Below the pieces are notes generated by a model. That model was not told the origin of the DNA. It worked only from the letters and a program-made list of their open reading frames with translations, and ran no database searches. Both the position numbers and the translations under genes were made by a program. 64,000 nt of DNA, from IMG/VR virus record IMGVR_UViG_3300027714_000004, positions 64,001 through 128,000 of that record; one strand, given 5' to 3'. Below are positions 1 through 64,000 of the stretch, in pieces. The DNA is from a virus. Numbering within the stretch: position 1 is the stretch's first letter; each line of letters opens with the position of its first letter.

Positions 1-795
1 TCAGGGGTGCGTAATTCGCATCTACTTGCAATAGCACCTAACGCATCGTCGGGAGTCATTTTATCAACGTCACCATCGATCGAACCACTGAAGGCTTGTG
101 CATACACGCACAGAACTCGTGCTGGTTCTTTCCTAGTGAAGAACGTCTATCTGACCAAACTCCTACGGGATAAGGGTCATGATAACGCGTCCACGTGGAC
201 TAGTATTATCACCAAGAAGGGGTCGGTGCAACACCTACCCTTCCTGAACGAAGGTGAGAAGGCAATATACAAGACCGCGGCGGAACTAGACCAGAATTGG
301 GTGGTGACTCATGCAGCCGACAGACAACCATTTATCTGTCAGGGGCAGTCCGTTAATCTATTCTTCCCATCGGGTACACCTAAGAGTTATGTTAATAAGG
401 TGCACTTCAACGCATGGAAGAAAGGATTGAAGGGATTGTACTATCTACGTACAGAAGCAAGTTCCCGTGCAGAGACCGTGTCAGACAAAGTAGAACGTGT
501 TGCGTTACAAGAAGACAACCGTACTATAGTCTATGGAAAGGACAACTGTCCGTTCTGTAAAATGGCAGTAGAGGAACTTACGATACGCGGGATAGTATTC
601 GATTACATTGATCTTGCGGAGATTAAGAAAACTGCCGCAGAGGTTACGGGTCGATCTGTAACGTCAGTTCCTCAGATCTACTATGAGGGAAGATATATCG
701 GAGGTTACGAAGATCTCATGATACATCTCAAGGGTGGTGCCGACTATGAGTTGGTGCAAGGGAACGACGATGAGTGCAGGGCCTGTGAAGGGTAA
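1..795 (+). CDS. nrdA: Ribonucleotide reductase class Ia alpha subunit, C-terminal part (5' truncated by window), with fused glutaredoxin domain
   Basis: AIAPNASS, SIEP, QGQSVNLF and KGLYYLRT motifs; Grx domain CPFC...VPQIY...IGGYEDL; terminal CRACEG; frame is open to base 1. Confidence 0.95.
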   Translation, partial: SGVRNSHLLAIAPNASSGVILSTSPSIEPLKACAYTHRTRAGSFLVKNVYLTKLLRDKGHDNASTWTSIITKKGSVQHLPFLNEGEKAIYKTAAELDQNWVVTHAADRQPFICQGQSVNLFFPSGTPKSYVNKVHFNAWKKGLKGLYYLRTEASSRAETVSDKVERVALQEDNRTIVYGKDNCPFCKMAVEELTIRGIVFDYIDLAEIKKTAAEVTGRSVTSVPQIYYEGRYIGGYEDLMIHLKGGADYELVQGNDDECRACEG

Positions 796-853
796 TCCAA
801 CAGATTAATTTTCGGGGGTCAATGCACCCCCTTACTATATTACAAGGACACAT

Positions 854-1828
854 ATGTCATTATTAAAAACTTCAGAAACATACAAACCTTTCCTATACCC
901 ATGGGCGGTAGATCTGACAAAGAAGCACGAAGAGATCCACTGGGTCGAAGATGAAGCGGAATTGTCCGAAGACGTACAGGATTGGAAGACCAAACTCTCT
1001 GATAAAGAAAAAGTGTTTATCACTCATGTGCTACGATTGTTTACTCAGTCTGACGTACAGGTAGGTGAGAATTACCATGAGCTTCTAATACCTAAGTTTA
1101 AGAATAATGAAGTTCGTAACATGTTAGCATCCTTTGCTAATCGTGAGGGAGTACACCAACGTGCGTACGCCCTGTTGAACGACACCCTAGGGTTACCCGA
1201 CGAAGACTTCCACGCATTCCTAGAGTACAAAGAGATGGCGGATAAGATCTCCTTTATGAAAGAGGGTAACAGTTCTAGTCATATGGGTCTCGCACTATCT
1301 CTAGCACAATCTGTGTTCAACGAAGGTATGTCTGTATTTGCATCATTCGTTATGTTACTTAACTTCCAACGTTTTGGAAAGATGAAGGGTATGGCAACAA
1401 TCGTCGAGTGGTCAATCCGCGACGAGACTCTTCATGTACAAGGTAACGCGAAACTATTCCGTGAGTTCTGCGAAGAGCATCCACGGGTCGTTAACGACGA
1501 ACTGAAGTCTAAGATCTACCAGATGGCTGAGAATGCTGTTGCACTAGAAGACAAGTTCATTCAACTTGCATTTAAAGGGAATGAGGTACAGGGTCTAACT
1601 AAGAAAGAAGTCCGCGACTATATTCGTCATATTGCGGATCGTCGTCTACTTCAGTTAGGTATGAAACCTTCATTCAAACAAAAAACAAATCCTCTACCTT
1701 GGTTGGACTGGGTACTGAACGGAGCATCACACGACAACTTCTTTGAGAAACGTGTTACAGAATATTCCGCGAATGGTATGGAAGGTGAAGACTTCGGTTG
1801 GGATGAACTGGAACAAGAGGAATCGTAA
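854..1828 (+). CDS. nrdB: Ribonucleotide reductase class Ia beta subunit
   Basis: Di-iron motifs EGVHQRAY, EG..FASF, RDETLH; NFFEKRVTEY tail; follows nrdA. Confidence 0.96.
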   Translation: MSLLKTSETYKPFLYPWAVDLTKKHEEIHWVEDEAELSEDVQDWKTKLSDKEKVFITHVLRLFTQSDVQVGENYHELLIPKFKNNEVRNMLASFANREGVHQRAYALLNDTLGLPDEDFHAFLEYKEMADKISFMKEGNSSSHMGLALSLAQSVFNEGMSVFASFVMLLNFQRFGKMKGMATIVEWSIRDETLHVQGNAKLFREFCEEHPRVVNDELKSKIYQMAENAVALEDKFIQLAFKGNEVQGLTKKEVRDYIRHIADRRLLQLGMKPSFKQKTNPLPWLDWVLNGASHDNFFEKRVTEYSANGMEGEDFGWDELEQEES

Positions 1829-1965
1829 TGGAAATCGAGTATACTATTGACTGTCCCATATGTGATATTCAAACGATTGTTCGGGTACCATACGAAGATG
1901 ACATCCCACGTCACTGTCCTATGTGTAGTTCGGACATTGAAGCTGAGTCATCCGAAGAAGAGTGA
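1828..1965 (+). CDS. Small zinc-ribbon protein (45 aa, CPIC...CPMC), not in the ORF track
   Basis: ATG overlaps the nrdB stop (TAATG); MEIEYTIDCPICDIQ...RHCPMCSSD. Confidence 0.75.
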   Translation: MEIEYTIDCPICDIQTIVRVPYEDDIPRHCPMCSSDIEAESSEEE

Positions 1966-1989
1966 GTTATCCTACCTATAAGTAGGTGT

Positions 1990-2406
1990 ATGAACTGGAC
2001 ATTTGAAAATACCCCCTTTGACCCTGAAGAGTCTTTCCTCGAAGACTTTCAGGGTTTCGTTTATCTGATTACTGAGCTCAACACGGGCAAGAAGTACATC
2101 GGAAAGAAATTCTTTTGGAAACCTAAAACACTGCCAGTGACGAAGACACGAAAGCGTAAAGTAAAGACGCGAGTAGTGTCGGACTGGAAGAAGTACTATG
2201 GATCTAGCCTAGAACTGAAGACGTTAGTAAAAGAGAATGGTGGGGACAACTACAAACGAGAAGTACTCAAACTGTGTCGCACCAAAGGAGAATGTTCCTA
2301 TTATGAGGCGAAACTACAGTTTGAGTTTGATGTTCTACTCAGAGATGATTTCTACAACGCGTTCATTGGATGCAAGATCCACGCGAAGCATCTCCCTAAA
2401 GATTAG
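1990..2406 (+). CDS. GIY-YIG family nuclease (Seg-like)
   Basis: GFVYLITELNTGKKYIGKK motif. Confidence 0.85.
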   Translation: MNWTFENTPFDPEESFLEDFQGFVYLITELNTGKKYIGKKFFWKPKTLPVTKTRKRKVKTRVVSDWKKYYGSSLELKTLVKENGGDNYKREVLKLCRTKGECSYYEAKLQFEFDVLLRDDFYNAFIGCKIHAKHLPKD

Positions 2407-2720
2407 ACATCCGCAGTAAAGACCTCGTCGAATCCAACTGGCGCAACTTCATAAGTCGAATTTCCGAGAATCATCATATCGCCCATTGACGTTGAACGTA
2501 GTCCGTACGTCTGGCCATCGATCTCTGGCAACGAAGTTAGCACAGTAACGTTTACCGAAGAATCCGGATTACCTTTACGACTCCACGAACCCTTCAGGTT
2601 TTGTGTGCGCAAGTATGCATAGGACAATGCCTCCTCACCAGTACGCTTGCCTACATTAACATCAGCAACCATCTTAGGGAATTTCTCGAACGCTTGGTGT
2701 ATCACGGTAACCTTATTCAT
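2403..2720 (-). CDS. Hypothetical early protein
   Basis: 105-aa ORF coupled to the upstream ORF, downstream of a minus-strand early promoter. Confidence 0.7.
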   Translation of the reverse strand: MNKVTVIHQAFEKFPKMVADVNVGKRTGEEALSYAYLRTQNLKGSWSRKGNPDSSVNVTVLTSLPEIDGQTYGLRSTSMGDMMILGNSTYEVAPVGFDEVFTADV

Positions 2721-2857
2721 TATTGAAACCCTCCTAGGGCAGTAATTTCCTTAATAAGTGCAGAGTACTGTCTATTGTACTCCGCTTCACTGTAAATCTC
2801 TGATGCCTCAATCAGCATCGCAAGGTCGTTCATTAGGTTAGAAATATAATCAGTCAT
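2720..2857 (-). CDS. Hypothetical early protein (45 aa, start refined to ATG 2857)
   Basis: ATG directly after the cassette leader GAGAGAGAGAATTGTT. Confidence 0.65.
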   Translation of the reverse strand: MTDYISNLMNDLAMLIEASEIYSEAEYNRQYSALIKEITALGGFQ

Positions 2858-3069
2858 AACAATTCTCTCTCTCAACTCAATTTGTACAGCTATTATAGTC
2901 CTTTTGGGAACATATTGCAAGGCATATATCATCTTTCTTTAGAACCTTTTTGCATATAGGGGGTAGGTATATAACAAAATGGTCTATATGTTATGGAAAT
3001 AAGTGTTGACATTTGTTTCATAAACAAGTATAATAGCTACATAAAGTCGAGTTGAGAGAGAGAATTGTT
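2858..3069. promoter_or_regulatory. Divergent pair of sigma70-type early promoter cassettes
   Basis: Minus: TTGCAA(2915-2920)-17-TATAAT(2892-2897); plus: TTGACA(3006)-17-TATAAT(3029); both leaders end GAGTTGAGAGAGAGAATTGTTATG. Confidence 0.9.
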
Positions 3070-3216
3070 ATGATTAAATATGTATTGAGAAACGTTGTTA
3101 ATGACCAGTTAATTAACTGTAAGATGTTTGACACTGCTGTCGATGCCATGTGGTATCGTCATACTTATCTTGAACGTGATACTGCTTGGGTTGACCATGT
3201 GGAGATTGAGAAATAA
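3070..3216 (+). CDS. Hypothetical early protein (48 aa), not in the ORF track
   Basis: ATG at the end of the promoter cassette leader; MIKYVLRNVVNDQ... Confidence 0.65.
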   Translation: MIKYVLRNVVNDQLINCKMFDTAVDAMWYRHTYLERDTAWVDHVEIEK

Positions 3217-3221
3217 AAGCC

Positions 3222-3280
3222 TTGCTTTTTGTGAAACCCTGTGGTATAATAGCTATACAAATTGAGTTGAGAGAAAAATT
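3222..3280 (+). promoter_or_regulatory. Early promoter cassette
   Basis: TTGCTT-17-TATAAT-AGCTATAC...GAGAGA-ATG. Confidence 0.85.
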
Positions 3281-3784
3281 ATGAAAATTGTTATCCAGAC
3301 ACAACTACGCGAGAACTATGGTGCCCATACGTGGGACGGTGAAGGTAGATGTCCTCAACACTGGAAGTGTAAGGGTGGTAACACCTACTTCGTCGACTGC
3401 ACCTTAGAAGAGGCGCAAGACCCAGGCTACTGGTGTGAGTTAGCGTCTCTCATTAATGTACGTGACGAGTACTCTGATGAGTACATAATTAGTGACGCGT
3501 TAGTGGATGCGATTGATTTCGATCCATCTAACTACCTCGAACATTGGGAGAACCCAATCTATTTGGAGAGAACCAATGGGGTTAATTGGGACGCTCAACA
3601 GATTTCTGAGTACAGTGAATACTTCCCTGCTCATGGGATTCTGAAACAGAAAGTGACTTCTTGGATGATGTTCCCAAATGGGATTATAGAACACCACTCA
3701 GTTCTAGTCGAGACATGTGAGGGTGACTGGATGAACTGGAAAGACGCAAACGAATATTACTCTAAAATGAAAGGAAATGTATAA
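3281..3784 (+). CDS. Conserved phage hypothetical protein
   Basis: 167-aa ORF, ENYGAHxWDGEGxCPQxWKxKGG N-terminus; cassette-driven. Confidence 0.8.
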   Translation: MKIVIQTQLRENYGAHTWDGEGRCPQHWKCKGGNTYFVDCTLEEAQDPGYWCELASLINVRDEYSDEYIISDALVDAIDFDPSNYLEHWENPIYLERTNGVNWDAQQISEYSEYFPAHGILKQKVTSWMMFPNGIIEHHSVLVETCEGDWMNWKDANEYYSKMKGNV

Positions 3785-4008
3785 TGAATAAGAATGGTAT
3801 GGCATATTGCGATTACATCGCACACACAATTATTAGACCAGCAATGTTAGAAGACGGATACAATGAGTGTGGGGGTGTTATCAGAGAGGTAGGTCACGTG
3901 AAGATGGATCTGGAGCCTATAGATGGGTATATGTTATCCACCGACAAGACTTTGGACGTGATAGATATGAACGGTAAGAAGTATCGAATCACGGTTGAGG
4001 AAATTTAA
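3784..4008 (+). CDS. Hypothetical protein
   Basis: 74-aa ORF, TAATG coupling. Confidence 0.7.
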   Translation: MNKNGMAYCDYIAHTIIRPAMLEDGYNECGGVIREVGHVKMDLEPIDGYMLSTDKTLDVIDMNGKKYRITVEEI

Positions 4009-4011
4009 TTA

Positions 4012-4096
4012 ACTTATTTTGAAAATAAGTGTTGACAAACGTTTCGATAAGATGTATAATAGCTACATAAACTGATAATGAGAGAGAGATTTGACT
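4012..4096 (+). promoter_or_regulatory. Early promoter cassette with upstream palindrome
   Basis: ACTTATTTT-G-AAAATAAGT, then TTGACA(4032)-17-TATAAT(4055)-AGCTAC. Confidence 0.9.
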
Positions 4097-4369
4097 ATGG
4101 CTACTAACTACTTCGGTCTAAGAAAAAACCCTGAGTTCACCAACTTCCGCAACTACGTTCTGTCGTTCTATGCGTACGACGGTCTTTACCCTGTAGAAGG
4201 TCTCAGCGTTGAAGTCGTTGAACGTGCTATTGTTAAGTATATAGAAATCTGTTCTAGTCCTGCTCAACCAGAGTCTTGGGGTAATGGAGACTCTCTTGAC
4301 CGTGAGAGAGTCCGTGATCTGATTATCGACCCAACTTCTAGTAAACTTAAAGTCAAGGAGACTGTGTAA
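4097..4369 (+). CDS. Hypothetical early protein
   Basis: ORF after cassette; GDSLDRERVRD motif. Confidence 0.75.
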   Translation: MATNYFGLRKNPEFTNFRNYVLSFYAYDGLYPVEGLSVEVVERAIVKYIEICSSPAQPESWGNGDSLDRERVRDLIIDPTSSKLKVKETV

Positions 4370-4641
4370 TGAAAGCAATCACTTATATATCTGACCCAAG
4401 CCATTCGTACCTGAAGGTTGATGTACGCACTGTAGAGAACCTAGGGTTCATGAACAAGATCTCTGAGTATTCTTTCTTCAATGACAAGAGCATATGGTTA
4501 GAGTGCGACTGTGATGCGCAACTGTTCTTCGATGCGTTAGATGAACGCGGCCTCCCCGAACCAACTATCTACATGAAATCCATTAATAGTCAGGGACGGT
4601 TCCGATTGTACCCACGGTTCTCTGCGAAGGCGGCCGCATGA
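4369..4641 (+). CDS. Hypothetical protein (SDPxHxxLxV type)
   Basis: 90-aa ORF, RBS AAGGAG, TAATG coupling. Confidence 0.75.
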   Translation: MKAITYISDPSHSYLKVDVRTVENLGFMNKISEYSFFNDKSIWLECDCDAQLFFDALDERGLPEPTIYMKSINSQGRFRLYPRFSAKAAA

Positions 4642-4793
4642 ATATGGACGTAATGAATCTTGAATGGGTTGACAGTTTAGGGGAGAGACATATTGTGTGG
4701 AATGTCCAGAACCCCGAAAAGATGAAGCGAGACCTCATCGCCCTCAACGTTCCGGAAGATAAGATTGAAATCTACGAAAAGGACGTATCTTAA
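4638..4793 (+). CDS. Hypothetical protein (51 aa), not in the ORF track
   Basis: ATGA overlap with the previous stop; fills the gap up to the next promoter. Confidence 0.55.
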   Translation: MNMDVMNLEWVDSLGERHIVWNVQNPEKMKRDLIALNVPEDKIEIYEKDVS

Positions 4794-4801
4794 ATTAATT
4801 C

Positions 4802-4884
4802 ACTTATTTTCATAATAAGTCTTGACAAGTAATGAAAACAAGTGTATAATAGCTGTATAAATTAATCAAAAGAGAGAATATATT
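4802..4884 (+). promoter_or_regulatory. Early promoter cassette with upstream imperfect palindrome
   Basis: ACTTATT-TTCAT-AATAAGT, then TTGACA(4822)-17-TATAAT(4845)-AGCTGT. Confidence 0.9.
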
Positions 4885-5838
4885 ATGTCTATGAATGATG
4901 TGCTTCAAATCGAAACTTCCGCGACTGTTGGTAAATGCCCTTGGGGTATCGGTACCGAGGTCTCTAACGATCTAACTCCTATCCAGATGATGCAGAAAGC
5001 AGGCGTCGATTGGTCAGTTGAGAAGATCCCTACTTACGCTCGACACAACCTTGTTGAAGTACCTACAGGTATGGAAGCACTTGTGCGTTCTACTGACAGC
5101 AAGATCCTAACCCAAGTGGGTGGTAACTGGAACCCAGTTCAAAACGAAACCGCATTCGAATTCTTCAACGATTACTGCTCTGCCGGTGATATGGAAATGA
5201 GTTCTGCTGGATCTTTGAAAGATGGTAAGATGGTCTACGCAATGGCTAAGGTCAAAGAGTCATTCGACATCCTTGGTGGTGATCAGGTCGATTCATATCT
5301 TTTATTCTCTAACCCACATGAGTACGGTAAGTCAATCGATGTTCGGTTCACTCCGGTTCGTGTAACTTGTATGAACAGTCTGTCCCTTGCGCTGAGGACT
5401 GGTTCGGTTAACTCAACTAAGATCAACCACCGTAAGGCATTTGATGCGGAGCAGGTTAAGGTCACTATGGGTCTTGCCCACGAGAAGTTTGACCAATACA
5501 AAGAGATGGCAGAGTTGTTATCAAAACGACAGTTCACTGCTGATACTCTTATTCAGTACTACAACTCTCTCTTCCCCGCACAAGCTCCTGCGGAAGAAGT
5601 TAGACACTATAATGACCTCGCACCGAATGCCAAGAAGGCATACGAGTTGTTAGAGACTCAGCCAGGCGCTGAGTACGGTCGTGGAACATGGTGGCAGGCG
5701 TTTAACTCAGTTACGTATCTAACTGACCACCGATTAGGTCGTACCGCTGACAGTCGAATGACTTCTGCATGGTACGGTGCAAACCAAGTCAAGAAGAAGC
5801 GTGCAGCTGAACTTGCAGTAGAAATGGCGGTGGCATAA
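4885..5838 (+). CDS. DUF932 family phage/plasmid protein
   Basis: PWGIG, VQNETAFEFF, TPVRVTCMNSL and GTWWQAFNSVTYLTDH motifs. Confidence 0.85.
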   Translation: MSMNDVLQIETSATVGKCPWGIGTEVSNDLTPIQMMQKAGVDWSVEKIPTYARHNLVEVPTGMEALVRSTDSKILTQVGGNWNPVQNETAFEFFNDYCSAGDMEMSSAGSLKDGKMVYAMAKVKESFDILGGDQVDSYLLFSNPHEYGKSIDVRFTPVRVTCMNSLSLALRTGSVNSTKINHRKAFDAEQVKVTMGLAHEKFDQYKEMAELLSKRQFTADTLIQYYNSLFPAQAPAEEVRHYNDLAPNAKKAYELLETQPGAEYGRGTWWQAFNSVTYLTDHRLGRTADSRMTSAWYGANQVKKKRAAELAVEMAVA

Positions 5839-6110
5839 TGTATACTAGTAATCGAGAATATACCAATCGTTACGGGGACAAGTATGAGTTTGTCCCTTCC
5901 GAAGATGAACCTAAAAAGTATTACCTTGAAGGTGAACTGCAACATATGCGATGTGGTGGGAAGGAAGGTGTTGAAGGAATAGACATGACTGACTTGGGTA
6001 TGATAGACCCCAGTGGAGGCCCATACATAGATATTGGAACTATACTTGACGGTAAACCAATCACTCGACTTGGATTATATGCTGAAGTTGTAAGGGTGGA
6101 AACAGAATGA
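5838..6110 (+). CDS. Hypothetical protein
   Basis: 90-aa ORF; NRYGD and IDPSGGPYI motifs; coupled. Confidence 0.75.
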   Translation: MYTSNREYTNRYGDKYEFVPSEDEPKKYYLEGELQHMRCGGKEGVEGIDMTDLGMIDPSGGPYIDIGTILDGKPITRLGLYAEVVRVETE

Positions 6111-6496
6111 AAAAGACTAGATTTGACTTAGAAGATGAGATCATGGACTGCTGGGGAGTAGTCTCAGATTTGTCAACTGTAATGGAGTATTTGGATGACG
6201 ACTTCTTTGAAGGAATGTCCTCTGCTCAACAAGACAAGCTTCAGAACCTGTTGTTAGGTATGACAGAGATGTACGATGTCAAGTTCGCTAAGATGTTTAA
6301 TACCTTTGAAGGATGCATCGAGGAATTTGATGGCGAAGTGGCTCAGATACCTCTCGCTAAATCGTGGAAACTCTTTCCTGATGACGGTGATACCCCTCCG
6401 TGGAACTTAGAAGATGATGATTATGATTACGATCACGAGACTCGACTGAACGATGCAACTCCCAGTGAATGGGATAAGGCAACCGACCCGAAATAA
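6107..6496 (+). CDS. Hypothetical acidic protein
   Basis: 129-aa ORF, RFDLEDEIMDCW N-terminus; ATGA overlap. Confidence 0.75.
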   Translation: MKKTRFDLEDEIMDCWGVVSDLSTVMEYLDDDFFEGMSSAQQDKLQNLLLGMTEMYDVKFAKMFNTFEGCIEEFDGEVAQIPLAKSWKLFPDDGDTPPWNLEDDDYDYDHETRLNDATPSEWDKATDPK

Positions 6497-6506
6497 CGTC
6501 ATTAAC

Positions 6507-6541
6507 CTCTCCCTGAGTATAAATAGTTTTAAAAGGGAGAG
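6507..6541 (+). promoter_or_regulatory. T4 late promoter inside an RBS-sequestering hairpin
   Basis: CTCTCCCT...TATAAATA(6518-6525)...AGGGAGAG, then ATG 6546. Confidence 0.75.
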
Positions 6542-6545
6542 ACTT

Positions 6546-6803
6546 ATGAAAACATCTCATTCGGTTATGTTGTGCTTCGCACTTTGGGTTGGTGGTACAT
6601 CACTTTTAATTAATGAATATATACATGTAGGAAAAGAAAAAGATGAAGCACTTCAGATATTAGAGAATGAAGTGCTTCGCTTAAAAAACATTAATATAGT
6701 ATATGATAGCATTATGCAAGAGTTTGTTTGGAGATGCGGAAACAAAGAAGAGATTCGCATCTCTGGACTATCTTTCATGTGTTATAAAATTGATAAGGTA
6801 TAG
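6546..6803 (+). CDS. Small membrane-anchored protein
   Basis: N-terminal hydrophobic segment; RBS GGGAG. Confidence 0.6.
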   Translation: MKTSHSVMLCFALWVGGTSLLINEYIHVGKEKDEALQILENEVLRLKNINIVYDSIMQEFVWRCGNKEEIRISGLSFMCYKIDKV

Positions 6804-6805
6804 CA

Positions 6806-7240
6806 ATGATTACATTTCGTAAAGAAGTCTTTGAAGTTTTCGAGGAATATAAAGAAGCAAGTTCCAGAGAAACTCGATTAGATGTTTTGAAAAAATATTC
6901 AGATAACTGGGCATTCCTAGATATTCTCCGTGGATCTTTCGACGACTCACTAGAATTCAATGTACCGGCCGGTCGACCCCCGTTCACCCCGAACAAACCA
7001 GAATCCTCACCTTCTACCCTCTTGAAGCAACACAAGCAGTTTGTGAAGTTTATTAAGGGTACTAAATCCGGTGACAATACACCTACCTATCGTAGAGAGA
7101 ATCAATTCGTCCAGCTTCTAGAATCTATTCATCCAGAAGATGCCGAGTACGTTCTGAAGATGGTGGCAAAGAAACCACCATGTCGTTACATAACCAAGAA
7201 AATAGTACAGGAGGCATTTCCAAATTTAATACGCGAGTAA
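6806..7240 (+). CDS. Conserved T4-like phage hypothetical protein
   Basis: PxGxPPF and RENQFVQLLESIHPEDAE motifs; KIVQEAFP end. Confidence 0.8.
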   Translation: MITFRKEVFEVFEEYKEASSRETRLDVLKKYSDNWAFLDILRGSFDDSLEFNVPAGRPPFTPNKPESSPSTLLKQHKQFVKFIKGTKSGDNTPTYRRENQFVQLLESIHPEDAEYVLKMVAKKPPCRYITKKIVQEAFPNLIRE

Positions 7241-7274
7241 TCTTTTCGACTAACTAACTTCTGAGGAGAACCAT

Positions 7275-7370
7275 ATGTCGAGTGATGTACAACAGTTGAA
7301 CCAAGTAATAGTAACAAAAACCCAGTATTGTAATTTACTGGATACCTATACTCAACAACTTTCTCGTTAG
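7275..7370 (+). CDS. Possible 31-aa peptide
   Basis: Strong RBS GAGGAG before ATG; not in the ORF track. Confidence 0.45.
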   Translation: MSSDVQQLNQVIVTKTQYCNLLDTYTQQLSR

Positions 7371-7446
7371 GAGGTGATCATCTCTTCAGGAGCGTACAGT
7401 GAGTCTCCTGTCGTAGTGATTGAAAATAATTTGGAATGGATATATA

Positions 7447-7689
7447 ATGCCACAGTATGATTTTAGAAACAAGGAAACCGGAGAGGTCACGGAAGTGCTT
7501 CTCCGTATTTCTGAATACGACCAATACCTAAGTGACAACCCTGAGTGGGAACGTTACTTTGCCGCAGAATCCGCACCTAAGATAGTAGCGGGAGTCAAGT
7601 CCACTATGGCGATGGCGGGTAAAGGATGGGAAACACATCTTACCAATATCAAGAAAGGTTCTGGTAGGGATAATTCAATCAAGGTTTAA
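7447..7689 (+). CDS. FmdB-like regulatory protein (degenerate zinc ribbon)
   Basis: MPQYDFRNKETGEV N-terminus. Confidence 0.7.
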   Translation: MPQYDFRNKETGEVTEVLLRISEYDQYLSDNPEWERYFAAESAPKIVAGVKSTMAMAGKGWETHLTNIKKGSGRDNSIKV

Positions 7690-7694
7690 ATGAA

Positions 7695-7898
7695 ATGAAA
7701 TTCTTTAAGTGGTTAAAGTCCGGCCCAACGGGTGGTAGAAACATCGTAGACTCCTCGGGCCCTGATCCCGATGATCTTACGGTAGAGAATGCGTATAAAA
7801 CTAGGTGGGTATGGTATCACACTATACTCGCTCTCGAAATTTTAACGACCAACATCTTGTTGGCGTCTATCTTGGTGGTTCTTGCTATCAAGTTATAA
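7695..7898 (+). CDS. Small membrane protein
   Basis: C-terminal hydrophobic helix. Confidence 0.65.
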   Translation: MKFFKWLKSGPTGGRNIVDSSGPDPDDLTVENAYKTRWVWYHTILALEILTTNILLASILVVLAIKL

Positions 7899-7906
7899 GG
7901 TATATT

Positions 7907-8206
7907 ATGTTAATTAATGAATTGATTGAAAAGACTATAGAATGGCACCACGCTCGTAACCTAATCGACGGTGCGAACGATAAAGACCAATACATGAAAC
8001 TCATCCAAGAGTGCGGTGAGTTGTCCGACAACATCTGTAAGCAACAAGACATCCGAGACGACATTGGTGACATCATGGTCGTGTTGATTAATATTGCCGA
8101 GAGAAATGGAGTTACCCTTGAAGATTGTTTGGCCGTGGCGTACGACGACATTAAAGACCGTAAAGGAAAAATGGTCGATGGTGTCTTCATTAAAGAAGAG
8201 AAGTAA
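7907..8206 (+). CDS. MazG-like nucleotide pyrophosphohydrolase
   Basis: KLIQECGEL...DDIGDIMVVLINIA...AYDDIKDRKG. Confidence 0.85.
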   Translation: MLINELIEKTIEWHHARNLIDGANDKDQYMKLIQECGELSDNICKQQDIRDDIGDIMVVLINIAERNGVTLEDCLAVAYDDIKDRKGKMVDGVFIKEEK

Positions 8207-8210
8207 TACG

Positions 8211-8654
8211 ATGAACCGCGAAGCAGTATACAACCAACTCAAGATCGACGAAGGAGTGGTATATGAGATTTACCTCGACCACCTCAACTATCCAACGTTC
8301 GGAGTCGGTCACCTTATTAAGGAAAGTGACGGCGAGTTCGGAGCTAAGGTCGGAACAAAAATATCCCCCGAAAGAGTTAGCGAGGCATTCCAACAAGACC
8401 TCGACATCTCAATCAACGAATGTGTTGTACTATACGGAGAACGGTTCGATTGTTTCCCAGATGAGGTACAGCAAGTCTTGGTTAATATGATGTTTAACCT
8501 AGGTAGACCCCGACTGAGTAAGTTTAAGAACATGTATGCTGCGGTTCTCGAAGGAGACTGGAAGACTGCCGCTGTTGAAGGTCGCGATTCGAAATGGTAT
8601 CGTCAAGTAGGACTCAGGTCTGAACGATTAATGAGAAGGTTAGAGAATGTCTAA
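8211..8654 (+). CDS. Lysozyme/endolysin (T4 lysozyme-like, GH24)
   Basis: DEG...YLDHLNYPTFGVGH catalytic region; NMMFNLG; SKWYRQV. Confidence 0.9.
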   Translation: MNREAVYNQLKIDEGVVYEIYLDHLNYPTFGVGHLIKESDGEFGAKVGTKISPERVSEAFQQDLDISINECVVLYGERFDCFPDEVQQVLVNMMFNLGRPRLSKFKNMYAAVLEGDWKTAAVEGRDSKWYRQVGLRSERLMRRLENV

Positions 8655-9495
8655 TAATGTAATATTCCAATACATGATTGTAAATGATGCAGTCGATGCT
8701 CGTGGTAATATTAGAGGTTGGCTTGGTACACGGTCTTCCTTGTACAGAGAAGTAGCAGATATCTCTCGTACATCATTTGAAAAGTACGCAAAGAAGATTG
8801 GTGCAGAACACATCTATTCAGATGAACGAGTCGCTACCAAAGGTCACGAGTGTTCTACCTCACTCTTGCACGAGTGCGCACGTGTCTGGTTAGACCCTAT
8901 GTTCGACCAGTACGACAACCTACTATTCGTCGACACAGACATCGTGGTCAACACCGAAGAGAACATCTTTGACGTGATGGAGTCCGGTGCAGAGGTCTAT
9001 GGTGTCCTAGAGTCGGACTTTGTTACTGCAAATGGTAGCGGGTACAATGCATGGGATGGTGACGAAGAGAACTATAGGAACTTCTGTCGTAAGTTCGAGA
9101 TGCATGACTGTCCCATAGTCCCTGCAATGCCACCTAACAGACCTTCTAAGCTTACCATCATGAATACCGGAGTTGTACTCTGGACTAAGGAAGCGCGTCT
9201 ACGCGCACGTGAACTGTTCATGTCGTGGGAAGACTGGTGTTACACTGGTGACTTCCACATGTCTATTATGAACGACCAACCCTATATCTCCGCACAGTTG
9301 ATGAAGCACGAATTCGACGTAGAGACTATCGATACGACTTGGAACGATAGTCCACACTACGCAACGGTATCAGAGTTCTTCGAGAAAGCAAGGTTCTGTC
9401 ACTACACAGGTGGTGAGTGGAAGACCGATATGGTACGTCACTGGGAAGAGAAACGGTTCAAAACGACCCCTTGGGAACGCAGTCTTATCCCATAG
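8647..9495 (+). CDS. Glycosyltransferase, GT-A fold
   Basis: LFVDTDIVV DxD motif; NTGVVLW, NDQ and HYTG motifs. Confidence 0.8.
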   Translation: MSNNVIFQYMIVNDAVDARGNIRGWLGTRSSLYREVADISRTSFEKYAKKIGAEHIYSDERVATKGHECSTSLLHECARVWLDPMFDQYDNLLFVDTDIVVNTEENIFDVMESGAEVYGVLESDFVTANGSGYNAWDGDEENYRNFCRKFEMHDCPIVPAMPPNRPSKLTIMNTGVVLWTKEARLRARELFMSWEDWCYTGDFHMSIMNDQPYISAQLMKHEFDVETIDTTWNDSPHYATVSEFFEKARFCHYTGGEWKTDMVRHWEEKRFKTTPWERSLIP

Positions 9496-9510
9496 AGCCT
9501 AAATACTTCA

Positions 9511-9585
9511 CTTATTTTGAAAATAAGACTTGACAAACCTCTCCCATCTTGATATAATATAGTCTGAAATGTGAGAGGTTTTTTT
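9511..9585 (+). promoter_or_regulatory. Early promoter with upstream palindrome
   Basis: CTTATTTT-G-AAAATAAG, then TTGACA(9530)-17-TATAAT(9553). Confidence 0.85.
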
Positions 9586-9762
9586 ATGTCCGAGTTAAAT
9601 ACCACCAAGATAGAGTTGGCGACCAACTTAGTTAACCACTATATCTATGAACTAAAGAACCCCGATTGGGGACAATTGATGAGTTCCCTGCTAAATGAGG
9701 GGTTGACTTCTTCGGAAGTGTATGTTATAATGAACAAAGTAAAACAAGAGGGGGTTGTGTGA
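9586..9762 (+). CDS. Hypothetical protein
   Basis: RBS GAGG; overlaps the next GTG start. Confidence 0.6.
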   Translation: MSELNTTKIELATNLVNHYIYELKNPDWGQLMSSLLNEGLTSSEVYVIMNKVKQEGVV

Positions 9763-10334
9763 AAAATAAAGTAATTTTAGTAGACTGTGACGGTGTGTTG
9801 TTGGATTGGATGTATTCATTCCAAGCTTGGATGAAGCGTCACGGGTATGATGCGATTGATGTTGATAAGTACAAGATCCATGAGATCTTCGGTATCTACA
9901 AGACAGAAGGTAAGAAGTTGTGTCGTATGTTCAACGAGAGTGCAACGATCCGTAAGGTTCCGCCTCACAAAGATGCGATCAAGTACGTTAAGAAGTTGCA
10001 CGAAGAAGAAGGTTACATATTCCATGCAGTGACCTCTTTGAGTAACGATGAGTATGCACAACACCTACGTACCAAGAACCTATGTGAGTTGTTCGGGCCT
10101 ACGGTCTTCGAGAAGTATGTCTACCTAGACACGGGTGCTGACAAGGATGAAGCACTTGCAGTGTACAAAGACACCGGATGCATCTGGGTCGAAGATAAGG
10201 TGGAGAATGCACAGGCTGGTGCTGCGGTTGGTCTAGAGTCTTTAGTGATGAAACATGCGTACAACAGTGACTGTACCGAGTTTCCTCTGATGAACAACTG
10301 GAAAGAGATCTACGAGTACATTAAAGGTAAGTAA
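9759..10334 (+). CDS. HAD-family 5'-nucleotidase-like protein (T4 gp30.2-like)
   Basis: ILVDCDGVLLDW motif I; WVEDK motif IV. Confidence 0.85.
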   Translation: MKNKVILVDCDGVLLDWMYSFQAWMKRHGYDAIDVDKYKIHEIFGIYKTEGKKLCRMFNESATIRKVPPHKDAIKYVKKLHEEEGYIFHAVTSLSNDEYAQHLRTKNLCELFGPTVFEKYVYLDTGADKDEALAVYKDTGCIWVEDKVENAQAGAAVGLESLVMKHAYNSDCTEFPLMNNWKEIYEYIKGK

Positions 10335-10352
10335 TCCATTTAATTTCCTTTT

Positions 10353-10376
10353 GGGAGTCTTCGGACTCCCTTTTTT
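10353..10376 (+). terminator. Intrinsic terminator with C(UUCG)G tetraloop
   Basis: GGGAGTC-TTCG-GACTCCC-TTTTTT. Confidence 0.92.
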
Positions 10377-10384
10377 ATGGGTGG

Positions 10385-10392
10385 TATAAATA
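10385..10392 (+). promoter_or_regulatory. T4 gp55-type late promoter
   Basis: TATAAATA just after the terminator and before the carbamoyltransferase RBS. Confidence 0.8.
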
Positions 10393-10412
10393 TAGATTTA
10401 ATGAGGTGTCTG

Positions 10413-11870
10413 ATGAGATACGTAGGGTACAGTGAGTTTTATCATGATGCGGGTCTAGCTATCATTAGCGAAGACGGTGTGGTAGAATTTGCGACACACG
10501 GAGAACGATACTCTAAGAAGAAGAATGACCCTAGACTCCCCCAAGGGCTTTGGAACATGGTGAATGGAGATGACCACATCTCTTTCTATGAAGATCATGT
10601 AACCAAGTTCGATATACGTGGAGGGTTCGACGGTACCGGATATCCTAAAGACGCTGAGTACGATACATTCCATATGCATCACGAATCTCATTGCGCAACC
10701 GCATTCTATACCCGTCCGTGGGACTCGAAGGACGATACTGTCCTCGTCTCGATTGATGGGGTAGGTGAACTACAGACTGCGGTCATCATGGACTCTAACT
10801 TCAACCTAATCAAAGAGTGGCACTACCCTAAGTCGGTAGGACTAGTCTATACCCTTACTACTAAGTTCCTTGGTCTACGTCCACTTGAAGATGAGTACGT
10901 GGTAATGGGACTGTCTGCCTATCAGGATACCAACGAAGAGTCTCGTGCTATCACAGACTGGTTGATTAAATGGTACAATGAACTAGAAGACATCGCACCG
11001 GAGGTAGCACTAGGTGCTACAGTTGGGGGTGTAGACTCTCAACGTGAGAAAGATCGTCTACTATGGAGAGCAGAGTTCGAGAAGAAGATCCTCGCAGTAG
11101 AAGATAAGGTAGCGGCACGTGCTACCCAAGACTTTGCTGACTATGCGATCATGCAGATCATGGGTACGGCAGCGCAGTACGGTAAGAAACTATGTTACTC
11201 CGGTGGTTGTGCACAGAACGTGGTGATCAACTCTAGGTTGTTCGAACTGTTCGATGAGGTACATATCGCATGTTCACCTACAGACGCTGGGTCGGGTCTG
11301 GGTACAGCTGCACGTTCATGGGCAAAGGCAACGGGTAAGGATAAGTTGATCTGGTCTCCGTACTGTGGGTACGATATCGATAGTCCAATCAACCCTACCG
11401 AGGTTGTAGACCACCTACTCAACCATAAGGTATGTGGTATTGCGAACGGTAAGGCAGAGTTCGGGCCTCGTGCATTAGGTAATAGATCCCTGATTGCAGA
11501 CGTACGCTATGACGTACAGGATACAGTGAACGGAATCAAACGTAGACAGAAGTATCGTCCGTTTGCTCCTGCCATCCTAGAAGAGTATGCAGAAGAGTAC
11601 TTCAGCGGCCCTATGAATGACCATATGCAGTTCACCTCTAAGGCACTGCATGACTACGCACCTGTGACCCACGTAGATGGGACTGCACGGGTACAAATCG
11701 TGAAGAAGGACTGTGAGTCTATCTTCAGAAAGGTAATTGAAGAGTACCATGATAGAACTGGTGTTCCGATGCTACTCAATACATCTCTCAATATACGAGG
11801 CAGACCTATGGTCAATGACGAACATGATGCTGCGTTATGGGAACAAAAATACGAAGTAAAGGTATTCTAA
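10413..11870 (+). CDS. Carbamoyltransferase (NodU/CmcH/TobZ family)
   Basis: HHESH, DGVGE, SGGCAQN, EFGPRALGNRS, RPFAP, HVDGTARVQ and LLNTSLN motifs; RBS GAGGTG. Confidence 0.93.
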   Translation: MRYVGYSEFYHDAGLAIISEDGVVEFATHGERYSKKKNDPRLPQGLWNMVNGDDHISFYEDHVTKFDIRGGFDGTGYPKDAEYDTFHMHHESHCATAFYTRPWDSKDDTVLVSIDGVGELQTAVIMDSNFNLIKEWHYPKSVGLVYTLTTKFLGLRPLEDEYVVMGLSAYQDTNEESRAITDWLIKWYNELEDIAPEVALGATVGGVDSQREKDRLLWRAEFEKKILAVEDKVAARATQDFADYAIMQIMGTAAQYGKKLCYSGGCAQNVVINSRLFELFDEVHIACSPTDAGSGLGTAARSWAKATGKDKLIWSPYCGYDIDSPINPTEVVDHLLNHKVCGIANGKAEFGPRALGNRSLIADVRYDVQDTVNGIKRRQKYRPFAPAILEEYAEEYFSGPMNDHMQFTSKALHDYAPVTHVDGTARVQIVKKDCESIFRKVIEEYHDRTGVPMLLNTSLNIRGRPMVNDEHDAALWEQKYEVKVF

Positions 11871-12196
11871 TGACCGAAGAACTAAAACCAATCAAACAAA
11901 AGATTGAACTTGAAGTAGAGTTCGATACCACCCAAAAGGAAGTGATCCCTAGTAGGTTCAGTGTCCTATTGGACTTTGCGGACGTGATCGATGCGTATCG
12001 ACTATTCCCACGTGCCTTCATAGCAACCTACCTGTTCCTATTGATCGATACCGCAGAATGGTTCATGACCATACCTGAACCTAATGCATCACAGGCAGGT
12101 CTTATCTCTGTTATCATCGGTGCGGGTGCTGCATGGTTCGGTCTATACACCTCTACAGGTTCTGGACGTTCATCAAAGAGTACTAAGTCTAACTAA
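11870..12196 (+). CDS. Small membrane protein (2 TM)
   Basis: DAYRLFPR followed by two hydrophobic segments. Confidence 0.7.
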   Translation: MTEELKPIKQKIELEVEFDTTQKEVIPSRFSVLLDFADVIDAYRLFPRAFIATYLFLLIDTAEWFMTIPEPNASQAGLISVIIGAGAAWFGLYTSTGSGRSSKSTKSN

Positions 12197-13080
12197 TGAA
12201 ACCTTCCGAATTAGTAACTTGGAGAGGTACGCCAGGCGTAGGCGATTTCATGTGGGCATTGAATTGCTGTCACCAGTACGCAGCCGATCACAATATTCGG
12301 AAGATCAACTTAGAGCTTCATTGGGAGCATGGTGAAGACCACCTCCATCACTTCGAAGATCCAGAAACGATCATCGAACGATGTAATTACATACACAACT
12401 TCTATTACCAACAGGAACGGGTAGAGGTACATCATATATTCAATGCTCAAGGTAGGTATAGAGATTGGAAGTTTAATGATGATATTGTTTTGGAAACAAA
12501 TGGTGAGCGTAGAATAGTTGCGATAAAGAAACCTAAAGCGCGATATTATTTTGAATCCGGATACTACAATGACCAGCCGAATAATGATGTTCCTGATAGT
12601 AACTGGATATTCAGACAAGACGCATTTCAAGACTACGACCCCAACCGAATAGTTTTCTGGAGACCAACTTGGAATGCAGAGAAACCCCGCACTTGGAAAA
12701 GACTATTTTCAAATGACGATTGGGATGAGTTGATCGGACACTTCACGGATAAGGGGTTCAATATGCATGAAGTCTCCTATCGCACCCCCGTAAGAGAAGT
12801 GATGCATCTAATAGCAACTTCACGTATGGTTATATGTTACGATGGCATATGGCACTACATTGCAAAGAACTTTGCTAGACCACTCGCGGTAATCAGTGGA
12901 GAAGGTGTTACTAAATACCATACACCAAATGCCCTAAGACTGAATCCAGATATAAGGTCTATAGAAAATGGCGTCGATGTATGGTGGTGGATAGATCATA
13001 TGGAAGATTTGCTACAAGAGACCAAAAGAAGATCGGTAGAATACGAAGATAGAATAAGGACTCGTTATGGAAATGACTAG
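12196..13080 (+). CDS. Putative glycosyltransferase (GT-B/GT9-like)
   Basis: GVGD N-terminal motif; ICYDGIWHYIA resembles the GT9 DSGxxHxA motif. Confidence 0.55.
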   Translation: MKPSELVTWRGTPGVGDFMWALNCCHQYAADHNIRKINLELHWEHGEDHLHHFEDPETIIERCNYIHNFYYQQERVEVHHIFNAQGRYRDWKFNDDIVLETNGERRIVAIKKPKARYYFESGYYNDQPNNDVPDSNWIFRQDAFQDYDPNRIVFWRPTWNAEKPRTWKRLFSNDDWDELIGHFTDKGFNMHEVSYRTPVREVMHLIATSRMVICYDGIWHYIAKNFARPLAVISGEGVTKYHTPNALRLNPDIRSIENGVDVWWWIDHMEDLLQETKRRSVEYEDRIRTRYGND

Positions 13081-14053
13081 AGATACATTTCAGATTGATC
13101 GTGCAGTAATCGAGGTTGCGGGTGGATGCAACTATTCTTGCTCTATGTGTCCACAAGACCTGCGTGAAGGTGGTCGACATAAAGGGTTTCGTCGTATCAT
13201 GAAACTAGATGAGTTCGAGAAGTATGTTGCGGACTGCGCACAGTACGGATTGAATGTAGTCAACCTAGATGGATCTGGTGAAGCCACTATGGCAAAGAAC
13301 CTACCTGAGTATATCAAGGTAGTGAAGAAATACGGTGCCAAGGCATTCATCTTCTCTAATGGATTCAAGATGGAAGGTCAGTACATGCGCGACTGTGTTG
13401 ACGCGGGACTAGACTTCTATCGATTCTCATTCGTCGGTGCGGATGAACAAGACTATAGTAAGTGGATGTACAACGCGATAGGTGGCCACTACGCACAGAT
13501 CAAACGTAACATCCAAGAGATGGTTGCGTACGTAGAAGAGACTAAGGCAGACTGTGTTGTATCTACCTACCATCTAATCACTGACAACGATAACATCGAC
13601 AGTGAACTAGACAAGTACAAAGCATTGGTAGATGAACTAGGTGTCAAGACCGAGATATGGAAGATGCATAACTGGTCTGGTACTTGGGACATCGGAGATA
13701 ATGCGCGAGATGGTAAGATAAAGACTTGTGGTAGACCGTTCTCTCCAGACGTAGTGATACGTGCGGGTGGACTTGAGAAGCAGACAGGTGCGGTACATCC
13801 TTGTTGTCAGGTACTAGGTCGAGACGAGGAAGCAGTGTTAGGTCACTGTTCAGAGGATAACATCGCTGACATCTTCTTTGGTGAAGCATACGAGACTCTA
13901 CGTGAACAACATCGAACCGGAGACTACCCAGACTTCTGTAAGAGCTGCGATTTCTTAATCGATGACCCCGAAGTGTTGGTCTATACCAACCATGAACGGG
14001 ATTTGATGAAAATGCATGGAACTAATTTTGATCTTAACGATTATAGAGATTGA
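13067..14053 (+). CDS. Radical SAM enzyme with SPASM/twitch domain
   Basis: CNYSCSMC; GSGE; C-terminal CGRPF..PCC..CKSC. Confidence 0.92.
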   Translation: MEMTRDTFQIDRAVIEVAGGCNYSCSMCPQDLREGGRHKGFRRIMKLDEFEKYVADCAQYGLNVVNLDGSGEATMAKNLPEYIKVVKKYGAKAFIFSNGFKMEGQYMRDCVDAGLDFYRFSFVGADEQDYSKWMYNAIGGHYAQIKRNIQEMVAYVEETKADCVVSTYHLITDNDNIDSELDKYKALVDELGVKTEIWKMHNWSGTWDIGDNARDGKIKTCGRPFSPDVVIRAGGLEKQTGAVHPCCQVLGRDEEAVLGHCSEDNIADIFFGEAYETLREQHRTGDYPDFCKSCDFLIDDPEVLVYTNHERDLMKMHGTNFDLNDYRD

Positions 14054-14058
14054 ATCGT

Positions 14059-14066
14059 TATAAATA
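14059..14066 (+). promoter_or_regulatory. T4 late promoter
   Basis: Intergenic TATAAATA. Confidence 0.7.
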
Positions 14067-14157
14067 ATATCACTTATCCGTATTCGACTGGCCAGTCCGA
14101 GATTTAATTCGCACCGTGCGGAAAGACACTTTTAAAAGAATATATAAAGGAATCCTC

Positions 14158-14871
14158 ATGGATAACGAACAAAGCATAGAAAAGTTAGCAGATCATTTTT
14201 TAGTCGGCAGCGCATTATCAGGACACTCATATGTCCAGAATCTATATGGCATGTATATCCGGTTCGAGCAAGAGATGGTAACCGAACGATCAAATATGTT
14301 TATTTCTAACGAAGCATATCATAAAGTATATAAACCCCTCATTGCAACCTCTCTCGATTTCCAGCCACATGGAGACACCGTTAATGTAGATGTCCTTAAA
14401 GAAGGTCAAGCATTAGGGAACCTTGAACCAGAGCAGTTGATGAGAATCACTCGTGACTATAAAGATGTGTTGGTGAACTTGTGGAAGACCCACTCTCCAG
14501 ATCTTTCTTGGGAAGACTTCATGCAAACTCCATTAGGGTTTGTTCTGATATCTGACTTCGAAACAGCGGCCAGTGAGTTTGTATATGATCTAGAGTTTTC
14601 CTATGAAGAACTTGTAACTTCTCCTCATCAGGTAATTACTTCTATCGTAGAGCACTTGCTTCCTAGAGAAAGTAATCCTGAACTAGAAACTTTTGGTCAA
14701 GCACATAGATCTATAAGTCTTAACGCTATTGATCGAGTTGTATCAGAATCCGCCATACGTACCCTACGTGAAGGACAGACTGACGGTATGCTAGATAGTG
14801 TAGGTGTTTACAAGCAGTTCTTGACACCAGATCAAGCTGGCGAAGTAGATGAGTTCGTATCGAACCTATAA
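14158..14871 (+). CDS. Sulfotransferase-like protein (degenerate)
   Basis: RDYKDVLV, SYEELVTSP and GVYKQFLT patterns; 5'-PSB-like GSALSGHSY lacks the Lys. Confidence 0.5.
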   Translation: MDNEQSIEKLADHFLVGSALSGHSYVQNLYGMYIRFEQEMVTERSNMFISNEAYHKVYKPLIATSLDFQPHGDTVNVDVLKEGQALGNLEPEQLMRITRDYKDVLVNLWKTHSPDLSWEDFMQTPLGFVLISDFETAASEFVYDLEFSYEELVTSPHQVITSIVEHLLPRESNPELETFGQAHRSISLNAIDRVVSESAIRTLREGQTDGMLDSVGVYKQFLTPDQAGEVDEFVSNL

Positions 14872-14896
14872 TCCACTAGTTAAATTTTAGATAGAT

Positions 14897-14930
14897 AAGA
14901 CGGGTTAGGAAACTTTCCCGTCTTTTTTTT
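14897..14930 (+). terminator. Intrinsic terminator
   Basis: AAGACGGG...CCCGTCTT followed by T-run. Confidence 0.8.
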
Positions 14931-14944
14931 GTTTTGAGAATATT

Positions 14945-15604
14945 ATGGTTAGGAAGAGTTTTTTAACAGGATGTGACTATAACACCGAATGGCAACTGCC
15001 GTGGTTTATAGAGAACTTCATCGAGCATTCGACAGGGATCTTACAGATCGCTGACTTTGGTATGTCCAATGATATGTTGGACTTGATCGAGCACCACCCT
15101 AGGTTCGGTAAACAAATATACATCCTTAGTTTTGAAAACAACCTAAGTGGTTGGTTCAAGAAACCTCGTGCAATATACACTGCAACTAGTGATGGGTTCA
15201 GTATATGTTGGCTAGATACCGACTGTCAGATAGACGGAGACATAGATTCTATATGGGATCATTTCGAAGGCGGTAGACTGGGGATGGTAGTAGACCGACC
15301 TTGGACTAAGAGAAGACCAGACAACGGGGAGTGGTACAACTCTGGGGTCGTTCTAAGCGACCGCAACCCTACCCTGACATCTTGGATGCACTCTTGTGAG
15401 GAAGATCAGACGGAGTCAGACCAGTACGTCCTGTACCATATGCACACCCCCATAGAACGAATAGGTAAGATATATCCTATACCTCACGAATATAATACGT
15501 TACGATTAGACTACATAGATAATGTAGCTGTAGATAATCCTATCGTTATACACCATACAGGTAAGAAAGGTAATGATGTGATTAGACAACAGATGAATGT
15601 TTAA
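14945..15604 (+). CDS. Glycosyltransferase, GT-A fold
   Basis: WFKKP, WLDTDC, YNSGVV, SDQ and HHTG motifs. Confidence 0.8.
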   Translation: MVRKSFLTGCDYNTEWQLPWFIENFIEHSTGILQIADFGMSNDMLDLIEHHPRFGKQIYILSFENNLSGWFKKPRAIYTATSDGFSICWLDTDCQIDGDIDSIWDHFEGGRLGMVVDRPWTKRRPDNGEWYNSGVVLSDRNPTLTSWMHSCEEDQTESDQYVLYHMHTPIERIGKIYPIPHEYNTLRLDYIDNVAVDNPIVIHHTGKKGNDVIRQQMNV

Positions 15605-15619
15605 TATTGGAGAAATAAT

Positions 15620-16090
15620 ATGTTAAGTGGCTTAATAGGTTCGCTTTTGGGATTCGGGGGTTCACTTGTACCTGCGATAACGGATCACTTTAAATCCAAA
15701 AGAGACAACGAATTTGAACTAAAAAAGATGGAGAAGATGGCAGAACTACGTGCTGCTGGATTCGACCATGATATGGAGATGTTTCAGACGCAAGCGGCAG
15801 ACAATGAACACGCTCGTTTGATTCAACACGACATTAGTATTAATCAAGGGACTGGAATTATCGCGAACCTACAGAAATCTGTTCGTCCGATAATCACGTA
15901 CTCTTTCTTTATTCTATTCGCGATTATAGAATGGAATTTATTACAACAGGCATTAGAAACCGGCGCACTCATGGGGGACGCATTGGACGCCTTATGGGAT
16001 GAAGATACCAAAGCGATATTCGCTGCGATTATTTCTTTCTGGTTCGGTTCACGTGCAGTAGAGAAGGCGCGAGAACGCCCAATGAAATAA
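15620..16090 (+). CDS. Holin-like 3-TM membrane protein
   Basis: SVRPIITY and IISFWFGSR motifs with TM helices. Confidence 0.7.
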   Translation: MLSGLIGSLLGFGGSLVPAITDHFKSKRDNEFELKKMEKMAELRAAGFDHDMEMFQTQAADNEHARLIQHDISINQGTGIIANLQKSVRPIITYSFFILFAIIEWNLLQQALETGALMGDALDALWDEDTKAIFAAIISFWFGSRAVEKARERPMK

Positions 16091-16100
16091 GGTGAAGGAA

Positions 16101-16451
16101 ATGTATAGTTATGAAGCAAAGATCCGCAGATGGGTGGATGGCGATACCGTTGACGTTGATATTGATCTTGGGTTCGGTCTTGTTTACAGTAATCAGCGGT
16201 TGCGTCTATATGGGATTGATGCTTATGAGTCGCGCACACGAGACCTTGACGAAAAGAAGAAAGGTCTTGAGGCAAAGGATTACGTCAAAAAGATGGCTCC
16301 CGAAGGAAGTACGGTAAGTATCATCACCCACAAGACAGGTAAGTACGGTAGAATCCTTGCAGAGGTCTTCGTAGAAGTTTCCTACAACGACTGGCAAAGT
16401 ATCAATTCACTTTTAATAAAAGAAGGCCATGCCACAGAATATCTTATTTAA
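16101..16451 (+). CDS. Thermonuclease (SNase-like)
   Basis: VDGDTVD, RLYGIDAYE and GKYGRILA motifs. Confidence 0.9.
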   Translation: MYSYEAKIRRWVDGDTVDVDIDLGFGLVYSNQRLRLYGIDAYESRTRDLDEKKKGLEAKDYVKKMAPEGSTVSIITHKTGKYGRILAEVFVEVSYNDWQSINSLLIKEGHATEYLI

Positions 16452-16459
16452 GATAATCT

Positions 16460-16488
16460 TTGACCTAGTGAATAGGTTATGGTATACT
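16460..16488 (+). promoter_or_regulatory. Sigma70-type promoter
   Basis: TTGACC-17-TATACT. Confidence 0.6.
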
Positions 16489-16510
16489 GTGGGCATTATA
16501 AGGAAGAATC

Positions 16511-17161
16511 ATGAGACGAGTTAATGTACTGGGTAATGGCGATCACGCCAGTCTATACAAGAAAGGTACTGAAGGTGAATTGGTGGTATGTAACATGCCT
16601 CCAATTGAACTGAGTAAGGAAGATGTCTATGCTTCATGCATGGTCGACTTCAAGATGATGTCTGCCCTAGAAGAGGGTCAAGTTAACCTTGGAGATTATG
16701 ACTGGGTATTGGGTGCACGACCACGTAGATGGATGGAGCTGAAACCATCGTTCTACCTAAAGTATTCCCAGAACATTAAAGGGTTCCATACCTATGTTCC
16801 ACCCTATGCCCAGTTGCCCGGCAACAAATTATCAGATGCTGCTACCAACTACTCCTGCGGACATATGGCAGTAGACTATGCGTGTCGTATCATGAAAGCG
16901 ACCGAGGTACATTTGTACGGGTTCGATGCGATGTTTGACATGAATCTAAACAGTCATACTGATAACTTCTTGAAGAGTGATAGAAGCGCGTTGAACGTGC
17001 ACCGCATGGCGAGTAACTGGCGTCCTATTTGGCACGGGTTCTTTAAAGAGTTCTGTAACGTCAAGTTCGTTATCCATCACAACCATTCTGATATTAAGTT
17101 AATTTTACCAGATAATACAACTGTTGAAGTAGGAGAGTTAGATGTTAGAGAAGATTCTTAA
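16511..17161 (+). CDS. Maf/sialyltransferase-like (GT29/GT42-like fold) protein
   Basis: VLGNG...CN N-terminus; SCGHMAVDYA...EVHLYGFD motif. Confidence 0.55.
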   Translation: MRRVNVLGNGDHASLYKKGTEGELVVCNMPPIELSKEDVYASCMVDFKMMSALEEGQVNLGDYDWVLGARPRRWMELKPSFYLKYSQNIKGFHTYVPPYAQLPGNKLSDAATNYSCGHMAVDYACRIMKATEVHLYGFDAMFDMNLNSHTDNFLKSDRSALNVHRMASNWRPIWHGFFKEFCNVKFVIHHNHSDIKLILPDNTTVEVGELDVREDS

Positions 17162-17276
17162 TGATGTTCGAAAGTTCATCGAAGACACCGCACACGATTT
17201 TCAGTCGGTATGGGAGTTCAGACCCAATGTACTAATCTGGTGTATCATCTTTGGTACACTATTATTCTGGATATAA
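17142..17276 (+). CDS. Small membrane peptide (44 aa), not in the ORF track
   Basis: RBS AGGAG; C-terminal hydrophobic stretch. Confidence 0.5.
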   Translation: MLEKILNDVRKFIEDTAHDFQSVWEFRPNVLIWCIIFGTLLFWI

Positions 17277-17305
17277 AAAAAGGGAACCGCAATGGTTCCC
17301 TTCTT
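17275..17305. terminator. Terminator between convergent genes (probably bidirectional)
   Basis: A-run, AAGGGAACC-GCAAT-GGTTCCCTT, then T-rich tail. Confidence 0.85.
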
Positions 17306-17329
17306 CGTTCTTACTGTCGGGTAAGTTCC

Positions 17330-18175
17330 TTAGAATATTTTGATCATGTTCTTCATGATTTCGCATTCTTCCGGACGGCCTTCTGATATCCAATCATCCC
17401 ACGATGAACGTAGTGCAAAGGATATATCAACCATAGTCTGGTTGTCTTTCTCTTCACCATTGATCCACTTAACGGCAGATGATGCACCGTAGTAGATATC
17501 AATCATATCAAATTCTGGGGTACACATAGGTGCAAATATCTCACGGACTTGATCGTCTTCAAACCCTACTTCTTGGTCTTGCATAGGAACACCTAGGAAT
17601 ACGACTGCGTCGAACTTCTCGTGTTCACCTTCTAGAGACCAAGATGATTGTCCATGCTTGTACTGATGAGAACATGTTAATGTCTTATCAATCATACCTG
17701 AAGCCATATACATCTCATGCATAGCGCCTTTGTACTTAGTCTCTGGTGGACGGACAATAGTGAACTTCGCATTGTATCCATACATGTCCATCACTAGAGG
17801 GATGCTCTGAGCGATAATGTTCATGTCTGGGAAAGTTGTCATATGTGCACGTTCTGGAGGAAGTAGGTCAACCATTCTGTCAGCGCGATAACTTAACATC
17901 CAGTGACTCTGACCTTCGTTTACGTGACCAACAAACAATACATTCTTATATCCTTTGGACATAATTGCATTACAGAACATTGGTGCACGAGACAACATTT
18001 CTTCGGACATATTGATCTCGTCAGACTTATGACGTAGGTACTTACCTTTCTTGACAGTTGCTTGATTCAAGGCAGTATTCATCTGTAGAGCAAGATGCTC
18101 TTTCTTTCCTTTTGAAACGAATTTCTGATTTTCTCCATCGGTTAAAATGGTTTCATCTGATGTGTTAAAAAACAT
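17330..18175 (-). CDS. Hypothetical protein (late)
   Basis: 281-aa ORF downstream of a minus-strand late promoter. Confidence 0.8.
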   Translation of the reverse strand: MFFNTSDETILTDGENQKFVSKGKKEHLALQMNTALNQATVKKGKYLRHKSDEINMSEEMLSRAPMFCNAIMSKGYKNVLFVGHVNEGQSHWMLSYRADRMVDLLPPERAHMTTFPDMNIIAQSIPLVMDMYGYNAKFTIVRPPETKYKGAMHEMYMASGMIDKTLTCSHQYKHGQSSWSLEGEHEKFDAVVFLGVPMQDQEVGFEDDQVREIFAPMCTPEFDMIDIYYGASSAVKWINGEEKDNQTMVDISFALRSSWDDWISEGRPEECEIMKNMIKIF

Positions 18176-18178
18176 TGG

Positions 18179-18433
18179 TTAGGATCCCTTATAGATGTTT
18201 TGTATGTGTGTTTCGAATTGCTCGATCTTGTCCAATCGATTCGGCCATAAGATGTACTCCTTTTCAGGATTCGCCTTTAGGTTCGTCAATAACGGTTGAA
18301 TCGCATTGAATAGGTTATCGAGTCGTGTGTGGTAATCATCAGCATCAGAGGATATGGACTCTAACTGTTGGACAGCTTCGAGTTCCGACTCGTCTACTAC
18401 TGTGAAACCGAAATCAAATAGTTCTGTATTCAT
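18179..18433 (-). CDS. Conserved T4-like hypothetical protein
   Basis: FDFGFTVVDE and NPEKEYILWPNR motifs; late promoter TATAAATA at 18439-18446 (minus). Confidence 0.8.
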   Translation of the reverse strand: MNTELFDFGFTVVDESELEAVQQLESISSDADDYHTRLDNLFNAIQPLLTNLKANPEKEYILWPNRLDKIEQFETHIQNIYKGS

Positions 18434-18465
18434 AGGGTTATTTATACCTTTTTTTTGGTCAGCCC

Positions 18466-18494
18466 TTGACAAAGCTTGATATATCTGTTACAAT
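18466..18494 (+). promoter_or_regulatory. Sigma70-type promoter
   Basis: TTGACA-17-TACAAT. Confidence 0.75.
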
Positions 18495-18522
18495 GTAGCT
18501 TCAGACCTAGAGGGGACTATAC

Positions 18523-19071
18523 ATGAATATTTTTAGATTACACGATGATCCAGTCATATCTGCACAGATGATGTGTGACAAGCACGTAGTTAAAATGGTT
18601 ACCGAGTACGGTCAACTACTCTCTACTGCACACCGAGTTCTTGACGGTACTGTCGAGAGACGACCTTCCAAATCCGGAAAACGCATGGTAGACCATTATT
18701 TAGTCGCTGAACAAGCCCGAGAGAATTTACTATACAAGGTTGCTCACAAGAACCACCCATCAGCAATCTGGTGTAGAGAGAACGATAAGAACTACCGATG
18801 GTTGTACAAACACTTTCAGGCAACTTCAAAAGAGTACACCAACCGTTACGGTCGTGTTCATATGACCTATGATAAGTTAGGTGGTATGTTATGGTTCGCA
18901 CCGAAGAATATTGACATACAATTGAAAGAAACTAAAATGCCTGAGTGTATGCCTGACTACTGTAAGACAGACAGTGTACCTGAGAGTTACCGCAAGTACT
19001 ATAACGAAGAGAAGAGTCACTTCGCAAAATGGTCTAACCGTGAGGTACCGGAGTGGTTTATAGAAAAGTAG
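18523..19071 (+). CDS. Pyrimidine-dimer DNA glycosylase/endonuclease V family protein
   Basis: MNIF...DKHVVKM..E..QLLSTAH; HKNHPSAIW; YRKYY. Confidence 0.85.
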   Translation: MNIFRLHDDPVISAQMMCDKHVVKMVTEYGQLLSTAHRVLDGTVERRPSKSGKRMVDHYLVAEQARENLLYKVAHKNHPSAIWCRENDKNYRWLYKHFQATSKEYTNRYGRVHMTYDKLGGMLWFAPKNIDIQLKETKMPECMPDYCKTDSVPESYRKYYNEEKSHFAKWSNREVPEWFIEK

Positions 19072-19193
19072 GACTGTGGTCACTACGGGTTATGTTAATT
19101 ATCTGGTTAAGTTTCTCCCAGAAGGCTGACGATGACCTATTCGGAGTACTTACCAGTATCCGACGATTTAATGAATGTAAGAGAGTTGTACAC

Positions 19194-19223
19194 TTGACAA
19201 CCCCCTAGAATGTATAGTATAAT
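19194..19223 (+). promoter_or_regulatory. Sigma70-type promoter
   Basis: TTGACA-18-TATAAT. Confidence 0.75.
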
Positions 19224-19261
19224 GTACATTGTACAGTTTATGAAACATATTGAGGTTTATT

Positions 19262-19558
19262 ATGATGCACGGTTCAATGCGACATACAACCACTGGTCGC
19301 AAGAAGAGTTACAATGCTTGGTCAACCAAGAAGAAAGTTGCCCCCAGATTCCAACCTATGGAAGTTGCTAGTGAGCCCTACAAAAGGGACAGTATAGTTT
19401 ATAACTCAGTAGATTCAGGTACTATGAATACCGAACGAAAGGAAAGAATGACCTACACCGGAACCTTAGTCAAAGGTATCGGTACCATGCACAAGTCGAA
19501 TGCGGTGCCCGTAATCGACGAACAACAGATGAAAGATTTAGCGAGGATGAGTCAATGA
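19262..19558 (+). CDS. Conserved phage hypothetical protein
   Basis: YTGTLVKGIGTMHKSNAVPV motif; RBS GAGG. Confidence 0.75.
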   Translation: MMHGSMRHTTTGRKKSYNAWSTKKKVAPRFQPMEVASEPYKRDSIVYNSVDSGTMNTERKERMTYTGTLVKGIGTMHKSNAVPVIDEQQMKDLARMSQ

Positions 19559-19758
19559 CATTACCCTGTGAGAGACGATGGGCGGTGAATAACACACGAC
19601 AGTTCTTGATGGACTTACAAGATCCCAAGAAGACTCCAAGGATTCCGTCCGAGGTACGTAAACAGGCCTCTCGATGTCTTAGACACTACCCAGGCGAGTA
19701 CTATATGGAACGTGCCGCAGAAGATGCACCTAATGTATTTGGAGACTGGGGTGAGTGA
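19555..19758 (+). CDS. Conserved hypothetical protein
   Basis: MTLPCER...FL..L...P..VRKQA..CLRHYP. Confidence 0.75.
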   Translation: MTLPCERRWAVNNTRQFLMDLQDPKKTPRIPSEVRKQASRCLRHYPGEYYMERAAEDAPNVFGDWGE

Positions 19759-20137
19759 CTATACACCAGACAATTGGGTTGTTATTAAGTTTACCCAACA
19801 AATGAAAAGTGGCAATACCGGATATGGTAGAACCGAAAAAGTATTTTACAAAGTACTTGGTGGATGGTCAGGTGGGTATCTTGGTAGTGATTCTTGGAGA
19901 CTGAACAGTGGCATCGTTGACGTTGAAGAGACTACTGATTCTTTCATCTTTATCGGTCATAGTGGTAGTCGGTACATATGCGACAAGACTCAGGAACGTC
20001 TAAGAATGAATACTGCTGGTATATGGGAACAAATGCAGGAAGTTAGTGAATCGACGGCCGGGGATGTTAAACTTGAGCTGATGGAACCTGATGACGAAAG
20101 AACTCGTAAAGATTGGAAGGTAATGCTATGTCTATGA
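19751..20137 (+). CDS. Conserved phage hypothetical protein
   Basis: PDNWVVIK...WSGGYLGSDSWRLNSGI; GTG start with RBS GGAG. Confidence 0.75.
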   Translation: MSDYTPDNWVVIKFTQQMKSGNTGYGRTEKVFYKVLGGWSGGYLGSDSWRLNSGIVDVEETTDSFIFIGHSGSRYICDKTQERLRMNTAGIWEQMQEVSESTAGDVKLELMEPDDERTRKDWKVMLCL

Positions 20138-20553
20138 ACGAAGACGAACGAGTTGCAAGAGTAGAGGGTCAACTTAGTCCCGAAGTTCAATCGGAGTTCT
20201 CGGGCAGTACAATGTCCAAGGCAGGGAGACTTGCTATGGAACTTAATGTCGAACGCAAACGTCTCAAGCAAGAGATGGAAGAACTACAATTAGAAGTCGA
20301 AGACCTGAAACCTGCAACACCTACGGGTACGATTGACAGTTATGTTAAGTGGGGAGCGACTGTACTTGGTGTGGTTGGAGTATTCGCTATGAGCGCAGGG
20401 TTTGGTATCACCGGACAGATATGTTATGCGTCAGCCGCTACTGCATGGGTGTATGTCGGTCACTGTTGGAATGACAAAGCAATTATGATAGGAAGTGCTA
20501 TATCAGGTACATCAGTACTAATGAACCTAGTGGACACTCTAGTAGCATCGTGA
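20128..20553 (+). CDS. Membrane protein with N-terminal coiled coil
   Basis: Heptad segment followed by three hydrophobic helices. Confidence 0.7.
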   Translation: MSMNEDERVARVEGQLSPEVQSEFSGSTMSKAGRLAMELNVERKRLKQEMEELQLEVEDLKPATPTGTIDSYVKWGATVLGVVGVFAMSAGFGITGQICYASAATAWVYVGHCWNDKAIMIGSAISGTSVLMNLVDTLVAS

Positions 20554-20645
20554 CCAACTATCGCTGATTGGTCGAGCTTCTGCCTTGCATTATATCCAAA
20601 CCTATGAGATAATAGCTACCTAATTGACTGATAGAGAGATAGATT
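20552..20645 (+). promoter_or_regulatory. Early promoter cassette (GATAAT subclass) with upstream stem-loop
   Basis: GACCAA..TTGGTC hairpin; TTGCAT-17-GATAAT-AGCTACCTAATTGA. Confidence 0.85.
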
Positions 20646-20945
20646 ATGACTGCATTTACTAAAGAAAACTTCACTTGGGACGGCATGTACTTGATGTATC
20701 AAGGTATGTTCGAAGGTTCTCGCACTATGGAGCAAGTTTCTCCTAACTGTCACTCATCTTGGCACGGTAAGCCAGAACGCACTTTCGTTGCACGATTCAA
20801 GTATGGTTCTAAGCCGTGGAAGTCGTGGATGAATCACCTAGTTAAAAACTGTACTGTTGAGCAGTACATTGAGTTGACTCGAAACACTAGTCCGATGGAA
20901 GCAATGGAAACCCTTGGTTTCAAACCACGTAAGAGGAGAGCATAA
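20646..20945 (+). CDS. Hypothetical early protein
   Basis: 99-aa ORF after cassette; FVARFKY motif. Confidence 0.8.
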   Translation: MTAFTKENFTWDGMYLMYQGMFEGSRTMEQVSPNCHSSWHGKPERTFVARFKYGSKPWKSWMNHLVKNCTVEQYIELTRNTSPMEAMETLGFKPRKRRA

Positions 20946-21151
20946 TGATAATGTACGGTTCAGTTGGTGAGATACTTTTATGGGAGACTCCTACTGGGGT
21001 CTCTTCTGGTGAGATCATGTTCGTTCATAAGGACATTGCGGGTGATGGTGTGGACTACTACAGTATTACATCTGGTTCCGAACCTATGGATCGATACTAT
21101 CTAGACAGTGATGCGATGTCGAAGATGAATGTGGTTAATCTATCTGCGTGA
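20945..21151 (+). CDS. Hypothetical protein
   Basis: 68-aa ORF, RBS GAGGAG. Confidence 0.7.
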   Translation: MIMYGSVGEILLWETPTGVSSGEIMFVHKDIAGDGVDYYSITSGSEPMDRYYLDSDAMSKMNVVNLSA

Positions 21152-21240
21152 CTAGTTTCTTTGTTTGGGTCACGCTTATGCCTTGCATTCTACCCAAACC
21201 TATGAGATAATAGCTACCTAATTGATTGAGAGAGTAGATT
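21146..21240 (+). promoter_or_regulatory. Early promoter cassette (GATAAT subclass) with upstream stem-loop
   Basis: GCGTGAC..GTCACGC; TTGCAT-17-GATAAT-AGCTACCTAATTGA. Confidence 0.85.
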
Positions 21241-21498
21241 ATGAAAGACAGAATATTCGACTATGCCAAGACTGATGATACCCAGTTCTTCTACTTTAAT
21301 CGTGTTGCAGACTGCTTCACTACCAAGATGGATTGGTATGACAATGATGACGTTGATATGATCGTTGTTGACGCAACTAATACCTCGCAAGAGACTGACA
21401 ACATTTTCTCTTTCCTCTACCAAACAGAACCTAACGCGGATCAGGTCTGGATGCGATTTGCCCAAGAATTCTACGGAGATGCATATGTCAACGCTTAG
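21241..21498 (+). CDS. Hypothetical early protein
   Basis: 85-aa ORF after cassette. Confidence 0.75.
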   Translation: MKDRIFDYAKTDDTQFFYFNRVADCFTTKMDWYDNDDVDMIVVDATNTSQETDNIFSFLYQTEPNADQVWMRFAQEFYGDAYVNA

Positions 21499-21751
21499 TC
21501 TAGAAGAAGCCTGTCACTACTTGTGGCGCGAAGAGATTACGGATTGGGGTTCGTACACCTACGTCCAGAATCATATCTACATTAGTAAGGGTACCGACCT
21601 CGTAGGATTCGTTCCTCGCAGTACAGGTATCATTAAGATGTTCAATACCCCTAAGAAGTCTTGGTCAGTTGCTCGACGCAAGTTCCGCAAGTTTACCAAG
21701 AAAGATATAAAAAAGGTTATTGATATGCAAAATGGTTCTAAACAGGACTAA
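21485..21751 (+). CDS. Conserved phage hypothetical protein
   Basis: EITDW...NHIY...RRKF; RBS GGAG. Confidence 0.7.
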   Translation: MSTLSLEEACHYLWREEITDWGSYTYVQNHIYISKGTDLVGFVPRSTGIIKMFNTPKKSWSVARRKFRKFTKKDIKKVIDMQNGSKQD

Positions 21752-21769
21752 CTATTTAGCTACACGCCC

Positions 21770-21830
21770 TTGCTTTTTTAAAACAAGTATGAGATAATAG
21801 CTACCTAATTGACTGATAGAGAAATGACTT
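21770..21830 (+). promoter_or_regulatory. Early promoter cassette (GATAAT subclass)
   Basis: TTGCTT-17-GATAAT-AGCTACCTAATTGA. Confidence 0.85.
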
Positions 21831-22001
21831 ATGAAAATTATCCTTATTGATGACATAAAGAACGTTCGAAACTTCAAGTCTGGTTATGAGTTGGTCGAGT
21901 ATGAAGCAGGTACTGACCCTATGGACGGTTTCTGTCTACTGGGTTTCGATGAAGTCGGAATGTTCTGTACCAACCCTCGTTACGCTTTCCTTGGAGCTTA
22001 A
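21831..22001 (+). CDS. Hypothetical early protein (56 aa), not in the ORF track
   Basis: ATG at the end of the cassette leader. Confidence 0.65.
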   Translation: MKIILIDDIKNVRNFKSGYELVEYEAGTDPMDGFCLLGFDEVGMFCTNPRYAFLGA

Positions 22002-22005
22002 TATA

Positions 22006-22680
22006 ATGTCAAACTACTTTAGTTACCCAACCTACGGTTCTGATGAACACAAATACAATCAGTACCTTGGTAACCACGTCAACAAACAAAACAAGGGTAG
22101 TCGCGGTCAGGACTCTGAACGCCAGAAGACCTACCGAGCAGAGTGGACGTTCCAGTCTAAGGTAACCAACCCTAAGTTTGCGTCTATCGATGAGGCTCAG
22201 AAGTTCGCCAAGAAGATCTATAAGTCCAAGACTTGGGTTAAGTTATGGAACAAGTCGATAGAGAATGACGTTAGTCGCATCTTCGGTGCGCAACCTAAAG
22301 TTGTCGCGATGGGTAGTCGTACGAAAAAGTTAAGTGGATTCACCGATGGATTCACTGTGACACTAGACTTGGTCACTGGTCTGAACAAGTACACCCTGTT
22401 ACACGAACTTGCGCATTGTCTTGGTCATATGCACCACGGTCGTTCGTTTCGACAATGTCTCTTGGGTCTGGTCGGTACCTTCATGGGATCTGAAGAGAAG
22501 AAGATTCTTAAAGGAGAGTTTAAGAAAGCAAAGTTGAAGTGCGGTGATGCTCGGAAACCTCAGACGTTCGAAGTCTGGATGGAGTCAAAGAAACGTATGG
22601 CTGCAATGCGAGAAGCAAACGAAAGTATGAAAGACGATATAAAGTTTTTACATAAGATGCGTAGCAAAGGTTGTATGTAA
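22006..22680 (+). CDS. Zincin-like metallopeptidase (SprT-like)
   Basis: LLHELAH...HGRSF motif; RBS GGAG. Confidence 0.75.
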   Translation: MSNYFSYPTYGSDEHKYNQYLGNHVNKQNKGSRGQDSERQKTYRAEWTFQSKVTNPKFASIDEAQKFAKKIYKSKTWVKLWNKSIENDVSRIFGAQPKVVAMGSRTKKLSGFTDGFTVTLDLVTGLNKYTLLHELAHCLGHMHHGRSFRQCLLGLVGTFMGSEEKKILKGEFKKAKLKCGDARKPQTFEVWMESKKRMAAMREANESMKDDIKFLHKMRSKGCM

Positions 22681-22961
22681 TGAATGAACAAATAGATACG
22701 TGCGAAGACTGTCGTATAGAAATAACCACCAAAGGTATCGAAGTTGACAGCAGTACAGGGAACTTATACCTAGAGGGAGTAGTTTTAGTGATAGTAATAG
22801 CAGTCTTATATATTGGTAAGAAACTAGTTGACAAATACATTAAATGAATAGTTAGGTTTCCCTAGGTGGGGAAGGTATTACGGATATTGCTACTTATTGC
22901 TAAGTGTACTAACCCCACCATTTTTTATTCCAAATTGTTCTAAAGAAATGTGAAATAGCCC

Positions 22962-23020
22962 TTGTGTTTTCAAAAGAAGTGTGAGATAATAGCTACCTAA
23001 TTGATTGATAGAGAGTGATT
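22962..23020 (+). promoter_or_regulatory. Early promoter cassette (GATAAT subclass)
   Basis: TTGTGT-17-GATAAT-AGCTACCTAATTGA. Confidence 0.8.
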
Positions 23021-23215
23021 ATGAAAAAAGACTTCCCAACCCTTTGCGGACTCCTCGGAGCGATTCTTATGGCAATCTTTGCCTTTCACATGAATCCCGT
23101 GATCGCGATAGTTGGATTGTCTTTGTTGTCTGTTCAATCAGTTAATGCAAAGTTGTGGAACCTTGTCGCTCTGAACGCGATAAGCATTTGTGGATTTGTT
23201 ACTCAATTACTCTAA
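23021..23215 (+). CDS. Small membrane protein
   Basis: Hydrophobic 64-aa ORF after cassette. Confidence 0.7.
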   Translation: MKKDFPTLCGLLGAILMAIFAFHMNPVIAIVGLSLLSVQSVNAKLWNLVALNAISICGFVTQLL

Positions 23216-23225
23216 GGAATTTATT

Positions 23226-23441
23226 ATGAATTTGATTGGTCAGAAAGTTGAAGCAAACTGGGGCGCAATGTACCCTATCGCAGAAGGTGTTGTATGCGGA
23301 CACTTCGGTAAGAATAATGTTATCATTCGATGGGAAGATGGTACCAAGAGTGAACTTGATGCCAATTCAATTCATGAACTTGGTTACCGTAGTGTGAATG
23401 GTTCACCTATCGGAGTATTCTTCGGTGAGGTCGCGGCATGA
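23226..23441 (+). CDS. Hypothetical protein
   Basis: RBS AAGGA; WGAMYP...SPIGVF. Confidence 0.7.
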   Translation: MNLIGQKVEANWGAMYPIAEGVVCGHFGKNNVIIRWEDGTKSELDANSIHELGYRSVNGSPIGVFFGEVAA

Positions 23442-23653
23442 TCGATAATATTAGTGTAGACTCTGATGGACTAATTGAACTCTATAACGGTGACAATCTC
23501 CTCGCAGCAGGTCGGTCACCACATTTCCTATCCTATGCGATACGACAACATGATGGCCCTGCTCCGGTGATTCGTACCTCGACTGCATGGCAAGAGTCTG
23601 AGATACTTGAGGAACTGGATTATATTTGGCAACAAACTTGTGAGTTACTATAA
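23438..23653 (+). CDS. Hypothetical protein
   Basis: 71-aa coupled ORF, RBS GAGG. Confidence 0.65.
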   Translation: MIDNISVDSDGLIELYNGDNLLAAGRSPHFLSYAIRQHDGPAPVIRTSTAWQESEILEELDYIWQQTCELL

Positions 23654-24066
23654 TGGATAGGGTAGTCAAACTAAACTTCGACCGTAAGGTGAGGTACCTC
23701 AAGGACAAGGATACTGAGGAGTGTCGTCGACTCTTTGAGAAGATAATGGATCACTACGGTCAGTTCCTAGAATCGCCACACGGGTGGGATCTTCGCTCTA
23801 TCGCAACGTATGAGAAGGTGGTACGCAATTGTGGACTATCGGTTAATGAGTTTCTGTCGGAGACCTTCACCATAGCAGCTCCCAAACCAAAGAAGAAGAC
23901 CGCTGTCAAGAAACCTACCGTGACCAAGAAGAAGGTTCCGGTCAAGAAACCTATTGTCAAGAAGAAACCTGTAGTGAGAAAGAAACCCACTACCGTGACC
24001 AAAAAGAAGACCTCGGTCACTAAGAAGACCCTTCCTAAGAAGAAATCGATAAAAAAGGTCGCATAG
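23653..24066 (+). CDS. Protein with Lys-rich, histone-H1-like C-terminal tail
   Basis: Repeated KKPxVxKK / TKKK units in the last ~60 aa. Confidence 0.75.
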   Translation: MDRVVKLNFDRKVRYLKDKDTEECRRLFEKIMDHYGQFLESPHGWDLRSIATYEKVVRNCGLSVNEFLSETFTIAAPKPKKKTAVKKPTVTKKKVPVKKPIVKKKPVVRKKPTTVTKKKTSVTKKTLPKKKSIKKVA

Positions 24067-24070
24067 GCCC

Positions 24071-24127
24071 TTGACATTTCCCCTCAGTATGATATAATAG
24101 CTACCTAATTGATTGAGAGAGAACGTT
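24071..24127 (+). promoter_or_regulatory. Early promoter cassette
   Basis: TTGACA-16-TATAAT-AGCTACCTAATTGA. Confidence 0.85.
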
Positions 24128-24538
24128 ATGAATCCAGTAAATATCGCAGGTCGCATCCGAGAGAAGAAACGCATCGAAGCGTATATCCATGCTATCGCGA
24201 AAGAGTTAGGTATTCACCGACTCTATAGCAAGGTTCTCCTTGTAACCTTCTCTACTAAACTCCCTGATGATGCCCAAGGTCTCTGCTGGGGTGACTATAA
24301 GAGTCACGCTGAGATCTCTATAGCCCGTACTTGTCAGGGTGAGGCATTCACCCTAGAAGAGATGATGCAGACCCTAGCGCACGAACTAGTTCACGCTAAA
24401 CAGTATCTTCGACGTGAACTGTGTGGTTACAGTTTTGCTTGGAAGGGACGTAAACCTCGCAACTACAAGTACGAGAACGCTCCTTGGGAGAAAGAGGCAT
24501 ACGGCCTAGAAGAAGAATTATTCAAAAAACACTGGTAA
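24128..24538 (+). CDS. HExxH metallopeptidase-like protein
   Basis: TLAHELVHAKQY...PWEKEAY. Confidence 0.85.
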   Translation: MNPVNIAGRIREKKRIEAYIHAIAKELGIHRLYSKVLLVTFSTKLPDDAQGLCWGDYKSHAEISIARTCQGEAFTLEEMMQTLAHELVHAKQYLRRELCGYSFAWKGRKPRNYKYENAPWEKEAYGLEEELFKKHW

Positions 24539-24544
24539 TAAGAT

Positions 24545-24736
24545 ATGAATCAAATAATGGAAGCGCACCAAGAACTGTTGGGTGATCTGGAACTAATCAT
24601 TGATACCCTATGCCATCCGGCTTACGAGACCTTTTCAGAAGAAGTTAAAGAGTCTATAACAAAAGAGCGCAATCGTCTGGAGATGTTACTCGAAGTTCTG
24701 GAAGAAGACCCGTTATATGAAAGGGGTTCTTTATAA
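24545..24736 (+). CDS. Hypothetical protein
   Basis: 63-aa acidic ORF. Confidence 0.6.
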   Translation: MNQIMEAHQELLGDLELIIDTLCHPAYETFSEEVKESITKERNRLEMLLEVLEEDPLYERGSL

Positions 24737-24820
24737 CAAAATGGTCTAAAGAATATGTTGACTTTTGTTTAGGAAACAAGTATAATAGCTACATAAAGTC
24801 GAGTTGAGAGAGGAAATATT
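24732..24820 (+). promoter_or_regulatory. Early promoter cassette, near-duplicate of 2970-3069
   Basis: TATAACAAAATGGTCTA box; TTGACT-17-TATAAT; 39-nt identity with 3022-3060. Confidence 0.9.
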
Positions 24821-25027
24821 ATGAAAGGTTTATTTGAAATAGTTTTTGGTGTTGCCGCGATGGTTGCCATTGGTTATGTCTTCGCTGCGCCGGGCATATG
24901 GGATACCCCTGATGTTCACTTCAGCAATCTGACACAAGAATGTGTGAAGGTTATCAATTACAAAACTGCTGACGTTTACAGCTGTACGAACCTTCCAGAC
25001 CTCTACACTCACGTGTGGGTGAGATAA
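24821..25027 (+). CDS. Small membrane-anchored protein
   Basis: N-terminal TM; P.V..S....ECVKV...C..LP..Y...WV. Confidence 0.7.
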   Translation: MKGLFEIVFGVAAMVAIGYVFAAPGIWDTPDVHFSNLTQECVKVINYKTADVYSCTNLPDLYTHVWVR

Positions 25028-25200
25028 TGGATATCCTACTTGAGGTTCTAGGGTGGTCTCTATTTAGTTTCCTTGCCTTCCTAATGTATATCAACCTTCA
25101 TATGGAAAACGAGAAACATGAACAAGAGAGACTTCCACTGATGTGGGAAGAAGGCGGGTTTTTGAATGATTTTTGGCAATGGCTAAAAAAGTTCAAATAA
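25027..25200 (+). CDS. Small membrane protein
   Basis: N-terminal TM; TAATG coupling. Confidence 0.6.
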   Translation: MDILLEVLGWSLFSFLAFLMYINLHMENEKHEQERLPLMWEEGGFLNDFWQWLKKFK

Positions 25201-25204
25201 TGCC

Positions 25205-25270
25205 TTGACTTTTGTTTCGAAAAGAAGTATAATAGGTACTTAGTTAATTGAGTTGAGAGAGAAAAAGATT
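25205..25270 (+). promoter_or_regulatory. Early promoter cassette
   Basis: TTGACT-17-TATAAT...GAGTTGAGAGAGA. Confidence 0.85.
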
Positions 25271-25654
25271 ATGGCACATGTAACCCAAGAAGACAAAAAG
25301 AAGTTAGCCCCCCAAATCAAAGCTGTCTTGAAGAAGTACAAGATGAAAGGTAGCATTGCGGTTAAACACCACAGCACTTTAGTCTGTAACATTAAGAGCG
25401 GTGCGTTAGACATCCTCAAGGCAGCTGATGCTGCTCAGTACGGACGCGACTACATTCAAGTCAACCCTTACTGGATTAAAGACAACTACAACTGCCCGAC
25501 TGTTGTTGCGTTCTTGACTGAACTGAAAGCGGCAATGGAAGGAGAAGACTACTTCTGTGAAGACGACAGTCAGACTGACTACTTCTTCCGTAGCCACTAC
25601 ACCGATATCAACGTCGGAAACTACAACACTCCTTATGTATTGGATGCAGCGTAA
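25271..25654 (+). CDS. Conserved phage hypothetical protein
   Basis: IKAVLKKY and DSQTDYF motifs. Confidence 0.8.
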   Translation: MAHVTQEDKKKLAPQIKAVLKKYKMKGSIAVKHHSTLVCNIKSGALDILKAADAAQYGRDYIQVNPYWIKDNYNCPTVVAFLTELKAAMEGEDYFCEDDSQTDYFFRSHYTDINVGNYNTPYVLDAA

Positions 25655-25821
25655 TGACTGATATGACTTTTCGTGCGTGGAGCAATCAGATGTGGTATGA
25701 TCATTGCGATGAGGTAGAGGTCTGGACTGGTAAACTTCCGAACTACACTGCTAAAGAATACTTTGTGAAGTATAAGTGGTTCCTGAAACGTGAATACCAG
25801 TACGCTAAAAAGTTAAAATAA
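25654..25821 (+). CDS. Hypothetical protein (55 aa), not in the ORF track
   Basis: TAATG coupling; MWYDHCDE...YKWFLKREY. Confidence 0.65.
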   Translation: MTDMTFRAWSNQMWYDHCDEVEVWTGKLPNYTAKEYFVKYKWFLKREYQYAKKLK

Positions 25822-25824
25822 GCC

Positions 25825-25880
25825 TTGACAATTGTTTGTGAAACATGTATAATACTTGTATTGAATTGATAAAGAGAGAG
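25825..25880 (+). promoter_or_regulatory. Early promoter cassette
   Basis: TTGACA-17-TATAAT...GAGAGAG. Confidence 0.85.
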
Positions 25881-26120
25881 ATGATTATGTTTTATGCGAA
25901 ACCAAAGATGACCAATCACCATGACGCAGCTTACTTCAACACCGTTACCGAAGCTGTTTCATTCCTAAACGAGTACAACCAGTTAGGCCCTGAACATGAG
26001 AGTGACGGATTTTCCAATAGTGTCGCTAAACTTCAAGCCGAAGACTTTTGGATGCTAGGTAAGTTGACTGGCCCAGAGGGTGTCCAGTTTAAGAATAACA
26101 AAGTAGTGGAGGTAGCGTAA
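25881..26120 (+). CDS. Hypothetical early protein
   Basis: ORF after cassette. Confidence 0.7.
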   Translation: MIMFYAKPKMTNHHDAAYFNTVTEAVSFLNEYNQLGPEHESDGFSNSVAKLQAEDFWMLGKLTGPEGVQFKNNKVVEVA

Positions 26121-26121
26121 C

Positions 26122-26439
26122 ATGGGTATGATTGCTGAGATTTTTCGTTCTGATATGAGTGACTGTTCTAACGGTGGTATGAGTTCACAGTACACTGCGG
26201 TGACTGTAGTGAATGTTGATGGCCCGTTCGAACCTACTGTTGGTCGACCTGCCGTTGAGATAGTTAAAGGGTACCTAGAAGGTACATGTCACATTCGTCC
26301 AGTTTACTTAGCGGAAGACCGTCCTATGATGGGTGGTACTTATATCGCGACATCAGATAGTCGATTCAATGAAAAGGTTAGAGAGATAACTGGTGGACGA
26401 CACGCTGGTGCGGTTCCTTTCCACGATAGGTCTGAATAA
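26122..26439 (+). CDS. Conserved phage hypothetical protein
   Basis: DCSNGGMS, MGGTYIATSDSRF and HDRSE motifs; RBS GGAGG. Confidence 0.8.
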   Translation: MGMIAEIFRSDMSDCSNGGMSSQYTAVTVVNVDGPFEPTVGRPAVEIVKGYLEGTCHIRPVYLAEDRPMMGGTYIATSDSRFNEKVREITGGRHAGAVPFHDRSE

Positions 26440-26699
26440 TGTTAAAACATAATGATTCCTCGACTGAACTGTTAACCATCTTACAAGAAGAATGTGCAGA
26501 GGTTATTGTAGAAGTTTCCAAAATAAAACGATTCGGTCAAGATCAACAGAACATTGACCGTCTCGCCAAAGAAGTGGGTGACTTAGTCTGTATGATTGAG
26601 TTGCTCCAAGAATGGGAAGTGGTATCTTATAGTGCGGTTGAAGATGCACGTCAAGAGAAGCTTCTTAAACTTGCCAAGTGGTCTGACCTTCCTTTATGA
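26439..26699 (+). CDS. MazG-like all-alpha NTP-PPase fold protein
   Basis: LQEECAEVI..SKIKRFG...KEVGDL. Confidence 0.7.
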   Translation: MLKHNDSSTELLTILQEECAEVIVEVSKIKRFGQDQQNIDRLAKEVGDLVCMIELLQEWEVVSYSAVEDARQEKLLKLAKWSDLPL

Positions 26700-26713
26700 T
26701 TCGGAGAACTGAT

Positions 26714-26866
26714 ATGTCAAAGAAAACATCTGTAACAAGATCCAATCCGGTCGCGAAGTACGCGTCGAAGGTCAATCGTGCCGCTACTCACATGGATAGG
26801 AAGAAAGAATCCAAGAAGCAGGGGCAGTACTCTAAAGAAGAACTATATCCTAATAACGGATTTTAA
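26714..26866 (+). CDS. Small basic protein, not in the ORF track
   Basis: RBS GGAG; NPVAKY...HMDRKK. Confidence 0.6.
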   Translation: MSKKTSVTRSNPVAKYASKVNRAATHMDRKKESKKQGQYSKEELYPNNGF

Positions 26867-26908
26867 TTCTTCTTGCCCCTTGACACAAACCATATAATAA
26901 GGTATAAT

Positions 26909-27142
26909 ATGTCCATATCAAAAGAAGTACGTTATGCAATGATTCGACGAGCAGCACTGAAGATTCAAAAGCATAATAAGCACAGTAAGATTATTAAATC
27001 AAATAAACGTCTTGCTGATGAAGTAGTAAGTCTTGATCGACAGGACTATAAGTCGAACGTACGTTGGAGTGACGAAGAGAGATATGTTGATGCTCACTTC
27101 TCCGATGTACATAAAGCCACCCAAAATAAGGATTGGAATTAA
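26909..27142 (+). CDS. Hypothetical basic protein (start uncertain)
   Basis: ORF directly after TTGACA(26880)-17-TATAAT(26903); the true start may be a downstream ATG. Confidence 0.55.
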   Translation: MSISKEVRYAMIRRAALKIQKHNKHSKIIKSNKRLADEVVSLDRQDYKSNVRWSDEERYVDAHFSDVHKATQNKDWN

Positions 27143-27438
27143 TGTCTGAAGTACCAACAAACCTAATTGACCTAGGTCAATATCCGAAGAACGATGTAGA
27201 ACTGATCGCACGAGAGTTCCTACGTTGTGTCTACTTGGATACTCTAGATCTCTACGTCAAAGACTATTCAAGTCTAGGCGAAGATGATGAGTCGCGTAAG
27301 AATGTTATCGCTAGTCTGCAAGCTTTTGAATATACAATTTCCGTATTAGACGGTAATCAAGACTTCCTTGATGCTATCCATACAGAAGCAGAAGCTGCTG
27401 CAGCTAAACCAGAAGATGAAGAATTTGAACGTTTCTAA
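27142..27438 (+). CDS. Hypothetical acidic protein
   Basis: 98-aa coupled ORF. Confidence 0.7.
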   Translation: MSEVPTNLIDLGQYPKNDVELIAREFLRCVYLDTLDLYVKDYSSLGEDDESRKNVIASLQAFEYTISVLDGNQDFLDAIHTEAEAAAAKPEDEEFERF

Positions 27439-27448
27439 GGAGAAACAC

Positions 27449-27721
27449 ATGTATAGTTATGATAAAGTAATTGAACAATTGAAGACCAATGTACTTCAGG
27501 TTACCTTTGACAAGGTAAATGGAGAGCGAAGAATTATGCCATGTACCCTACAGATTGATTACATGACTGACCCTTCCAAAGAATTGTCCGAGTCTAAAGT
27601 AAGCCAAGTAGAGTCCAAGTCGGTGAATAAATCTGTCATCCGTGCATTCGCAATTGATAAGCAATCTTGGAGATCTTTCCGAGTTGACAATATCTCAGCG
27701 ATTGAGGTAATAAATGGATGA
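27449..27721 (+). CDS. WYL_2/Sm-like SH3 beta-barrel protein
   Basis: VTFDKVNGERRIMPCTL...D.QSWRSFRVDNI. Confidence 0.8.
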   Translation: MYSYDKVIEQLKTNVLQVTFDKVNGERRIMPCTLQIDYMTDPSKELSESKVSQVESKSVNKSVIRAFAIDKQSWRSFRVDNISAIEVING

Positions 27722-27953
27722 ATTAAAACTCGAAGATAAACTGATCACCAAGAAGTCCTTCTCTTCTATGACAGAGAGTTTCGTGTTCCGGAACAGAATG
27801 ACCTATATGGATACTATAGTACATCTATGTGAAAAGAATAACCTAGAGTTAGAAGATGTTAAAAAATACTTGTCTACCACAATTGTGGAACATCTAGAAA
27901 GTGAAGCACGTCAGTTGAATTTCCTGCCAAAACAGAATCAACTAGACGTATAA
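27714..27953 (+). CDS. gp33: Late transcription co-activator gp33
   Basis: YMDTIVHLCEKN.LE.E...LS..I...LE.EA..LNFLP; position upstream of gp32. Confidence 0.85.
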   Translation: MDELKLEDKLITKKSFSSMTESFVFRNRMTYMDTIVHLCEKNNLELEDVKKYLSTTIVEHLESEARQLNFLPKQNQLDV

Positions 27954-28032
27954 GTAGTACTGCCCTTATGGGTAATCTCATACATTGTTTATACATTGTT
28001 TATATTTAAGTTAATATTATTAAGGAAGTTTT

Positions 28033-28977
28033 ATGTCTTTTGCAAACCTCAAGTCCAAGTCTATGGACATCTCAAAGCTAGTCACCGCTGCAAACGTAGC
28101 AACCGGACAAGCAAGTAACACAAACAAATATCAAGACGATCGCAAGTGGAAGCCTACTGTTGATGAACAGGGTAATGGCTACGCAGTTATTCGTTTTCTT
28201 CCTGCTACTGAAGGTCAAGATCTTCCGTGGGTACGCTACTGGGATCACGCCTTTAAAGGTATTACCGGACAGTGGTACATCGAACGTTCATTGACTACAC
28301 TAGGTCAGAACGATCCATTAGGTGAGTTGAACTCTCGTCTATGGAACTCAGGTATCGAAGAAGACAAGGAAACTGCACGTAAGCAGAAGCGCCGTCTGCA
28401 CTACGTTACTAACATCCAAGTTATTAACGACCCCGCAAACCCTGCCAACAACGGTAAGGTAATGATCTACGAGTTCGGTAAGAAGATCTTTGATAAGATC
28501 ATGGATCAGATGCAACCAGAATTTCCTGGCGAGACTCCGGTCAATCCTTTCGACTTCTGGACAGGTGCTGATTTCGAACTGAAGATTCGTAAAGTTGCGG
28601 GTTACAGAAACTATGATAAGTCGGACTTCAAGTCGCCTTCTGCATTCCTAGGATCAGATGAGACTCAGTTGGAATCAGTGTATAACTCACTGTATGACTT
28701 AAACGAGTTCATTATCCCCAACTACCCGAACGCGTTTGACTCGAACTGGTTCAAGTCTTATGACGATCTCAAGTCTAAGTTGGAAACTGTACTAGGTCTT
28801 GCGACTGGTGCTGGGTCAACACTGAAGAACGAAGCATTAGCACAGACTGCTGAAGCTGCTCCGATTCGATCAGCAGTTGAACCTACTGTTGTCGCTGCTG
28901 CTCCTGCTGCGGTTGCTGCTGTCGCAGAAGAAGATGACACACTGTCTTACTTCGCGCAGATGGCTGCCGAAGATTAA
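28033..28977 (+). CDS. gp32: Single-stranded DNA-binding protein gp32
   Basis: DDRKWKP, GNGYAVIRFLP, FGKKIFDKI, NPFDFW, RNYDKS motifs; acidic tail. Confidence 0.96.
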   Translation: MSFANLKSKSMDISKLVTAANVATGQASNTNKYQDDRKWKPTVDEQGNGYAVIRFLPATEGQDLPWVRYWDHAFKGITGQWYIERSLTTLGQNDPLGELNSRLWNSGIEEDKETARKQKRRLHYVTNIQVINDPANPANNGKVMIYEFGKKIFDKIMDQMQPEFPGETPVNPFDFWTGADFELKIRKVAGYRNYDKSDFKSPSAFLGSDETQLESVYNSLYDLNEFIIPNYPNAFDSNWFKSYDDLKSKLETVLGLATGAGSTLKNEALAQTAEAAPIRSAVEPTVVAAAPAAVAAVAEEDDTLSYFAQMAAED

Positions 28978-29003
28978 TAATCCCAGTGTAGTGTGAAACC
29001 GGA

Positions 29004-29030
29004 AAGGGACTCGAAAGAGTCCCTTTTTTT
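29004..29030 (+). terminator. Intrinsic terminator (GAAA tetraloop) between convergent genes
   Basis: AAGGGACTC-GAAA-GAGTCCCTT-TTTT. Confidence 0.9.
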
Positions 29031-30531
29031 ATACTGATCTTCCTTGGTCGAAGGGATCCGCAGAATTATTCGAAGCTACGAGTACAGGGGCAGGAGCACT
29101 AGCAGCAGGTGCCGCAGATGTTCTAGAACTATTATCCATCATGACGATGTTAGCAGTCGCTTTAACTACATCGTTCTCCTTGACTGCACTATTTAACTGA
29201 TTTGATCCAGTTGGTTTGTTGGTTGCTCCCGCCGCAGAAATATCGTCCTTACCATTGAGAAGGTAATCCAACCCCTTTCCAGACTCACCCCCCGAACCGA
29301 TCAATATCGCTAAGTTCGCAAAGGAGAATACTTCCTTAGCTCTTTTAAATACTCTAGCCATCATTTCGGTCATATTGGTGAAGACTTCTTTCATAAACTC
29401 TACTGGCGAATCTATGAAGTTTGCAATACCTTCTTTAATAGACTCGTACGCTGCACCGAAACTGAATGAGTCTAAGAACGCCGAGAATTTCTTGAATCCG
29501 AGTTTTTCGGATACCCAAGAGATTGCGTCCTTAACCATATCCGCAAGGTCGACAACAAAGAATTTTAATAGGTCGTCTATGATATTTTTGAGCGTACCGA
29601 AACCAAATTCACCGGACATTAAATCACTAACAATATTCTTACCTACGATGAATGCAGCTGCTAGAGGGGCGAATATTTTTGATACTAGTTTAAAAACTGA
29701 CCCAAAGGTTTTCGCGAAAGAACCAAATTTAGTTCCTAGTTTCTGAAAGAACTCCATCACCTTTGCGATAGGGCCAGTAGTTTTACTTCCTCCTGCAAAG
29801 GAAAGGGTTTTCCCCAGAACTTCGAAGGGTTTCATGAATGACTTAAATCTCTCGCTCACCTTCGCTATAACTTGACCTAACTTACTTTCGGTGAACATGA
29901 CCTTTAACTTAGTTCCCCATCCAGATATCATTTTACCGACAAAGGTGAAACCCTCTCTTACTTTACCGAGTCCAGTCATGAATACTTGTGTTATCGCCTT
30001 TCCGATTTCGATAGGGAATTTTACGATCTTGGATATGAATTTAGGTGTCAGGAACTTGATAATCGCACCTAACGGTTTGAATAGTCCTGATATAGATCCT
30101 GCAAGAGTACCCATTGCAACTGCCGCAAGAGATGCGAACAGTCCTAATCTAGTTAGCATCTCCGATGGTTTGTCGTCTTTCTTCGGGTCGTCCTCTTCCT
30201 TCGAGGCACCTATATTTTGAATAGCTTCCAACAGGGAACTTTGCCAGATCTTAGTTTCGTTTCTACTTTCCAGATCATCTCCGGATGTATTAGATCCACC
30301 TTTAGATAGGTTTCTACGGATGTAACCAAGATGACCAAACATCTGACTCAGAAGATTCTCGCTACGACCCACGCGCATAACGACATTTTCCATGACACCT
30401 TTCAGTGCCTCAGAATTGCTGGTCTGTACCTTAGTCTGGTTTTCTTGCCCGTCAATAAGCACTTTACTTTGTACGGACTGTCCATCGCGGACAGATTCTA
30501 GTTTACCAGATACTTCTTTGAGAGTTGCCAT
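29029..30531 (-). CDS. Tail length tape measure / gp29-like protein
   Basis: Helical amphipathic repeats; position after gp26-gp51; DNSS..AP C-terminus. Confidence 0.65.
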   Translation of the reverse strand: MATLKEVSGKLESVRDGQSVQSKVLIDGQENQTKVQTSNSEALKGVMENVVMRVGRSENLLSQMFGHLGYIRRNLSKGGSNTSGDDLESRNETKIWQSSLLEAIQNIGASKEEDDPKKDDKPSEMLTRLGLFASLAAVAMGTLAGSISGLFKPLGAIIKFLTPKFISKIVKFPIEIGKAITQVFMTGLGKVREGFTFVGKMISGWGTKLKVMFTESKLGQVIAKVSERFKSFMKPFEVLGKTLSFAGGSKTTGPIAKVMEFFQKLGTKFGSFAKTFGSVFKLVSKIFAPLAAAFIVGKNIVSDLMSGEFGFGTLKNIIDDLLKFFVVDLADMVKDAISWVSEKLGFKKFSAFLDSFSFGAAYESIKEGIANFIDSPVEFMKEVFTNMTEMMARVFKRAKEVFSFANLAILIGSGGESGKGLDYLLNGKDDISAAGATNKPTGSNQLNSAVKENDVVKATANIVMMDNSSRTSAAPAASAPAPVLVASNNSADPFDQGRSV

Positions 30532-30534
30532 ATC

Positions 30535-30723
30535 TTACCCTTGTTGTTTTGCTCTTTCGTTTTTCTCTTTGATGTCTTCTATCAACATCGTCAAGTAAAT
30601 CTCTCTCTCCCACGGAATCATTGTTTCGACCTCTTCCAACGAGTAACTAAAATTATTAAGAAGCTGGAAGTTAACCTGATAGTAATTCATCAGGTTATCG
30701 TGAGAGAGATTAACTAAAAAAAA
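30535..30723 (-). CDS. gp51: Baseplate hub assembly protein gp51 (probably the C-terminal extension of gp26 via -1 frameshift)
   Basis: NYYQVNFQL..YSLEEVETMIPWEREIY motif; no RBS before its internal ATG. Confidence 0.8.
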   Translation of the reverse strand, partial: FFLVNLSHDNLMNYYQVNFQLLNNFSYSLEEVETMIPWEREIYLTMLIEDIKEKNERAKQQG

Positions 30724-31421
30724 TCGTCCATCCCCTTCAATGTTCTTTCGTTCTTGTGGGAGCAAGACGTACATTCAAATTCTATTGTTTGTGTTACTGA
30801 AGGTACCGAACTAATGAAGTTGGTGATCTTCTCGAACTGTTCTGAAGACATCGAATCTATGAATCCCATGACCTCTTCCTTGGACTCATCTTTCATAGAA
30901 ATTCTTTCTTCTTCGGTTAAGACTGAGTCGATACATGCTATGGAGAGCTGTAACATACTTTCCATTTCTGACTTTGAATCTAACAGGGTATCATTCGACA
31001 AGAAATCTTCGTATGATGGGTACTTCATCTTGATAGATATTTTATCGTTGAGTGCAATTACGCTATCTACAACTTCCCCTACTACTTCGACCTTGTCTAT
31101 ATCAACTTTGACTTCGTTCTCGGTTTCACATTCAGAGCATTTAGCATTTATATCTGCTGACTCACCGACAGATTTTGCACGTATCTTAGTGAATAGGTAA
31201 TCTACATCGAAAGTTGCCAAAGTTCCTTTAATAGGTTCTTCTATACAAGCTTCAATAGTATTCACCACAGAACGCAACATGTCCTTACGGTCTTGTGTTT
31301 CGTATGCGATCATCAGTGCTTTCTGTTCTTTAACTAGGAAGGGACGAAAGGTCGTCTGCTGTCCAGTTGATGGTACGGTAACAGTATAACTTGGGGTATC
31401 ATTCAGTTTTGGTAATGCCAT
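30714..31421 (-). CDS. gp26: Baseplate hub subunit/chaperone gp26
   Basis: MALPKL..P.Y, FRPFLVKEQK, IRAKSVGE, two CxxC; ends GMDDFF. Confidence 0.9.
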   Translation of the reverse strand: MALPKLNDTPSYTVTVPSTGQQTTFRPFLVKEQKALMIAYETQDRKDMLRSVVNTIEACIEEPIKGTLATFDVDYLFTKIRAKSVGESADINAKCSECETENEVKVDIDKVEVVGEVVDSVIALNDKISIKMKYPSYEDFLSNDTLLDSKSEMESMLQLSIACIDSVLTEEERISMKDESKEEVMGFIDSMSSEQFEKITNFISSVPSVTQTIEFECTSCSHKNERTLKGMDDFF

Positions 31422-31443
31422 GATTTATCCTATAATGTAATAA

Positions 31444-32064
31444 TTAAATATATTTTCCGAGATTGAGACTTATCTTGGGTTTTATCAGTTCTCTTTCATC
31501 CTTCACTACTTTCCATTTGGTGTAGGACAATTGTACCGAGAATTCTACTAGTTGGTCTGCTTCGTTAGACAAAGAGATCGCGTTCAATGATGTTGGGAAC
31601 GCATCTTCTAGTTCTACTGAGTATATAGAACTTCCTAATATATCGAAATCTATACTCAGTGGGCCGAGATCGAATCCGATCCTCATCTGAGGTTTGACAA
31701 GTTGATGTAAGGTGACCTTCTTCTGGTACTGATCCTTATATGCAATATTGCCTCTCTCTTCGTCAATCATCAACGATGTCCACTCGTCGAAGTACTTCTT
31801 CACGCCATAGTCGTTTAACATAATGAAGGTAAGGTTAACGTCCTCCATTAGAAACCCGTTAACGACCTTTTCATTGTACACTCCGACATTCCAATCAAGG
31901 GTTGTCAGTTGCTTGCCGGGCAGGTCAATAGACTTACATAGGACGTTAATGTCACGCCCACCCATGTCTTCTGTCAATGACGGTAAACCAATAGCAAACT
32001 GATTCGCCATGGCCATGCCATTTTTCTGTGCCAGTTTACTTTTTAAATCTTCTATCCCAGACAT
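31444..32064 (-). CDS. gp54: Baseplate tail-tube initiator gp54-like (tail tube fold)
   Basis: LCKSIDLPG, YFDEW and LEDAFPTSL motifs. Confidence 0.75.
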   Translation of the reverse strand: MSGIEDLKSKLAQKNGMAMANQFAIGLPSLTEDMGGRDINVLCKSIDLPGKQLTTLDWNVGVYNEKVVNGFLMEDVNLTFIMLNDYGVKKYFDEWTSLMIDEERGNIAYKDQYQKKVTLHQLVKPQMRIGFDLGPLSIDFDILGSSIYSVELEDAFPTSLNAISLSNEADQLVEFSVQLSYTKWKVVKDERELIKPKISLNLGKYI

Positions 32065-32067
32065 CGA

Positions 32068-32658
32068 TTAACCACCTATCATTTTCTTGGAGTCGCTGTA
32101 GACTTTCTTAGAGTTCGCCTTCTTGAACTGTGCGGTTGGTAAGAACGTAGCAATCTCCCACTCAGGTGCGGGTACCATTGCGAACTTACTTTGCACATGA
32201 TCAGTTAGGTAGTGCTTGAAACATGGTTTAAAATATTTCAACTTACTTGTTCTTGCCAACAACTCATATGACATCTTAAATCGAGTGGAGTTATTAAACT
32301 TATTGTTGTTAGTAATATCCATCAACGCATCCAACATCTTAGCACGTAGGATAGGTGGAAGGTAATGTAGGTTCAACCCATAGAACCCACCCTCGGCAGG
32401 CCCTACAACTATCACTAATGGAAACGTATCGTAGTACGGTAGTGTGTCCTTATGCTTGGGATCATAGAAGAACATGTACATACTACCAATAGTTTCTTGT
32501 GCAGTCTGTTGTAAAGGTTCTTCCTTCATCAGAGCATCTCTCTTGATACTACGAAGGTTCTTTATCTTATTCCGGAACCAATCACGCGATTCTTTGGTGC
32601 GAGGAGTGATACCTGCACGAAACGCTTGTAGTTCTAATCGTTGAAATATGTTAGACAT
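32068..32658 (-). CDS. gp2: DNA end protector protein gp2
   Basis: YDPKHKDTLPYYDTFPL, GLNLHYLPP and KHYL motifs; late promoter at 32686-32693 (minus). Confidence 0.93.
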   Translation of the reverse strand: MSNIFQRLELQAFRAGITPRTKESRDWFRNKIKNLRSIKRDALMKEEPLQQTAQETIGSMYMFFYDPKHKDTLPYYDTFPLVIVVGPAEGGFYGLNLHYLPPILRAKMLDALMDITNNNKFNNSTRFKMSYELLARTSKLKYFKPCFKHYLTDHVQSKFAMVPAPEWEIATFLPTAQFKKANSKKVYSDSKKMIGG

Positions 32659-32688
32659 GAATGATTCCGTTAAAATTCTTACTTCTAT

Positions 32689-33267
32689 TTATACAGAAAA
32701 CATCCATTGATTTGAATCAAGTGTGTAGTCTTTCGATACAAAGTTGACTAACTTACTGATATCGTCGTATGCTACATCTAATACTAGGAACTGTTTATTC
32801 CTAATAGGGTCACTGGTGAACCACTTTATGGCTGTTGATTGATGTTGAACTCTATATGTCATCCACTCCCACACTACTTCTCTGGGGGTGAGGGGTTTCC
32901 CTGCAACCATTACCTGCTGACACTTCTCCAGTAGAGGAGAACTCATCCTACTCGCTAACCAACTCGCTTCGGTAACATAGTTTAATATAAAGTATGCATC
33001 CGGATACGCCTCGTACAGTTGTCGGTAGTATTGGTTACCTTCGATGTAGTCGTCGTTTTCAAAATAAGTCATCTCGGTATAGACAACACTGTCACTGATG
33101 GTGAGTAGTGGATCGTTACCTGCTACGAGGTTACGTTTGATAGTCTTCGCAAGATTTCTTCTGCCCGAACTTACGCTTGCGACAGAGCAACCGCTGTCTC
33201 GCATAAGATCGCTTAATGGTTGGTTGGCTGAATGATCCATACCAATGAAGAATATTTTAGGGTTCAT
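32689..33267 (-). CDS. Sulfotransferase-family-like protein (degenerate P-loop)
   Basis: KIFFIG.., LYEAYPDAYFILN, WLASR patterns; canonical KTGTTSL replaced by HSANQPL. Confidence 0.6.
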   Translation of the reverse strand: MNPKIFFIGMDHSANQPLSDLMRDSGCSVASVSSGRRNLAKTIKRNLVAGNDPLLTISDSVVYTEMTYFENDDYIEGNQYYRQLYEAYPDAYFILNYVTEASWLASRMSSPLLEKCQQVMVAGKPLTPREVVWEWMTYRVQHQSTAIKWFTSDPIRNKQFLVLDVAYDDISKLVNFVSKDYTLDSNQWMFSV

Positions 33268-33776
33268 TTCTTTTTCTTTCTAAAAGGTGCTAGTTTCTTT
33301 AGGGGTTTCTTGGTACGCATCTTCTGGGTAGACTTGGGCATGATGCCCATAGCAGTCAGTTCCTTCTCAGTCCATATCTCGAAGTGGTACCCACGATCAT
33401 CTGCATACTTCTTAGCAGCCTTCCACTTGGATTGGTTCTTGATGTATGTCATACCTTCGTTCAGGATGGTTCGACGAGACTTACCTTGTTTACGTTCAGG
33501 TACCTTAGTCTCCTTGAAAGGTTTGACTTCAACTAGAACAACACGACCAGACTTGTACTTGATAACAAAGTCCATGAAGTATCGGTGTGGTCGGTTGTCT
33601 GTTTCGCAGATGTAAGGTAGCACGAGCTCCTCGGACATCCATTGTACTACGTCCAAACTGTCGTCACACCACTTCATTACGTAGCGTTCCCACCCCGAAC
33701 GGTAGACAACGTTGTCCGCATCCCCAGCATACTTCTCAGGGTTCTTTGGTTTGTATCTACCTTTATATGTTTTCAT
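33264..33776 (-). CDS. gp4: Head completion protein gp4 (TnsA-like nuclease fold)
   Basis: YKPKNPEKY, YRSGWE, HRYFMDF, EVKP and NQSKW motifs. Confidence 0.93.
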   Translation of the reverse strand: MKTYKGRYKPKNPEKYAGDADNVVYRSGWERYVMKWCDDSLDVVQWMSEELVLPYICETDNRPHRYFMDFVIKYKSGRVVLVEVKPFKETKVPERKQGKSRRTILNEGMTYIKNQSKWKAAKKYADDRGYHFEIWTEKELTAMGIMPKSTQKMRTKKPLKKLAPFRKKKK

Positions 33777-33789
33777 TCTGAATTATATG

Positions 33790-33814
33790 TATAAATAGTG
33801 TAACTATATTTATA
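33790..33814. promoter_or_regulatory. Overlapping divergent T4 late promoters
   Basis: TATAAATA on plus (33790-33797) and on minus (33807-33814). Confidence 0.85.
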
Positions 33815-33831
33815 AACATAGGTTTACCCTT

Positions 33832-34899
33832 ATGGCAGATCCAAAAGAACCAGAAGTAAAGAAAAGAGACCTTAAAGAGACGGAGTCTCTATATTACCCC
33901 TTTCATAAGAATGAGAGGTATGGTGCCTGTATCACATTCCATCCTAAAATTCTAATTGCACCAGAAGTCGATGGGACAATGGATGAGCAAGGCCTTCGTG
34001 AAATGATTGCCGATAAGAAGCGGAAAGACAAAAAGGCATTAGATGAACTCGAAGAGAAAGTGAAAAACGGGGAAGCGACTCAGGAACAACTTGATGAAGC
34101 TCGTATAGCGATGGAGAACAAGTACTCTTCTATTGCGAATGTCTCTAAAAGCAGTCTTCTTCAAAAAACCAAGACAGATTCTAATAAGAGAGTGAAGTTG
34201 TACCTACCTGTTGGGTTATCGACTACCGATGGTCTATCGTACACCAATGTTGATTTGGGTATGACTGGTGCCGCCGGTCTTGCGGCATTAGAAAGTGGTT
34301 CTGGATTGTCCGGAATGGTTGGTAGTGCTCTGAAAAATGGATTCCAGTCCGTTACTGATTTATTCGCAGGGAATATCGGTGGTAACGATTTAGGTAAGTT
34401 GGCTGCGGTTCGAGGTTCACAGAGTCTACTAGGTAAGGCAATGCCCGAAGAGTTGAGAAATGCGGTCACCCTTGCAGCTGGTGTTACGATCAACCCTAAC
34501 ACCCGTGCCATGTTCAAGGGAGTTGCTTTGAGGGAATTTCAATTCCAGTTCAAGTTCATCCCTAGATCAGCGGAAGAGGCGCGAGAGGTTGAAGCGATCA
34601 TCTATAGGTTTAGAGAGTTTGCATATCCCGAAAGTCTGGAACTGACTAGTGGTGTTAGTGCGGGTTACAAATACCCCAACATGTTTTCAATAAACCTAGA
34701 CTACTATAATGGAGAAAATCCAGAAGGTATTCCTATTGGTACCAAAATAAAAGATTGCTACTTGAAGTCTATCACTACGAACTACAACTCCTCTTCTCAG
34801 GCATACCACAAAGATGGTAAACCAGTAGAGTACGATTTGACTCTAAGTTTCACAGAAGATGTAGCACTCAACAAGAAAGATATTAAGGACGGTTACTAA
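33832..34899 (+). CDS. gp48: Baseplate tail-tube cap gp48
   Basis: LYLP, NPN...F.GV.LREFQF.FKFIPRSAEEA, CYLKSI..NY, LSFTE. Confidence 0.88.
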   Translation: MADPKEPEVKKRDLKETESLYYPFHKNERYGACITFHPKILIAPEVDGTMDEQGLREMIADKKRKDKKALDELEEKVKNGEATQEQLDEARIAMENKYSSIANVSKSSLLQKTKTDSNKRVKLYLPVGLSTTDGLSYTNVDLGMTGAAGLAALESGSGLSGMVGSALKNGFQSVTDLFAGNIGGNDLGKLAAVRGSQSLLGKAMPEELRNAVTLAAGVTINPNTRAMFKGVALREFQFQFKFIPRSAEEAREVEAIIYRFREFAYPESLELTSGVSAGYKYPNMFSINLDYYNGENPEGIPIGTKIKDCYLKSITTNYNSSSQAYHKDGKPVEYDLTLSFTEDVALNKKDIKDGY

Positions 34900-35624
34900 T
34901 GTCATATTTCAGATCCTTTCCCACAGTAGCGTACGTGTACGGTGATGGTAATAGTATATCCTTGACGGATAACCTTGCTGCCTATGCAGAGATCATCGAT
35001 ACCGTGAAAGACAATACGTCATTCTATCAAGATTATTATATCCAGATAGGGGAAAGACCCGACCACGCTGCGTACACGTTGTACAAAAACCCTCTACTAC
35101 ACTGGACATTCTTTTTGATGAATCCTAAGTTGAGGGAGAGAGGATGGCCTGAACTCCAACATAAAGTGTTGGAGAAGGTTAAGTTGGACTATCCTAATAT
35201 TGTACTGACTACTCGTGACGAGATATTTGCTACGTTCAAAGTAGGTCAAGAGGTGACGGGACAAACGTCATTGGCGACTGGTGTGGTGGTTAGTAAGAAT
35301 CTGGATCTAGGTCAAGTTGTTATCAAAACAATCCTAGGTACCTTCGATCCCACCGGAGAACAAGTGAACTCCGTTGTGGGTCTCGACATAGAGATACTCC
35401 ATACTGTTTCTGTTGGCCCTGAGTACCTGTCTGCGAAACACTATACCGTGGATGGTGAACAGGTTAGTATCAATCCTTATATCGGCCCTAGTATAACTGA
35501 TTATGAAGTTACTCACTATGAGCACTACATATCCGAAAACGATGAACTAAAGCAAATACGAGCTTTAAAACCATCTACTATAAGGTCTATATCAAGGGCG
35601 TTTGCTGACGCTTTGGAGTCATAA
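34899..35624 (+). CDS. gp53: Baseplate wedge protein gp53
   Basis: MSYFRSFP, GERPD..AY.LY..P.LHW; END..KQIR.LKP. Confidence 0.88.
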   Translation: MSYFRSFPTVAYVYGDGNSISLTDNLAAYAEIIDTVKDNTSFYQDYYIQIGERPDHAAYTLYKNPLLHWTFFLMNPKLRERGWPELQHKVLEKVKLDYPNIVLTTRDEIFATFKVGQEVTGQTSLATGVVVSKNLDLGQVVIKTILGTFDPTGEQVNSVVGLDIEILHTVSVGPEYLSAKHYTVDGEQVSINPYIGPSITDYEVTHYEHYISENDELKQIRALKPSTIRSISRAFADALES

Positions 35625-36940
35625 TGGCATCTAGTGAAAATAGTACACCCTTTTCTTTTGAAAGTATACAATTGGTTTCAAGTCACGAGAAGAAAATACC
35701 CTTCGAGATATCTGGTCTCGTGACCGATCTAGATGTGTTCGAACATCTGGACAAACCATACCTGACTGCAATGATGGTATTCCAAGACACTCGAAACATT
35801 GTCAATGGCGGCAATATACGGGGAGGGGATACTGTAAAGGTTAAGATACGCAACAATGATAACACCTCTGGTAGTATGTTCGTTGATAAATCTTTTCGTA
35901 TCGATAAGGTGATATCTTCAACTAGAATGGAACAGAATGAGAATAGCGAAAGCGTTGTCTTTCACCTGATAGAGAACCACTGGTACGAATCTAACCTATA
36001 CAATGTCAATAAATCCTATAGCGGATCTACCACTGAGATCCTATCTAAGATATCATCGGAGTTCCTATCCAACCGAAAGATAGAATCGTCTAAGACTGAC
36101 ATACAGAGCTTCAAAGTTATTGTACCTAACCTCACCCCAATCGAATCTATGTCTTGGTTGAAGAATAGATCGACCACAGATGGGGGATATCCGTTCTACC
36201 TGTTCTCCACACTCGTAGACAATGACCTACACTTCAAAGATCTGAAGACCATGATGTCCGAAAAACCTTGGAACGAGTTGATACCACACTCATTCGCAGC
36301 CTCCAATCAGGGTTCAGGTGAGGTCGAGATGAGAAGAACAATCAAGACGTACTCTCACAAAAACAGTGATAACCTGTTGACTCTTATCAATAAGGGATTG
36401 ATCGGTGCTAAACATCAGTACTTGAATGTCACTAAGAATATCTTGGATGAGGTCAAGTTCGATATACAGAAAGATGTTATTACTAAACTTAATACAGACG
36501 GGATCTCTAATGAAGATCGACCTTTGTATTCCGAAGACTTCAAGATAGGGGAAGACTCCTTCAATAAAATAGAGAGTCGTTTAATATCTCAAGTCAATGC
36601 GACTTCTGCATACCCTAAAGATAAAAGTTACTCGGAAAGTGATACTGTGGGTGAGTACAGAAGAGATATAATAAGTCGAACAGTACTAAATTTGATGCAA
36701 AGTGGCCCAATGACCATAACAGTCAATGGATTCGACTTTGCTAACAAGAACTATAATAGTGTGGGTAGTGTTATGCGTATAGCATTCCTTCTAACGAGTT
36801 ACAACGAAAATACATCTAAAACCTTTGATGGTAAGAAATCTGGCGACTACCTAGTATATTCTGCGAAACATTCGTTTAAGTCTGAAGGTTATGATGTTAC
36901 TGTATCTTGCATAAAATTGACAGATGGAGACTTTGAATGA
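35624..36940 (+). CDS. Baseplate hub protein (gp27-like)
   Basis: Between gp53 and gp5; E.LDKPYLT, VPNLTP and SGDYLV...H motifs. Confidence 0.7.
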   Translation: MASSENSTPFSFESIQLVSSHEKKIPFEISGLVTDLDVFEHLDKPYLTAMMVFQDTRNIVNGGNIRGGDTVKVKIRNNDNTSGSMFVDKSFRIDKVISSTRMEQNENSESVVFHLIENHWYESNLYNVNKSYSGSTTEILSKISSEFLSNRKIESSKTDIQSFKVIVPNLTPIESMSWLKNRSTTDGGYPFYLFSTLVDNDLHFKDLKTMMSEKPWNELIPHSFAASNQGSGEVEMRRTIKTYSHKNSDNLLTLINKGLIGAKHQYLNVTKNILDEVKFDIQKDVITKLNTDGISNEDRPLYSEDFKIGEDSFNKIESRLISQVNATSAYPKDKSYSESDTVGEYRRDIISRTVLNLMQSGPMTITVNGFDFANKNYNSVGSVMRIAFLLTSYNENTSKTFDGKKSGDYLVYSAKHSFKSEGYDVTVSCIKLTDGDFE

Positions 36941-37629
36941 TACCGAATACCTTTATAGACTTTTACGGTGACCAGACTCGTTGGTTCCTAGGTACAGTAG
37001 TCGATCTTAAAGATCCTATGGAACTCGGTAGGGTGAAGGTCGACGTATTTGGTATGTACGATAATATCAAAGATGAGGATCTACCTTGGGCTCAGATCGT
37101 TATGCCTGTCACCGAAGGTGGTACAAAAGGATTCGGTAAGAACCTAGGTATCCAGATTGGTGCTCAAGTATTCGGAATGTTCCTTGACGGAAAGAACTCT
37201 CAGTTACCTCTAGTTATGGGGTCAGTCCCTAAAGTAGAGGGAGAAGAACTGTCTACCAACGATTCGACGCGTGGTACCAACCCATATGATCCTGACCTGT
37301 TCGTAGGTTCGGACGAGGTGCCTGTACCCTATGGTGCAAAGTACCCTACCAACCAAGTCTCGGAGACTGCGGGCGGTCACCTAAAAGAGTACGATGATAC
37401 CGAGGGTGCTAAACGTATTCGCGAACGTCATGCGAACGGTACATTCTACCAGATGAACGATGATGGTGATATGGTCACACACGTGGTCAAGGATCGGTAC
37501 ACAGTCGTCGCTGGGGAAGATAAGATACATGTGAGTGGAAACGTGAAGGTTATTGTAGGCGGGGATGTAGACCTCTCTGCGACTGGTACCGTATCTATCA
37601 ATGCCGCAAACATTAAACTGAATTCGTAA
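36937..37629 (+). CDS. gp5: Baseplate central spike gp5 (OB-fold plus short beta-helix, no lysozyme)
   Basis: WFLGTV..DP.ELGRVKV, LPWA, VFGMFLDG..SQ.P; GH..EYDDT.G.RI. Confidence 0.88.
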   Translation: MIPNTFIDFYGDQTRWFLGTVVDLKDPMELGRVKVDVFGMYDNIKDEDLPWAQIVMPVTEGGTKGFGKNLGIQIGAQVFGMFLDGKNSQLPLVMGSVPKVEGEELSTNDSTRGTNPYDPDLFVGSDEVPVPYGAKYPTNQVSETAGGHLKEYDDTEGAKRIRERHANGTFYQMNDDGDMVTHVVKDRYTVVAGEDKIHVSGNVKVIVGGDVDLSATGTVSINAANIKLNS

Positions 37630-39008
37630 TGACACCTGAGATGCCAACCATCAGTCTAGAGTTACCTTGCTCTGATTCTCTCCTTCCTACTAAAGCGGAG
37701 TACGTCCAATTCTATAATGATATTGCGATGATCCCTAGTAAGTTGAAGGCATACAAGTCAAGCATCGATCTCAATAAGATTGCTGCGGATAAGAAGAAAC
37801 AACTAGAAGACGAAGCCGCTAAACTTGAAGGAGAGGTAGATAAACTCTCGGAGAAAGACATAGAGGCTGAGGTAAAGAAAGAGGTTGACAAGTACCTGAC
37901 CCAACTGACTGGTATAGAAGATATCATCGGACAGGTAGAAGAGTTCATGGAGATGCAAGAGACTATCCTATCTCCTTGGTGGTCGACAGGTAACATACGT
38001 AATTGGCAAAAAGAAGCTAACGATGCATGGTCGGAACTTATCGACGAGTTCCATATCTACATCCCCGTCAAGATGCTAGAACTGATATCGAGTGTAGTTC
38101 CCGTGGATTTCAAGGTATCTATAATGGGTATCAGTGTTGATATACTGAAGATACTGGAGAAGGAAGAACAGGAACGTCTGAAGACACAGATTACAGAACA
38201 GGTAGAACTCTATTATAACATGGTTCCTGCTGGATATCAATACCATAAAGGTGAATTTGGTATTAAGTGTGATGAATGGAAGGGTAAACTAACTTGGGCT
38301 TATTTCAAAAACGAAGTACTCAAGTGGTGCACCAACCTATTACAATCAACCTTCGGTGCATTGATCGATGCATTCAAAGAGATATGGGACACCTTGGGTC
38401 TACCTAGTCTACCTACTCTATTGAACTTCGATGTAGAGACTTTCATCCGTGAACAAATAGACTTGATCAAAGAACAAGCGTTGGGTCAAAAGGCATCCCT
38501 TGAAGCAGAGCTAGAACGACTCAAGAAGGACGCCGAGACACTGGAGGCAGATGCTAAGAAATTAGCGGAGGACACCAAGAAGGACGTAGAGAAATTAGCG
38601 GAGGACACCAAGAAGGATGCCCAAGAAAAGATTGCTAAGTTGGAAGAGGATATCGCAAACTTCACTATCAATGGATTCATCGTCGACGAACTCAAAAAAG
38701 TATCCTTGTTCGGTGTGACTCTTATAGATGTCATTGGGGGTGAGATCGATACCAATGTTGTGGTACCTGAAGAACAGATAAACGAAATGGTACGTGCGGC
38801 TAGAGATTGGTTTGCACAATGGCAGAAAGAACTGATCAACATGTGGATCAATGAGATCAAATCATTCCTAGATGCTATAGGACTAGGTGCGGTCTTAGAT
38901 TTCCTAACCCTCACCTTCTGTGATGTATTGAAGTTAATTGGGGTTCCGATGTCAATAGATTTAACTTTACCTGAATTACCTCAGATAGACGTTGCGGTTT
39001 CTGTATAA
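37629..39008 (+). CDS. Hypothetical coiled-coil protein coupled to gp5
   Basis: 459-aa ORF, TAATG overlap; tandem KLAEDTKKD repeat. Confidence 0.8.
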   Translation: MTPEMPTISLELPCSDSLLPTKAEYVQFYNDIAMIPSKLKAYKSSIDLNKIAADKKKQLEDEAAKLEGEVDKLSEKDIEAEVKKEVDKYLTQLTGIEDIIGQVEEFMEMQETILSPWWSTGNIRNWQKEANDAWSELIDEFHIYIPVKMLELISSVVPVDFKVSIMGISVDILKILEKEEQERLKTQITEQVELYYNMVPAGYQYHKGEFGIKCDEWKGKLTWAYFKNEVLKWCTNLLQSTFGALIDAFKEIWDTLGLPSLPTLLNFDVETFIREQIDLIKEQALGQKASLEAELERLKKDAETLEADAKKLAEDTKKDVEKLAEDTKKDAQEKIAKLEEDIANFTINGFIVDELKKVSLFGVTLIDVIGGEIDTNVVVPEEQINEMVRAARDWFAQWQKELINMWINEIKSFLDAIGLGAVLDFLTLTFCDVLKLIGVPMSIDLTLPELPQIDVAVSV

Positions 39009-39011
39009 ATA
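39004..39011 (+). promoter_or_regulatory. T4 late promoter
   Basis: TATAAATA before gp25. Confidence 0.8.
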
Positions 39012-39033
39012 GTATGAAAAGAGTTTAATCATT

Positions 39034-39474
39034 ATGGCAAAAGAATTCTCAATACAAGACGGTAACCTTTCTAATAGACCAATCACGGTTAGCATACCCC
39101 ATGTTAATAGTGATGTTGATTGTTCTTTTGAAAAGAAACCTTCGGGCGACATATATAAAAAGACAGAGGCAGCTGCCGTTCGTCAATCAGTAAAGAACTT
39201 ATTGATGACTAACTACGGTTCCGTGCCATTCCGACCTCTTCTCGGTGCTAACCTAGGAGATCTTCTGTTTAACCTGTCGACCAACTTAGAAAGTGAAGAC
39301 GTACGTATTGCCATACGAGAAACTTTACGAGATCACGAACCTAGAGTTAGAGTAAAAAAGGTTGACGTGAATATTAAAGACGAATATAATAGTGTTAGTA
39401 TACAAGTGACTTTTGAAGTAATTAGTACATCAGTGACTGACTCTGTGAACGTGAACATCGCGAGGATACGATAA
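39034..39474 (+). CDS. gp25: Baseplate wedge subunit gp25
   Basis: AVRQSVKNLLMTN.G..PF.P.LG...LLF; EPRV. Confidence 0.92.
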   Translation: MAKEFSIQDGNLSNRPITVSIPHVNSDVDCSFEKKPSGDIYKKTEAAAVRQSVKNLLMTNYGSVPFRPLLGANLGDLLFNLSTNLESEDVRIAIRETLRDHEPRVRVKKVDVNIKDEYNSVSIQVTFEVISTSVTDSVNVNIARIR

Positions 39475-41247
39475 ATGACAATAAAAACTTCTGATCTAGA
39501 TTTTGCAAACATTAAACAAAGTCTAATAGAACACTTCCAACAGAGTGACGATTTCAATGATTACGATTTTGATGGTAGTGGACTCTCTAGTCTCCTAGAT
39601 GTACTTGCGTACAATACACACATCAATGGATTGACAGCCAACATGGCGATCAATGAATCCTTTCTGTCTTCATCTCAGATACGATCTTCAGTACTTGCTC
39701 ACGCCGAAGCGTTGGGGTACACTACGAAGTCTCGTACAGGTTCAACTGCTCTAGTTAACTTAACTATCGATGCACTACCCCTCGAAGATGTTTTGACAAT
39801 ACCTTTGTACCACAGATTCTCAGCAGACGTTGATGAAGTAGCCTTCACCTTCTCTACTCAGGAACAGTTTACCGCATACAAAGAAAATGACCAGTTCTTT
39901 TTCGAAAATGTTCGGATTCATGAGGGTGCTACTAAATCAAACACCTTTATCGTATCTGACGAAGACTCTGCATATGTGATAGCAGATAAGAACATAGATA
40001 CGTCTACCATGCTCGTTAAGGTATTCGAGAACTTCAACACGACATCTTACACCACATACATCAATATCGAAAGTTCGGTTACTATCGGTGACGAGTCTAG
40101 AGTGTACATTGTAAAGGAAGTCTCGAATGGTTATTTCGAAATCTTCTTCAGTGATGGTAACGTATTGGGTACGACTCCTGCGGTAGGTAGTAAGGTTCAG
40201 GTAGAATATTTACAGACCCGTGGCCCAGAGTCTAACGGTGCTACTCTATTCTCCGCTGAATTCCTGAATGGAAGACCGATTACTGTCGAAACTGTATCTA
40301 AGTCGTCAGGAGGTTCCGAGAGAGAATCCCTATCTCAGATAAAGAAGAATGCTCCTAGAGTATACACTGCACAGCAGAGACTCGTCACTGCGGCAGATTA
40401 CGAGAATTTGATTAAGAGTAAGTTTTCAGAATATATAAACGATGTTGTTGCATGGGGTGGCCACGATAATATACCACCTGAGTTCGGTAAAGTCTTTGTT
40501 AGTCTAAACTTCAATGAGGGTACTGACGAACAGAAGAAAACAGCGACCGAGACTCTTATCCAAGATAATCTGACCTCTAACCTCGCTATTATGTCAATCG
40601 ATACCAAATTCGTTGACCCACAAGAGACGTTCCTCGAACTAACGTGTAGATTCAACCTAGACCCTACTAAGTCAGAGACCCCTGAGGCTATGCAGGTAGC
40701 GGTGAAGAATATCATCAAGACACACTTCAATTCCTCACTAGAGACCTTCGACGCAGTCTTCCGTAGATCCAATCTATTGAAAGATATCGACGATCTGAGT
40801 TCTGCTATACTGAACTCTCGTTTGGACGTTGTAGGTCAACAGAGAGTATTGATAGAAAATAATAACCAAAGGGACTATACAATAAATTTCCCTTATGCGA
40901 TTGCTGCTCCGGACAAAGACGACTATACTGTAAAGACCTCTATATTCAAATATCAGGGTCAGGATGTGTATATCAAGAATGTTCTTGGGTCAAACCGACT
41001 ACAGATATTCGACCTAAGTAATGTTGTTAGAGAGAGAAACATAGGATGTTATGAACCCGCGACAGGAGAGGTTTTCTTCACGGCACTTTCAGTAGACACT
41101 CTGAACCCCATTACATTGAAAGTATCTGTGACTCCTGCTAATACTAGTACAGTACGTCCACTAAGAAATTATATCATCATGTTGGACGAAGACGCATTAT
41201 CTGCCAATGCAGTAATTGACACTCAGTCTACCAGAGTATTATTGTAA
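39475..41247 (+). CDS. gp6: Baseplate wedge subunit gp6
   Basis: LDFANIK, DYDFDGSGL, LAYNTH, Q.RLVTA.DY, WGG..N.PP.FGKV. Confidence 0.94.
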   Translation: MTIKTSDLDFANIKQSLIEHFQQSDDFNDYDFDGSGLSSLLDVLAYNTHINGLTANMAINESFLSSSQIRSSVLAHAEALGYTTKSRTGSTALVNLTIDALPLEDVLTIPLYHRFSADVDEVAFTFSTQEQFTAYKENDQFFFENVRIHEGATKSNTFIVSDEDSAYVIADKNIDTSTMLVKVFENFNTTSYTTYINIESSVTIGDESRVYIVKEVSNGYFEIFFSDGNVLGTTPAVGSKVQVEYLQTRGPESNGATLFSAEFLNGRPITVETVSKSSGGSERESLSQIKKNAPRVYTAQQRLVTAADYENLIKSKFSEYINDVVAWGGHDNIPPEFGKVFVSLNFNEGTDEQKKTATETLIQDNLTSNLAIMSIDTKFVDPQETFLELTCRFNLDPTKSETPEAMQVAVKNIIKTHFNSSLETFDAVFRRSNLLKDIDDLSSAILNSRLDVVGQQRVLIENNNQRDYTINFPYAIAAPDKDDYTVKTSIFKYQGQDVYIKNVLGSNRLQIFDLSNVVRERNIGCYEPATGEVFFTALSVDTLNPITLKVSVTPANTSTVRPLRNYIIMLDEDALSANAVIDTQSTRVLL

Positions 41248-41248
41248 A

Positions 41249-42271
41249 ATGTATAATATAGAAATCAACCCTAAGAGGAATAAGATATCCTTCCATAATT
41301 CTAAAGTTGTTGAAGCGTTACCTGATTTCTATGATACCGAGTATCCATTATTCATTAAGTTCTTAGAAACTTACTATGACTATATGGATGGTGATGCCGA
41401 TGGGTCTTTTTCTAGAGTTATACGTGACCTATTCCACGGACGAAATATCTCCGCGTTAACATCTACAGTAGACGATCAAGGGAATCCCGTATATAACGAC
41501 TTCCTCGATCTGTTGTTCGATGAGATAGGGGATGGATTAAATTCGTCATCCTTCCATGACAACCCAAGAATGATGGCTCGGTTAATCTCTGACTTCTATC
41601 GTTCTAAAGGTACACAGATATCTGCTGAACAGTTCTTCAAAGCATTCTTCAATGAAGATGTCGAAGTAACGTATCCAAAGAGAAACATCTTCATACTGAA
41701 TGACCAACCCGGCGGTTCCTTAATTGGGCCAGAGTCGTTGAAGTACATTCAAGATGATAAGAGATACCAGATATTCTCGGTTCTTTTGAAAACAGGTCTA
41801 TCGTTCAGTGACTACGAAGACTTGTATAAGAGAATGGTACATCCTGCTGGATTCTACCTATCGGCAGACGTAGTTATCAATGGTCACGCTATAATGGGTG
41901 TACGTGCAGGTCTACCTACAGATCCACTCGCTCCCGCTGAATACCCAATGCAACTTGTCAGTCAGTCATCAGGTGCAAATGTTGTTCCAGAGTTCAACTT
42001 ATTGAACATGGCACATCCATCAGGGGCAGGTGGTATATCTCAGTTCAACTTACTGACTGCGTCAGATCCAGTTGACAGTCAATTACTGATCAGTTCTATG
42101 AAGATACTCGATCAGTATCATGATATGTCTCTAAGTAGATTGCAAGAGATCCACGGAACTATTGCTGAGTGGGGATCACCGAATTCGGTCACTATGGACG
42201 ACCAAAACATTCTCATGTCAGATACCGCTTATTGTAAAGATGCTGATGAAGCAGAAGATACACTACCATGA
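41249..42271 (+). CDS. Baseplate wedge initiator gp7-like (short)
   Basis: YPLFIKFLETYYDY, FYRSKGT and VHPAG motifs; follows gp6. Confidence 0.75.
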   Translation: MYNIEINPKRNKISFHNSKVVEALPDFYDTEYPLFIKFLETYYDYMDGDADGSFSRVIRDLFHGRNISALTSTVDDQGNPVYNDFLDLLFDEIGDGLNSSSFHDNPRMMARLISDFYRSKGTQISAEQFFKAFFNEDVEVTYPKRNIFILNDQPGGSLIGPESLKYIQDDKRYQIFSVLLKTGLSFSDYEDLYKRMVHPAGFYLSADVVINGHAIMGVRAGLPTDPLAPAEYPMQLVSQSSGANVVPEFNLLNMAHPSGAGGISQFNLLTASDPVDSQLLISSMKILDQYHDMSLSRLQEIHGTIAEWGSPNSVTMDDQNILMSDTAYCKDADEAEDTLP

Positions 42272-42307
42272 AATTAAACAAACATAACAGAAATTTAGGG
42301 AAGTATA

Positions 42308-44500
42308 ATGACTAGACAAATCATAGGATTAGGTGCTGCTGCCAACAATAATAGTGGTGATACCCTACGAGCAGCTGGTAATAAGATTAATGATAATTTC
42401 AATGAAATCTATTCCCTACTTGAACTTACAGGTACAGATGGGACTGGAGTAACTCTTGCAGACTTAGAGTCTCTTATTGGTACATCGGTAGATAGCGCCC
42501 TAGGTTCTAGTAACTTGACTGGTGACCTCGCAGCACTTGTTGAGACCAACCAAGCAGACATTACGTATATCTTATCACAACTTACCACTGTTCAAGGATT
42601 GATTGATAGTGATACAGATGCGAGTGCCACAGCACGTGCAGATTTGTTAACCTATATCGATGTTAATGGAATCGACATCACGGTACTTTCTCAAGACATC
42701 GTAGACCTTAAAGTAACTCTAGAGAATAGTATTGCCGCTGCAAACAGTACTCTAACTGCACGTATCGACCAAACCGAAGATTCTCTTACTGTACTTGCAT
42801 CTGATGTAACTGCATTGGAAGTACAAACATCGACCGACCTTGGTGATGCAGTGTCTGCCGCAACAAGTTCATTGACTACCCGTATTGATGCAACTGATGA
42901 ATCGTATTCAGTCATAGCGTCCGATGTCACTGACTTGAAAGTTGGTTTAGCACTAATTGACTCCGACTTCATATCTGGGATCGCAGGCGCTACTGCTAAC
43001 ACCACACTCTTAGCTCGTCTTGACGCTAACTCTGATTCGATAAGTACGCTATCCGGACAATACACAAACCTCGGTACGACTCTTGATATCTTGGATAGTG
43101 GTGCAGTAACAACAATAGCCGCAGATGCGGATAAGGTACTGGAAGCAAGCATCACCGTGACAACAGATGGTAAAATAGCTGTAGTTAGTAAAAGTGTAAC
43201 CGATCTTACAACTATTCTGAAGGATAGTGAAAACGGAACTGTTTTAACAGGTAGTGCTGTAAACGCACTATCTACTCGTCTTGACGCAGATAGTAACAAG
43301 ATGTCTAGTGTAAGTGAGTCCTTAACCACTCTTACCGCTACTTTGAAGGATAGTCCTAATGGTACAATCCTCACTGGTAGTGCATTATCTTCACTATCTG
43401 CCGCAGTGTATGATTCTGAAAATGGTATTGGGTCTTTAAGTTCGGACATCGTCAGTCTAAACAATTCGTTAAAAGACAGTCCTAATGGAACTCTCATTAG
43501 TGCTAGTGCGGTATCTAGTTTAACTTCAGCAGTATTTCATGACTCCACTGGTCTTTCATCATTAAACAGTGACTTCACTGAGTTGAAGGGAACCCTAGGA
43601 GATTCGACAGGTGGAATTATTGCTAGTGTAGCAGCATTCGAAAGATTATCAGCTGACCTAAATTACAACTCTGATACTGGTACCACTTCCATAGATGCTA
43701 GTAAACTAACTAACTTGTCAGCTGCGATTGGAGACACAGTAAACGCAAGCGGTAGTGATGAATTATCAATATTATTATATGATAATTCTGATGGTGTTGG
43801 TGCACTGGGTACAAAGTTAACTACTCTAACCAATACCCTGAAGGATAGTCCTAATGGTACAGTACTCTCTGGTAGTGCGGTATCAGGACTTACCTCTCGT
43901 ATGGATGCGGATAGTGCTAGCCTTTCAGTATTAAACAGCGACTACACTAGGTTGAAGGGTACCCTAGAAGATTTGTCAACTGGACTTTTTGCTGAGGTCG
44001 AAGCACTAGAAGAATTGACTTCTAAGATAGTATTGGACTCTGCCGGAAACCTCGTAGTATCTGCTTCGAGTATTACTGACCTATCATCAACGATTGGTGG
44101 TGTTGTTTCTTCGGCAACATCTGGTATGATTACTTCTGCCACTTTAGCGGCAGCATTAGATAGTGGTGATCACGTTCCAGACCTAACATCCAAATACTTC
44201 GTCAACTTGAATGCCGGAGTCTTTGCAGGGTTCGAACTATTAAGTGGTGCTTCGGTATCATCTCTCGTTATGAGTGTAAATGACTTTAAGGTACAGACAC
44301 CAAGTGGTGACAACACCCCCTTTAGTGTTAACACTGAGGACGGTATTGTTGAGATGGAGAATGTACGACTTAAAGGTGAACTAGATATTGAACAAACGGT
44401 TGCTGGCGAAGGTACGTTGAAGATAGACAATCAGACGATAGTAATCAAAGACGCTTTGGGAAATGATCGTGTTAGATTCGGTAAACTAACACCAACTTAA
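42308..44500 (+). CDS. Tail fibre-like protein: gp9/gp10-type N-terminal anchor, coiled coil, C-terminal beta domain
   Basis: GDTLRAAGNKINDNFNEIY; LKDSPNGT repeats; C-terminal RVRFGKL. Confidence 0.75.
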   Translation: MTRQIIGLGAAANNNSGDTLRAAGNKINDNFNEIYSLLELTGTDGTGVTLADLESLIGTSVDSALGSSNLTGDLAALVETNQADITYILSQLTTVQGLIDSDTDASATARADLLTYIDVNGIDITVLSQDIVDLKVTLENSIAAANSTLTARIDQTEDSLTVLASDVTALEVQTSTDLGDAVSAATSSLTTRIDATDESYSVIASDVTDLKVGLALIDSDFISGIAGATANTTLLARLDANSDSISTLSGQYTNLGTTLDILDSGAVTTIAADADKVLEASITVTTDGKIAVVSKSVTDLTTILKDSENGTVLTGSAVNALSTRLDADSNKMSSVSESLTTLTATLKDSPNGTILTGSALSSLSAAVYDSENGIGSLSSDIVSLNNSLKDSPNGTLISASAVSSLTSAVFHDSTGLSSLNSDFTELKGTLGDSTGGIIASVAAFERLSADLNYNSDTGTTSIDASKLTNLSAAIGDTVNASGSDELSILLYDNSDGVGALGTKLTTLTNTLKDSPNGTVLSGSAVSGLTSRMDADSASLSVLNSDYTRLKGTLEDLSTGLFAEVEALEELTSKIVLDSAGNLVVSASSITDLSSTIGGVVSSATSGMITSATLAAALDSGDHVPDLTSKYFVNLNAGVFAGFELLSGASVSSLVMSVNDFKVQTPSGDNTPFSVNTEDGIVEMENVRLKGELDIEQTVAGEGTLKIDNQTIVIKDALGNDRVRFGKLTPT

Positions 44501-44517
44501 TCTAAGGAGATTATACG

Positions 44518-44832
44518 ATGTCTAATTATGGAATGGAAATTATAAGTCCAGATAGTGACGGTAATGGTAACTCGATAGTATCGCGAGTTGTTTTCTCCGA
44601 TAGTATTAGAACCTCCAATATCCAACTACACGAGACAATATCCTTGGCCAAGAATACAAGTACATTTATCTCTTGTCTAGATGCTAACGATCCCTCTAAA
44701 ATAATAATCACCTTTGAACAGGCCCGTGGTTTTGTTATAAGTAACAAGACCCCTCTTGGGTTTACAGTAACTAATGAATACCAGTACATGAACACTCTTA
44801 CTGGTACAGTCATCGCAGTGAGAATTGGATAA
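44518..44832 (+). CDS. Small fibre-module protein (MSxYGxEI type)
   Basis: N-terminal motif shared with 57407-57781; RBS AAGGAG. Confidence 0.75.
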   Translation: MSNYGMEIISPDSDGNGNSIVSRVVFSDSIRTSNIQLHETISLAKNTSTFISCLDANDPSKIIITFEQARGFVISNKTPLGFTVTNEYQYMNTLTGTVIAVRIG

Positions 44833-47800
44833 TGTCATACGGATTAAAAATTACGGGAAACGATGATGGCGGTAACTTCACGGTTGCCGACACTGATCTA
44901 GGCATGGTCAACTTAGTAGTTACCGATGTCGGTAGAGCATCGTCCTTCAATCTTGTAGGGGGTATTCAGCCGGGCGACTATATTTACGTGAGATATCCTT
45001 CTGCGCCTGGCGGTGGAGGGTATACTCCTATACAGATGGGAGAAGGTCTATCAGCGGTTCAGATAGATAGACCTTTAATCTATAATATAGATGCTGTCTT
45101 AGTTGCGGGTTCCCCTACCTCAGACATGACCATAAACTTTAAAGGTTCCGCATGGAAGTGGCTTAATTCTCCTAATTCATATCAATCTGATACACTCTAC
45201 ACATACAATGATTTCGTAGTAGATATGGATTACTTTGTAGTCCGTAAGGCTTCTACCATCAATGCACTGGGATTGGACACCTCAGAGGATTACGGTTTCC
45301 AACTACTCAACGTAGACAGTGTATCTGGTGCTAGTGAAATCGCACTTGATTCCAGAAGTTTTACCTCTGACAAAACCTTTTACATAGAAGGGTATCTGCC
45401 CCCAGACAATAACTTCGGCGAGATAAATGGCAATTCTACCACGTTATCCTATACAGATGGTTGTTACGTCAATCTAGAATGGTCTGCCAGATCAGCGGTT
45501 CCTTTCTTTCCGTCCTTCGGAGCAGCACCCCTTCTCGGACTTTCTATCACGGATACTATGGCATATAGTATTGACGGAGATACTACTATAGTAGGTGGTG
45601 GTGGAGAACCAGAATTACGAATCTGGTCTAGTTATAATGCAATATTTGCAGCTAAACTAGGAGCGGGTATATCTTCTTCCACACCACCCAATGAGTCAGG
45701 TGGTGGTACTGTAACTCCTCCACCAACTGAACCCAACGAAATCACAGGTACAATCGACTACGTATCTGGAAACACTGTGACCGAAGGTAACACAATATCC
45801 TTTAACGCAGTAACGTCTGTATCATCCAATTACCACACTCGCGTCTTTAGACTGTCTGGGTCGGCAGGGGATGCAGGAAAAGATTTCAATACCGTAACAT
45901 CTCCATTCACCGGAACCTCCCATACCGTGACGTTGAGCACATATGACACGAGCTCTGGTCAACAGACATTTAATAATATCTATAGTCAGGGTTATGTCGG
46001 AACTTACTCTAGAGACAGAGTATCTGCCTACACAAGAGAAGTAGCAGCTTCGTATAGTAGAACCTTCGTTGGCAACTTCATTGGTAACTATTCAGGTACT
46101 ACTTCTTACCAGACCGACTTCTCTAGTAACTATAATCAAACGGTTGATTACACAAGAACTATTTCGCGTACCGAATCATTCATCGGTAACTATTCACGTT
46201 CGAGATTAGCGGTATCCACACGAACTTCTATATACTCTAGAAATATATCGTATACCGGAAACTTCCTAGGGAACTATGCAGGAGCATACTCAAGAACTCG
46301 TACAAAAACTTCCTCCTACACCAGAGATTTTTCTAGGACGGACTCATATACGGGTAATTATGAAGCTTCGCGGGTGCTTTATGAAGGTGGTGATGAAGTT
46401 ACCTTCCCACTATTCTTCGTTTCATATTACTCTAGAGTCAGACCCTCTTCATTTGCGGGTACCTACACACGAAATAGAGCAGACAGTAATTCATACACAG
46501 GGTACTATAGTAGAACCAGTACCAGAACAGTACCTGCTTCATATCTAGGAACGTACAGTAGAAACAGAGTAAGTACATATGCTAGGTCTAGAGCAACCAG
46601 TGGTTCCCAAGTATTGACCTTCAATGGTACATACACTCGATACTTTTCTGGTGCTTACAGTCGGACAGGTTACTATTCAGGAGCATACACAGCATTTTAT
46701 ACCGGAAACTTTGGGCAGACAGCAGATTACTCTAGATTTCGTCAAGTATCCTTTACAGGAAACTATAGCAGGAACGTTACATCTACCAATACCTTCTCTC
46801 GTAGTTTCACTAATACTACCCCGTACTCGTCGGCGTATAGTCGTACGACCACGGGTACCATTACGGATCCAGCGTCCACGAGGAACGTTAATTACTCTAG
46901 GTCTTTCGTAGGGGACTATGCGAACACTGGTACCTTTATGGGTAACTTTGTAGGAAACTACCTTAGGTATTTTACAAGAAACGTAGGTTACGCTAGAACC
47001 ACCGTTGGATATCAGTATCTCCCAACTCCTAGAACCTACTGGTACGAGTATCCACATGCAGAACAGATTGACGAGCCAGGGGGCCCTCCCGCTATTCTCC
47101 TACGACATATCGTAGTTTATGTCGGTAACGTAATTGTTGCAACAGGAATATCTTCGAGCCTTAATCCCACAACATATCTTTTATCGGGTGGTGTATATTA
47201 CCATAAAGGTTCTCTTAATTATTCTTCAGCAGGTGATCAGACTTACTTTAGTATTGGTCAGAGTCTTGATGGTGGGCCACCGTCAGCGGGAACATCGTAT
47301 TACACTAGAACCGGATACTATGCAAGTTCTTACGCGGGTGCCTATGCAAGAACATTTGCTGGGACTGGTACCTTTTCAAGATCTCGTCTAATGGAATATT
47401 CAAGAGTCGTTCCATATACTTTGGTTCGTACTAGTACCTATACTGGGTATTACTCTAGAAGTTATACCTCAGGCGCAGTGAGAACTGCTTCATATACTGC
47501 GTACTATGCTGGCACAGCATCATATACTAGAAACCGTGCGGCTACCTACGGAGGAAACTACACGGGTGCTGCTGTAAGTTACATATATGATCCCGAATCT
47601 GGACAGTCAAGAGTTGTATCTCCATTCTCATCACGTCAACGTATTGCTTACTATTCGGGTACCTACACAAGAGGTCTTAGTTATAGCAGAAATAGACCAA
47701 TGTCCTATGCAGGAGCATACACCAGAACTAGCGCATACTCTGCAAGTTACGTAGGGAACTACAGCAGAACTTTATCGGATAGTTATTCGGGGACATATGC

Positions 47801-48878
47801 CAATACCTATATCGGTAACTATACTGGAGCATACTCTAGAACTATCACTCAAGGTACGACATTCACAGGTAACTATGCGGGTACAGGAACACAGAACTTC
47901 ACGGGTACATATTCTAGATGGACTACGAATAGCTTCACCCGAACCCGATTACATACTATTACCAGAACCAGTTCATACTCAAGAGGCCTTTCCTTCATAG
48001 GGGAGTATACCGGAATGTATACGCGGGATAGTGTGATAACTAGACCATCTACTCTGGACTACAATGGAATTGCAATATTCACAGAGAATTTTGCGGGAGA
48101 ATACACCAGAAATAGTGGTAGTGGATTTACGAAACTCTCTACGTATTCTAGAACAAATAGTTTTCTGGGTAATTATATCGGAAACTTTTCTAGAACAGAA
48201 ACTGGTACTCCAGAGTCTACTAGAAACAGAACCAGTTCATACACAAGGACTGGGGGAGCTAGTTACGAGAGAAATATAGTAGACAGTTATGTGGGTACAT
48301 ACATTGGTAATTACACGGGCGCATCAACTCGCACACCATCCAATACTTCTGAGATTGGTTGGCAGGGAGAGAGGTTCGTTATCGAATTGAGAAGAGGTTC
48401 GGACGCTACTTCTATAGCTGCGGCAAGAGGGACTATACCAGCATTGGATTCAAAGGAGTTTACTCTTATTGATAATGATACTGGTCTATTTGTAGCTATG
48501 TCTCCTCAAGTGTTGCACCATACCGCAACCCAACACGAACTTGTATTTGACTTCTTCACCGAAGGTACGTCAGTGGTTCCTGCTAGAATTTATAGAGGTT
48601 CCTCAATACTAGTTAACTCGTTCAACTTGGTATCTAATCAAAGAAATTCGGTGATGGTGAATGAAGTCCCACCGGAAGGTTCTAATTACATTTACACTCT
48701 GAAGGTGTTCGATGGTTCGAGTTGGGTATTGTCGTCATACTATCAGGTAACTAAAGTAACCGATACTGACTATACACCCCCAACAGATGGCGGTGGCGCC
48801 CCGACTCCGACCTATACTGCTCCCACTCCTGCTTATTATACGGGTGGTACACCCTCACCACCAAGCAACGAAAATTAA
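44832..48878 (+). CDS. Large virion fibre protein with Y/F-x-R/G-x tetrad repeat region
   Basis: MSYGLKI N-terminus; ~780-aa repeat region with a central ~95-aa non-repeat insert. Confidence 0.85.
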   Translation: MSYGLKITGNDDGGNFTVADTDLGMVNLVVTDVGRASSFNLVGGIQPGDYIYVRYPSAPGGGGYTPIQMGEGLSAVQIDRPLIYNIDAVLVAGSPTSDMTINFKGSAWKWLNSPNSYQSDTLYTYNDFVVDMDYFVVRKASTINALGLDTSEDYGFQLLNVDSVSGASEIALDSRSFTSDKTFYIEGYLPPDNNFGEINGNSTTLSYTDGCYVNLEWSARSAVPFFPSFGAAPLLGLSITDTMAYSIDGDTTIVGGGGEPELRIWSSYNAIFAAKLGAGISSSTPPNESGGGTVTPPPTEPNEITGTIDYVSGNTVTEGNTISFNAVTSVSSNYHTRVFRLSGSAGDAGKDFNTVTSPFTGTSHTVTLSTYDTSSGQQTFNNIYSQGYVGTYSRDRVSAYTREVAASYSRTFVGNFIGNYSGTTSYQTDFSSNYNQTVDYTRTISRTESFIGNYSRSRLAVSTRTSIYSRNISYTGNFLGNYAGAYSRTRTKTSSYTRDFSRTDSYTGNYEASRVLYEGGDEVTFPLFFVSYYSRVRPSSFAGTYTRNRADSNSYTGYYSRTSTRTVPASYLGTYSRNRVSTYARSRATSGSQVLTFNGTYTRYFSGAYSRTGYYSGAYTAFYTGNFGQTADYSRFRQVSFTGNYSRNVTSTNTFSRSFTNTTPYSSAYSRTTTGTITDPASTRNVNYSRSFVGDYANTGTFMGNFVGNYLRYFTRNVGYARTTVGYQYLPTPRTYWYEYPHAEQIDEPGGPPAILLRHIVVYVGNVIVATGISSSLNPTTYLLSGGVYYHKGSLNYSSAGDQTYFSIGQSLDGGPPSAGTSYYTRTGYYASSYAGAYARTFAGTGTFSRSRLMEYSRVVPYTLVRTSTYTGYYSRSYTSGAVRTASYTAYYAGTASYTRNRAATYGGNYTGAAVSYIYDPESGQSRVVSPFSSRQRIAYYSGTYTRGLSYSRNRPMSYAGAYTRTSAYSASYVGNYSRTLSDSYSGTYANTYIGNYTGAYSRTITQGTTFTGNYAGTGTQNFTGTYSRWTTNSFTRTRLHTITRTSSYSRGLSFIGEYTGMYTRDSVITRPSTLDYNGIAIFTENFAGEYTRNSGSGFTKLSTYSRTNSFLGNYIGNFSRTETGTPESTRNRTSSYTRTGGASYERNIVDSYVGTYIGNYTGASTRTPSNTSEIGWQGERFVIELRRGSDATSIAAARGTIPALDSKEFTLIDNDTGLFVAMSPQVLHHTATQHELVFDFFTEGTSVVPARIYRGSSILVNSFNLVSNQRNSVMVNEVPPEGSNYIYTLKVFDGSSWVLSSYYQVTKVTDTDYTPPTDGGGAPTPTYTAPTPAYYTGGTPSPPSNEN

Positions 48879-48903
48879 TTTGAAAATCTATTGTTAAAAC
48901 TGT

Positions 48904-48911
48904 TATAAATA
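48904..48911 (+). promoter_or_regulatory. T4 late promoter
   Basis: Intergenic TATAAATA. Confidence 0.8.
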
Positions 48912-48940
48912 GTATAATGAAAAATGTAAGGTAACCCCTG

Positions 48941-49420
48941 ATGAACTTGAAACTTGTAGTATATGTAACAATCGATACTGGAAAGATATCTAGAATCGCA
49001 TTACCCAACCATAATATAGATGCCGAAGGTGTCTCTGAAGATGGAACTTTGCGTATTATCCATATACATGAAGGTAATGTACCTGAAGGATGTAATGATC
49101 TAAGATACTTCCTAGACTATCACTGGTACGACCAAGAGACCGAATCTTTTGAGTTTATCGGACTACCACCTAATCGTCATGCTGAATGGAGTTCTGCGGA
49201 CGGTTGGACTTGGGACGAAGATCTACTGTTGCAAGACATTCTCCTAGAAAGAACCAAATTCTTATTTGCCTCCGATTGGACTCAGGCATTAGACGTTCCC
49301 CTAACAGAATCCAAACTCCAAGAGTGGAGAGACTATAGACAGGCATTGAGAGATCTCTCGACTAATGTCGGAAGTGTGTCTTCAGTGTCAGAAGTTGTTT
49401 GGCCAACAGTACCGAATTAA
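48941..49420 (+). CDS. Tail fibre assembly chaperone-like protein
   Basis: SDWTQ..D.PL...W..YRQALRDL...WP. Confidence 0.85.
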   Translation: MNLKLVVYVTIDTGKISRIALPNHNIDAEGVSEDGTLRIIHIHEGNVPEGCNDLRYFLDYHWYDQETESFEFIGLPPNRHAEWSSADGWTWDEDLLLQDILLERTKFLFASDWTQALDVPLTESKLQEWRDYRQALRDLSTNVGSVSSVSEVVWPTVPN

Positions 49421-49436
49421 ATAATAGGAATATACA

Positions 49437-50765
49437 ATGCTAGCCATCGTAAGACAAACAATGAGATCCCGTTTAGCAAAGGACTTATTACAAAGCGCCC
49501 AAGATATATCAAACCATTACTTTATTGGTATTGGTAAGTCTGACATTTTCAACGAGACCGACACAGTAATTGCTGCTGTCGACACGTCGAATGAAGAGAA
49601 AGAATTCAGAAACAATCTACAATCTGTTAAAAGTCTTGAAGCATCATCATTGGTGATCCCTCGTGTCAATTGGTCTAGTGGTTCATTGTACTCTGCTTGG
49701 TCGGATAAAGAGACTACATACCCATCCTATGTGATGAATGAACAGAAAGAAGTGTACCTTTGTTTGGCACAGGGTGGTACTAAAGATAATCCAAACTTGT
49801 CGACTGTATCTCCAAACTATGGTCTTGTTGGGCCAGATGCTTATCTAACTCCTTTTGTGACTTCTGATAACTATGAGTGGAAATATATGTTTTCGCTATC
49901 ACCAGAACGAGTAGTTAGTTTCCTATCTGCTAACTACATTCCCGTACTGGTATCAGACAAACTACCTGCCGAAGCAGGCCCATTCGAAGATCTATTGATC
50001 GAAGTTCAAGATTCTGCCATTCCAAGACAATTGGTTTCCGTAGAGATTGTTGAAGATGGAACTGGTTATGTCGATGGAGACCTTCCATTAATCATCGATG
50101 GTGATGGAGCAGATGCTGCTGGTACTGTTACTATATTAGGTAATAAGGCAGTTAGAGTTACCATGACTAATCGTGGAACCGACTACAGACATGCGAGTGT
50201 CAGTATTGGCGGTGTAGGAACAGGATGCGTATTAAGAGCTGTTCTATCCGATAGTAATGGACTGGGCAATGATCAGGCAAATGATTTTAAAACAAGTTCA
50301 GTTATGTTCACCATAAAACCAAATGGCGTTGAGGGTGATACTTTTATTGTAGAGAACACTTTCCGTCAAATGGGTTTGTTGAAAGATCTTAACAATTCTG
50401 CTGACGATACTCCGTTCATGGGTACGGGACTCAAAGTACTACCTTATGTAAGATTGACCGCAGCTTCTGGATTTACTTCGGGTAACCAAATTCAAGGTAC
50501 CGATTCAAACGCAGTTGGGTACATTAATGAATCTGTAAACAACAACGTATACTTCCACCAGAATGAAAGTACTGGATTTAAGTCTTTCACTATAGGTGAA
50601 CAAGTCACTGAAATTGGTGGATCTGCTAGTGGTGTCGTCTCTCTTGTATACGCAGACAATGGCGTAGATCGGTTCTCTGGCGAAGTCCTATATATTGAGA
50701 ACAGACACAGAATACAACGTGACGCACAACAACAAGAAGACATTAAGTTAGTAATCACCGTTTAA
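49437..50765 (+). CDS. gp8: Baseplate wedge subunit gp8
   Basis: IPRVNWSSG, VYLCL, DNYEWKYMF; SGEVLYIENR...QQEDIKLVI. Confidence 0.88.
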   Translation: MLAIVRQTMRSRLAKDLLQSAQDISNHYFIGIGKSDIFNETDTVIAAVDTSNEEKEFRNNLQSVKSLEASSLVIPRVNWSSGSLYSAWSDKETTYPSYVMNEQKEVYLCLAQGGTKDNPNLSTVSPNYGLVGPDAYLTPFVTSDNYEWKYMFSLSPERVVSFLSANYIPVLVSDKLPAEAGPFEDLLIEVQDSAIPRQLVSVEIVEDGTGYVDGDLPLIIDGDGADAAGTVTILGNKAVRVTMTNRGTDYRHASVSIGGVGTGCVLRAVLSDSNGLGNDQANDFKTSSVMFTIKPNGVEGDTFIVENTFRQMGLLKDLNNSADDTPFMGTGLKVLPYVRLTAASGFTSGNQIQGTDSNAVGYINESVNNNVYFHQNESTGFKSFTIGEQVTEIGGSASGVVSLVYADNGVDRFSGEVLYIENRHRIQRDAQQQEDIKLVITV

Positions 50766-50780
50766 GGTTTAGGATTAATC

Positions 50781-53700
50781 ATGGCAGAATTTACAAATAA
50801 AACGTTCGAAGAAACATATCGCGATTTTTATAAGGCCGAAGACGGTTATCATAAGGTATTGTTTAACTCCGGACGTGCACTACAAGCACGTGAACTTATC
50901 GAGTCACAGACAATCATCCAAGAAGAGATTGCACGGTTCGGTCGTAACATATTCAAAGAAGGTGCTCTGGTAAATCCAGGCGGCGCCACCGTGAATAACC
51001 AACTAGAATATATTCGTCTAACGGCAGCTGCTGTTATCGATACGGACTTGGTGGGCAAAACGCTAACCAACGGAACTATCGAAATGAAAGTTCTAGAAGT
51101 TGTTGAAGCTGACCTCATTGATCCCGTTACTACTTTGTACGTACAGTACACAGACACATCTCTTATCGTCGATACTACTAAAGCACCTCGTGTATCTTCA
51201 CTAGACATCTTGCTTCGCGTTGATGCTCTGACCACCACGGTTCTTACTGTCATTGATGATAGCAGTGATCCTATTCCTGCATCTGGACTCGGAACTAAAG
51301 CATACTTCTCTGCGGGTGACTTCTTTGTTCAAGGACACTTTGTCTATATGGAAGGTGGTAGTTCTTTCATCGACAAGTATAGCAAATCTCCTACAACTGA
51401 TATTGGTTTCTTAATCGAACAGAATATCATCACTGAAGGTGAAGATGTTGACCTATACGACAATCAGGGTCAGGTTCCTAACCAGACTGCGCCTGGCGCA
51501 CATCGTTATCAGATCAAGTTGGTTCCTACTACTAGAGATCAAGTTCTGGTAGAAGAGAACTTTGTATTCATAGCACGTGTTGTTGACGGTGTCATTACTC
51601 GTGAAGTCAGTACATTCGACGGATACAACCGAATCAATGACCTTCTCGCCCAGCGCACAAAAGAAGAATCTGGTAACTACGTTGTCGATGAGTTCAAAGC
51701 AATCTTTGAAGAGAATGTTCTTGACGATACTCTACTCACCCTAGATGTGACCGAAGGTATCGCTTATGTTGATGGTTACAGACTAGAGATTGGTACGACT
51801 GATATTCCTGTTGATAAAGCAAGAGATCTTATTACCAAAACAAACGAACCAGTACCTGCCGCATATGGTAACTATGTTTATATTGACGAGGCTGCCTCTG
51901 AAGGTTTTGGTCGATTTGACGAGTTCGGTTATGTAAGACTCAAGACTTCTTTAAATAATACCATAGGTTATGCTAACGTACGTGGCGTACAACGAGATGC
52001 AGTTGGTACAAGAGTATATATCTTCAACATCCGTATGAATGACATTTTCGACGGTGGTACTGGTGACAAGATTGGTGTAGAGAGTTTCTCTAATGTTACT
52101 CAGTTTGATGATCCTTTCCCCGGCTATGCTGGTACTCCTCCAGTAACAGTCTTGGTAAATAGTATTATATACGAAGCATCAGATAATAGCTTGTTGTTCC
52201 CTTTACCTAGGACTAGTCCTTCGACAACCCCCTTCACTAGTAACTACACAGTTCAGCGATATACTAGACAGATTGCATCCGGTAGTGGTGAGATTAGTCT
52301 CTCAGGTGTTGAATCTACTGGATGGGTAATTTGTGAGACTGCTGGGCCAATCCTGGCTGTCTCTCCGAGCATATCGGGTACATATACCGGACTAACTCCT
52401 AACCTATCACACGATATTGCTTATTACGTAGAACTCAGTAATGTCCAATCACGTACTAAACAAATTACTACGATAGAGACGGTGACATCTCTTCCAAGTG
52501 TAGACTATCAAAAAAGACCTATATTCACTGGAGAGGTTGATGGTATCGCCCTACAATCTGTTAAGTTCCGAGACAGTGTTGCTACTGCTTGGGTAGATGC
52601 AGAAGACATCACTCACCAGTTCATCTTCGATGGTGGTCAACGTGATAACTTCTATGACCAAGTAGTTGTGTACCTTAAATCAGGATACTTACTCCCTACA
52701 GGAGCAAATCATGAGACACAGGCAATCTTCACTCACTATGATCATCAAGACGACGGAGTGTACTTTTCGTCAAGTTCATATGTAGATGATACATATGAAA
52801 CTATTCCAGACCATACTACTGCAACAGGTACAGTGATTTCTCTACGTGACGTATTGGATTTCCGTCCTACAAGAAAATTTACTTACACCGGAGAGTTTGA
52901 TGTAACCGCAGAACTTCCTCAGAACGCGTCTGCTATCACGATCAACACTATACAATATTATCTATCTCGTATTGACATCCTCGTTGCCAATGCAACTGAT
53001 AGTCGAGGAGAGATCGGATTTGGTGAGCTACAGGTTATTCGAGGGGAATCTAACATAGACCCACGTGAACCCGAAATACCAACGGGTTCTATGGCATTGT
53101 ACAAGTTCCGATTGAATCCATATACCTTTAATTCATCTGATCTCGTAAGCACTTATATTCCAAACAAGCGTTTCACGATGAAAGATATCGGTAAACTGGA
53201 ACGCCGCGTCGAAGACCTATACGAACTGACCACGTTGAGTCTACTAGAGTCTAACACTAACTCATTGACTGTATTGGATGCCAATGGTAATGCAAGAACC
53301 AAAGCTGGTTTCATCGCAGATAACTTTAGCACATTCACTTTTTCTGATATTGATAATCCGCAATACCGAGCATCTATAGATCCACAGGGTCTATTGAAAC
53401 CGTCATTCCGTGAAAACTCAGTTCGACTGGCGTACAGTACCGACAATGTTAATGCTGTTGAGAAACATGGTGACCTAGTAACCCTACCATATTCGGATGC
53501 TCCTCTGGTATCACAGTTGCTTGCGACCGATACTATGAATGTAAATCCATTTGCGGTTCTTACACAAACTGGACACATGGATCTTTCTCCATCTTCGGAT
53601 GAGTGGGTAGAGACACGTAACCTACCAAATGTTATGCAAACTACGGTACGTCGATTCGAGACTCCACGTACACGTCCTGCTTTAAGGAATAATAGAAATA

Positions 53701-56093
53701 GTAACAACTTCACAAACGATGGTCTGTTTACTACGATATCCAGAGACATTTCGTTCAGAGAGACAAACCTCAGTATCCAAGACTTCATTGGCGAACAGAT
53801 ATTGGACGTTGAGATTATCCCGTTCATGAGATCTCGTGTAGTTAACTTTGCGGCCAAAGGACTACGTCCAAACACTAAGATGTTCGCATTCTTAGGTAAT
53901 AAGGACATGAGTTCATGGGTAAGACAAGAAACCTCTTCATCTAGATTCTCGGATAACCCCCAAGAGTTCGGTAGTCAGTATGCGAACGCAACTGAATATC
54001 CTGCTGTATTTGGTGGCCCAACTCTTCTAGTGACAGATGCCAACGGTGAATTATCAGGTAGTTTCTTCGTACCTAATACAACCGCCATTAACTTCCGAAC
54101 TGGTAAGCAAGAGTTTAAACTCCTTGACATTAGTGTTAATGACAATGATGAATCAACATCGTTGACTCGTGCAACCTATACCTCTACAGGTTCAATTGAG
54201 GGTGTACAGCGAACTGTACGTTCCACACGACTTGTTGATCTCCGTGCTGGTAGATTAGATCCTCTTGCACAGACATTCTTTGTCGACCAAATAGAGAACC
54301 CTAACGGACTGTTTATAACTAAGGCACGTGTCTTTGTAGATACTAAAGATGACACTATCCCTTTACAGGTACAGATTCGTTCGGTAGAGAACGGTATACC
54401 GACCACACGTATCATTCCAGGCTCAGTTAAGTTCATCGATCCTAGTTCAATATCAATCCCAACTAACAGTGTTAGTGGTGATGGAACAAGCGTTGCGACT
54501 ACAATTGAAGATGTTCAGGCATCTCCGACAATAGTTGAATTTGACGAACCAATTTACTTGACAAGTGGCGAAGAATATGCGATAATACTACTCGCTGAGT
54601 CGGAGCAGTATAACGTATACATTGCTGAGACTTATCAGAATGTATTCGGTTCACGTGAAGATAGAATAACAAAACAACCTACTCTAGGTTCTCTATTCTT
54701 ATCACAGAACGGATTCACTTGGACACCAGACCAAACTAAAGACTTAATGTTCGAATTAGATCGTGCAGAGTTTGTTGCTTCAGGTGATCTAATTCTTGAC
54801 AATTCTCCGTTACCGAAAGTTACTCTAGGAAGTGATCCACTCGAAACTACTTCTGGTAGTCCAACAGTCAGAGTATACCACGAAGGTCATGGTCTAAGTC
54901 ACAATGATAGTGTTTCTATCGCAGACGTAGCCAATGCAATCGGTGGACTAGCTTCTTCGGTATTCGAAGGTACCTTTACCGTATCTACCCCATCATGGGA
55001 TGGTTATAACATCACTGTTGCATCTAACGCAACTTCATCAGCAAAAGGTGGTGGTGATGATGTAACACTTTCTCAACAAGTAGTGTATGATGATTTCGTA
55101 CCACAGATACAGACTATTGTACCTAACTCCACAAGCATTACTGCGAAGTTGTTACAACCAACCGTCTCGTCTTATGGCAGTACTCGATCAACTACGCGGT
55201 TTTTATATGGTTTACCTGCTGGATGGTCATTCGCAAAGTCAGTCTTCTTGAACAACTACAACTCTAATGTATCACCGAGTGTTGTTGCATCGTCAGAGAA
55301 CGCTGGTGGTTCAGAGACTATGAAGTTTAACTTGAGTATGTCTACAGACGATACCAAGGTCTCTCCGGTAGTTGATCTTCAACGAGTATCTGTATTAGCT
55401 CTAGAGAATGTCATTGACACTATCGATGCTGCACAACATATTACAGTACCTGTTATCATAGATGAATCTTCGGCGGGGGTGAAAGTTATATTTTCCGCTA
55501 ATCGACCATCAACTGCCAACTTCGAAGTGTATATGAAATCCGCAGTAAACGAAGATGCATTGGTCTCAACAGACGACGATGGTGTATTTACAACAGAATG
55601 GGTACAAGCTAGTATAGACAAAGAATTACCTTCGGACGATAACCCAGAAACTTTCCGTGACTACGAATATACACTTGACACAAACCAGTTCACTGCGTTC
55701 CAAGTTAAGATTGTAATGCACTCTACTAACAGTTCTAAGTCTCCGGTCATAAGAGACTTACGTGCTATTGCATTGATAACAGGTAGTGGTGGAACTATTG
55801 GAGATCCTGCTCCACTCCAGAGTTTAAGTCTAGCTCCGCAGAATACCGCATTAGGAACTACTGTAGCTGATCCTGCTATTGATCCTGCTATTGATCCAGT
55901 AGTTGATCCAGTAGTCGATCCAGTAGTCGATCCAGTAGTCGATCCAGTAGTCGATCCAGTAGTCGATCCAGTCGATACTGGAACAACCCCTGACGGCGGT
56001 GGAGACTCTGGTGATGATGGAGAGGGGGAAACTCCTATTGAGGATGAAGGACTACCCACAGACCCCGTTAGCGGAGACCTAAACCCAGATTAA
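50781..56093 (+). CDS. Large virion structural protein (VrlC/DUF4815-like)
   Basis: VLFNSGRALQAREL, APGAHRY, RT.EESGNY, D.GQRDNFY, DFRP, RFTMKDIG.LE.R, DPLAQTF. Confidence 0.88.
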   Translation: MAEFTNKTFEETYRDFYKAEDGYHKVLFNSGRALQARELIESQTIIQEEIARFGRNIFKEGALVNPGGATVNNQLEYIRLTAAAVIDTDLVGKTLTNGTIEMKVLEVVEADLIDPVTTLYVQYTDTSLIVDTTKAPRVSSLDILLRVDALTTTVLTVIDDSSDPIPASGLGTKAYFSAGDFFVQGHFVYMEGGSSFIDKYSKSPTTDIGFLIEQNIITEGEDVDLYDNQGQVPNQTAPGAHRYQIKLVPTTRDQVLVEENFVFIARVVDGVITREVSTFDGYNRINDLLAQRTKEESGNYVVDEFKAIFEENVLDDTLLTLDVTEGIAYVDGYRLEIGTTDIPVDKARDLITKTNEPVPAAYGNYVYIDEAASEGFGRFDEFGYVRLKTSLNNTIGYANVRGVQRDAVGTRVYIFNIRMNDIFDGGTGDKIGVESFSNVTQFDDPFPGYAGTPPVTVLVNSIIYEASDNSLLFPLPRTSPSTTPFTSNYTVQRYTRQIASGSGEISLSGVESTGWVICETAGPILAVSPSISGTYTGLTPNLSHDIAYYVELSNVQSRTKQITTIETVTSLPSVDYQKRPIFTGEVDGIALQSVKFRDSVATAWVDAEDITHQFIFDGGQRDNFYDQVVVYLKSGYLLPTGANHETQAIFTHYDHQDDGVYFSSSSYVDDTYETIPDHTTATGTVISLRDVLDFRPTRKFTYTGEFDVTAELPQNASAITINTIQYYLSRIDILVANATDSRGEIGFGELQVIRGESNIDPREPEIPTGSMALYKFRLNPYTFNSSDLVSTYIPNKRFTMKDIGKLERRVEDLYELTTLSLLESNTNSLTVLDANGNARTKAGFIADNFSTFTFSDIDNPQYRASIDPQGLLKPSFRENSVRLAYSTDNVNAVEKHGDLVTLPYSDAPLVSQLLATDTMNVNPFAVLTQTGHMDLSPSSDEWVETRNLPNVMQTTVRRFETPRTRPALRNNRNSNNFTNDGLFTTISRDISFRETNLSIQDFIGEQILDVEIIPFMRSRVVNFAAKGLRPNTKMFAFLGNKDMSSWVRQETSSSRFSDNPQEFGSQYANATEYPAVFGGPTLLVTDANGELSGSFFVPNTTAINFRTGKQEFKLLDISVNDNDESTSLTRATYTSTGSIEGVQRTVRSTRLVDLRAGRLDPLAQTFFVDQIENPNGLFITKARVFVDTKDDTIPLQVQIRSVENGIPTTRIIPGSVKFIDPSSISIPTNSVSGDGTSVATTIEDVQASPTIVEFDEPIYLTSGEEYAIILLAESEQYNVYIAETYQNVFGSREDRITKQPTLGSLFLSQNGFTWTPDQTKDLMFELDRAEFVASGDLILDNSPLPKVTLGSDPLETTSGSPTVRVYHEGHGLSHNDSVSIADVANAIGGLASSVFEGTFTVSTPSWDGYNITVASNATSSAKGGGDDVTLSQQVVYDDFVPQIQTIVPNSTSITAKLLQPTVSSYGSTRSTTRFLYGLPAGWSFAKSVFLNNYNSNVSPSVVASSENAGGSETMKFNLSMSTDDTKVSPVVDLQRVSVLALENVIDTIDAAQHITVPVIIDESSAGVKVIFSANRPSTANFEVYMKSAVNEDALVSTDDDGVFTTEWVQASIDKELPSDDNPETFRDYEYTLDTNQFTAFQVKIVMHSTNSSKSPVIRDLRAIALITGSGGTIGDPAPLQSLSLAPQNTALGTTVADPAIDPAIDPVVDPVVDPVVDPVVDPVVDPVVDPVDTGTTPDGGGDSGDDGEGETPIEDEGLPTDPVSGDLNPD
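55869..55976 (+). repeat. 12-bp tandem repeat encoding (DPAI)2(DPVV)n
   Basis: GATCCTGCTATT x2, then GATCCAGTAGT(T/C) x6. Confidence 0.95.
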
Positions 56094-56096
56094 ACT

Positions 56097-56336
56097 ATGA
56101 ATAATCATCAAAGAGTAGAAGGTCATAACAACTTAGTACGGGATAGGCGAACTGGTGTTGTCCTAAATAACAATAAGACTGAAATCGAAAACGCAAGAAA
56201 ACTAAGTATAATACAACAAGAAAAAGAGGATCATATCAACACTCTTACTAATGAGATAGACTCACTAAGAACAGATATGGATCAAATAAAAGAATTGCTT
56301 TTTCGTTTAGTAAAGGATAAAGAAGATGGCAGATAA
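56097..56336 (+). CDS. Conserved small coiled-coil protein that follows VrlC-like genes
   Basis: VEGHNNLVRD..TG.VLN; heptad C-terminus. Confidence 0.8.
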   Translation: MNNHQRVEGHNNLVRDRRTGVVLNNNKTEIENARKLSIIQQEKEDHINTLTNEIDSLRTDMDQIKELLFRLVKDKEDGR

Positions 56337-57405
56337 TATACAAGTAGTACATCTCGCAGATAACATCAATGCGGCATTCGATAAGATCAATGAGAACTTT
56401 GAATTGGTTGCGACAGGTGCCTTTGGTGGGGGTGGTGATAGTAGTAGTACAGATTACTCCGATCTAGAAGCTGGCATTCTAGCAAACGCAACTGCGATCA
56501 CTGGGATAGGGACAAGTATCACCAATATAGGTGGGAACATTAGTATTGTTTCCTCTCAGTACACTGACTTGAGTGCTACCGTTGGCGGTCTGGTATTTGG
56601 TGGAATTGATTCCGGTGTTCTTACTAGTGCGATTGCTACTGCCAACACTCAACTCGTTGCACGAATAGATGCCACTGAGAACAGTATCTCTGTATTGTCT
56701 GGAGACTACACTAACCTAAATGTGTCATTGAATCAAATTCTCTCGGATGGTATTACCCTTACTCCAGAACAGGTAACCTCAGCCGTTGGTGGTGCTCTAG
56801 AAGCACTGACTACACGTATAAATCTAGATAGTGATAGGCTAGTGATCGAAGGACAAAAGATTGTAAATCTTACCGCAGAAGTATTTACTGTTGATGCTGG
56901 TGGTAATACAGTTAACGCAATTAGTAATGCTACTAATCTTCTGCAACAGTCTATCAACATTGTCAACGGAAGAATATATGCAGCAGACGCAATAATGAAG
57001 ACCGAATTAGAAACTAAGATCGGTACTGACATTGCGACTGCGTCTTCAACTCTACAGACTCAGATCAATAACTTGGGTGGAACAACTGCAACATGGAATC
57101 TTGACCTAGTTGCTGGTACAGAGTCCAACCCACACATTGCTGGTATAAAGTTCGGTAATGACGGTGCAACCGCAGATTTCGCGTTGACCGCAGACACCTT
57201 CCGAATTGTAAATGCTACTAATAATGAGATTCAACCATTCACTGTTTCTGGTAATGAAGTCCAATTGTCAAATGCAACAGTTACGGGAAATCTAAATATA
57301 GGTTCAAACCTCAGTGGTGCGCATACCGAAATTAAAGATGATGTCATCAAGGTGTTTGACCCAACTGGACAACTACGAGTTAAACTAGGCAACTTGGCCG
57401 GATAA
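56326..57405 (+). CDS. Second tail fibre-like protein (paralogue of 42308-44500)
   Basis: KINENFE anchor; coiled coil; AG..F...AD.F...PF.V; C-terminal LRVKLGNL. Confidence 0.75.
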   Translation: MADNIQVVHLADNINAAFDKINENFELVATGAFGGGGDSSSTDYSDLEAGILANATAITGIGTSITNIGGNISIVSSQYTDLSATVGGLVFGGIDSGVLTSAIATANTQLVARIDATENSISVLSGDYTNLNVSLNQILSDGITLTPEQVTSAVGGALEALTTRINLDSDRLVIEGQKIVNLTAEVFTVDAGGNTVNAISNATNLLQQSINIVNGRIYAADAIMKTELETKIGTDIATASSTLQTQINNLGGTTATWNLDLVAGTESNPHIAGIKFGNDGATADFALTADTFRIVNATNNEIQPFTVSGNEVQLSNATVTGNLNIGSNLSGAHTEIKDDVIKVFDPTGQLRVKLGNLAG

Positions 57406-57406
57406 T

Positions 57407-57781
57407 ATGAGTTATGGATTAGAAATACGCAATTCGTCAGGGACTGTTATAGTCAACGAATTTAGCAATCTAGGGTCTCTTGTGGCACATGGTGTCATTT
57501 CAGCAGACAATGCTAAATACGATTCCGCGGCTGCCGCTAATCCTAATTGGGCATTAAATCCTATCTGGTTTGCTCCTGCTTGGTTCGCTTATGGTGAACG
57601 TGCTGCTATAACTATAAGTGTTCCTGATTATATAAATGATGCTCAGTATCATGCAATCGTCTCAGGCCCGTCATCTTTATTTGTTTCGGGAGCAGAAGTT
57701 ATAAGTACGTCCACTGGTAGTATAACCGTTAAAAGAAATGATAAATTTGATGCATATTTTTATATTGTGAGAAAGGGATGA
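57407..57781 (+). CDS. Small fibre-module protein (MSYGLEI type)
   Basis: N-terminal motif shared with 44518-44832. Confidence 0.75.
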   Translation: MSYGLEIRNSSGTVIVNEFSNLGSLVAHGVISADNAKYDSAAAANPNWALNPIWFAPAWFAYGERAAITISVPDYINDAQYHAIVSGPSSLFVSGAEVISTSTGSITVKRNDKFDAYFYIVRKG

Positions 57782-58500
57782 GTTACGGACTACAGATAAA
57801 AAACGGATCCAATAATATTATTATTGACGAAGCCTTTAAGAATTTTCAGATTGCTGCGATTGGTACATCAGCAGCCGGTACAGCTTTGCCAATCACAGGC
57901 AACCTTATGACGGAGGGTGGTTTGGTCTTTGCTAAACCAAGTGGAGTTAACACAAGCGATTCCGCTGGATGGCATATCGGTATAGAGATGAACTTTTACT
58001 CTGCTCACACAGGACAGTTCGATGTGAACCTGACCAGTACGTATTCTGGTGGTGTTGATAGATCAACCTCTGCAATAACATCCCCCAATCTTGGTAAGCA
58101 AGCTCCTAATATAGATTGGATATACATAAAACCTTCGGCAACCCCAACAAGTACGGAATATGGATTGGAAGTATATGCCGCAGATGGCACTATGTCTTTC
58201 TCATCTGAAGTTAGTGGTATGTTCAATATAATTTCAACTGCGGTAAGTAACCCCAGTACTAAGTCCGGTAACCACTTTTTCACTCCTTGGTACGCAGGAT
58301 CTGGACGAGACGTGTTTGATTGTTACGTATGTATCGGGAACTTCCTACACTTCCATATCTCCTCGACGACTTGGGGATGGGCGCATACTGCGAAGTGGCA
58401 GTCATCCGGTAATAAGTTGACATTGATTCAACCAGACTGGGTGTATCCTAATAACACAGTCCCTGCAATGTATCTCATGGGACAACTGTCGGGTAACTAA
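57778..58500 (+). CDS. Fibre-module protein (MSYGLQI...YGLEVY)
   Basis: Corresponds to the N-terminal ~280 aa of 44832-48878. Confidence 0.75.
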   Translation: MSYGLQIKNGSNNIIIDEAFKNFQIAAIGTSAAGTALPITGNLMTEGGLVFAKPSGVNTSDSAGWHIGIEMNFYSAHTGQFDVNLTSTYSGGVDRSTSAITSPNLGKQAPNIDWIYIKPSATPTSTEYGLEVYAADGTMSFSSEVSGMFNIISTAVSNPSTKSGNHFFTPWYAGSGRDVFDCYVCIGNFLHFHISSTTWGWAHTAKWQSSGNKLTLIQPDWVYPNNTVPAMYLMGQLSGN

Positions 58501-58536
58501 TTCGACAAATTAATTTAGTAAAGGAACGTTTTAAAA

Positions 58537-58992
58537 ATGAGTAAAATATTAGCATACACGCATAAAGATACTGGAGAAGTTACTTCGGTAGTTACAATGT
58601 CTCTAGACGGTGGTTGTCCGGAAGATGGTGAAAGTGTAGGTGATTCTATTGTAAGAGACATTACCGACATTGCTCAAGATGATTGGGCTTCGTACTCTGA
58701 AACTAAGTACTGGGATAATGGTTGGGTTACCCGTGGAGAGAAACCTTCGTCAAATCATATATGGCAAGACGGTGAATGGGTATTCAATGTAGTACACTTC
58801 TCTTTTCAAGTTCGTATAAGAAGACTAGAACTTCTAAATCAAAGTGACTGGACTCAAATGCCAGACAGTCCTCTATCCGAAGAGATGAAGACTGCATGGG
58901 GAGAGTATCGACAAGAACTCCGTGATATGACCATACTTCTTTCGGATATAGTCTCCGAAGAAGAACTTGATTGGCCTGCAACCCCAGAATAA
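58537..58992 (+). CDS. Tail fibre assembly chaperone-like protein
   Basis: SDWTQMPDSPL...W.EYRQELRD...WP. Confidence 0.85.
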   Translation: MSKILAYTHKDTGEVTSVVTMSLDGGCPEDGESVGDSIVRDITDIAQDDWASYSETKYWDNGWVTRGEKPSSNHIWQDGEWVFNVVHFSFQVRIRRLELLNQSDWTQMPDSPLSEEMKTAWGEYRQELRDMTILLSDIVSEEELDWPATPE

Positions 58993-59018
58993 AAAACTAT
59001 ATTGTAATAACTACTAAT

Positions 59019-59063
59019 AAATGTGCATAGTCTTAGATCATGCACATTTTTTTTGTATAAATA
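59019..59063 (+). terminator. Intrinsic terminator followed by late promoter
   Basis: AATGTGCAT...ATGCACATT plus T-run; TATAAATA at 59056-59063. Confidence 0.8.
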
Positions 59064-59111
59064 CCATTAAGAAATACTACATTAACTGATAATTAATAGA
59101 GAGAGTCATCC

Positions 59112-61751
59112 GTGTCCGCATCCAGTATACCCCTAAAAATTAAAAATAGCGCAGGTGACCTACAGGAATTCAGCCCCGAAGAAGAAATGTTTCTTGCGGT
59201 AAAATTGGGAGAGTCTTTATCAGAGTCTTCTGCTGGTGATATCGGAGACATTAGTCTAACGGGTGATGTTAATATAGGATCGTTTGTAGACACGTACTAC
59301 AACGAAGTTACGGGTACTCACCCAGCATCAAACATTACAGGAACTACCGTTACTACTACATTAAAACAGGTAGGTGGTTCTGCGTCAGAGACTGGATCAG
59401 ATTTCATAAGACCTATAGGTTATTATCAAAGCAGTTCAAATGCTGGATTCTACGATATGGTAGATCTAGATTTGAATAATTTAACAACTCGTGCACTGAG
59501 AACTGTTGAGACATTAGGTCTTCAGGGTACATTCGAATTATCATCAACTACGCCAGGCACTGATTGGGTAAAACATGTAGATAACGTGTTTACAGATACC
59601 ATCGGTGACGGTACCTCGGTAGTATACCATATTTGGAAACGTGTGACACTAGCAACTCCACCAGCGGGTCTAGCCACCGTACGACCAATGGCAACAACTT
59701 ATGACGGATCTACCTTTGATGGGTTTAAAGAAATGTCAGACGATCAGATCAAGGCTACCCTTGGTCAACGTGCTAAAACTCTTCGAGCAACAGTAGGATC
59801 TATTGGTTCTTATCAGTTGCGTTCATCCGCTCAAGGAGCTCCCACTTCAGCAGGTACTTGGGATGCACGTGGTTCTGCTACTAATACTCAACGAACCCTT
59901 GTTGACGCCGACTATTCTCGTACTCGTAATTCTGCATATACTCGCACTAGAGTTTCTGCATATTCACGTGATCGACAGTCTACATATACCCTAGACCGCA
60001 CAGAATCATTCTCAAGGAATTTTACTGGTGACTTCGCTGGTACATATACTAGAGACTTCGCTGGTACATATACTAGCGATTTTACTGGAGTATATTCTAG
60101 AACTCGTCCTTCAACATATAGTCGTAGTAGACTAGAGGCATTCACTGGTTATTTTGCGGGTACTTATAATCGTGCACGAGTATCTACCTATACTAGTGAT
60201 AGGATAGAAGGGTTCTCTTCAGCATATTCACGTGCACGAGTATCTACCTATACACGTAGTCGTATTACCGACTTCGCTGGAAACTTCGTTGCAGGATATT
60301 CTAGAGGATTTGCTTCAGATTATTCGCGAACCTTTATCGGTGCATATTCATCTTCTTACTTTGGTGATTTTGTAGGAAACTATGCTCGTACTTCTACTCT
60401 AGTTTCCACACGCACTCGGTACTCTACATACACACGAAATAGTATAACTAACACTCCCGTCTCTTATATGGGTAATTTCGTAGGGTATTATACTGGAGAT
60501 TTCGCAAGTTCATACTCAAGAACTACATCGGGCACATATGCTCGGACGTTAGCATACTCTCGTACACTGTATTATACTGTTAGTTTCGTAGGAAACTTTT
60601 CTCGCGCAGCTGCGGGGTATTACACCGGAAACTATGCTCGTACACGAGATATGTCATATTGGGCATATTACGCTCGTAATATTGCTTACACAGGGTATTA
60701 CTCTCGCAGCGCCAGTCAAGGTGCATCATATTTCAGAAACATGGTGTCTACTCGTTTCCGATATGGTACTACCAGAAACGCTCAGGCATTTCCCAGCGAC
60801 ACCTCTCTCGACGGTAATTTAATTATACCTTGGTATTTTGCGGGGGACTTTGCAACTGCATTTGAATATGTTGCATACTACCCAGGCGGCACCTACACAC
60901 GTTCAAGACTTGTCTCTAACACTTATGCCAGAGTCATCCCCCTCTACTACGTGGGAAATTATAGTAGGACTGTAGGCGTTAACTACGTAGGTAACTATGC
61001 GAGAACGCGTGTAGCAAGCAGTCAAGGTACTGGTTACTATGCGACCACCTCAAACTACTCTTCTTCATACACGGGATATTACTCTAGAAACCAGACTCTT
61101 ACTTATGCTGGTGCTTATGCACGAGCTCGTGCGAGTGTTGTACAAGATACATTTGTAGGTGACTACGCAAGAACATTTGCAGGTGCCTTCTCTAGTCAAT
61201 TTGTTGGCGAATATACCACAACATCTACAAGAACTCGATTAGCTTCGTTTGTCAGAAATAGAGTGCAGGCGTATACGAACACACGATCTTCGACATATTC
61301 TCGTGATCGTGTTGCTAATTTTGCAGGAGAGTTTACTGGTAACTACACAACAACATTCTCTGGAGACTATTCTCGAACCTTTGCTGGTAACTTTGTAGGT
61401 AACTATACCACAACCTTTATTGGTGACTTTGCAGGAGCATATGCTAATACCTTTACAGGAGAATTTGTTGGAGACTTCACTACTAATTATGTAGGCAACT
61501 ATAGTCGTGTACGTGTATCTGCGTACGCTCGACTACGTACCTCAACCTATACTGGCCCTTACACAAGTGACCGCGCATCGACGTACATCGGAAATTTCAC
61601 TTCGGACTACACGCGTGAATTTGTTGGAAACTATTCGAGAGATTTTGCTGGTCAATATTCACGTGCTTACCTCGGAAACTATACTGGTACAACTATTAGT
61701 GATGTGATCTATACCCCAGAAACATATACCTTATACGTAAGGATTGCATAA
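59112..61751 (+). CDS. Virion protein with mirror-symmetric tetrad repeat region (predicted giant beta-hairpin)
   Basis: N-terminal 267-aa domain, 593-aa repeat region, short C-terminal strand; late promoter upstream. Confidence 0.85.
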   Translation: MSASSIPLKIKNSAGDLQEFSPEEEMFLAVKLGESLSESSAGDIGDISLTGDVNIGSFVDTYYNEVTGTHPASNITGTTVTTTLKQVGGSASETGSDFIRPIGYYQSSSNAGFYDMVDLDLNNLTTRALRTVETLGLQGTFELSSTTPGTDWVKHVDNVFTDTIGDGTSVVYHIWKRVTLATPPAGLATVRPMATTYDGSTFDGFKEMSDDQIKATLGQRAKTLRATVGSIGSYQLRSSAQGAPTSAGTWDARGSATNTQRTLVDADYSRTRNSAYTRTRVSAYSRDRQSTYTLDRTESFSRNFTGDFAGTYTRDFAGTYTSDFTGVYSRTRPSTYSRSRLEAFTGYFAGTYNRARVSTYTSDRIEGFSSAYSRARVSTYTRSRITDFAGNFVAGYSRGFASDYSRTFIGAYSSSYFGDFVGNYARTSTLVSTRTRYSTYTRNSITNTPVSYMGNFVGYYTGDFASSYSRTTSGTYARTLAYSRTLYYTVSFVGNFSRAAAGYYTGNYARTRDMSYWAYYARNIAYTGYYSRSASQGASYFRNMVSTRFRYGTTRNAQAFPSDTSLDGNLIIPWYFAGDFATAFEYVAYYPGGTYTRSRLVSNTYARVIPLYYVGNYSRTVGVNYVGNYARTRVASSQGTGYYATTSNYSSSYTGYYSRNQTLTYAGAYARARASVVQDTFVGDYARTFAGAFSSQFVGEYTTTSTRTRLASFVRNRVQAYTNTRSSTYSRDRVANFAGEFTGNYTTTFSGDYSRTFAGNFVGNYTTTFIGDFAGAYANTFTGEFVGDFTTNYVGNYSRVRVSAYARLRTSTYTGPYTSDRASTYIGNFTSDYTREFVGNYSRDFAGQYSRAYLGNYTGTTISDVIYTPETYTLYVRIA

Positions 61752-61807
61752 TACCCTTTATTGTGGTATAATGAGAGATAGAGAGGTGGGTCTACTAATG
61801 ACCCACT
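61744..61807 (+). promoter_or_regulatory. Sigma70-type promoter followed by a hairpin
   Basis: TTGCAT-17-TATAAT; GTGGGTC-TACTAAT-GACCCAC. Confidence 0.65.
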
Positions 61808-61860
61808 TATCTAAGTACTATATACATTATAATTTGAATTGAACTCTCTGGAGATATTTA

Positions 61861-62322
61861 ATGAGTCGTAAGCAGTGGATGGATAATGCATTCTGGGAAA
61901 CGGATGAAAAGAAAGAACTGAACTGTATCCTAGAACTTGAAGATGATGTTGGTCGTGTAACACGTCAACAGATGCTTTTACACCGAACTAACAAAGATGG
62001 TAGTGATAACGATCTTTTCAATGAAGTTATTGAATCGGTAGGTGAAGCATCTATTGATAAGGAAACAACTGATCGAGTTATCCGTAAAACTGCCGAAGTT
62101 GAAGAAGAGAAGTTGCGAGACGATGAGCATCAAAAAGCACGTAAGCTCGAAAAACTTTTTAATTATAAGATGGAAGCTTTCGAAGTGGATGAGATTAAAC
62201 TCTCCAAAAACCGAAAGTTAAAGGCTAAGTTGCGCCGTGCTAAGTCAAAGATTGAAGTCGATCTATACTCAATCATGATTCTACAAGAGCAACTAGAGGC
62301 CACGGAAGATGGAAAAAAGTAA
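61861..62322 (+). CDS. Hypothetical protein
   Basis: 153-aa ORF, RBS GGAG; LFNYKMEAFEVDEIK.S..RKLK.KLRRAK. Confidence 0.8.
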   Translation: MSRKQWMDNAFWETDEKKELNCILELEDDVGRVTRQQMLLHRTNKDGSDNDLFNEVIESVGEASIDKETTDRVIRKTAEVEEEKLRDDEHQKARKLEKLFNYKMEAFEVDEIKLSKNRKLKAKLRRAKSKIEVDLYSIMILQEQLEATEDGKK

Positions 62323-63046
62323 AGGATTTCTAATAGTTGCGTCTAAGAAACGTAACTTCTACTTATACGCTATTAATCTTGCAGAGTCTCTTAGGGATTA
62401 CTATGATCCTGAAGATGAATGTAAAATTTGTTTAGTGACAGAGGAACAGTTCCTAGACGACCGTGGTAGAGACGTTGCGGACGATATCATCTTTTGTGAT
62501 GACCATTATCGCGCTAAGTTATGGGGAATGTCTCAGTCTCCATATGACGTGACAATGTATATTGATGCCGACATGGAATGTGAACACGAAGATATTATCA
62601 AAGTATGGGATGAGATGAAAGACCATGATTTGGTATTCACTGCTCTCACTGATGACCGTGATTATATTTACGCGGAACGGGATTTCTCCACACCAGAAGG
62701 TATGTCGAAATTTACTTTGTGCGGTGGTGTATGTTTGTATGATATGTCTAAACCAATAGTCCGTGAGTTCATGGATGATTGGTGGGACTTAACATATCGA
62801 CAGATGAACAATACTTGGTGGCCCAAGGGTTATATAGAAAGTCTCAAAGCTTGGGATCAGTTCTCACTTTGGTGGTTGACCGAGAAAGAAGACAAATATA
62901 AAGATCTCAAGATCGGTATCTTTGATGACGACTTGAGGTGGAACTATTATAACGCTCTGAACTGGGCGATCACAAAACCGGAGAACGGGCCAGTGATTCT
63001 GCGTCACTTCTCTGCGGGTTTAAATAAGGATACTCCAATAGTATGA
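62309..63046 (+). CDS. Glycosyltransferase, GT-A fold
   Basis: RAKL...SPYDVTMYIDADM, GGVCLY, WDQFSL and WN motifs. Confidence 0.8.
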   Translation: MEKSKGFLIVASKKRNFYLYAINLAESLRDYYDPEDECKICLVTEEQFLDDRGRDVADDIIFCDDHYRAKLWGMSQSPYDVTMYIDADMECEHEDIIKVWDEMKDHDLVFTALTDDRDYIYAERDFSTPEGMSKFTLCGGVCLYDMSKPIVREFMDDWWDLTYRQMNNTWWPKGYIESLKAWDQFSLWWLTEKEDKYKDLKIGIFDDDLRWNYYNALNWAITKPENGPVILRHFSAGLNKDTPIV

Positions 63047-63750
63047 TACAGGTAAACGACCAATATCTCAAACATGTCGAGGTTAATAACCCTGAACTAC
63101 TTGAGATTCTAGAACAGTACTCCAAGTTACATACCACAGAAGGTTTTGAAGAAAACTGTCACTTGAATTCTGCTCAACATATTCGACAACGCGCATACTA
63201 TGTGGGCGAAGATCATAAGAATGAAATTGTTGGTAAGGGAAACAAACACGAAGGGTTTCCGGACGAACTAGTTGGATACAACTTCAAACTTTCTGAGAAA
63301 GCGCATAAGATGTTTGCACCGGATGCAGATCCAGTTTTCAAACGTGATATGACTCTACATCTCCGTGACCTAAACGATAAGATGATGAACTTCTTGTCCG
63401 TTAAACACAATGCACTTGCAGCAGTATATCCGCCTGGCGGATTCATCTCGTGGCACAACAATGCAAATGCACCTGGCTTTAACTTAATCTTCTCCTACTC
63501 AGAAGACGGTTCTGGTTACTTCGAATACATCCACCCTGAGACTAAAGAAGTCATTCGTTGTCAAGATGAATCGGGTAAGTGGACTTGTAAGGCAGCGTAC
63601 TTCGGTCACTACGGTGAAGAAGATAAGGTTATGTACCATGCTGCGTCTACAGAAGACTGGCGTTGTACTGTATCATATGTCTTTGATCGAACAGAAGCGT
63701 CTATAGACTTCCGTGAAATGGTCGTGACAGATATTGAATCTGCGGAATAG
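63043..63750 (+). CDS. 2OG-Fe(II) oxygenase-like (double-stranded beta-helix) protein
   Basis: YPPGGFISWHNN...YHAA....R; HxN in place of HxD. Confidence 0.65.
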   Translation: MIQVNDQYLKHVEVNNPELLEILEQYSKLHTTEGFEENCHLNSAQHIRQRAYYVGEDHKNEIVGKGNKHEGFPDELVGYNFKLSEKAHKMFAPDADPVFKRDMTLHLRDLNDKMMNFLSVKHNALAAVYPPGGFISWHNNANAPGFNLIFSYSEDGSGYFEYIHPETKEVIRCQDESGKWTCKAAYFGHYGEEDKVMYHAASTEDWRCTVSYVFDRTEASIDFREMVVTDIESAE

Positions 63751-63765
63751 TAAAATATATCAAAA

Positions 63766-63825
63766 CTAGAACCTTAAAGTGTTATAAATAGAGGAAGACA
63801 ATCTATAAACAGTTTAAGGTTCTAG
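63766..63825 (+). promoter_or_regulatory. Late promoter nested in a 13-bp inverted repeat
   Basis: CTAGAACCTTAAA...TATAAATA(63783)...TTTAAGGTTCTAG. Confidence 0.8.
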
Positions 63826-63830
63826 AGAAT

Positions 63831-64000
63831 ATGGCAATTTACGAAGATTTTACAATTGATCAAGGTGCGGATGTAGCTCTACAAATAGAGTTAGTCAACC
63901 CTGATGGGTCAACAAAAGACCTTACCGGATATTCTGTTGCTGCTAAAATGAAGAAGACCTTCAAAAGCGAAGCGAATAATACTCTAGATTTCACCGCTAT
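63831..64000 (+). CDS. Virion structural protein, N-terminus only (3' truncated)
   Basis: MAIYEDFTIDQGAD...DLTGYSVAAKMKK; follows late promoter. Confidence 0.75.
   Translation, partial: MAIYEDFTIDQGADVALQIELVNPDGSTKDLTGYSVAAKMKKTFKSEANNTLDFTA

What the first reader, a model, noticed from the sequence alone, without database searches (positions are those of the whole stretch)
45981..48335. Second mirror-hairpin filament, with a tip domain and side loops, inside a fibre-module protein
Seen: the 1348-aa ORF has the same tetrad grammar in two arms of about 340 and 345 residues around a ~95-aa non-repetitive insert (about 47010-47295). Reading outward from the insert, stutters mirror (VG/GY, GT/GT, VN/VP, GY/LS, LT/SA, NS/TT, SS/LS, IS/LD, SI/AI, IS/ST, VD/NS). 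R tetrads again mostly face G tetrads (FVGD/RLME, FTGN/RAAT, RQVS/YGGN, YTGN/RIAY, FSGA/RPMS, RATS/YVGN, RADS/FTGN, RTKT/FIGE, YTGN/RPST, RLAV/FAGE, FVGN/RTSS), with a few exceptions (RVST/LSDS, RTES/FTKL, RVSA/IVDS). Each arm has one unpaired bulge (RVLYEGGDEVTFPLF; AVSYIYDPESGQSRVVSPF). Inference: a stalk of roughly 110 nm that presents a small receptor-binding domain at its apex. The same module in two different host proteins suggests a portable, length-tunable extension element.
Basis: partly seen in the sequence, partly recalled or inferred. Interest (0 to 1): 0.88.

Follow-up and report, generated by a model that had tools for sequence, protein, structure and literature searches.

The report
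Fold-back beta-hairpin stalk in phage fibre
A baseplate fibre protein of an uncultured marine T4-like phage most likely sends about 345 residues out as a thin beta strand, caps them with a small fast-evolving tip domain and pairs them with the returning strand, a design so far known only at about one-seventh of this length in the T4 tail-fibre tip.

Summary
ORF 44832-48878 (1348 aa) has two arms built on a four-residue repeat, aa 384-726 and 823-1170. They flank a 96-aa non-repeat domain (nt 47010-47297).

Four lines of evidence point to a fold-back antiparallel stalk:
- **Closed base.** The sequences on either side of the arms fold in AlphaFold2 into a single Ig-like beta-sandwich, so arms plus tip are an ~785-aa insertion whose two ends sit together.
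- **Matched arm lengths.** In 30 homologues the arms range over 272-466 and 244-503 aa and covary (r=0.94).
- **Mirrored stutters.** The +2 stutters mirror each other (z=4.2 against unit shuffles), with ungapped in-phase blocks of 33, 84 and 132 residues.
- **Independent register.** AlphaFold2 of the tip with short arm stubs gives symmetric strands in the same register, i+j=1544.

Arg faces Gly more often than expected and never faces Arg, but I found no compensatory covariation.

The tip folds confidently and matches no known fold. It is the most divergent domain and also caps members of a second protein family.

The stalk length (up to ~115 nm), the oligomeric state and receptor binding are untested. 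No Pfam, PHROG, PDB or literature match was found. The scan had already flagged this kind of element in other marine phage genomes and in the paralogue in this window.

The parts
44832..48878 (+). Whole gene, 1348 aa (P0001): baseplate-module fibre protein carrying the hairpin stalk
   Evidence: ORF list and translation. A 99%-identical copy lies on 9 contigs, and 30 full-length homologues were found. Conserved synteny: gp6, wedge, gp10-like, 104-aa ORF, this gene, chaperone, gp8, DUF4815.
44832..45728 (+). N-terminal domain, aa 1-299, non-repeat; presumed baseplate attachment
   Evidence: Conserved in all homologues at 29-60% identity. No Pfam or PHROG match. The attachment role is inferred from its position only.
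45729..45980 (+). N-terminal half of a split Ig-like beta-sandwich, aa 300-383
   Evidence: AF2 pLDDT 56-88. VIA-align matches of 85-113 residues span both halves (model 8..922): HAP2 D3 Z 8.2, C3/C4/A2M MG domains Z about 7, Calx-beta CBD2 Z 5.9. Invariant residues G306, E318, G319, H335, D351.
45981..47009 (+). Arm 1, aa 384-726, outgoing strand of tetrad repeats
   Evidence: Position-specific composition and +2 stutters. Pairing map. 37 Arg against 1 Lys; no His or Cys.
46368..46427 (+). Arm-1 side loop (bulge), aa 513-532, core VLYEGGDEVTFPL
   Evidence: Falls in an alignment gap of the antiparallel alignment. The same position and motif (EG.D....P..F) occur in P0003-P0010.
46848..46892 (+). 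Irregular stretch in arm 1, aa 673-687 (contains Pro680), where the register shifts from 1544 to 1543
   Evidence: Its partner region in arm 2 (aa 859-870) also contains a Pro.
47010..47297 (+). Tip domain, aa 727-822: small all-beta domain at the apex
   Evidence: AF2 pLDDT 78-95. Homologous in all 30 relatives, with the pattern W ... G.V ... YYhkG ... YY.vg.S. It is the most divergent domain: 31-39% identity where the flanks are 63-82%. It holds 5 of the 17 differences to the 99%-identical variant. No fold match.
47298..48341 (+). Arm 2, aa 823-1170, returning strand of tetrad repeats
   Evidence: As for arm 1.
47562..47660 (+). Arm-2 side loop region, aa 911-943 (core AVSYIYDPESGQSRVVSPF)
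   Evidence: Falls in alignment gaps. A related cassette (FY.M.NGE.RVSSHLYTR) sits on arm 1 in P0008 and P0009 and twice on arm 2 in P0007, where it accounts for their arm-length differences.
48342..48485 (+). C-terminal half of the split Ig-like sandwich, aa 1171-1218 (EIGWQGERFVIELRRG ... FTLIDNDTG)
   Evidence: AF2 pLDDT 70-82. It aligns together with the N-half to single Ig-like domains. This is the most conserved part of the family, at 71-82% identity. Invariant residues E1174, G1179, E1180, F1182, L1186, D1214, D1216, G1218.
48486..48875 (+). C-terminal beta domain (aa 1219-about 1300) and Pro/Thr-rich tail (aa 1301-1348)
   Evidence: Conserved at 27-75% identity. No family match. Function not established.
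48941..49420 (+). Tail-fibre assembly chaperone gene directly downstream
   Evidence: Pfam PF16778 Phage_tail_APC, E 1.8e-15; PHROG tail fibre assembly families. The same neighbour follows homologue P0008 on two contigs.
59112..61751 (+). Paralogous hairpin protein (879 aa), the only other carrier of the repeat in this 145-kb genome
   Evidence: Gap-free antiparallel register i+j=1125 over 285 residues. Search of the window's own genome.

Best explanation
P0001 is a fibre protein of the baseplate module of an uncultured marine T4-like phage (145-kb virus record; nearest named relative Phage C48C1, Kyanoviridae).

Architecture. After a 299-aa N-terminal domain comes an Ig-like beta-sandwich. 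Into one of its loops about 785 residues are inserted. This insert forms a fold-back stalk: arm 1 (343 aa) runs outward as a beta strand, a 96-aa all-beta domain caps the far end, and arm 2 (348 aa) runs back antiparallel to arm 1 and re-enters the sandwich.

How the register is kept. The repeat has four positions.
- Positions 1 and 3 lie on one face of the strand. Position 1 is aromatic or Arg and faces an aromatic residue. Position 3 is Arg on one arm where it is Gly or a small residue on the other. Bulky planar side chains therefore interleave and two Arg never meet.
- Positions 2 and 4 (Thr, Ser, Ala, Val, Asn, Asp) form the other face.
- Two-residue stutters occur at mirrored places, so the four-residue phase is kept along the stalk.
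- Short beta-hairpin cassettes bulge out sideways on either arm.

Evolution. Stalk length changes by matched gain or loss of units on both arms.

Likely function. The tip is the part that touches the host.

Status of each step:
- Shown computationally: the repeat, the mirrored stutters, the arm-length covariation, the closure by the split Ig-like domain, and the confident tip fold.
- Inferred: actual strand pairing along the whole length, the stacking chemistry, the length (at most about 115 nm), whether one chain or several make the stalk, and receptor binding.
For: Context:
- The gene lies among gp6, wedge, gp9/10-like, gp8 and DUF4815 genes and is followed by a Phage_tail_APC chaperone. The same order holds around homologue P0008.

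Closure at the base:
- AF2 of aa 296-1235 gives pLDDT 56-88 for aa 301-375 and 70-82 for aa 1175-1217.
- VIA-align aligns 85-113 residues spanning model 8..922 to single Ig-like domains at Z 6-8.2. That is more than the about 75 residues the N-half alone could supply.

Arm lengths:
- r=0.94 over 30 homologues, with ranges 272-466 and 244-503 aa and about 16 distinct pairs.
- The second family also has matched arms, for example 214/193, 254/243 and 238/262.

Mirror symmetry:
- Phase-only alignment z=4.2 for P0001, and above the null mean in all 23 proteins tested, z 0.1-5.5.
- Antiparallel 77 against parallel 51 and shuffles 49 +/- 5.8.
- Ungapped in-phase blocks of 132, 84 and 33 residues. The block at the base (i+j=1545) and the block at the tip (1544) lie on almost the same antidiagonal.

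Independent register:
- AF2 of aa 660-890 gives strand pairs 25-37/189-201 and 50-65/161-176. All have i+j=226, which is 1544 in protein numbering.

Complementarity:
- 22 R:G, 0 R:R and 5 G:G over 315 pairs.
- P0001's path transferred to 6 homologues scores 544, against -477 to 140 at shifts of 4k.

Chemistry:
- 71 Arg against 2 Lys in the arms.
- Only even autocorrelation lags.

Tip:
- pLDDT 78-95.
- 31-39% identity where the flanks are 63-82%.
- 5.2% of tip residues differ from the 99%-identical variant, against 0.3-0.6% in the arms.

Portability:
- The same tip family caps P0035, P0041, P0043, P0045, P0050 and P0062 of the other family.
Against: - AF2 gave pLDDT 25-30 for most of both arms and even paired arm 1 locally with itself. 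There is therefore no structural model of the stalk beyond about 35 residues from the tip, and there the pLDDT is only about 40-70.
- No contact map or PAE was available.
- Compensatory change was not detected. New R:G pairs in homologues number 16 at the proposed register, against 6-19 at shifted ones. The strong transfer score may therefore reflect conservation only.
- The 0 R:R count comes from a path optimised with a score that penalises R:R. On the unbiased path the excess is modest: R:G 16 against 11.6 expected, R:R 3 against 4.7 expected.
- The homologues are related, so the arm-length correlation is not 30 independent events.
- Near the tip the optimiser preferred a different register (1558) from the one AF2 and the aromatic ladder give (1544).
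- A free two-stranded ribbon over 100 nm long has no solved precedent that I could find.
Confidence: 0.68

Rival explanations
1. The topology is fold-back as above, but the stalk is a homotrimer. Three chains each go out and return, giving a six-stranded needle like the T4 gp37 tip, with one face of each hairpin buried in a common core.
For: - Known phage fibres are mostly trimers (general knowledge).
- The T4 gp37 tip is described as a six-stranded antiparallel needle with three chains forming the head (PMC9659904).
- A tail-fibre assembly chaperone gene lies directly downstream; such chaperones usually help trimeric fibres fold.
- A lone two-stranded ribbon of this length looks fragile.
- Monomer AF2 failed on the arms, as it often does for obligate oligomers.
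Against: - Both closing domains, the split Ig-like sandwich and the tip, fold confidently as single chains. The gp37 head, by contrast, is intertwined.
- There are no His-x-His motifs anywhere in the protein.
- There is no sequence match to any solved chain.
Confidence: 0.3
2. One-way fibre with a knee. The two arms are successive rod segments of a parallel, probably trimeric, fibre. The 96-aa domain is a hinge between them, like the kink between the half-fibres of the T4 long tail fibre. The arms never pair.
For: - Two rods of equal length joined by a knee exist in the T4 long tail fibre (general knowledge).
- AF2 gives no confident arm-arm pairing beyond the tip region.
- Residue-level covariation is absent.
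Against: - The flanks of the arms form one Ig-like domain, which puts both roots together.
- The stutters are mirrored, not repeated in the same order: parallel alignment scores 51, close to the shuffle mean of 49, against 77 antiparallel.
- The base and tip registers coincide at 1545 and 1544.
- AF2 strands next to the tip are symmetric about it.
- A bulge cassette on one arm lengthens only that arm, as in P0007 and P0008, as expected if the paired length is what is conserved.
Confidence: 0.08
3. The arms have no fixed partner. They are a sticky or flexible low-complexity Tyr/Arg/Gly/Ser region, disordered or forming ad hoc beta contacts. The mirror pattern is a by-product of periodicity.
For: - The composition (Y, R, G, S, T) resembles low-complexity binding or phase-separating sequences.
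- AF2 pLDDT is very low over the arms.
- Several of my alignment controls were dominated by the period alone.
Against: - A strict even-lag periodicity holds over about 690 residues.
- Position-specific composition is conserved in two families.
- Stutter positions are mirrored beyond unit shuffles.
- Arm lengths are matched in two protein families.
- Arg is strongly preferred over Lys, 71 to 2.
- The paralogue keeps one gap-free register over 285 residues with 24 R:G and no R:R.
Confidence: 0.05

Closest known systems
Needle and head of the phage T4 long-tail-fibre tip, gp37 residues about 811-1026 (PDB 2XGF, Bartual et al. 2010; described in PMC9659904)
   Same: - It is a phage fibre in which the chain runs out as beta strand to a distal domain and returns antiparallel, so the receptor-binding part is in the middle of the sequence and not at the C-terminus.
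- It lies in a T4-like tail gene module.
- A dedicated fibre chaperone is encoded nearby.
   Different: - Length: the out-and-back part of gp37 is about 50 residues each way (from my own knowledge); here it is about 345.
- Sequence: no similarity (no PDB hit with a family profile at E <= 1; no Pfam or PHROG hit).
- Metal sites: no His-x-His motifs, whereas the gp37 needle is held by iron ions bound to histidines (my own knowledge; the paper itself was not held).
- Repeat: here there is a strict four-residue repeat with an Arg/Gly complement.
- Closure: here the stalk is an insertion in an Ig-like domain.
- Oligomer: here the tip folds confidently as one chain, whereas the gp37 head is formed by three chains intertwining. 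Trimer status here is unknown.
Paralogue in this window (59112-61751, 879 aa) and its family, including the 3347-aa protein of Phage C48C1 (OQ984149.1, 141011-151054)
   Same: - Same tetrad repeat and same position-specific composition.
- Matched arms.
- Several members carry the same tip-domain family at the apex. By eye, C48C1 aa 1300-1365 does too, although it did not reach the HMM threshold.
   Different: - Different scaffold: a 265-285-aa N-domain and a conserved 22-aa C-terminal peptide (..ETYTLYVR.A) close the hairpin instead of a split Ig-like sandwich.
- The copy in this window has only a 24-aa loop, no tip domain, almost no stutters and a much cleaner R:G code.
- C48C1 looks branched: one Arg-rich arm is apparently matched by several Gly-rich segments separated by globular domains.
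Ig-like beta-sandwich domains (MG domains of complement C3/C4 and alpha-2-macroglobulin, HAP2 domain 3, Calx-beta CBD2)
   Same: The two flanks of the insert together superpose on these domains at Z 5.9-8.2, rmsd 2.8-4.5 A, with 85-113 aligned residues. The invariant acidic residues E318, D351, E1174, E1180, D1214 and D1216 recall the acidic calcium sites of Calx-beta, a resemblance drawn from memory.
   Different: No Pfam match to Calx-beta or to any Ig-like family, for the halves or for the whole protein. The Z values lie in the range the tool calls common. I know of no member of these families that carries an ~785-residue hairpin inserted in a loop.
One-way trimeric beta fibres: the triple beta-helix of T4 gp5C and gp12, and the adenovirus/reovirus triple beta-spiral
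   Same: They are repetitive, beta-rich, thin rods of viral attachment proteins.
   Different: From my own knowledge, those repeats have periods of about 8 and about 15 residues and run one way, with the receptor-binding domain at the C-terminus. Here the period is 4 with +2 stutters. The two halves mirror each other. The distal domain is in the middle of the chain.

Membership tests
T4 gp37-type receptor-binding tip (needle plus head) | Detectable sequence or profile similarity to gp37 C-terminal regions | tested here: not met
   The profile of 25 family members found no hit in any PDB chain sequence at E <= 1. Pfam and PHROGs gave 0 families for the whole protein.
T4 gp37-type receptor-binding tip (needle plus head) | The chain runs out to a distal domain and returns antiparallel | tested here: met
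   Computational only: split Ig-like domain closure, mirrored stutters, arm-length covariation r=0.94, and AF2 strand symmetry at i+j=1544.
T4 gp37-type receptor-binding tip (needle plus head) | His-x-His motifs that bind metal ions along the needle (feature recalled from my own knowledge) | tested here: not met
   There is no H.H anywhere in the protein, and only 1 His in the 691 arm residues.
T4 gp37-type receptor-binding tip (needle plus head) | Homotrimer with a six-stranded needle and an intertwined head | not testable with these tools
   The complex predictor was closed. Confident single-chain folds of the tip and base hint at a monomer-compatible design but do not decide the matter.
Phage tail fibre or baseplate-attached fibre protein (functional class) | Encoded inside the baseplate or tail-fibre gene module with a fibre-assembly chaperone next to it | tested here: met
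   gp6, wedge, gp9/10-like, gp8 and DUF4815 neighbours, with PF16778 directly downstream. The same order holds around P0008.
Phage tail fibre or baseplate-attached fibre protein (functional class) | Present in the virion and visible as a fibre | not testable with these tools
   The phage is uncultured (IMG/VR-type record, 88% complete). No proteome or micrograph is available.
Calx-beta / Ig-like beta-sandwich (the domain that hosts the insert) | Beta-sandwich fold formed by one contiguous domain | tested here: inconclusive
   The fold is met in the AF2 model (Z 5.9-8.2), but the domain is split by about 785 residues and the Z values are in the common range. The Calx-beta CBD2 match is only Z 5.9.
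Calx-beta / Ig-like beta-sandwich (the domain that hosts the insert) | Match to the Pfam family model | tested here: not met
   No Calx-beta or Ig-family hit for the halves at E <= 10 or for the whole protein. A split domain lowers the power of this test.
Triple beta-helix / triple beta-spiral fibre repeats | Repeat period of about 8 or about 15 residues, one-way parallel trimer | tested here: not met
   The period is 4 with +2 stutters and only even lags. Antiparallel mirror symmetry was found instead.

The most novel reading that the evidence does not exclude
The stalk is a single chain: a two-stranded beta-hairpin more than 100 nm long. Its register would be set by a readable residue code (aromatic opposite aromatic or Arg; Arg opposite Gly or a small residue; mirrored two-residue stutters). 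It would be closed at the base by a split Ig-like domain, and its length tuned in evolution by matched insertions in both arms. That would be a new class of fibrous protein architecture, a protein analogue of a nucleic-acid hairpin. It could carry interchangeable tip domains and side cassettes and could be used as a programmable molecular ruler.
Probability: 0.35. Interest if true: 0.9.

Novelty: new variant of a known kind. Interest (0 to 1): 0.74.

Why it matters
If the model is right, these marine T4-like phages reach their hosts with a fibre built on a principle very different from the textbook one-way trimeric rods. The chain goes out and comes back, the host-contacting domain sits in the middle of the gene, and length is set by the number of matched four-residue units.

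- **Annotation.** It tells annotators where to look for the host-range determinant in this clade: the central 96 residues, not the C-terminus.
- **Structural biology.** It offers a rare, simple system in which partner residues can be read from the sequence. Only 63 clusters at 50% identity were found among 1.84 billion representative proteins.
- **Engineering.** It offers a natural scaffold with swappable tips, insertable side loops and lengths from tens to perhaps hundreds of nanometres.
- **Open physics.** It also raises the question of how such a thin beta structure is stabilised.

Tried and rejected
- **AF2 of aa 296-1235 with a 25-sequence alignment.** The arms came out at pLDDT 25-30 with local self-pairing, so it is uninformative for the stalk.
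- **Rotation null for the antiparallel alignment.** It was flawed, because free end gaps let rotated arms realign to the true register.
- **Cross-homologue control (arm 1 of X against arm 2 of Y).** It was dominated by arm length and shared periodicity: P0001 self 77 against a cross mean of 75.5. It is not a valid null.
- **Phase-only alignment.** It cannot tell registers 4 residues apart, and for the paralogue and several homologues it chose a shifted register with excess R:R.
- **Correcting arm lengths for bulges found by the aligner.** This did not reduce the spread overall (sd 16.6 to 16.0). It worked only for clear cases such as P0007.
- **Search for compensatory R/G changes in six homologues.** No excess at the proposed register.
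- **Search for a shorter 'empty-site' homologue (N-domain plus intact Ig-like domain, no arms).** None was found; the short hits are all members of the other hairpin family.
- **Family and structure look-ups.** None of these gave a match:
  - Pfam and PHROGs on the whole protein and on each domain.
  - PDB sequence profile.
  - ESM Atlas.
  - Tip-domain fold searches: VIA wide best Z 4.3; Foldseek PDB nothing at E <= 0.001; BFVD top hit a gp38-domain protein at E 9e-4 but TM 0.26 and rmsd 13.8, which I do not accept.
- **Literature.** Five full-text searches found no description of such a repeat or stalk. Bartual et al. 2010 was not held.
- **DNA-level explanation (tandem or inverted repeats).** Rejected.
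- **Beta-solenoid with a longer turn period.** There is no long period in the autocorrelation.

Full report
**What is there.** The finding lies inside one ORF, 44832-48878 on the + strand, 1348 aa, kept as P0001. The window is part of a 145,426-bp virus record, estimated 88% complete. GC content is about 42%. The surrounding genes are a T4-type baseplate module:
- gp6-like, 39475-41247
- a wedge subunit, 41216-42271
- a gp9/10-like protein, 42308-44500
- a 104-aa ORF
- P0001
- a Phage_tail_APC fibre-assembly chaperone, 48941-49420
- gp8-like, 49437-50765
- a 1770-aa DUF4815 protein

The same order surrounds homologue P0008 on two independent contigs. The nearest named phage is Phage C48C1 (Kyanoviridae), with gp6 49% identical. 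Cyanomyoviruses and pelagiphage HTVC008M follow at about 32%.

**Check of the observation.** Aa 384-726 and 823-1170 are made of four-residue units. Position 1 is Y/F (63%) or R (17%). Position 3 is G (30%) or R (24%). Positions 2 and 4 are mostly T, S, A, N. All strong autocorrelation lags are even, as expected for beta strands, and there is no longer period that would suggest a solenoid. Departures from the period are almost all two-residue insertions. The arms hold 71 Arg but only 2 Lys, 1 His and no Cys. At the DNA level the gene has no tandem or inverted repeats. The pattern is therefore maintained at the protein level and is not an assembly or duplication artefact.

**Is the mirror real?** I tested it in several ways, and some controls failed.
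- *Class-score alignment.* The score rewards aromatic:aromatic, aromatic:Arg and Arg:Gly and penalises Arg:Arg. It gives 77 for arm 1 against reversed arm 2 and 51 for the parallel orientation. 200 shuffles of arm-2 units give 49 +/- 5.8, maximum 67.
- *Phase-only alignment.* This uses only the four-residue phase, so it tests nothing but the placement of stutters. It gives 242 against 220 +/- 5.2, z=4.2. It is above the null mean in all 23 proteins tested, z 0.1-5.5.
- *Resulting map.* It contains long ungapped in-phase blocks: 383-514 with 1162-1031 (132 residues, i+j=1545), 533-616 with 1027-944 (84 residues, 1560), 633-672 with 910-871 (1543) and 688-720 with 856-824 (1544). The block at the base and the block at the tip fall on almost the same antidiagonal, so the extra residues on the two arms balance.
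- *Controls that were not valid or not discriminating.* These were a rotation null and pairing arm 1 of one homologue with arm 2 of another.

**The Arg/Gly rule.** On the optimised path there are 22 R:G, 0 R:R and 5 G:G among 315 pairs. That path was chosen with a score that favours exactly this. On the unbiased phase-only path the position-3 pairs give R:G 16 (expected 11.6) and R:R 3 (expected 4.7). Transferring P0001's path to six homologues (45-56% identical) scores 544, against -477 to 140 for shifts of 4k residues, with R:G 104 against 33-83 and R:R 17 against 25-78. But pairs that are new in the homologues are not enriched at the proposed register, 16 against 6-19. This shows conservation, not compensatory change. 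The rule is far cleaner in the paralogue at 59112-61751. There a single gap-free register (i+j=1125) over 285 residues gives 34 aromatic:aromatic, 22 aromatic:Arg, 24 R:G and no R:R. Neighbouring in-phase registers give R:G 5-15 and R:R 2-11.

**Independent evidence for fold-back.**
1. *Closure at the base.* AlphaFold2 on aa 296-1235 failed on the arms (pLDDT 25-30) but modelled aa 301-375 and 1175-1217 with pLDDT 56-88. A search of about 48,000 solved chains aligned 85-113 residues spanning both stretches to single Ig-like sandwiches: HAP2 domain 3 at Z 8.2, MG domains of C3, C4 and alpha-2-macroglobulin at Z about 7, and Calx-beta CBD2 at Z 5.9. The N-side stretch alone has only about 75 residues, so both halves take part. 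The ~785 residues of arms and tip are thus an insertion in one domain, and their two ends must sit together. The invariant residues of the family cluster in this split domain: G306, E318, G319, H335, D351, E1174, G1179, E1180, F1182, L1186, D1214, D1216, G1218.
2. *Arm lengths.* I anchored each of 30 homologues on the flank HMMs and on two conserved tip columns. Arm lengths range over 272-466 and 244-503 residues and correlate at r=0.94 (Spearman 0.89), with about 16 distinct pairs. Where the arms differ, a side-loop cassette explains it. P0007 has two copies of FY.M.NGE.RVSSH on arm 2 (arm 2 is 24 residues longer). P0008 and P0009 have one on arm 1 plus a longer first bulge (arm 1 is 31 longer).
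3. *Register from AlphaFold2.* AlphaFold2 on aa 660-890 gave the tip at pLDDT 78-95. It gave two flanking strand pairs, 25-37 with 189-201 and 50-65 with 161-176. All have i+j=226, which is 1544 in protein numbering. This is the register in which eight successive position-1 residues face each other through two stutters on each arm. Confidence in these strands is low to moderate, about 40-70, so this is corroboration and not proof.

**The tip.** The 96-aa domain is homologous in all 30 relatives, with the pattern W ... G.V ... YYhkG ... YY.vg.S. It is all-beta. It has no significant match in solved or predicted viral structures: best VIA Z 4.3, nothing from Foldseek PDB, and a BFVD gp38-domain hit at TM 0.26 that I do not accept. 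It is the most divergent part, at 31-39% identity in P0003-P0010 where the Ig halves are 63-82%. It also holds 5 of the 17 differences to a 99%-identical variant: 5.2% of its residues against 0.3-0.6% in the arms. That fits a host-contact surface, but nothing here tests binding.

**Portability.** Only two genes in this genome carry the repeat. The second family has a 265-285-aa N-domain and a conserved C-terminal peptide ..ETYTLYVR.A. Its members range from 489 to 3347 aa and also have matched arms. Six of its members carry the same tip-domain family at their apex, one of them twice. The 3347-aa protein of Phage C48C1 has an Arg-rich arm of about 600 residues near the N-terminus. It also has several Gly-rich segments near the C-terminus, separated by globular domains, which together are about as long as the Arg-rich arm. 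It looks like a decorated or branched version. Across 1.84 billion representative proteins only 63 clusters match at E <= 0.001, and about 8 of them have the P0001 architecture. The element is rare and confined to this group of marine phages.

**How it most likely works.** The chain leaves an Ig-like domain, runs out about 345 residues, folds the tip, and runs back in antiparallel register. One face carries a ladder of Tyr/Phe and Arg, with Gly or small residues opposite Arg. The other face carries small polar and aliphatic residues. Mirrored two-residue stutters keep the phase. Short NG-turn hairpins bulge out sideways. If the ribbon is fully extended the stalk is at most 113-117 nm (343 x 0.33-0.34 nm); twisting or coiling would shorten it. 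Whether one chain suffices or three assemble as in the T4 gp37 needle is open. The complex predictor was closed. The confident single-chain folds of both closing domains lean towards a monomer-compatible design, while the adjacent chaperone and the precedent of trimeric fibres lean the other way.

**Comparison with what is known.** The nearest precedent is the T4 gp37 tip, described as a six-stranded antiparallel needle with three chains forming the head (PMC9659904). The shared principle is out-and-back beta strands with the distal domain in mid-sequence. The differences are these:
- about seven-fold greater length
- the tetrad repeat with an Arg/Gly complement
- no His-x-His motifs
- no detectable homology
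- insertion into an Ig-like domain

I therefore file it as a new variant of a known kind. About a one-in-three chance remains that it is a single-chain ribbon, which would be a new class.

**Earlier notes of this scan.** Other first readers and follow-up agents flagged the same type of element in other marine phage genomes and in the paralogue here. I used one of those notes as a lead, namely that the hairpin sits in a loop of an Ig/Calx-beta-like domain, and tested it.

Noticed in passing
L001:8197-18240 (Phage C48C1, OQ984149.1 141011-151054): A 3347-aa member of the second hairpin family. It has an Arg-rich arm (aa 263-860) and a distal hairpin with a tip-like domain at aa 1300-1365. It then has Gly-rich repeat segments (aa 2053-2408, 2561-2641, 2803-2883, 3061-3133, 3252-3324) separated by 120-160-aa globular domains. 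It looks like one stem decorated with several side domains. It also contains an exact tandem duplication of about 75 aa (KTRHRSYLYYSTDTS ... NFSGQY, around aa 2002-2155), which may be real or an assembly artefact.
   Followed up: partly
window 48941-49420 and 58537-58992: Two paralogous Phage_tail_APC (PF16778) fibre-assembly chaperone genes. One lies directly after P0001. The other lies directly before the second hairpin gene and after a Phage_Tail_Tip-like gene (56326-57405). Which fibre each one serves is not clear.
   Followed up: partly
window 45747-45884 and 48351-48479 (aa 306-351 and 1174-1216 of P0001): The invariant residues of the family cluster in the split Ig-like domain and include six acidic ones (E318, D351, E1174, E1180, D1214, D1216). 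They could form a calcium site at the root of the stalk, as in Calx-beta domains. No Pfam match supports this.
   Followed up: no
window 62309-63046: The gene two places downstream of the second hairpin gene gives a weak Glycos_transf_2 match (E 0.004, below the Pfam cut-off). I did not test that.
   Followed up: no
P0045 aa 547-626 and 676-757 (metagenomic protein of the second family): Two tandem copies of the tip-domain family sit at one hairpin apex.
   Followed up: no
window 46001 (aa 390) with 48296 (aa 1155): In the 99%-identical variant P0002, Gly390 is Arg. Its predicted partner in register i+j=1545 is Gly1155. The single change therefore turns one of the few G:G pairs into an R:G pair. 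This is only one event.
   Followed up: partly
window 46677-47057, minus strand: A 126-aa ORF lies antisense inside the gene, across the end of arm 1 and the start of the tip. There is no evidence that it is a gene, and it is probably a chance open frame.
   Followed up: no
window 48732-48875 (aa 1301-1348): A Pro/Thr/Tyr-rich C-terminal tail that ends in a short conserved ..N[IL].. motif in most homologues. Its function is unknown.
   Followed up: no

Follow-up and report, generated by a model that had tools for sequence, protein, structure and literature searches.

Mirror-complementary arms in a marine T4-like myovirus protein, a probable fold-back beta-ribbon fibre

An 879-residue protein from an uncultured marine T4-like myovirus (IMG/VR record IMGVR_UViG_3300027714_000004) is very probably a fibre built as a fold-back beta-ribbon, in which residue i faces residue 1125-i. 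Its gene lies in the window analysed here, a stretch of 64,000 nucleotides (positions 64,001 to 128,000 of that record), and its parts are listed in Table 1. A reading made from the sequence alone had proposed a single long antiparallel fold-back inserted in an N-terminal domain that is completed by the last ~20 residues, and this proposal is supported. Two of the three checks set beforehand, namely shuffles and the register and indels of homologues, came out in its favour, while the third, structure prediction, places the base ribbon in register and leaves the arms at low confidence. The coordinates given for the repeat (residues 268-860, nt 59913-61691) and for its central interruption (residues 552-575, nt 60765-60836) agree with ours.

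Table 1. Coordinates in the window of the proposed fibre gene, its parts and the neighbouring chaperone gene
Feature	Position (nt)	Strand	Basis
Probable fold-back fibre gene, 879 aa, GTG start, stop included	59112..61751	+	ORF list and translation
Knob, residues 1-249, predicted mixed alpha/beta	59112..59858	+	AlphaFold2 pLDDT mostly 80-97; conserved
Residues 250-267, predicted first base-ribbon strand, exits knob	59859..59912	+	AlphaFold2 strand E250-286
Arm 1, residues 268-551, proposed outgoing four-residue repeats	59913..60764	+	tetrad parse; pairing with arm 2 at i+j=1125
Proposed turn/distal tip, residues 552-575, non-repeat	60765..60836	+	register centre 562.5 falls within
Arm 2, residues 576-857, proposed returning strand, mirror-complementary to arm 1	60837..61682	+	register, shuffles, alignment
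Residues 858-879, predicted second base strand and C-terminal motif TYTLYVR, proposed to complete knob	61683..61748	+	AlphaFold2 strand E839-877
Tail-fibre assembly chaperone gene, upstream context	58537..58992	+	Pfam PF16778 Phage_tail_APC; phrog_4912

Facing pairs in the two arms

The four-residue period of the arms is plain. Among the 108 in-phase tetrads parsed, position 1 is Tyr (50), Phe (36) or Arg (22), position 3 is chiefly Gly (39), Arg (25) or Ser (21), and positions 2 and 4 are mostly T/A/V/S and T/D/N/A, respectively. The arms (566 residues) contain zero His, zero Lys and zero Cys, and they carry 63 Arg against 29 Asp plus Glu as well as ~117 aromatic residues; this Arg excess and aromatic load count, on grounds of packing, against the fold-back model.

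The two arms are mirror-complementary. With c denoting the sum i+j of facing positions, at c=1125 the 22 tetrad-initial Arg face Phe (16) or Tyr (6), and the 37 position-3 Arg face Gly (22), Ser (10), Ala (3), Gln (1) and Asn (1). By hand, every Arg-initiated tetrad had been found to face an aromatic-x-small-x tetrad, which holds throughout, with the count corrected by program from 23 to 22 and the facing third residues from 20 Gly, 2 Ser and 1 Ala to 19, 2 and 1. The Arg/Gly code proposed at the time is likewise present, as only one part of a fuller face rule comprising Y-Y, R-G, R-F and S-R. Arg/Gly pairs number 24 at c=1125 and 19 at c=1127 (43 in total), against 16 at the next best of all registers, and at neither of these two sums does Arg face Arg, in line with the earlier observation that no R tetrad faces another. 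When blocks of 4 or 8 residues were permuted within each arm with the phase kept, the maximum of RG(c)+RG(c+2) was 27 +/- 1.8 and at most 37, and none of the 2000 shuffles reached 43.

The pairing extends beyond Arg and Gly. In a gapped local alignment arm 1 scores 53.7 against reversed arm 2, compared with 15.2 for the parallel orientation and 16.3 +/- 3.4 for tetrad shuffles, and the two-residue stutters that interrupt the repeat are indeed mirrored across the arms. A ladder of aromatic residues (Y476, Y482, F496 and Y508) faces Y649, Y643, Y629 and Y617, all at c=1125, successive members being 6, 14 and 12 residues apart in either arm, and the pairs Y551/W574 and F549/F576 close the turn. 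Over the ~40 residues nearest the tip, both arms are irregular and score weakly for pairing.

An origin of this mirror in antisense coding or a DNA palindrome is ruled out: neither Arg and Gly nor Tyr and Tyr have codons that are reverse complements of each other, and at the DNA level there is no palindrome, only a single 21-nt inverted repeat (76%).

Register and conservation in the homologues

One search returned 194 homologues at E<=1e-3, ranging from ~500 to >3000 residues. For 42 of them (L 657-1214) a register was predicted solely from the positions equivalent to Y268 and T871, and in 23 this anchor-predicted register ranks first among the 206-754 registers of the same parity available in each; the 42 homologues are related, so that these 23 cases cannot be counted as independent. 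In 13 homologues the anchor register is the exact Arg/Gly optimum even before the search is limited to the repeat region. Arg/Gly maxima near c=L-5, seen in some homologues, are noise-level and inherited within subfamilies, and they vanish within the repeat region. The four closest relatives (P0002-P0005) failed the anchor test because their C-terminal linker is a few residues longer, which alters the parity; in an unconstrained search the top mirror segment lies 1-3 from the prediction in P0003-P0005 and is offset by 77 in P0002.

The pairing preferences recur outside the protein itself. In 20 other homologues the facing pairs enriched over expectation (observed/expected) are G-R (377/191), Y-Y (272/141), F-R (213/91), R-S (222/137) and N-T (279/190), and those depleted are R-R (49/113), R-Y (61/149) and G-G (47/89). 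A pair matrix learnt from these 20 homologues, with the 879-aa protein excluded, picks c=1125 in that protein with a score of 45.9 (mean -31, sd 17), and when the arms are scanned from base to tip, 12 of 16 windows have their best local register at this sum.

The register is held at the anchor prediction despite the varied lengths, and length changes must therefore be balanced between the arms. Compensating indels, which had been suggested as a check, are seen at mirror positions in two close homologue pairs: between P0031 and P0034 (91% identical), extra B-type units (defined below) in arm 1 are matched by an additional A-type unit at the mirrored place in arm 2, and P0008/P0013 show similar mirror-placed indels. 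Mapping of BLAST HSPs against the closest relatives gave no readable mirrored recombination breakpoints because of the repeats. In the relative from phage C48C1 (3347 aa), five mirror segments are strictly nested. Indels in one arm only had been named as grounds for refutation, and this relative does contain one-arm insertions; they do not refute the model, because they are unpaired non-repeat stretches after each of which mirror pairing resumes in nested order.

Conservation is mirrored as well and falls from base to tip, from 39-55% in the knob through 30-33% in the proximal and 20-23% in the middle parts of the arms to 13-16% in the distal arms and 9% at the tip. Residues 1-249 have a mean identity to the query of 39% at 97% column occupancy, and W250 and G254 are invariant in the homologue alignment. 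Residues 858-879 are the most conserved in the protein (55%), with the C-terminal TYTLYVR motif present in most homologues, while residues 552-575 (9% identity) are the least conserved and are swapped in P0005 and P0057 for globular domains of ~100-140 aa. The hallmarks of the family are all found in our protein, with the N-terminal PLKLK knob and the C-terminal TYTLYVR flanking mirror-complementary tetrad arms.

Proposed fold and its alternatives

AlphaFold2 is confident only for the knob and the first ~20-35 residues of the ribbon. It predicts a first base strand (E250-286) with pLDDT >90 up to ~residue 270, paired confidently with E839-877, in which the last 20 residues have pLDDT 77-96, and the strand-end sums of 1125-1127 match the register expected by the sequence-only reading; this register is taken from DSSP strand ends and not from a contact map. 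Residues 277-848 have pLDDT <50. The same holds for the homologue P0030 (579 aa), where the predicted strands 238-259/554-577 give sums of 813-815, the Arg/Gly optimum is 813, and residues 257-556 have pLDDT <50. AlphaFold2 and ESMFold both leave the arms unmodelled, which therefore represent a blind spot of current predictors. A three-copy prediction of residues 452-673, run without controls, returned no answer, and the partner's own fold is uncertain.

We propose that residues 1-267 together with the last ~20 residues would form one conserved proximal knob, from which the chain would run outward as a beta-strand ~300 residues long, built of four-residue repeats, turn at a tip of 22-24 residues (552-575) and return antiparallel along itself. 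Tetrad positions 1 and 3 would make up one face of the ribbon, on which eight-residue units of two kinds, A (Y-x-R-x-R-x-S-x) and B (Y-x-R-x-F-x-G-x), would meet across the strands, A opposite B giving the pairs Y-Y, R-G, R-F and S-R; A opposite A would set Arg on Arg, which is not seen. On the second face a small or beta-branched residue (T/A/V/S) would be paired with T/D/N/A. Since A and B units follow each other in irregular order, one register is far better than those slipped by eight residues, and we infer that this order acts as a register lock in folding. Several ribbons, most likely three, would then associate, by analogy with the six-stranded needle of gp37, into a rod of perhaps 60-95 nm; the 95 nm proposed from the sequence is an upper bound only, and scaling from the gp37 stem gives ~60 nm. 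The knob may dock on the baseplate or on another fibre, with the variable turn or tip presumably contacting the host.

The arms could instead pair antiparallel between chains, in a domain-swapped and fully extended dimer or polymer where the C-terminal strand completes a neighbour's knob and the 'tip' sits in the middle of the rod. The sequence complementarity and the predicted base ribbon would be satisfied equally by this trans pairing, and domain swapping is frequent in fibrous phage proteins. We nevertheless consider it unlikely, given that each arm, joined to the other by the covalent turn, has its closest partner by a wide margin in its own chain, and that in the analogous gp37 D11 every chain forms the fold-back on its own (PMC9603124). 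The inter-arm segment also behaves as a free distal end, being least conserved and varying between a loop of 24 aa and inserted globular domains that measure 100-140 aa, and all of the C48C1 mirror segments nest around a single 73-aa centre.

Less probable still is a beta-solenoid or triple beta-helix with local contacts only, in which the mirror would reflect a symmetric distribution of repeat subtypes and no physical pairing. Phage beta-helical shafts such as those of T4 gp5 and gp12 typically contain short Gly/aromatic repeats, and the failure of AlphaFold2 to model a hairpin body would fit such a shaft, but a symmetric distribution would set like against like, whereas here unlike units face each other, R-R, G-G and R-Y being depleted. 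The register is, moreover, exact to the residue across the mirrored stutters and across homologues with arms of ~150-470 residues, the arms aligned in parallel do no better than shuffled ones, and a period of four residues is too short for a solenoid turn. That the mirror is a chance by-product of periodic composition, many registers and a flexible hand parse was tested and is rejected as next to impossible: any in-phase register of a four-residue repeat does yield many aromatic and Arg/Gly coincidences (10-16 R/G pairs at other odd registers), but the phase-preserving shuffles never match the observed value, the register was predicted in advance from the anchors in 23 of 42 homologues, and the register of the 879-aa protein emerges again from a matrix learnt on other proteins.

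Comparison with known fibres and genomic setting

The statement in the sequence-only reading that no described phage fibre is built like the fold-back model was too strong, T4 gp37 D10-D11 having the same topology (PMC9603124). In the accounts that PMC9603124 and PMC9659904 give of the work of Bartual et al. 2010 on the tip of the long tail fibre, D10-D11 (residues 811-1026) is its needle, and in the former each chain leaves the knob, reaches the tip and returns, leaving both termini in the knob. The likeness to our model comprises an elongated domain inserted in a proximal knob made of flanking chain segments, antiparallel beta strands in an out-and-back chain with both ends in that knob, and a fibre protein of a T4-type myovirus with a fibre chaperone gene nearby; in gp37 the receptor-binding part is at the turn. 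There is, however, no sequence or profile similarity between gp37 and the 879-aa protein, and gp37 D11 has ~138 residues in a needle of ~15-20 nm, whereas the arms here have ~285-300 residues each, about four to five times longer than those of gp37, and exceed 1000 in relatives. In contrast to gp37, the register here is set by the explicit code of A/B complementarity carried in a four/eight-residue repeat, and while gp37 is an established trimer (a six-stranded needle), a trimer of our protein is only proposed. According to Bartual et al. 2010, the gp37 core is reportedly held by iron bound to the histidines of His-x-His motifs; the arms here are without His. The topology has a precedent in the gp37 tip; the length is undescribed, and the explicit pairing code sets the protein apart from gp37.

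In the triple beta-helix of T4 gp5 and gp12 and the triple beta-spiral of adenovirus and reovirus, three parallel chains make local, within-repeat contacts. These shafts resemble our protein in forming a long thin beta rod from short Gly/small/aromatic repeats in a host-recognition fibre, but here the chain would return on itself, with complementarity that is long-range and antiparallel. Merkel and Regan 1998 are said to have described an 'aromatic rescue of glycine' in antiparallel cross-strand pairs. The facing of Gly or Ser by a large planar side chain, and of aromatic by aromatic, is common to those preferences and to the ribbon; in globular proteins they are a statistical tendency, whereas here they are systematic over ~280 consecutive pairs, with Arg as the main partner of Gly.

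A wider reading, which we judge evenly balanced between right and wrong, is that such proteins form a class of fibres in which a digital code of two letters specifies the long-range fold, matched units in both arms tune the length and a ladder of Arg, aromatic residues and Gly replaces a metal or hydrophobic core, giving marine T4-like phages whiskers of tens to hundreds of nm in which a residue spans about twice the length that it does in classical trimeric fibres. With A units obliged to face B units, the fold would be readable from sequence like an RNA stem, with the one-arm insertions of the C48C1 relative as its bulges and with exchangeable tips. If the fold-back model is right, a thin rigid rod can be made from protein in a very simple way that is easily extended, its register fixed by a complementarity rule that is legible in the sequence and in principle open to rewriting there. 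The model would also explain a large unannotated marine phage family (194 matches), probably in host recognition, and would offer a programmable beta-ribbon from nature to structural biology and protein design.

Databases assign the 879-aa protein to no family in Pfam or PHROGs. A profile of the 42 homologues found no PDB chain at E<=1, Foldseek found no PDB match at E<=1e-3, and matches in the ESM Atlas are to unnamed viral clusters only. The best match in a wide VIA-align search (Z 6.4) is a MACPF C-terminal/MABP-like beta domain over 118 residues; no fold is assigned from it, because this Z lies within the range that the tool calls common. Megablast against phages gave no match, tblastn matched phage C48C1 and a weak stretch of an Enterococcus phage and nothing else, and a literature search found no description of the family or of phage C48C1.

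The designation as a fibre rests on gene context and architecture. Traits of fibres in general that are found here are a place in a tail/baseplate module, a conserved proximal and a variable distal part, and exchanged tips. Genes upstream match phrog_219 and phrog_438 (baseplate wedge subunits), tail proteins, Phage_Tail_Tip and the fibre chaperone, whose match to PF16778 scores 53.6 bits (cut-off 26.6) and which may serve fibre genes further upstream and not the 879-aa protein. The gene is located in a T4-like baseplate/fibre module with the same gene order in phage C48C1, where the chaperone gene occupies the same position and the homologue, too, opens with GTG and shares the N-terminus.

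Mirror pairing between the two arms

The arms of the 879-aa fold-back protein are built from tetrads, of which 108 in-phase copies were counted; position 1 is Y, F or R (50, 36 and 22), position 2 is T, A, V or S, position 3 is G, R or S (39, 25 and 21), and position 4 is T, D, N or A. The limits that the sequence-only reading gave for the repeats and for the non-repeat stretch at their center proved exact on re-mapping. The 566 arm residues (window 59913–61682) include 63 Arg against 29 Asp plus Glu and, by composition count, no Lys, His, or Cys, a composition that would give a highly basic rod.

Features on the window discussed in the text
Feature	Window position	Strand	Remarks
P0122, second fold-back repeat protein	44832–48878	+	1348 aa; mirror segments; end domains differ from those of the 879-aa protein
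Phage_Tail_Tip-like protein, 240-aa protein, and Phage_tail_APC chaperone	56326–58992	+	upstream genes; 359 aa for the first; second is phrog_4062, function unknown
Fold-back protein ORF	59112–61751	+	879 aa, GTG start
Repeat-bearing residues 268–860	59913–61691	+
Non-repeat stretch, residues 552–575	60765–60836	+	24 residues
Three downstream genes	61861–63750	+	153, 245, and 235 aa; other phages show synteny of these with the fold-back gene

Arg/Gly pairs were counted, with no hand parsing, at every possible antiparallel register c = i + j, the sum of the residue numbers that face each other. The two best registers are c = 1125 (24 pairs) and c = 1127 (19), followed by 16 pairs at the next best, and these two are the sole strong registers from which Arg/Arg pairs are absent. 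When blocks of 4 or 8 residues were permuted inside each arm, preserving period and composition, the maximum of RG(c) + RG(c+2) was 27 ± 1.8, and the observed value of 43 was reached by 0 of 2000 shuffles, so that the Arg/Gly matching, first seen by hand, is not reproduced by shuffled tetrads. Programmatic parsing gave 22 Arg-initiated tetrads, all opposite aromatic-x-small-x tetrads (19 G, 2 S, 1 A); the pairing seen in the hand count (23; 20, 2, and 1) therefore stands and its numbers were off by one tetrad. Position-3 Arg lies opposite G, S, or A in 35 of 37 cases. Each 2-residue stutter in one arm has its match in the other, as had been claimed, because the aromatic ladder keeps to c = 1125 across the stutters. 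Gapped local alignment of arm 1 with reversed arm 2 scored 53.7, compared with 15.2 for the parallel arrangement and 16.3 ± 3.4 for shuffles. The mirror pairing is thereby confirmed. A palindrome was considered as its cause, and none is present at the DNA level.

Conservation of the register and the pairing code

The search found 194 homologues of ~490–1500 aa, none of them annotated; conserved among them are the first ~265 residues and a TYTLYVR motif at the C-terminus. A chain that folds back requires, at any length, a register equal to two conserved anchor positions added together. Computed from the alignment alone, this predicted register falls exactly on the Arg/Gly optimum of 13 homologues out of 42, and within the repeat region it is top-ranked among 206–754 same-parity registers in 23 of the 42 (L 657–1214). 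The sole reason why the four closest relatives fail the anchor test is a difference of a few residues in their C-terminal linker; in an unconstrained search the top mirror segment is 1–3 from the predicted register in three of them (P0003–P0005) and 77 off in the homologue P0002.

A pair table built from 20 homologues other than the query is enriched in cross-strand G-R (377 observed/191 expected), Y-Y (272/141), F-R (213/91), R-S (222/137), and N-T (279/190) and depleted in R-R (49/113), R-Y (61/149), and G-G (47/89). The code that it gives is one in which unit A (YxRxRxSx) lies opposite unit B (YxRxFxGx); B can lie opposite B as well, and A opposite A would clash. When this matrix, learnt without the query, is applied to it, c = 1125 comes out best overall (45.9; mean –31, sd 17) and also in 12 of the 16 local windows between base and tip. 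The runners-up are usually 1117 and 1133, each slipped by one octad; they score about half as much as the correct register, which alone lacks Arg/Arg. In a pair of 91%-identical homologues (P0031/P0034) the sole difference is two indels: arm 1 differs by B-type units and arm 2, at the mirror site, by an A-type unit. The homologues P0008/P0013 are a comparable case. The sequences thus show that the arms complement each other in a single antiparallel register and that this register is kept through large changes in length.

A proposed fold-back ribbon and its likeness to T4 gp37

AF2, run on the query with 42 homologues, modelled residues 1–270 and the last ~30 confidently. Query strands 250–286 and 839–877 have end sums of 1125–1127, the sequence-derived register, and strands 238–259 and 554–577 of the 579-aa homologue P0030 have end sums of 813–815 against an Arg/Gly optimum of 813. 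These registers are indirect evidence since they were taken from DSSP strand ends rather than a contact map. In both models the arms are at pLDDT <50 and the ribbon body is not seen there. As modelled, the base of the ribbon is shown to leave the conserved knob (residues 1–267 plus the last ~20), which the C-terminus completes; fold and sequence searches of the knob against solved structures gave no convincing match. Our main interpretation, a long antiparallel fold-back from an N-terminal domain completed by the C-terminus, as initially put forward, is supported by the register kept in homologues and by the in-register AF2 base strands.

We propose that the ribbon spans the full ~300 residues, that the order of A and B units would serve as a register lock, that ribbons associate, probably as a trimer, and that the tip would contact the host. 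The sequence-only reading counted no described phage fibre as built in this way; as a claim that the design is wholly unprecedented, this is too strong. The T4 gp37 D10–D11 needle, 20 nm long with D11 inserted into the D10 knob, has chains that each reach the tip and then turn back (PMC9603124) and is six-stranded and antiparallel (PMC9659904), a topology that the fold-back protein would share. The fold-back protein lies outside the gp37 family, with which it has no homology, and lacks histidine for metal sites; its arms are far longer, and gp37 has no counterpart of its repeat code. Literature searches found no paper describing the fold-back family. As D11 places 138 residues over roughly 15 nm (PMC9603124), scaling would give a rod of ~60 nm, and the ~95 nm proposed earlier holds as an upper limit at 0.33 nm per residue.

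Genomic setting and related proteins

The window belongs to a 145-kb IMG/VR virus record. Upstream of the fold-back gene lie genes for T4-type baseplate wedge and tail proteins, for a Phage_Tail_Tip protein, and for a chaperone of tail-fibre assembly. The gp6-like wedge protein shares 49% identity with its phage C48C1 counterpart and ~32% with its counterparts in Synechococcus myoviruses and Pelagibacter phage HTVC008M. Conservation of the fold-back protein drops symmetrically from knob (39–55%) to proximal arms (30–33%) to tip (9%), and in some homologues the tip is replaced by a globular domain of 100–140 residues. A conserved attachment end with a variable distal end is the pattern expected of a host-recognition fibre. 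The chaperone may serve the upstream 359-aa and 240-aa genes instead of the fold-back protein, since the usual gene order puts a chaperone after its fibre gene. The downstream genes are candidates for fibre modification. For the 245-aa and 235-aa proteins, identity to their counterparts at locus L004 is 66% and 50%, although the fibre proteins there are just ~33% identical; L004 has an additional 2OG-Fe(II) oxygenase gene between the two, and C48C1 carries genes of equal sizes to all three. The 245-aa protein has a sub-threshold GT2 match alone (E 0.004, 17.6 bits, cut-off 23.3), and the 235-aa protein has no Pfam match.

Among GenBank phages, the sole relative is the 3347-aa ‘hypothetical protein’ of C48C1 (L010:612–10655, OQ984149.1 CDS0201) with N- and C-termini as in the query. 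Its five mirror segments are strictly nested about a 73-residue center, and four unpaired insertions of ~160–375 residues occur in the returning arm only. It reads as a hairpin with bulges, and the insertions may decorate the fibre as domains along its length.

P0122, whose gene lies amid baseplate wedge genes and which has no Pfam or PHROG family, has a non-repeat middle of ~90 aa between tetrad repeats related to those of the query, a connection also made by the own-genome search. Its mirror segments are nested (380–500/1165–1045, 531–585/1029–975, and 687–723/871–835), with an antiparallel gapped score of 18.0 against 9.0 ± 1.1 for shuffles (reached by 0 of 100). Its arms are alike in composition, with 2 Lys and 1 His in 692 residues; Arg is strongly selected over Lys in the arms of both proteins. 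On a metagenomic contig (L002:3074–11948) an 876-aa homologue lies directly between 969-aa and 1091-aa genes, and at L004 a 574-aa gene follows a 708-aa homologue; these neighbors may be tandem paralogues, that is, several fold-back fibres per phage.
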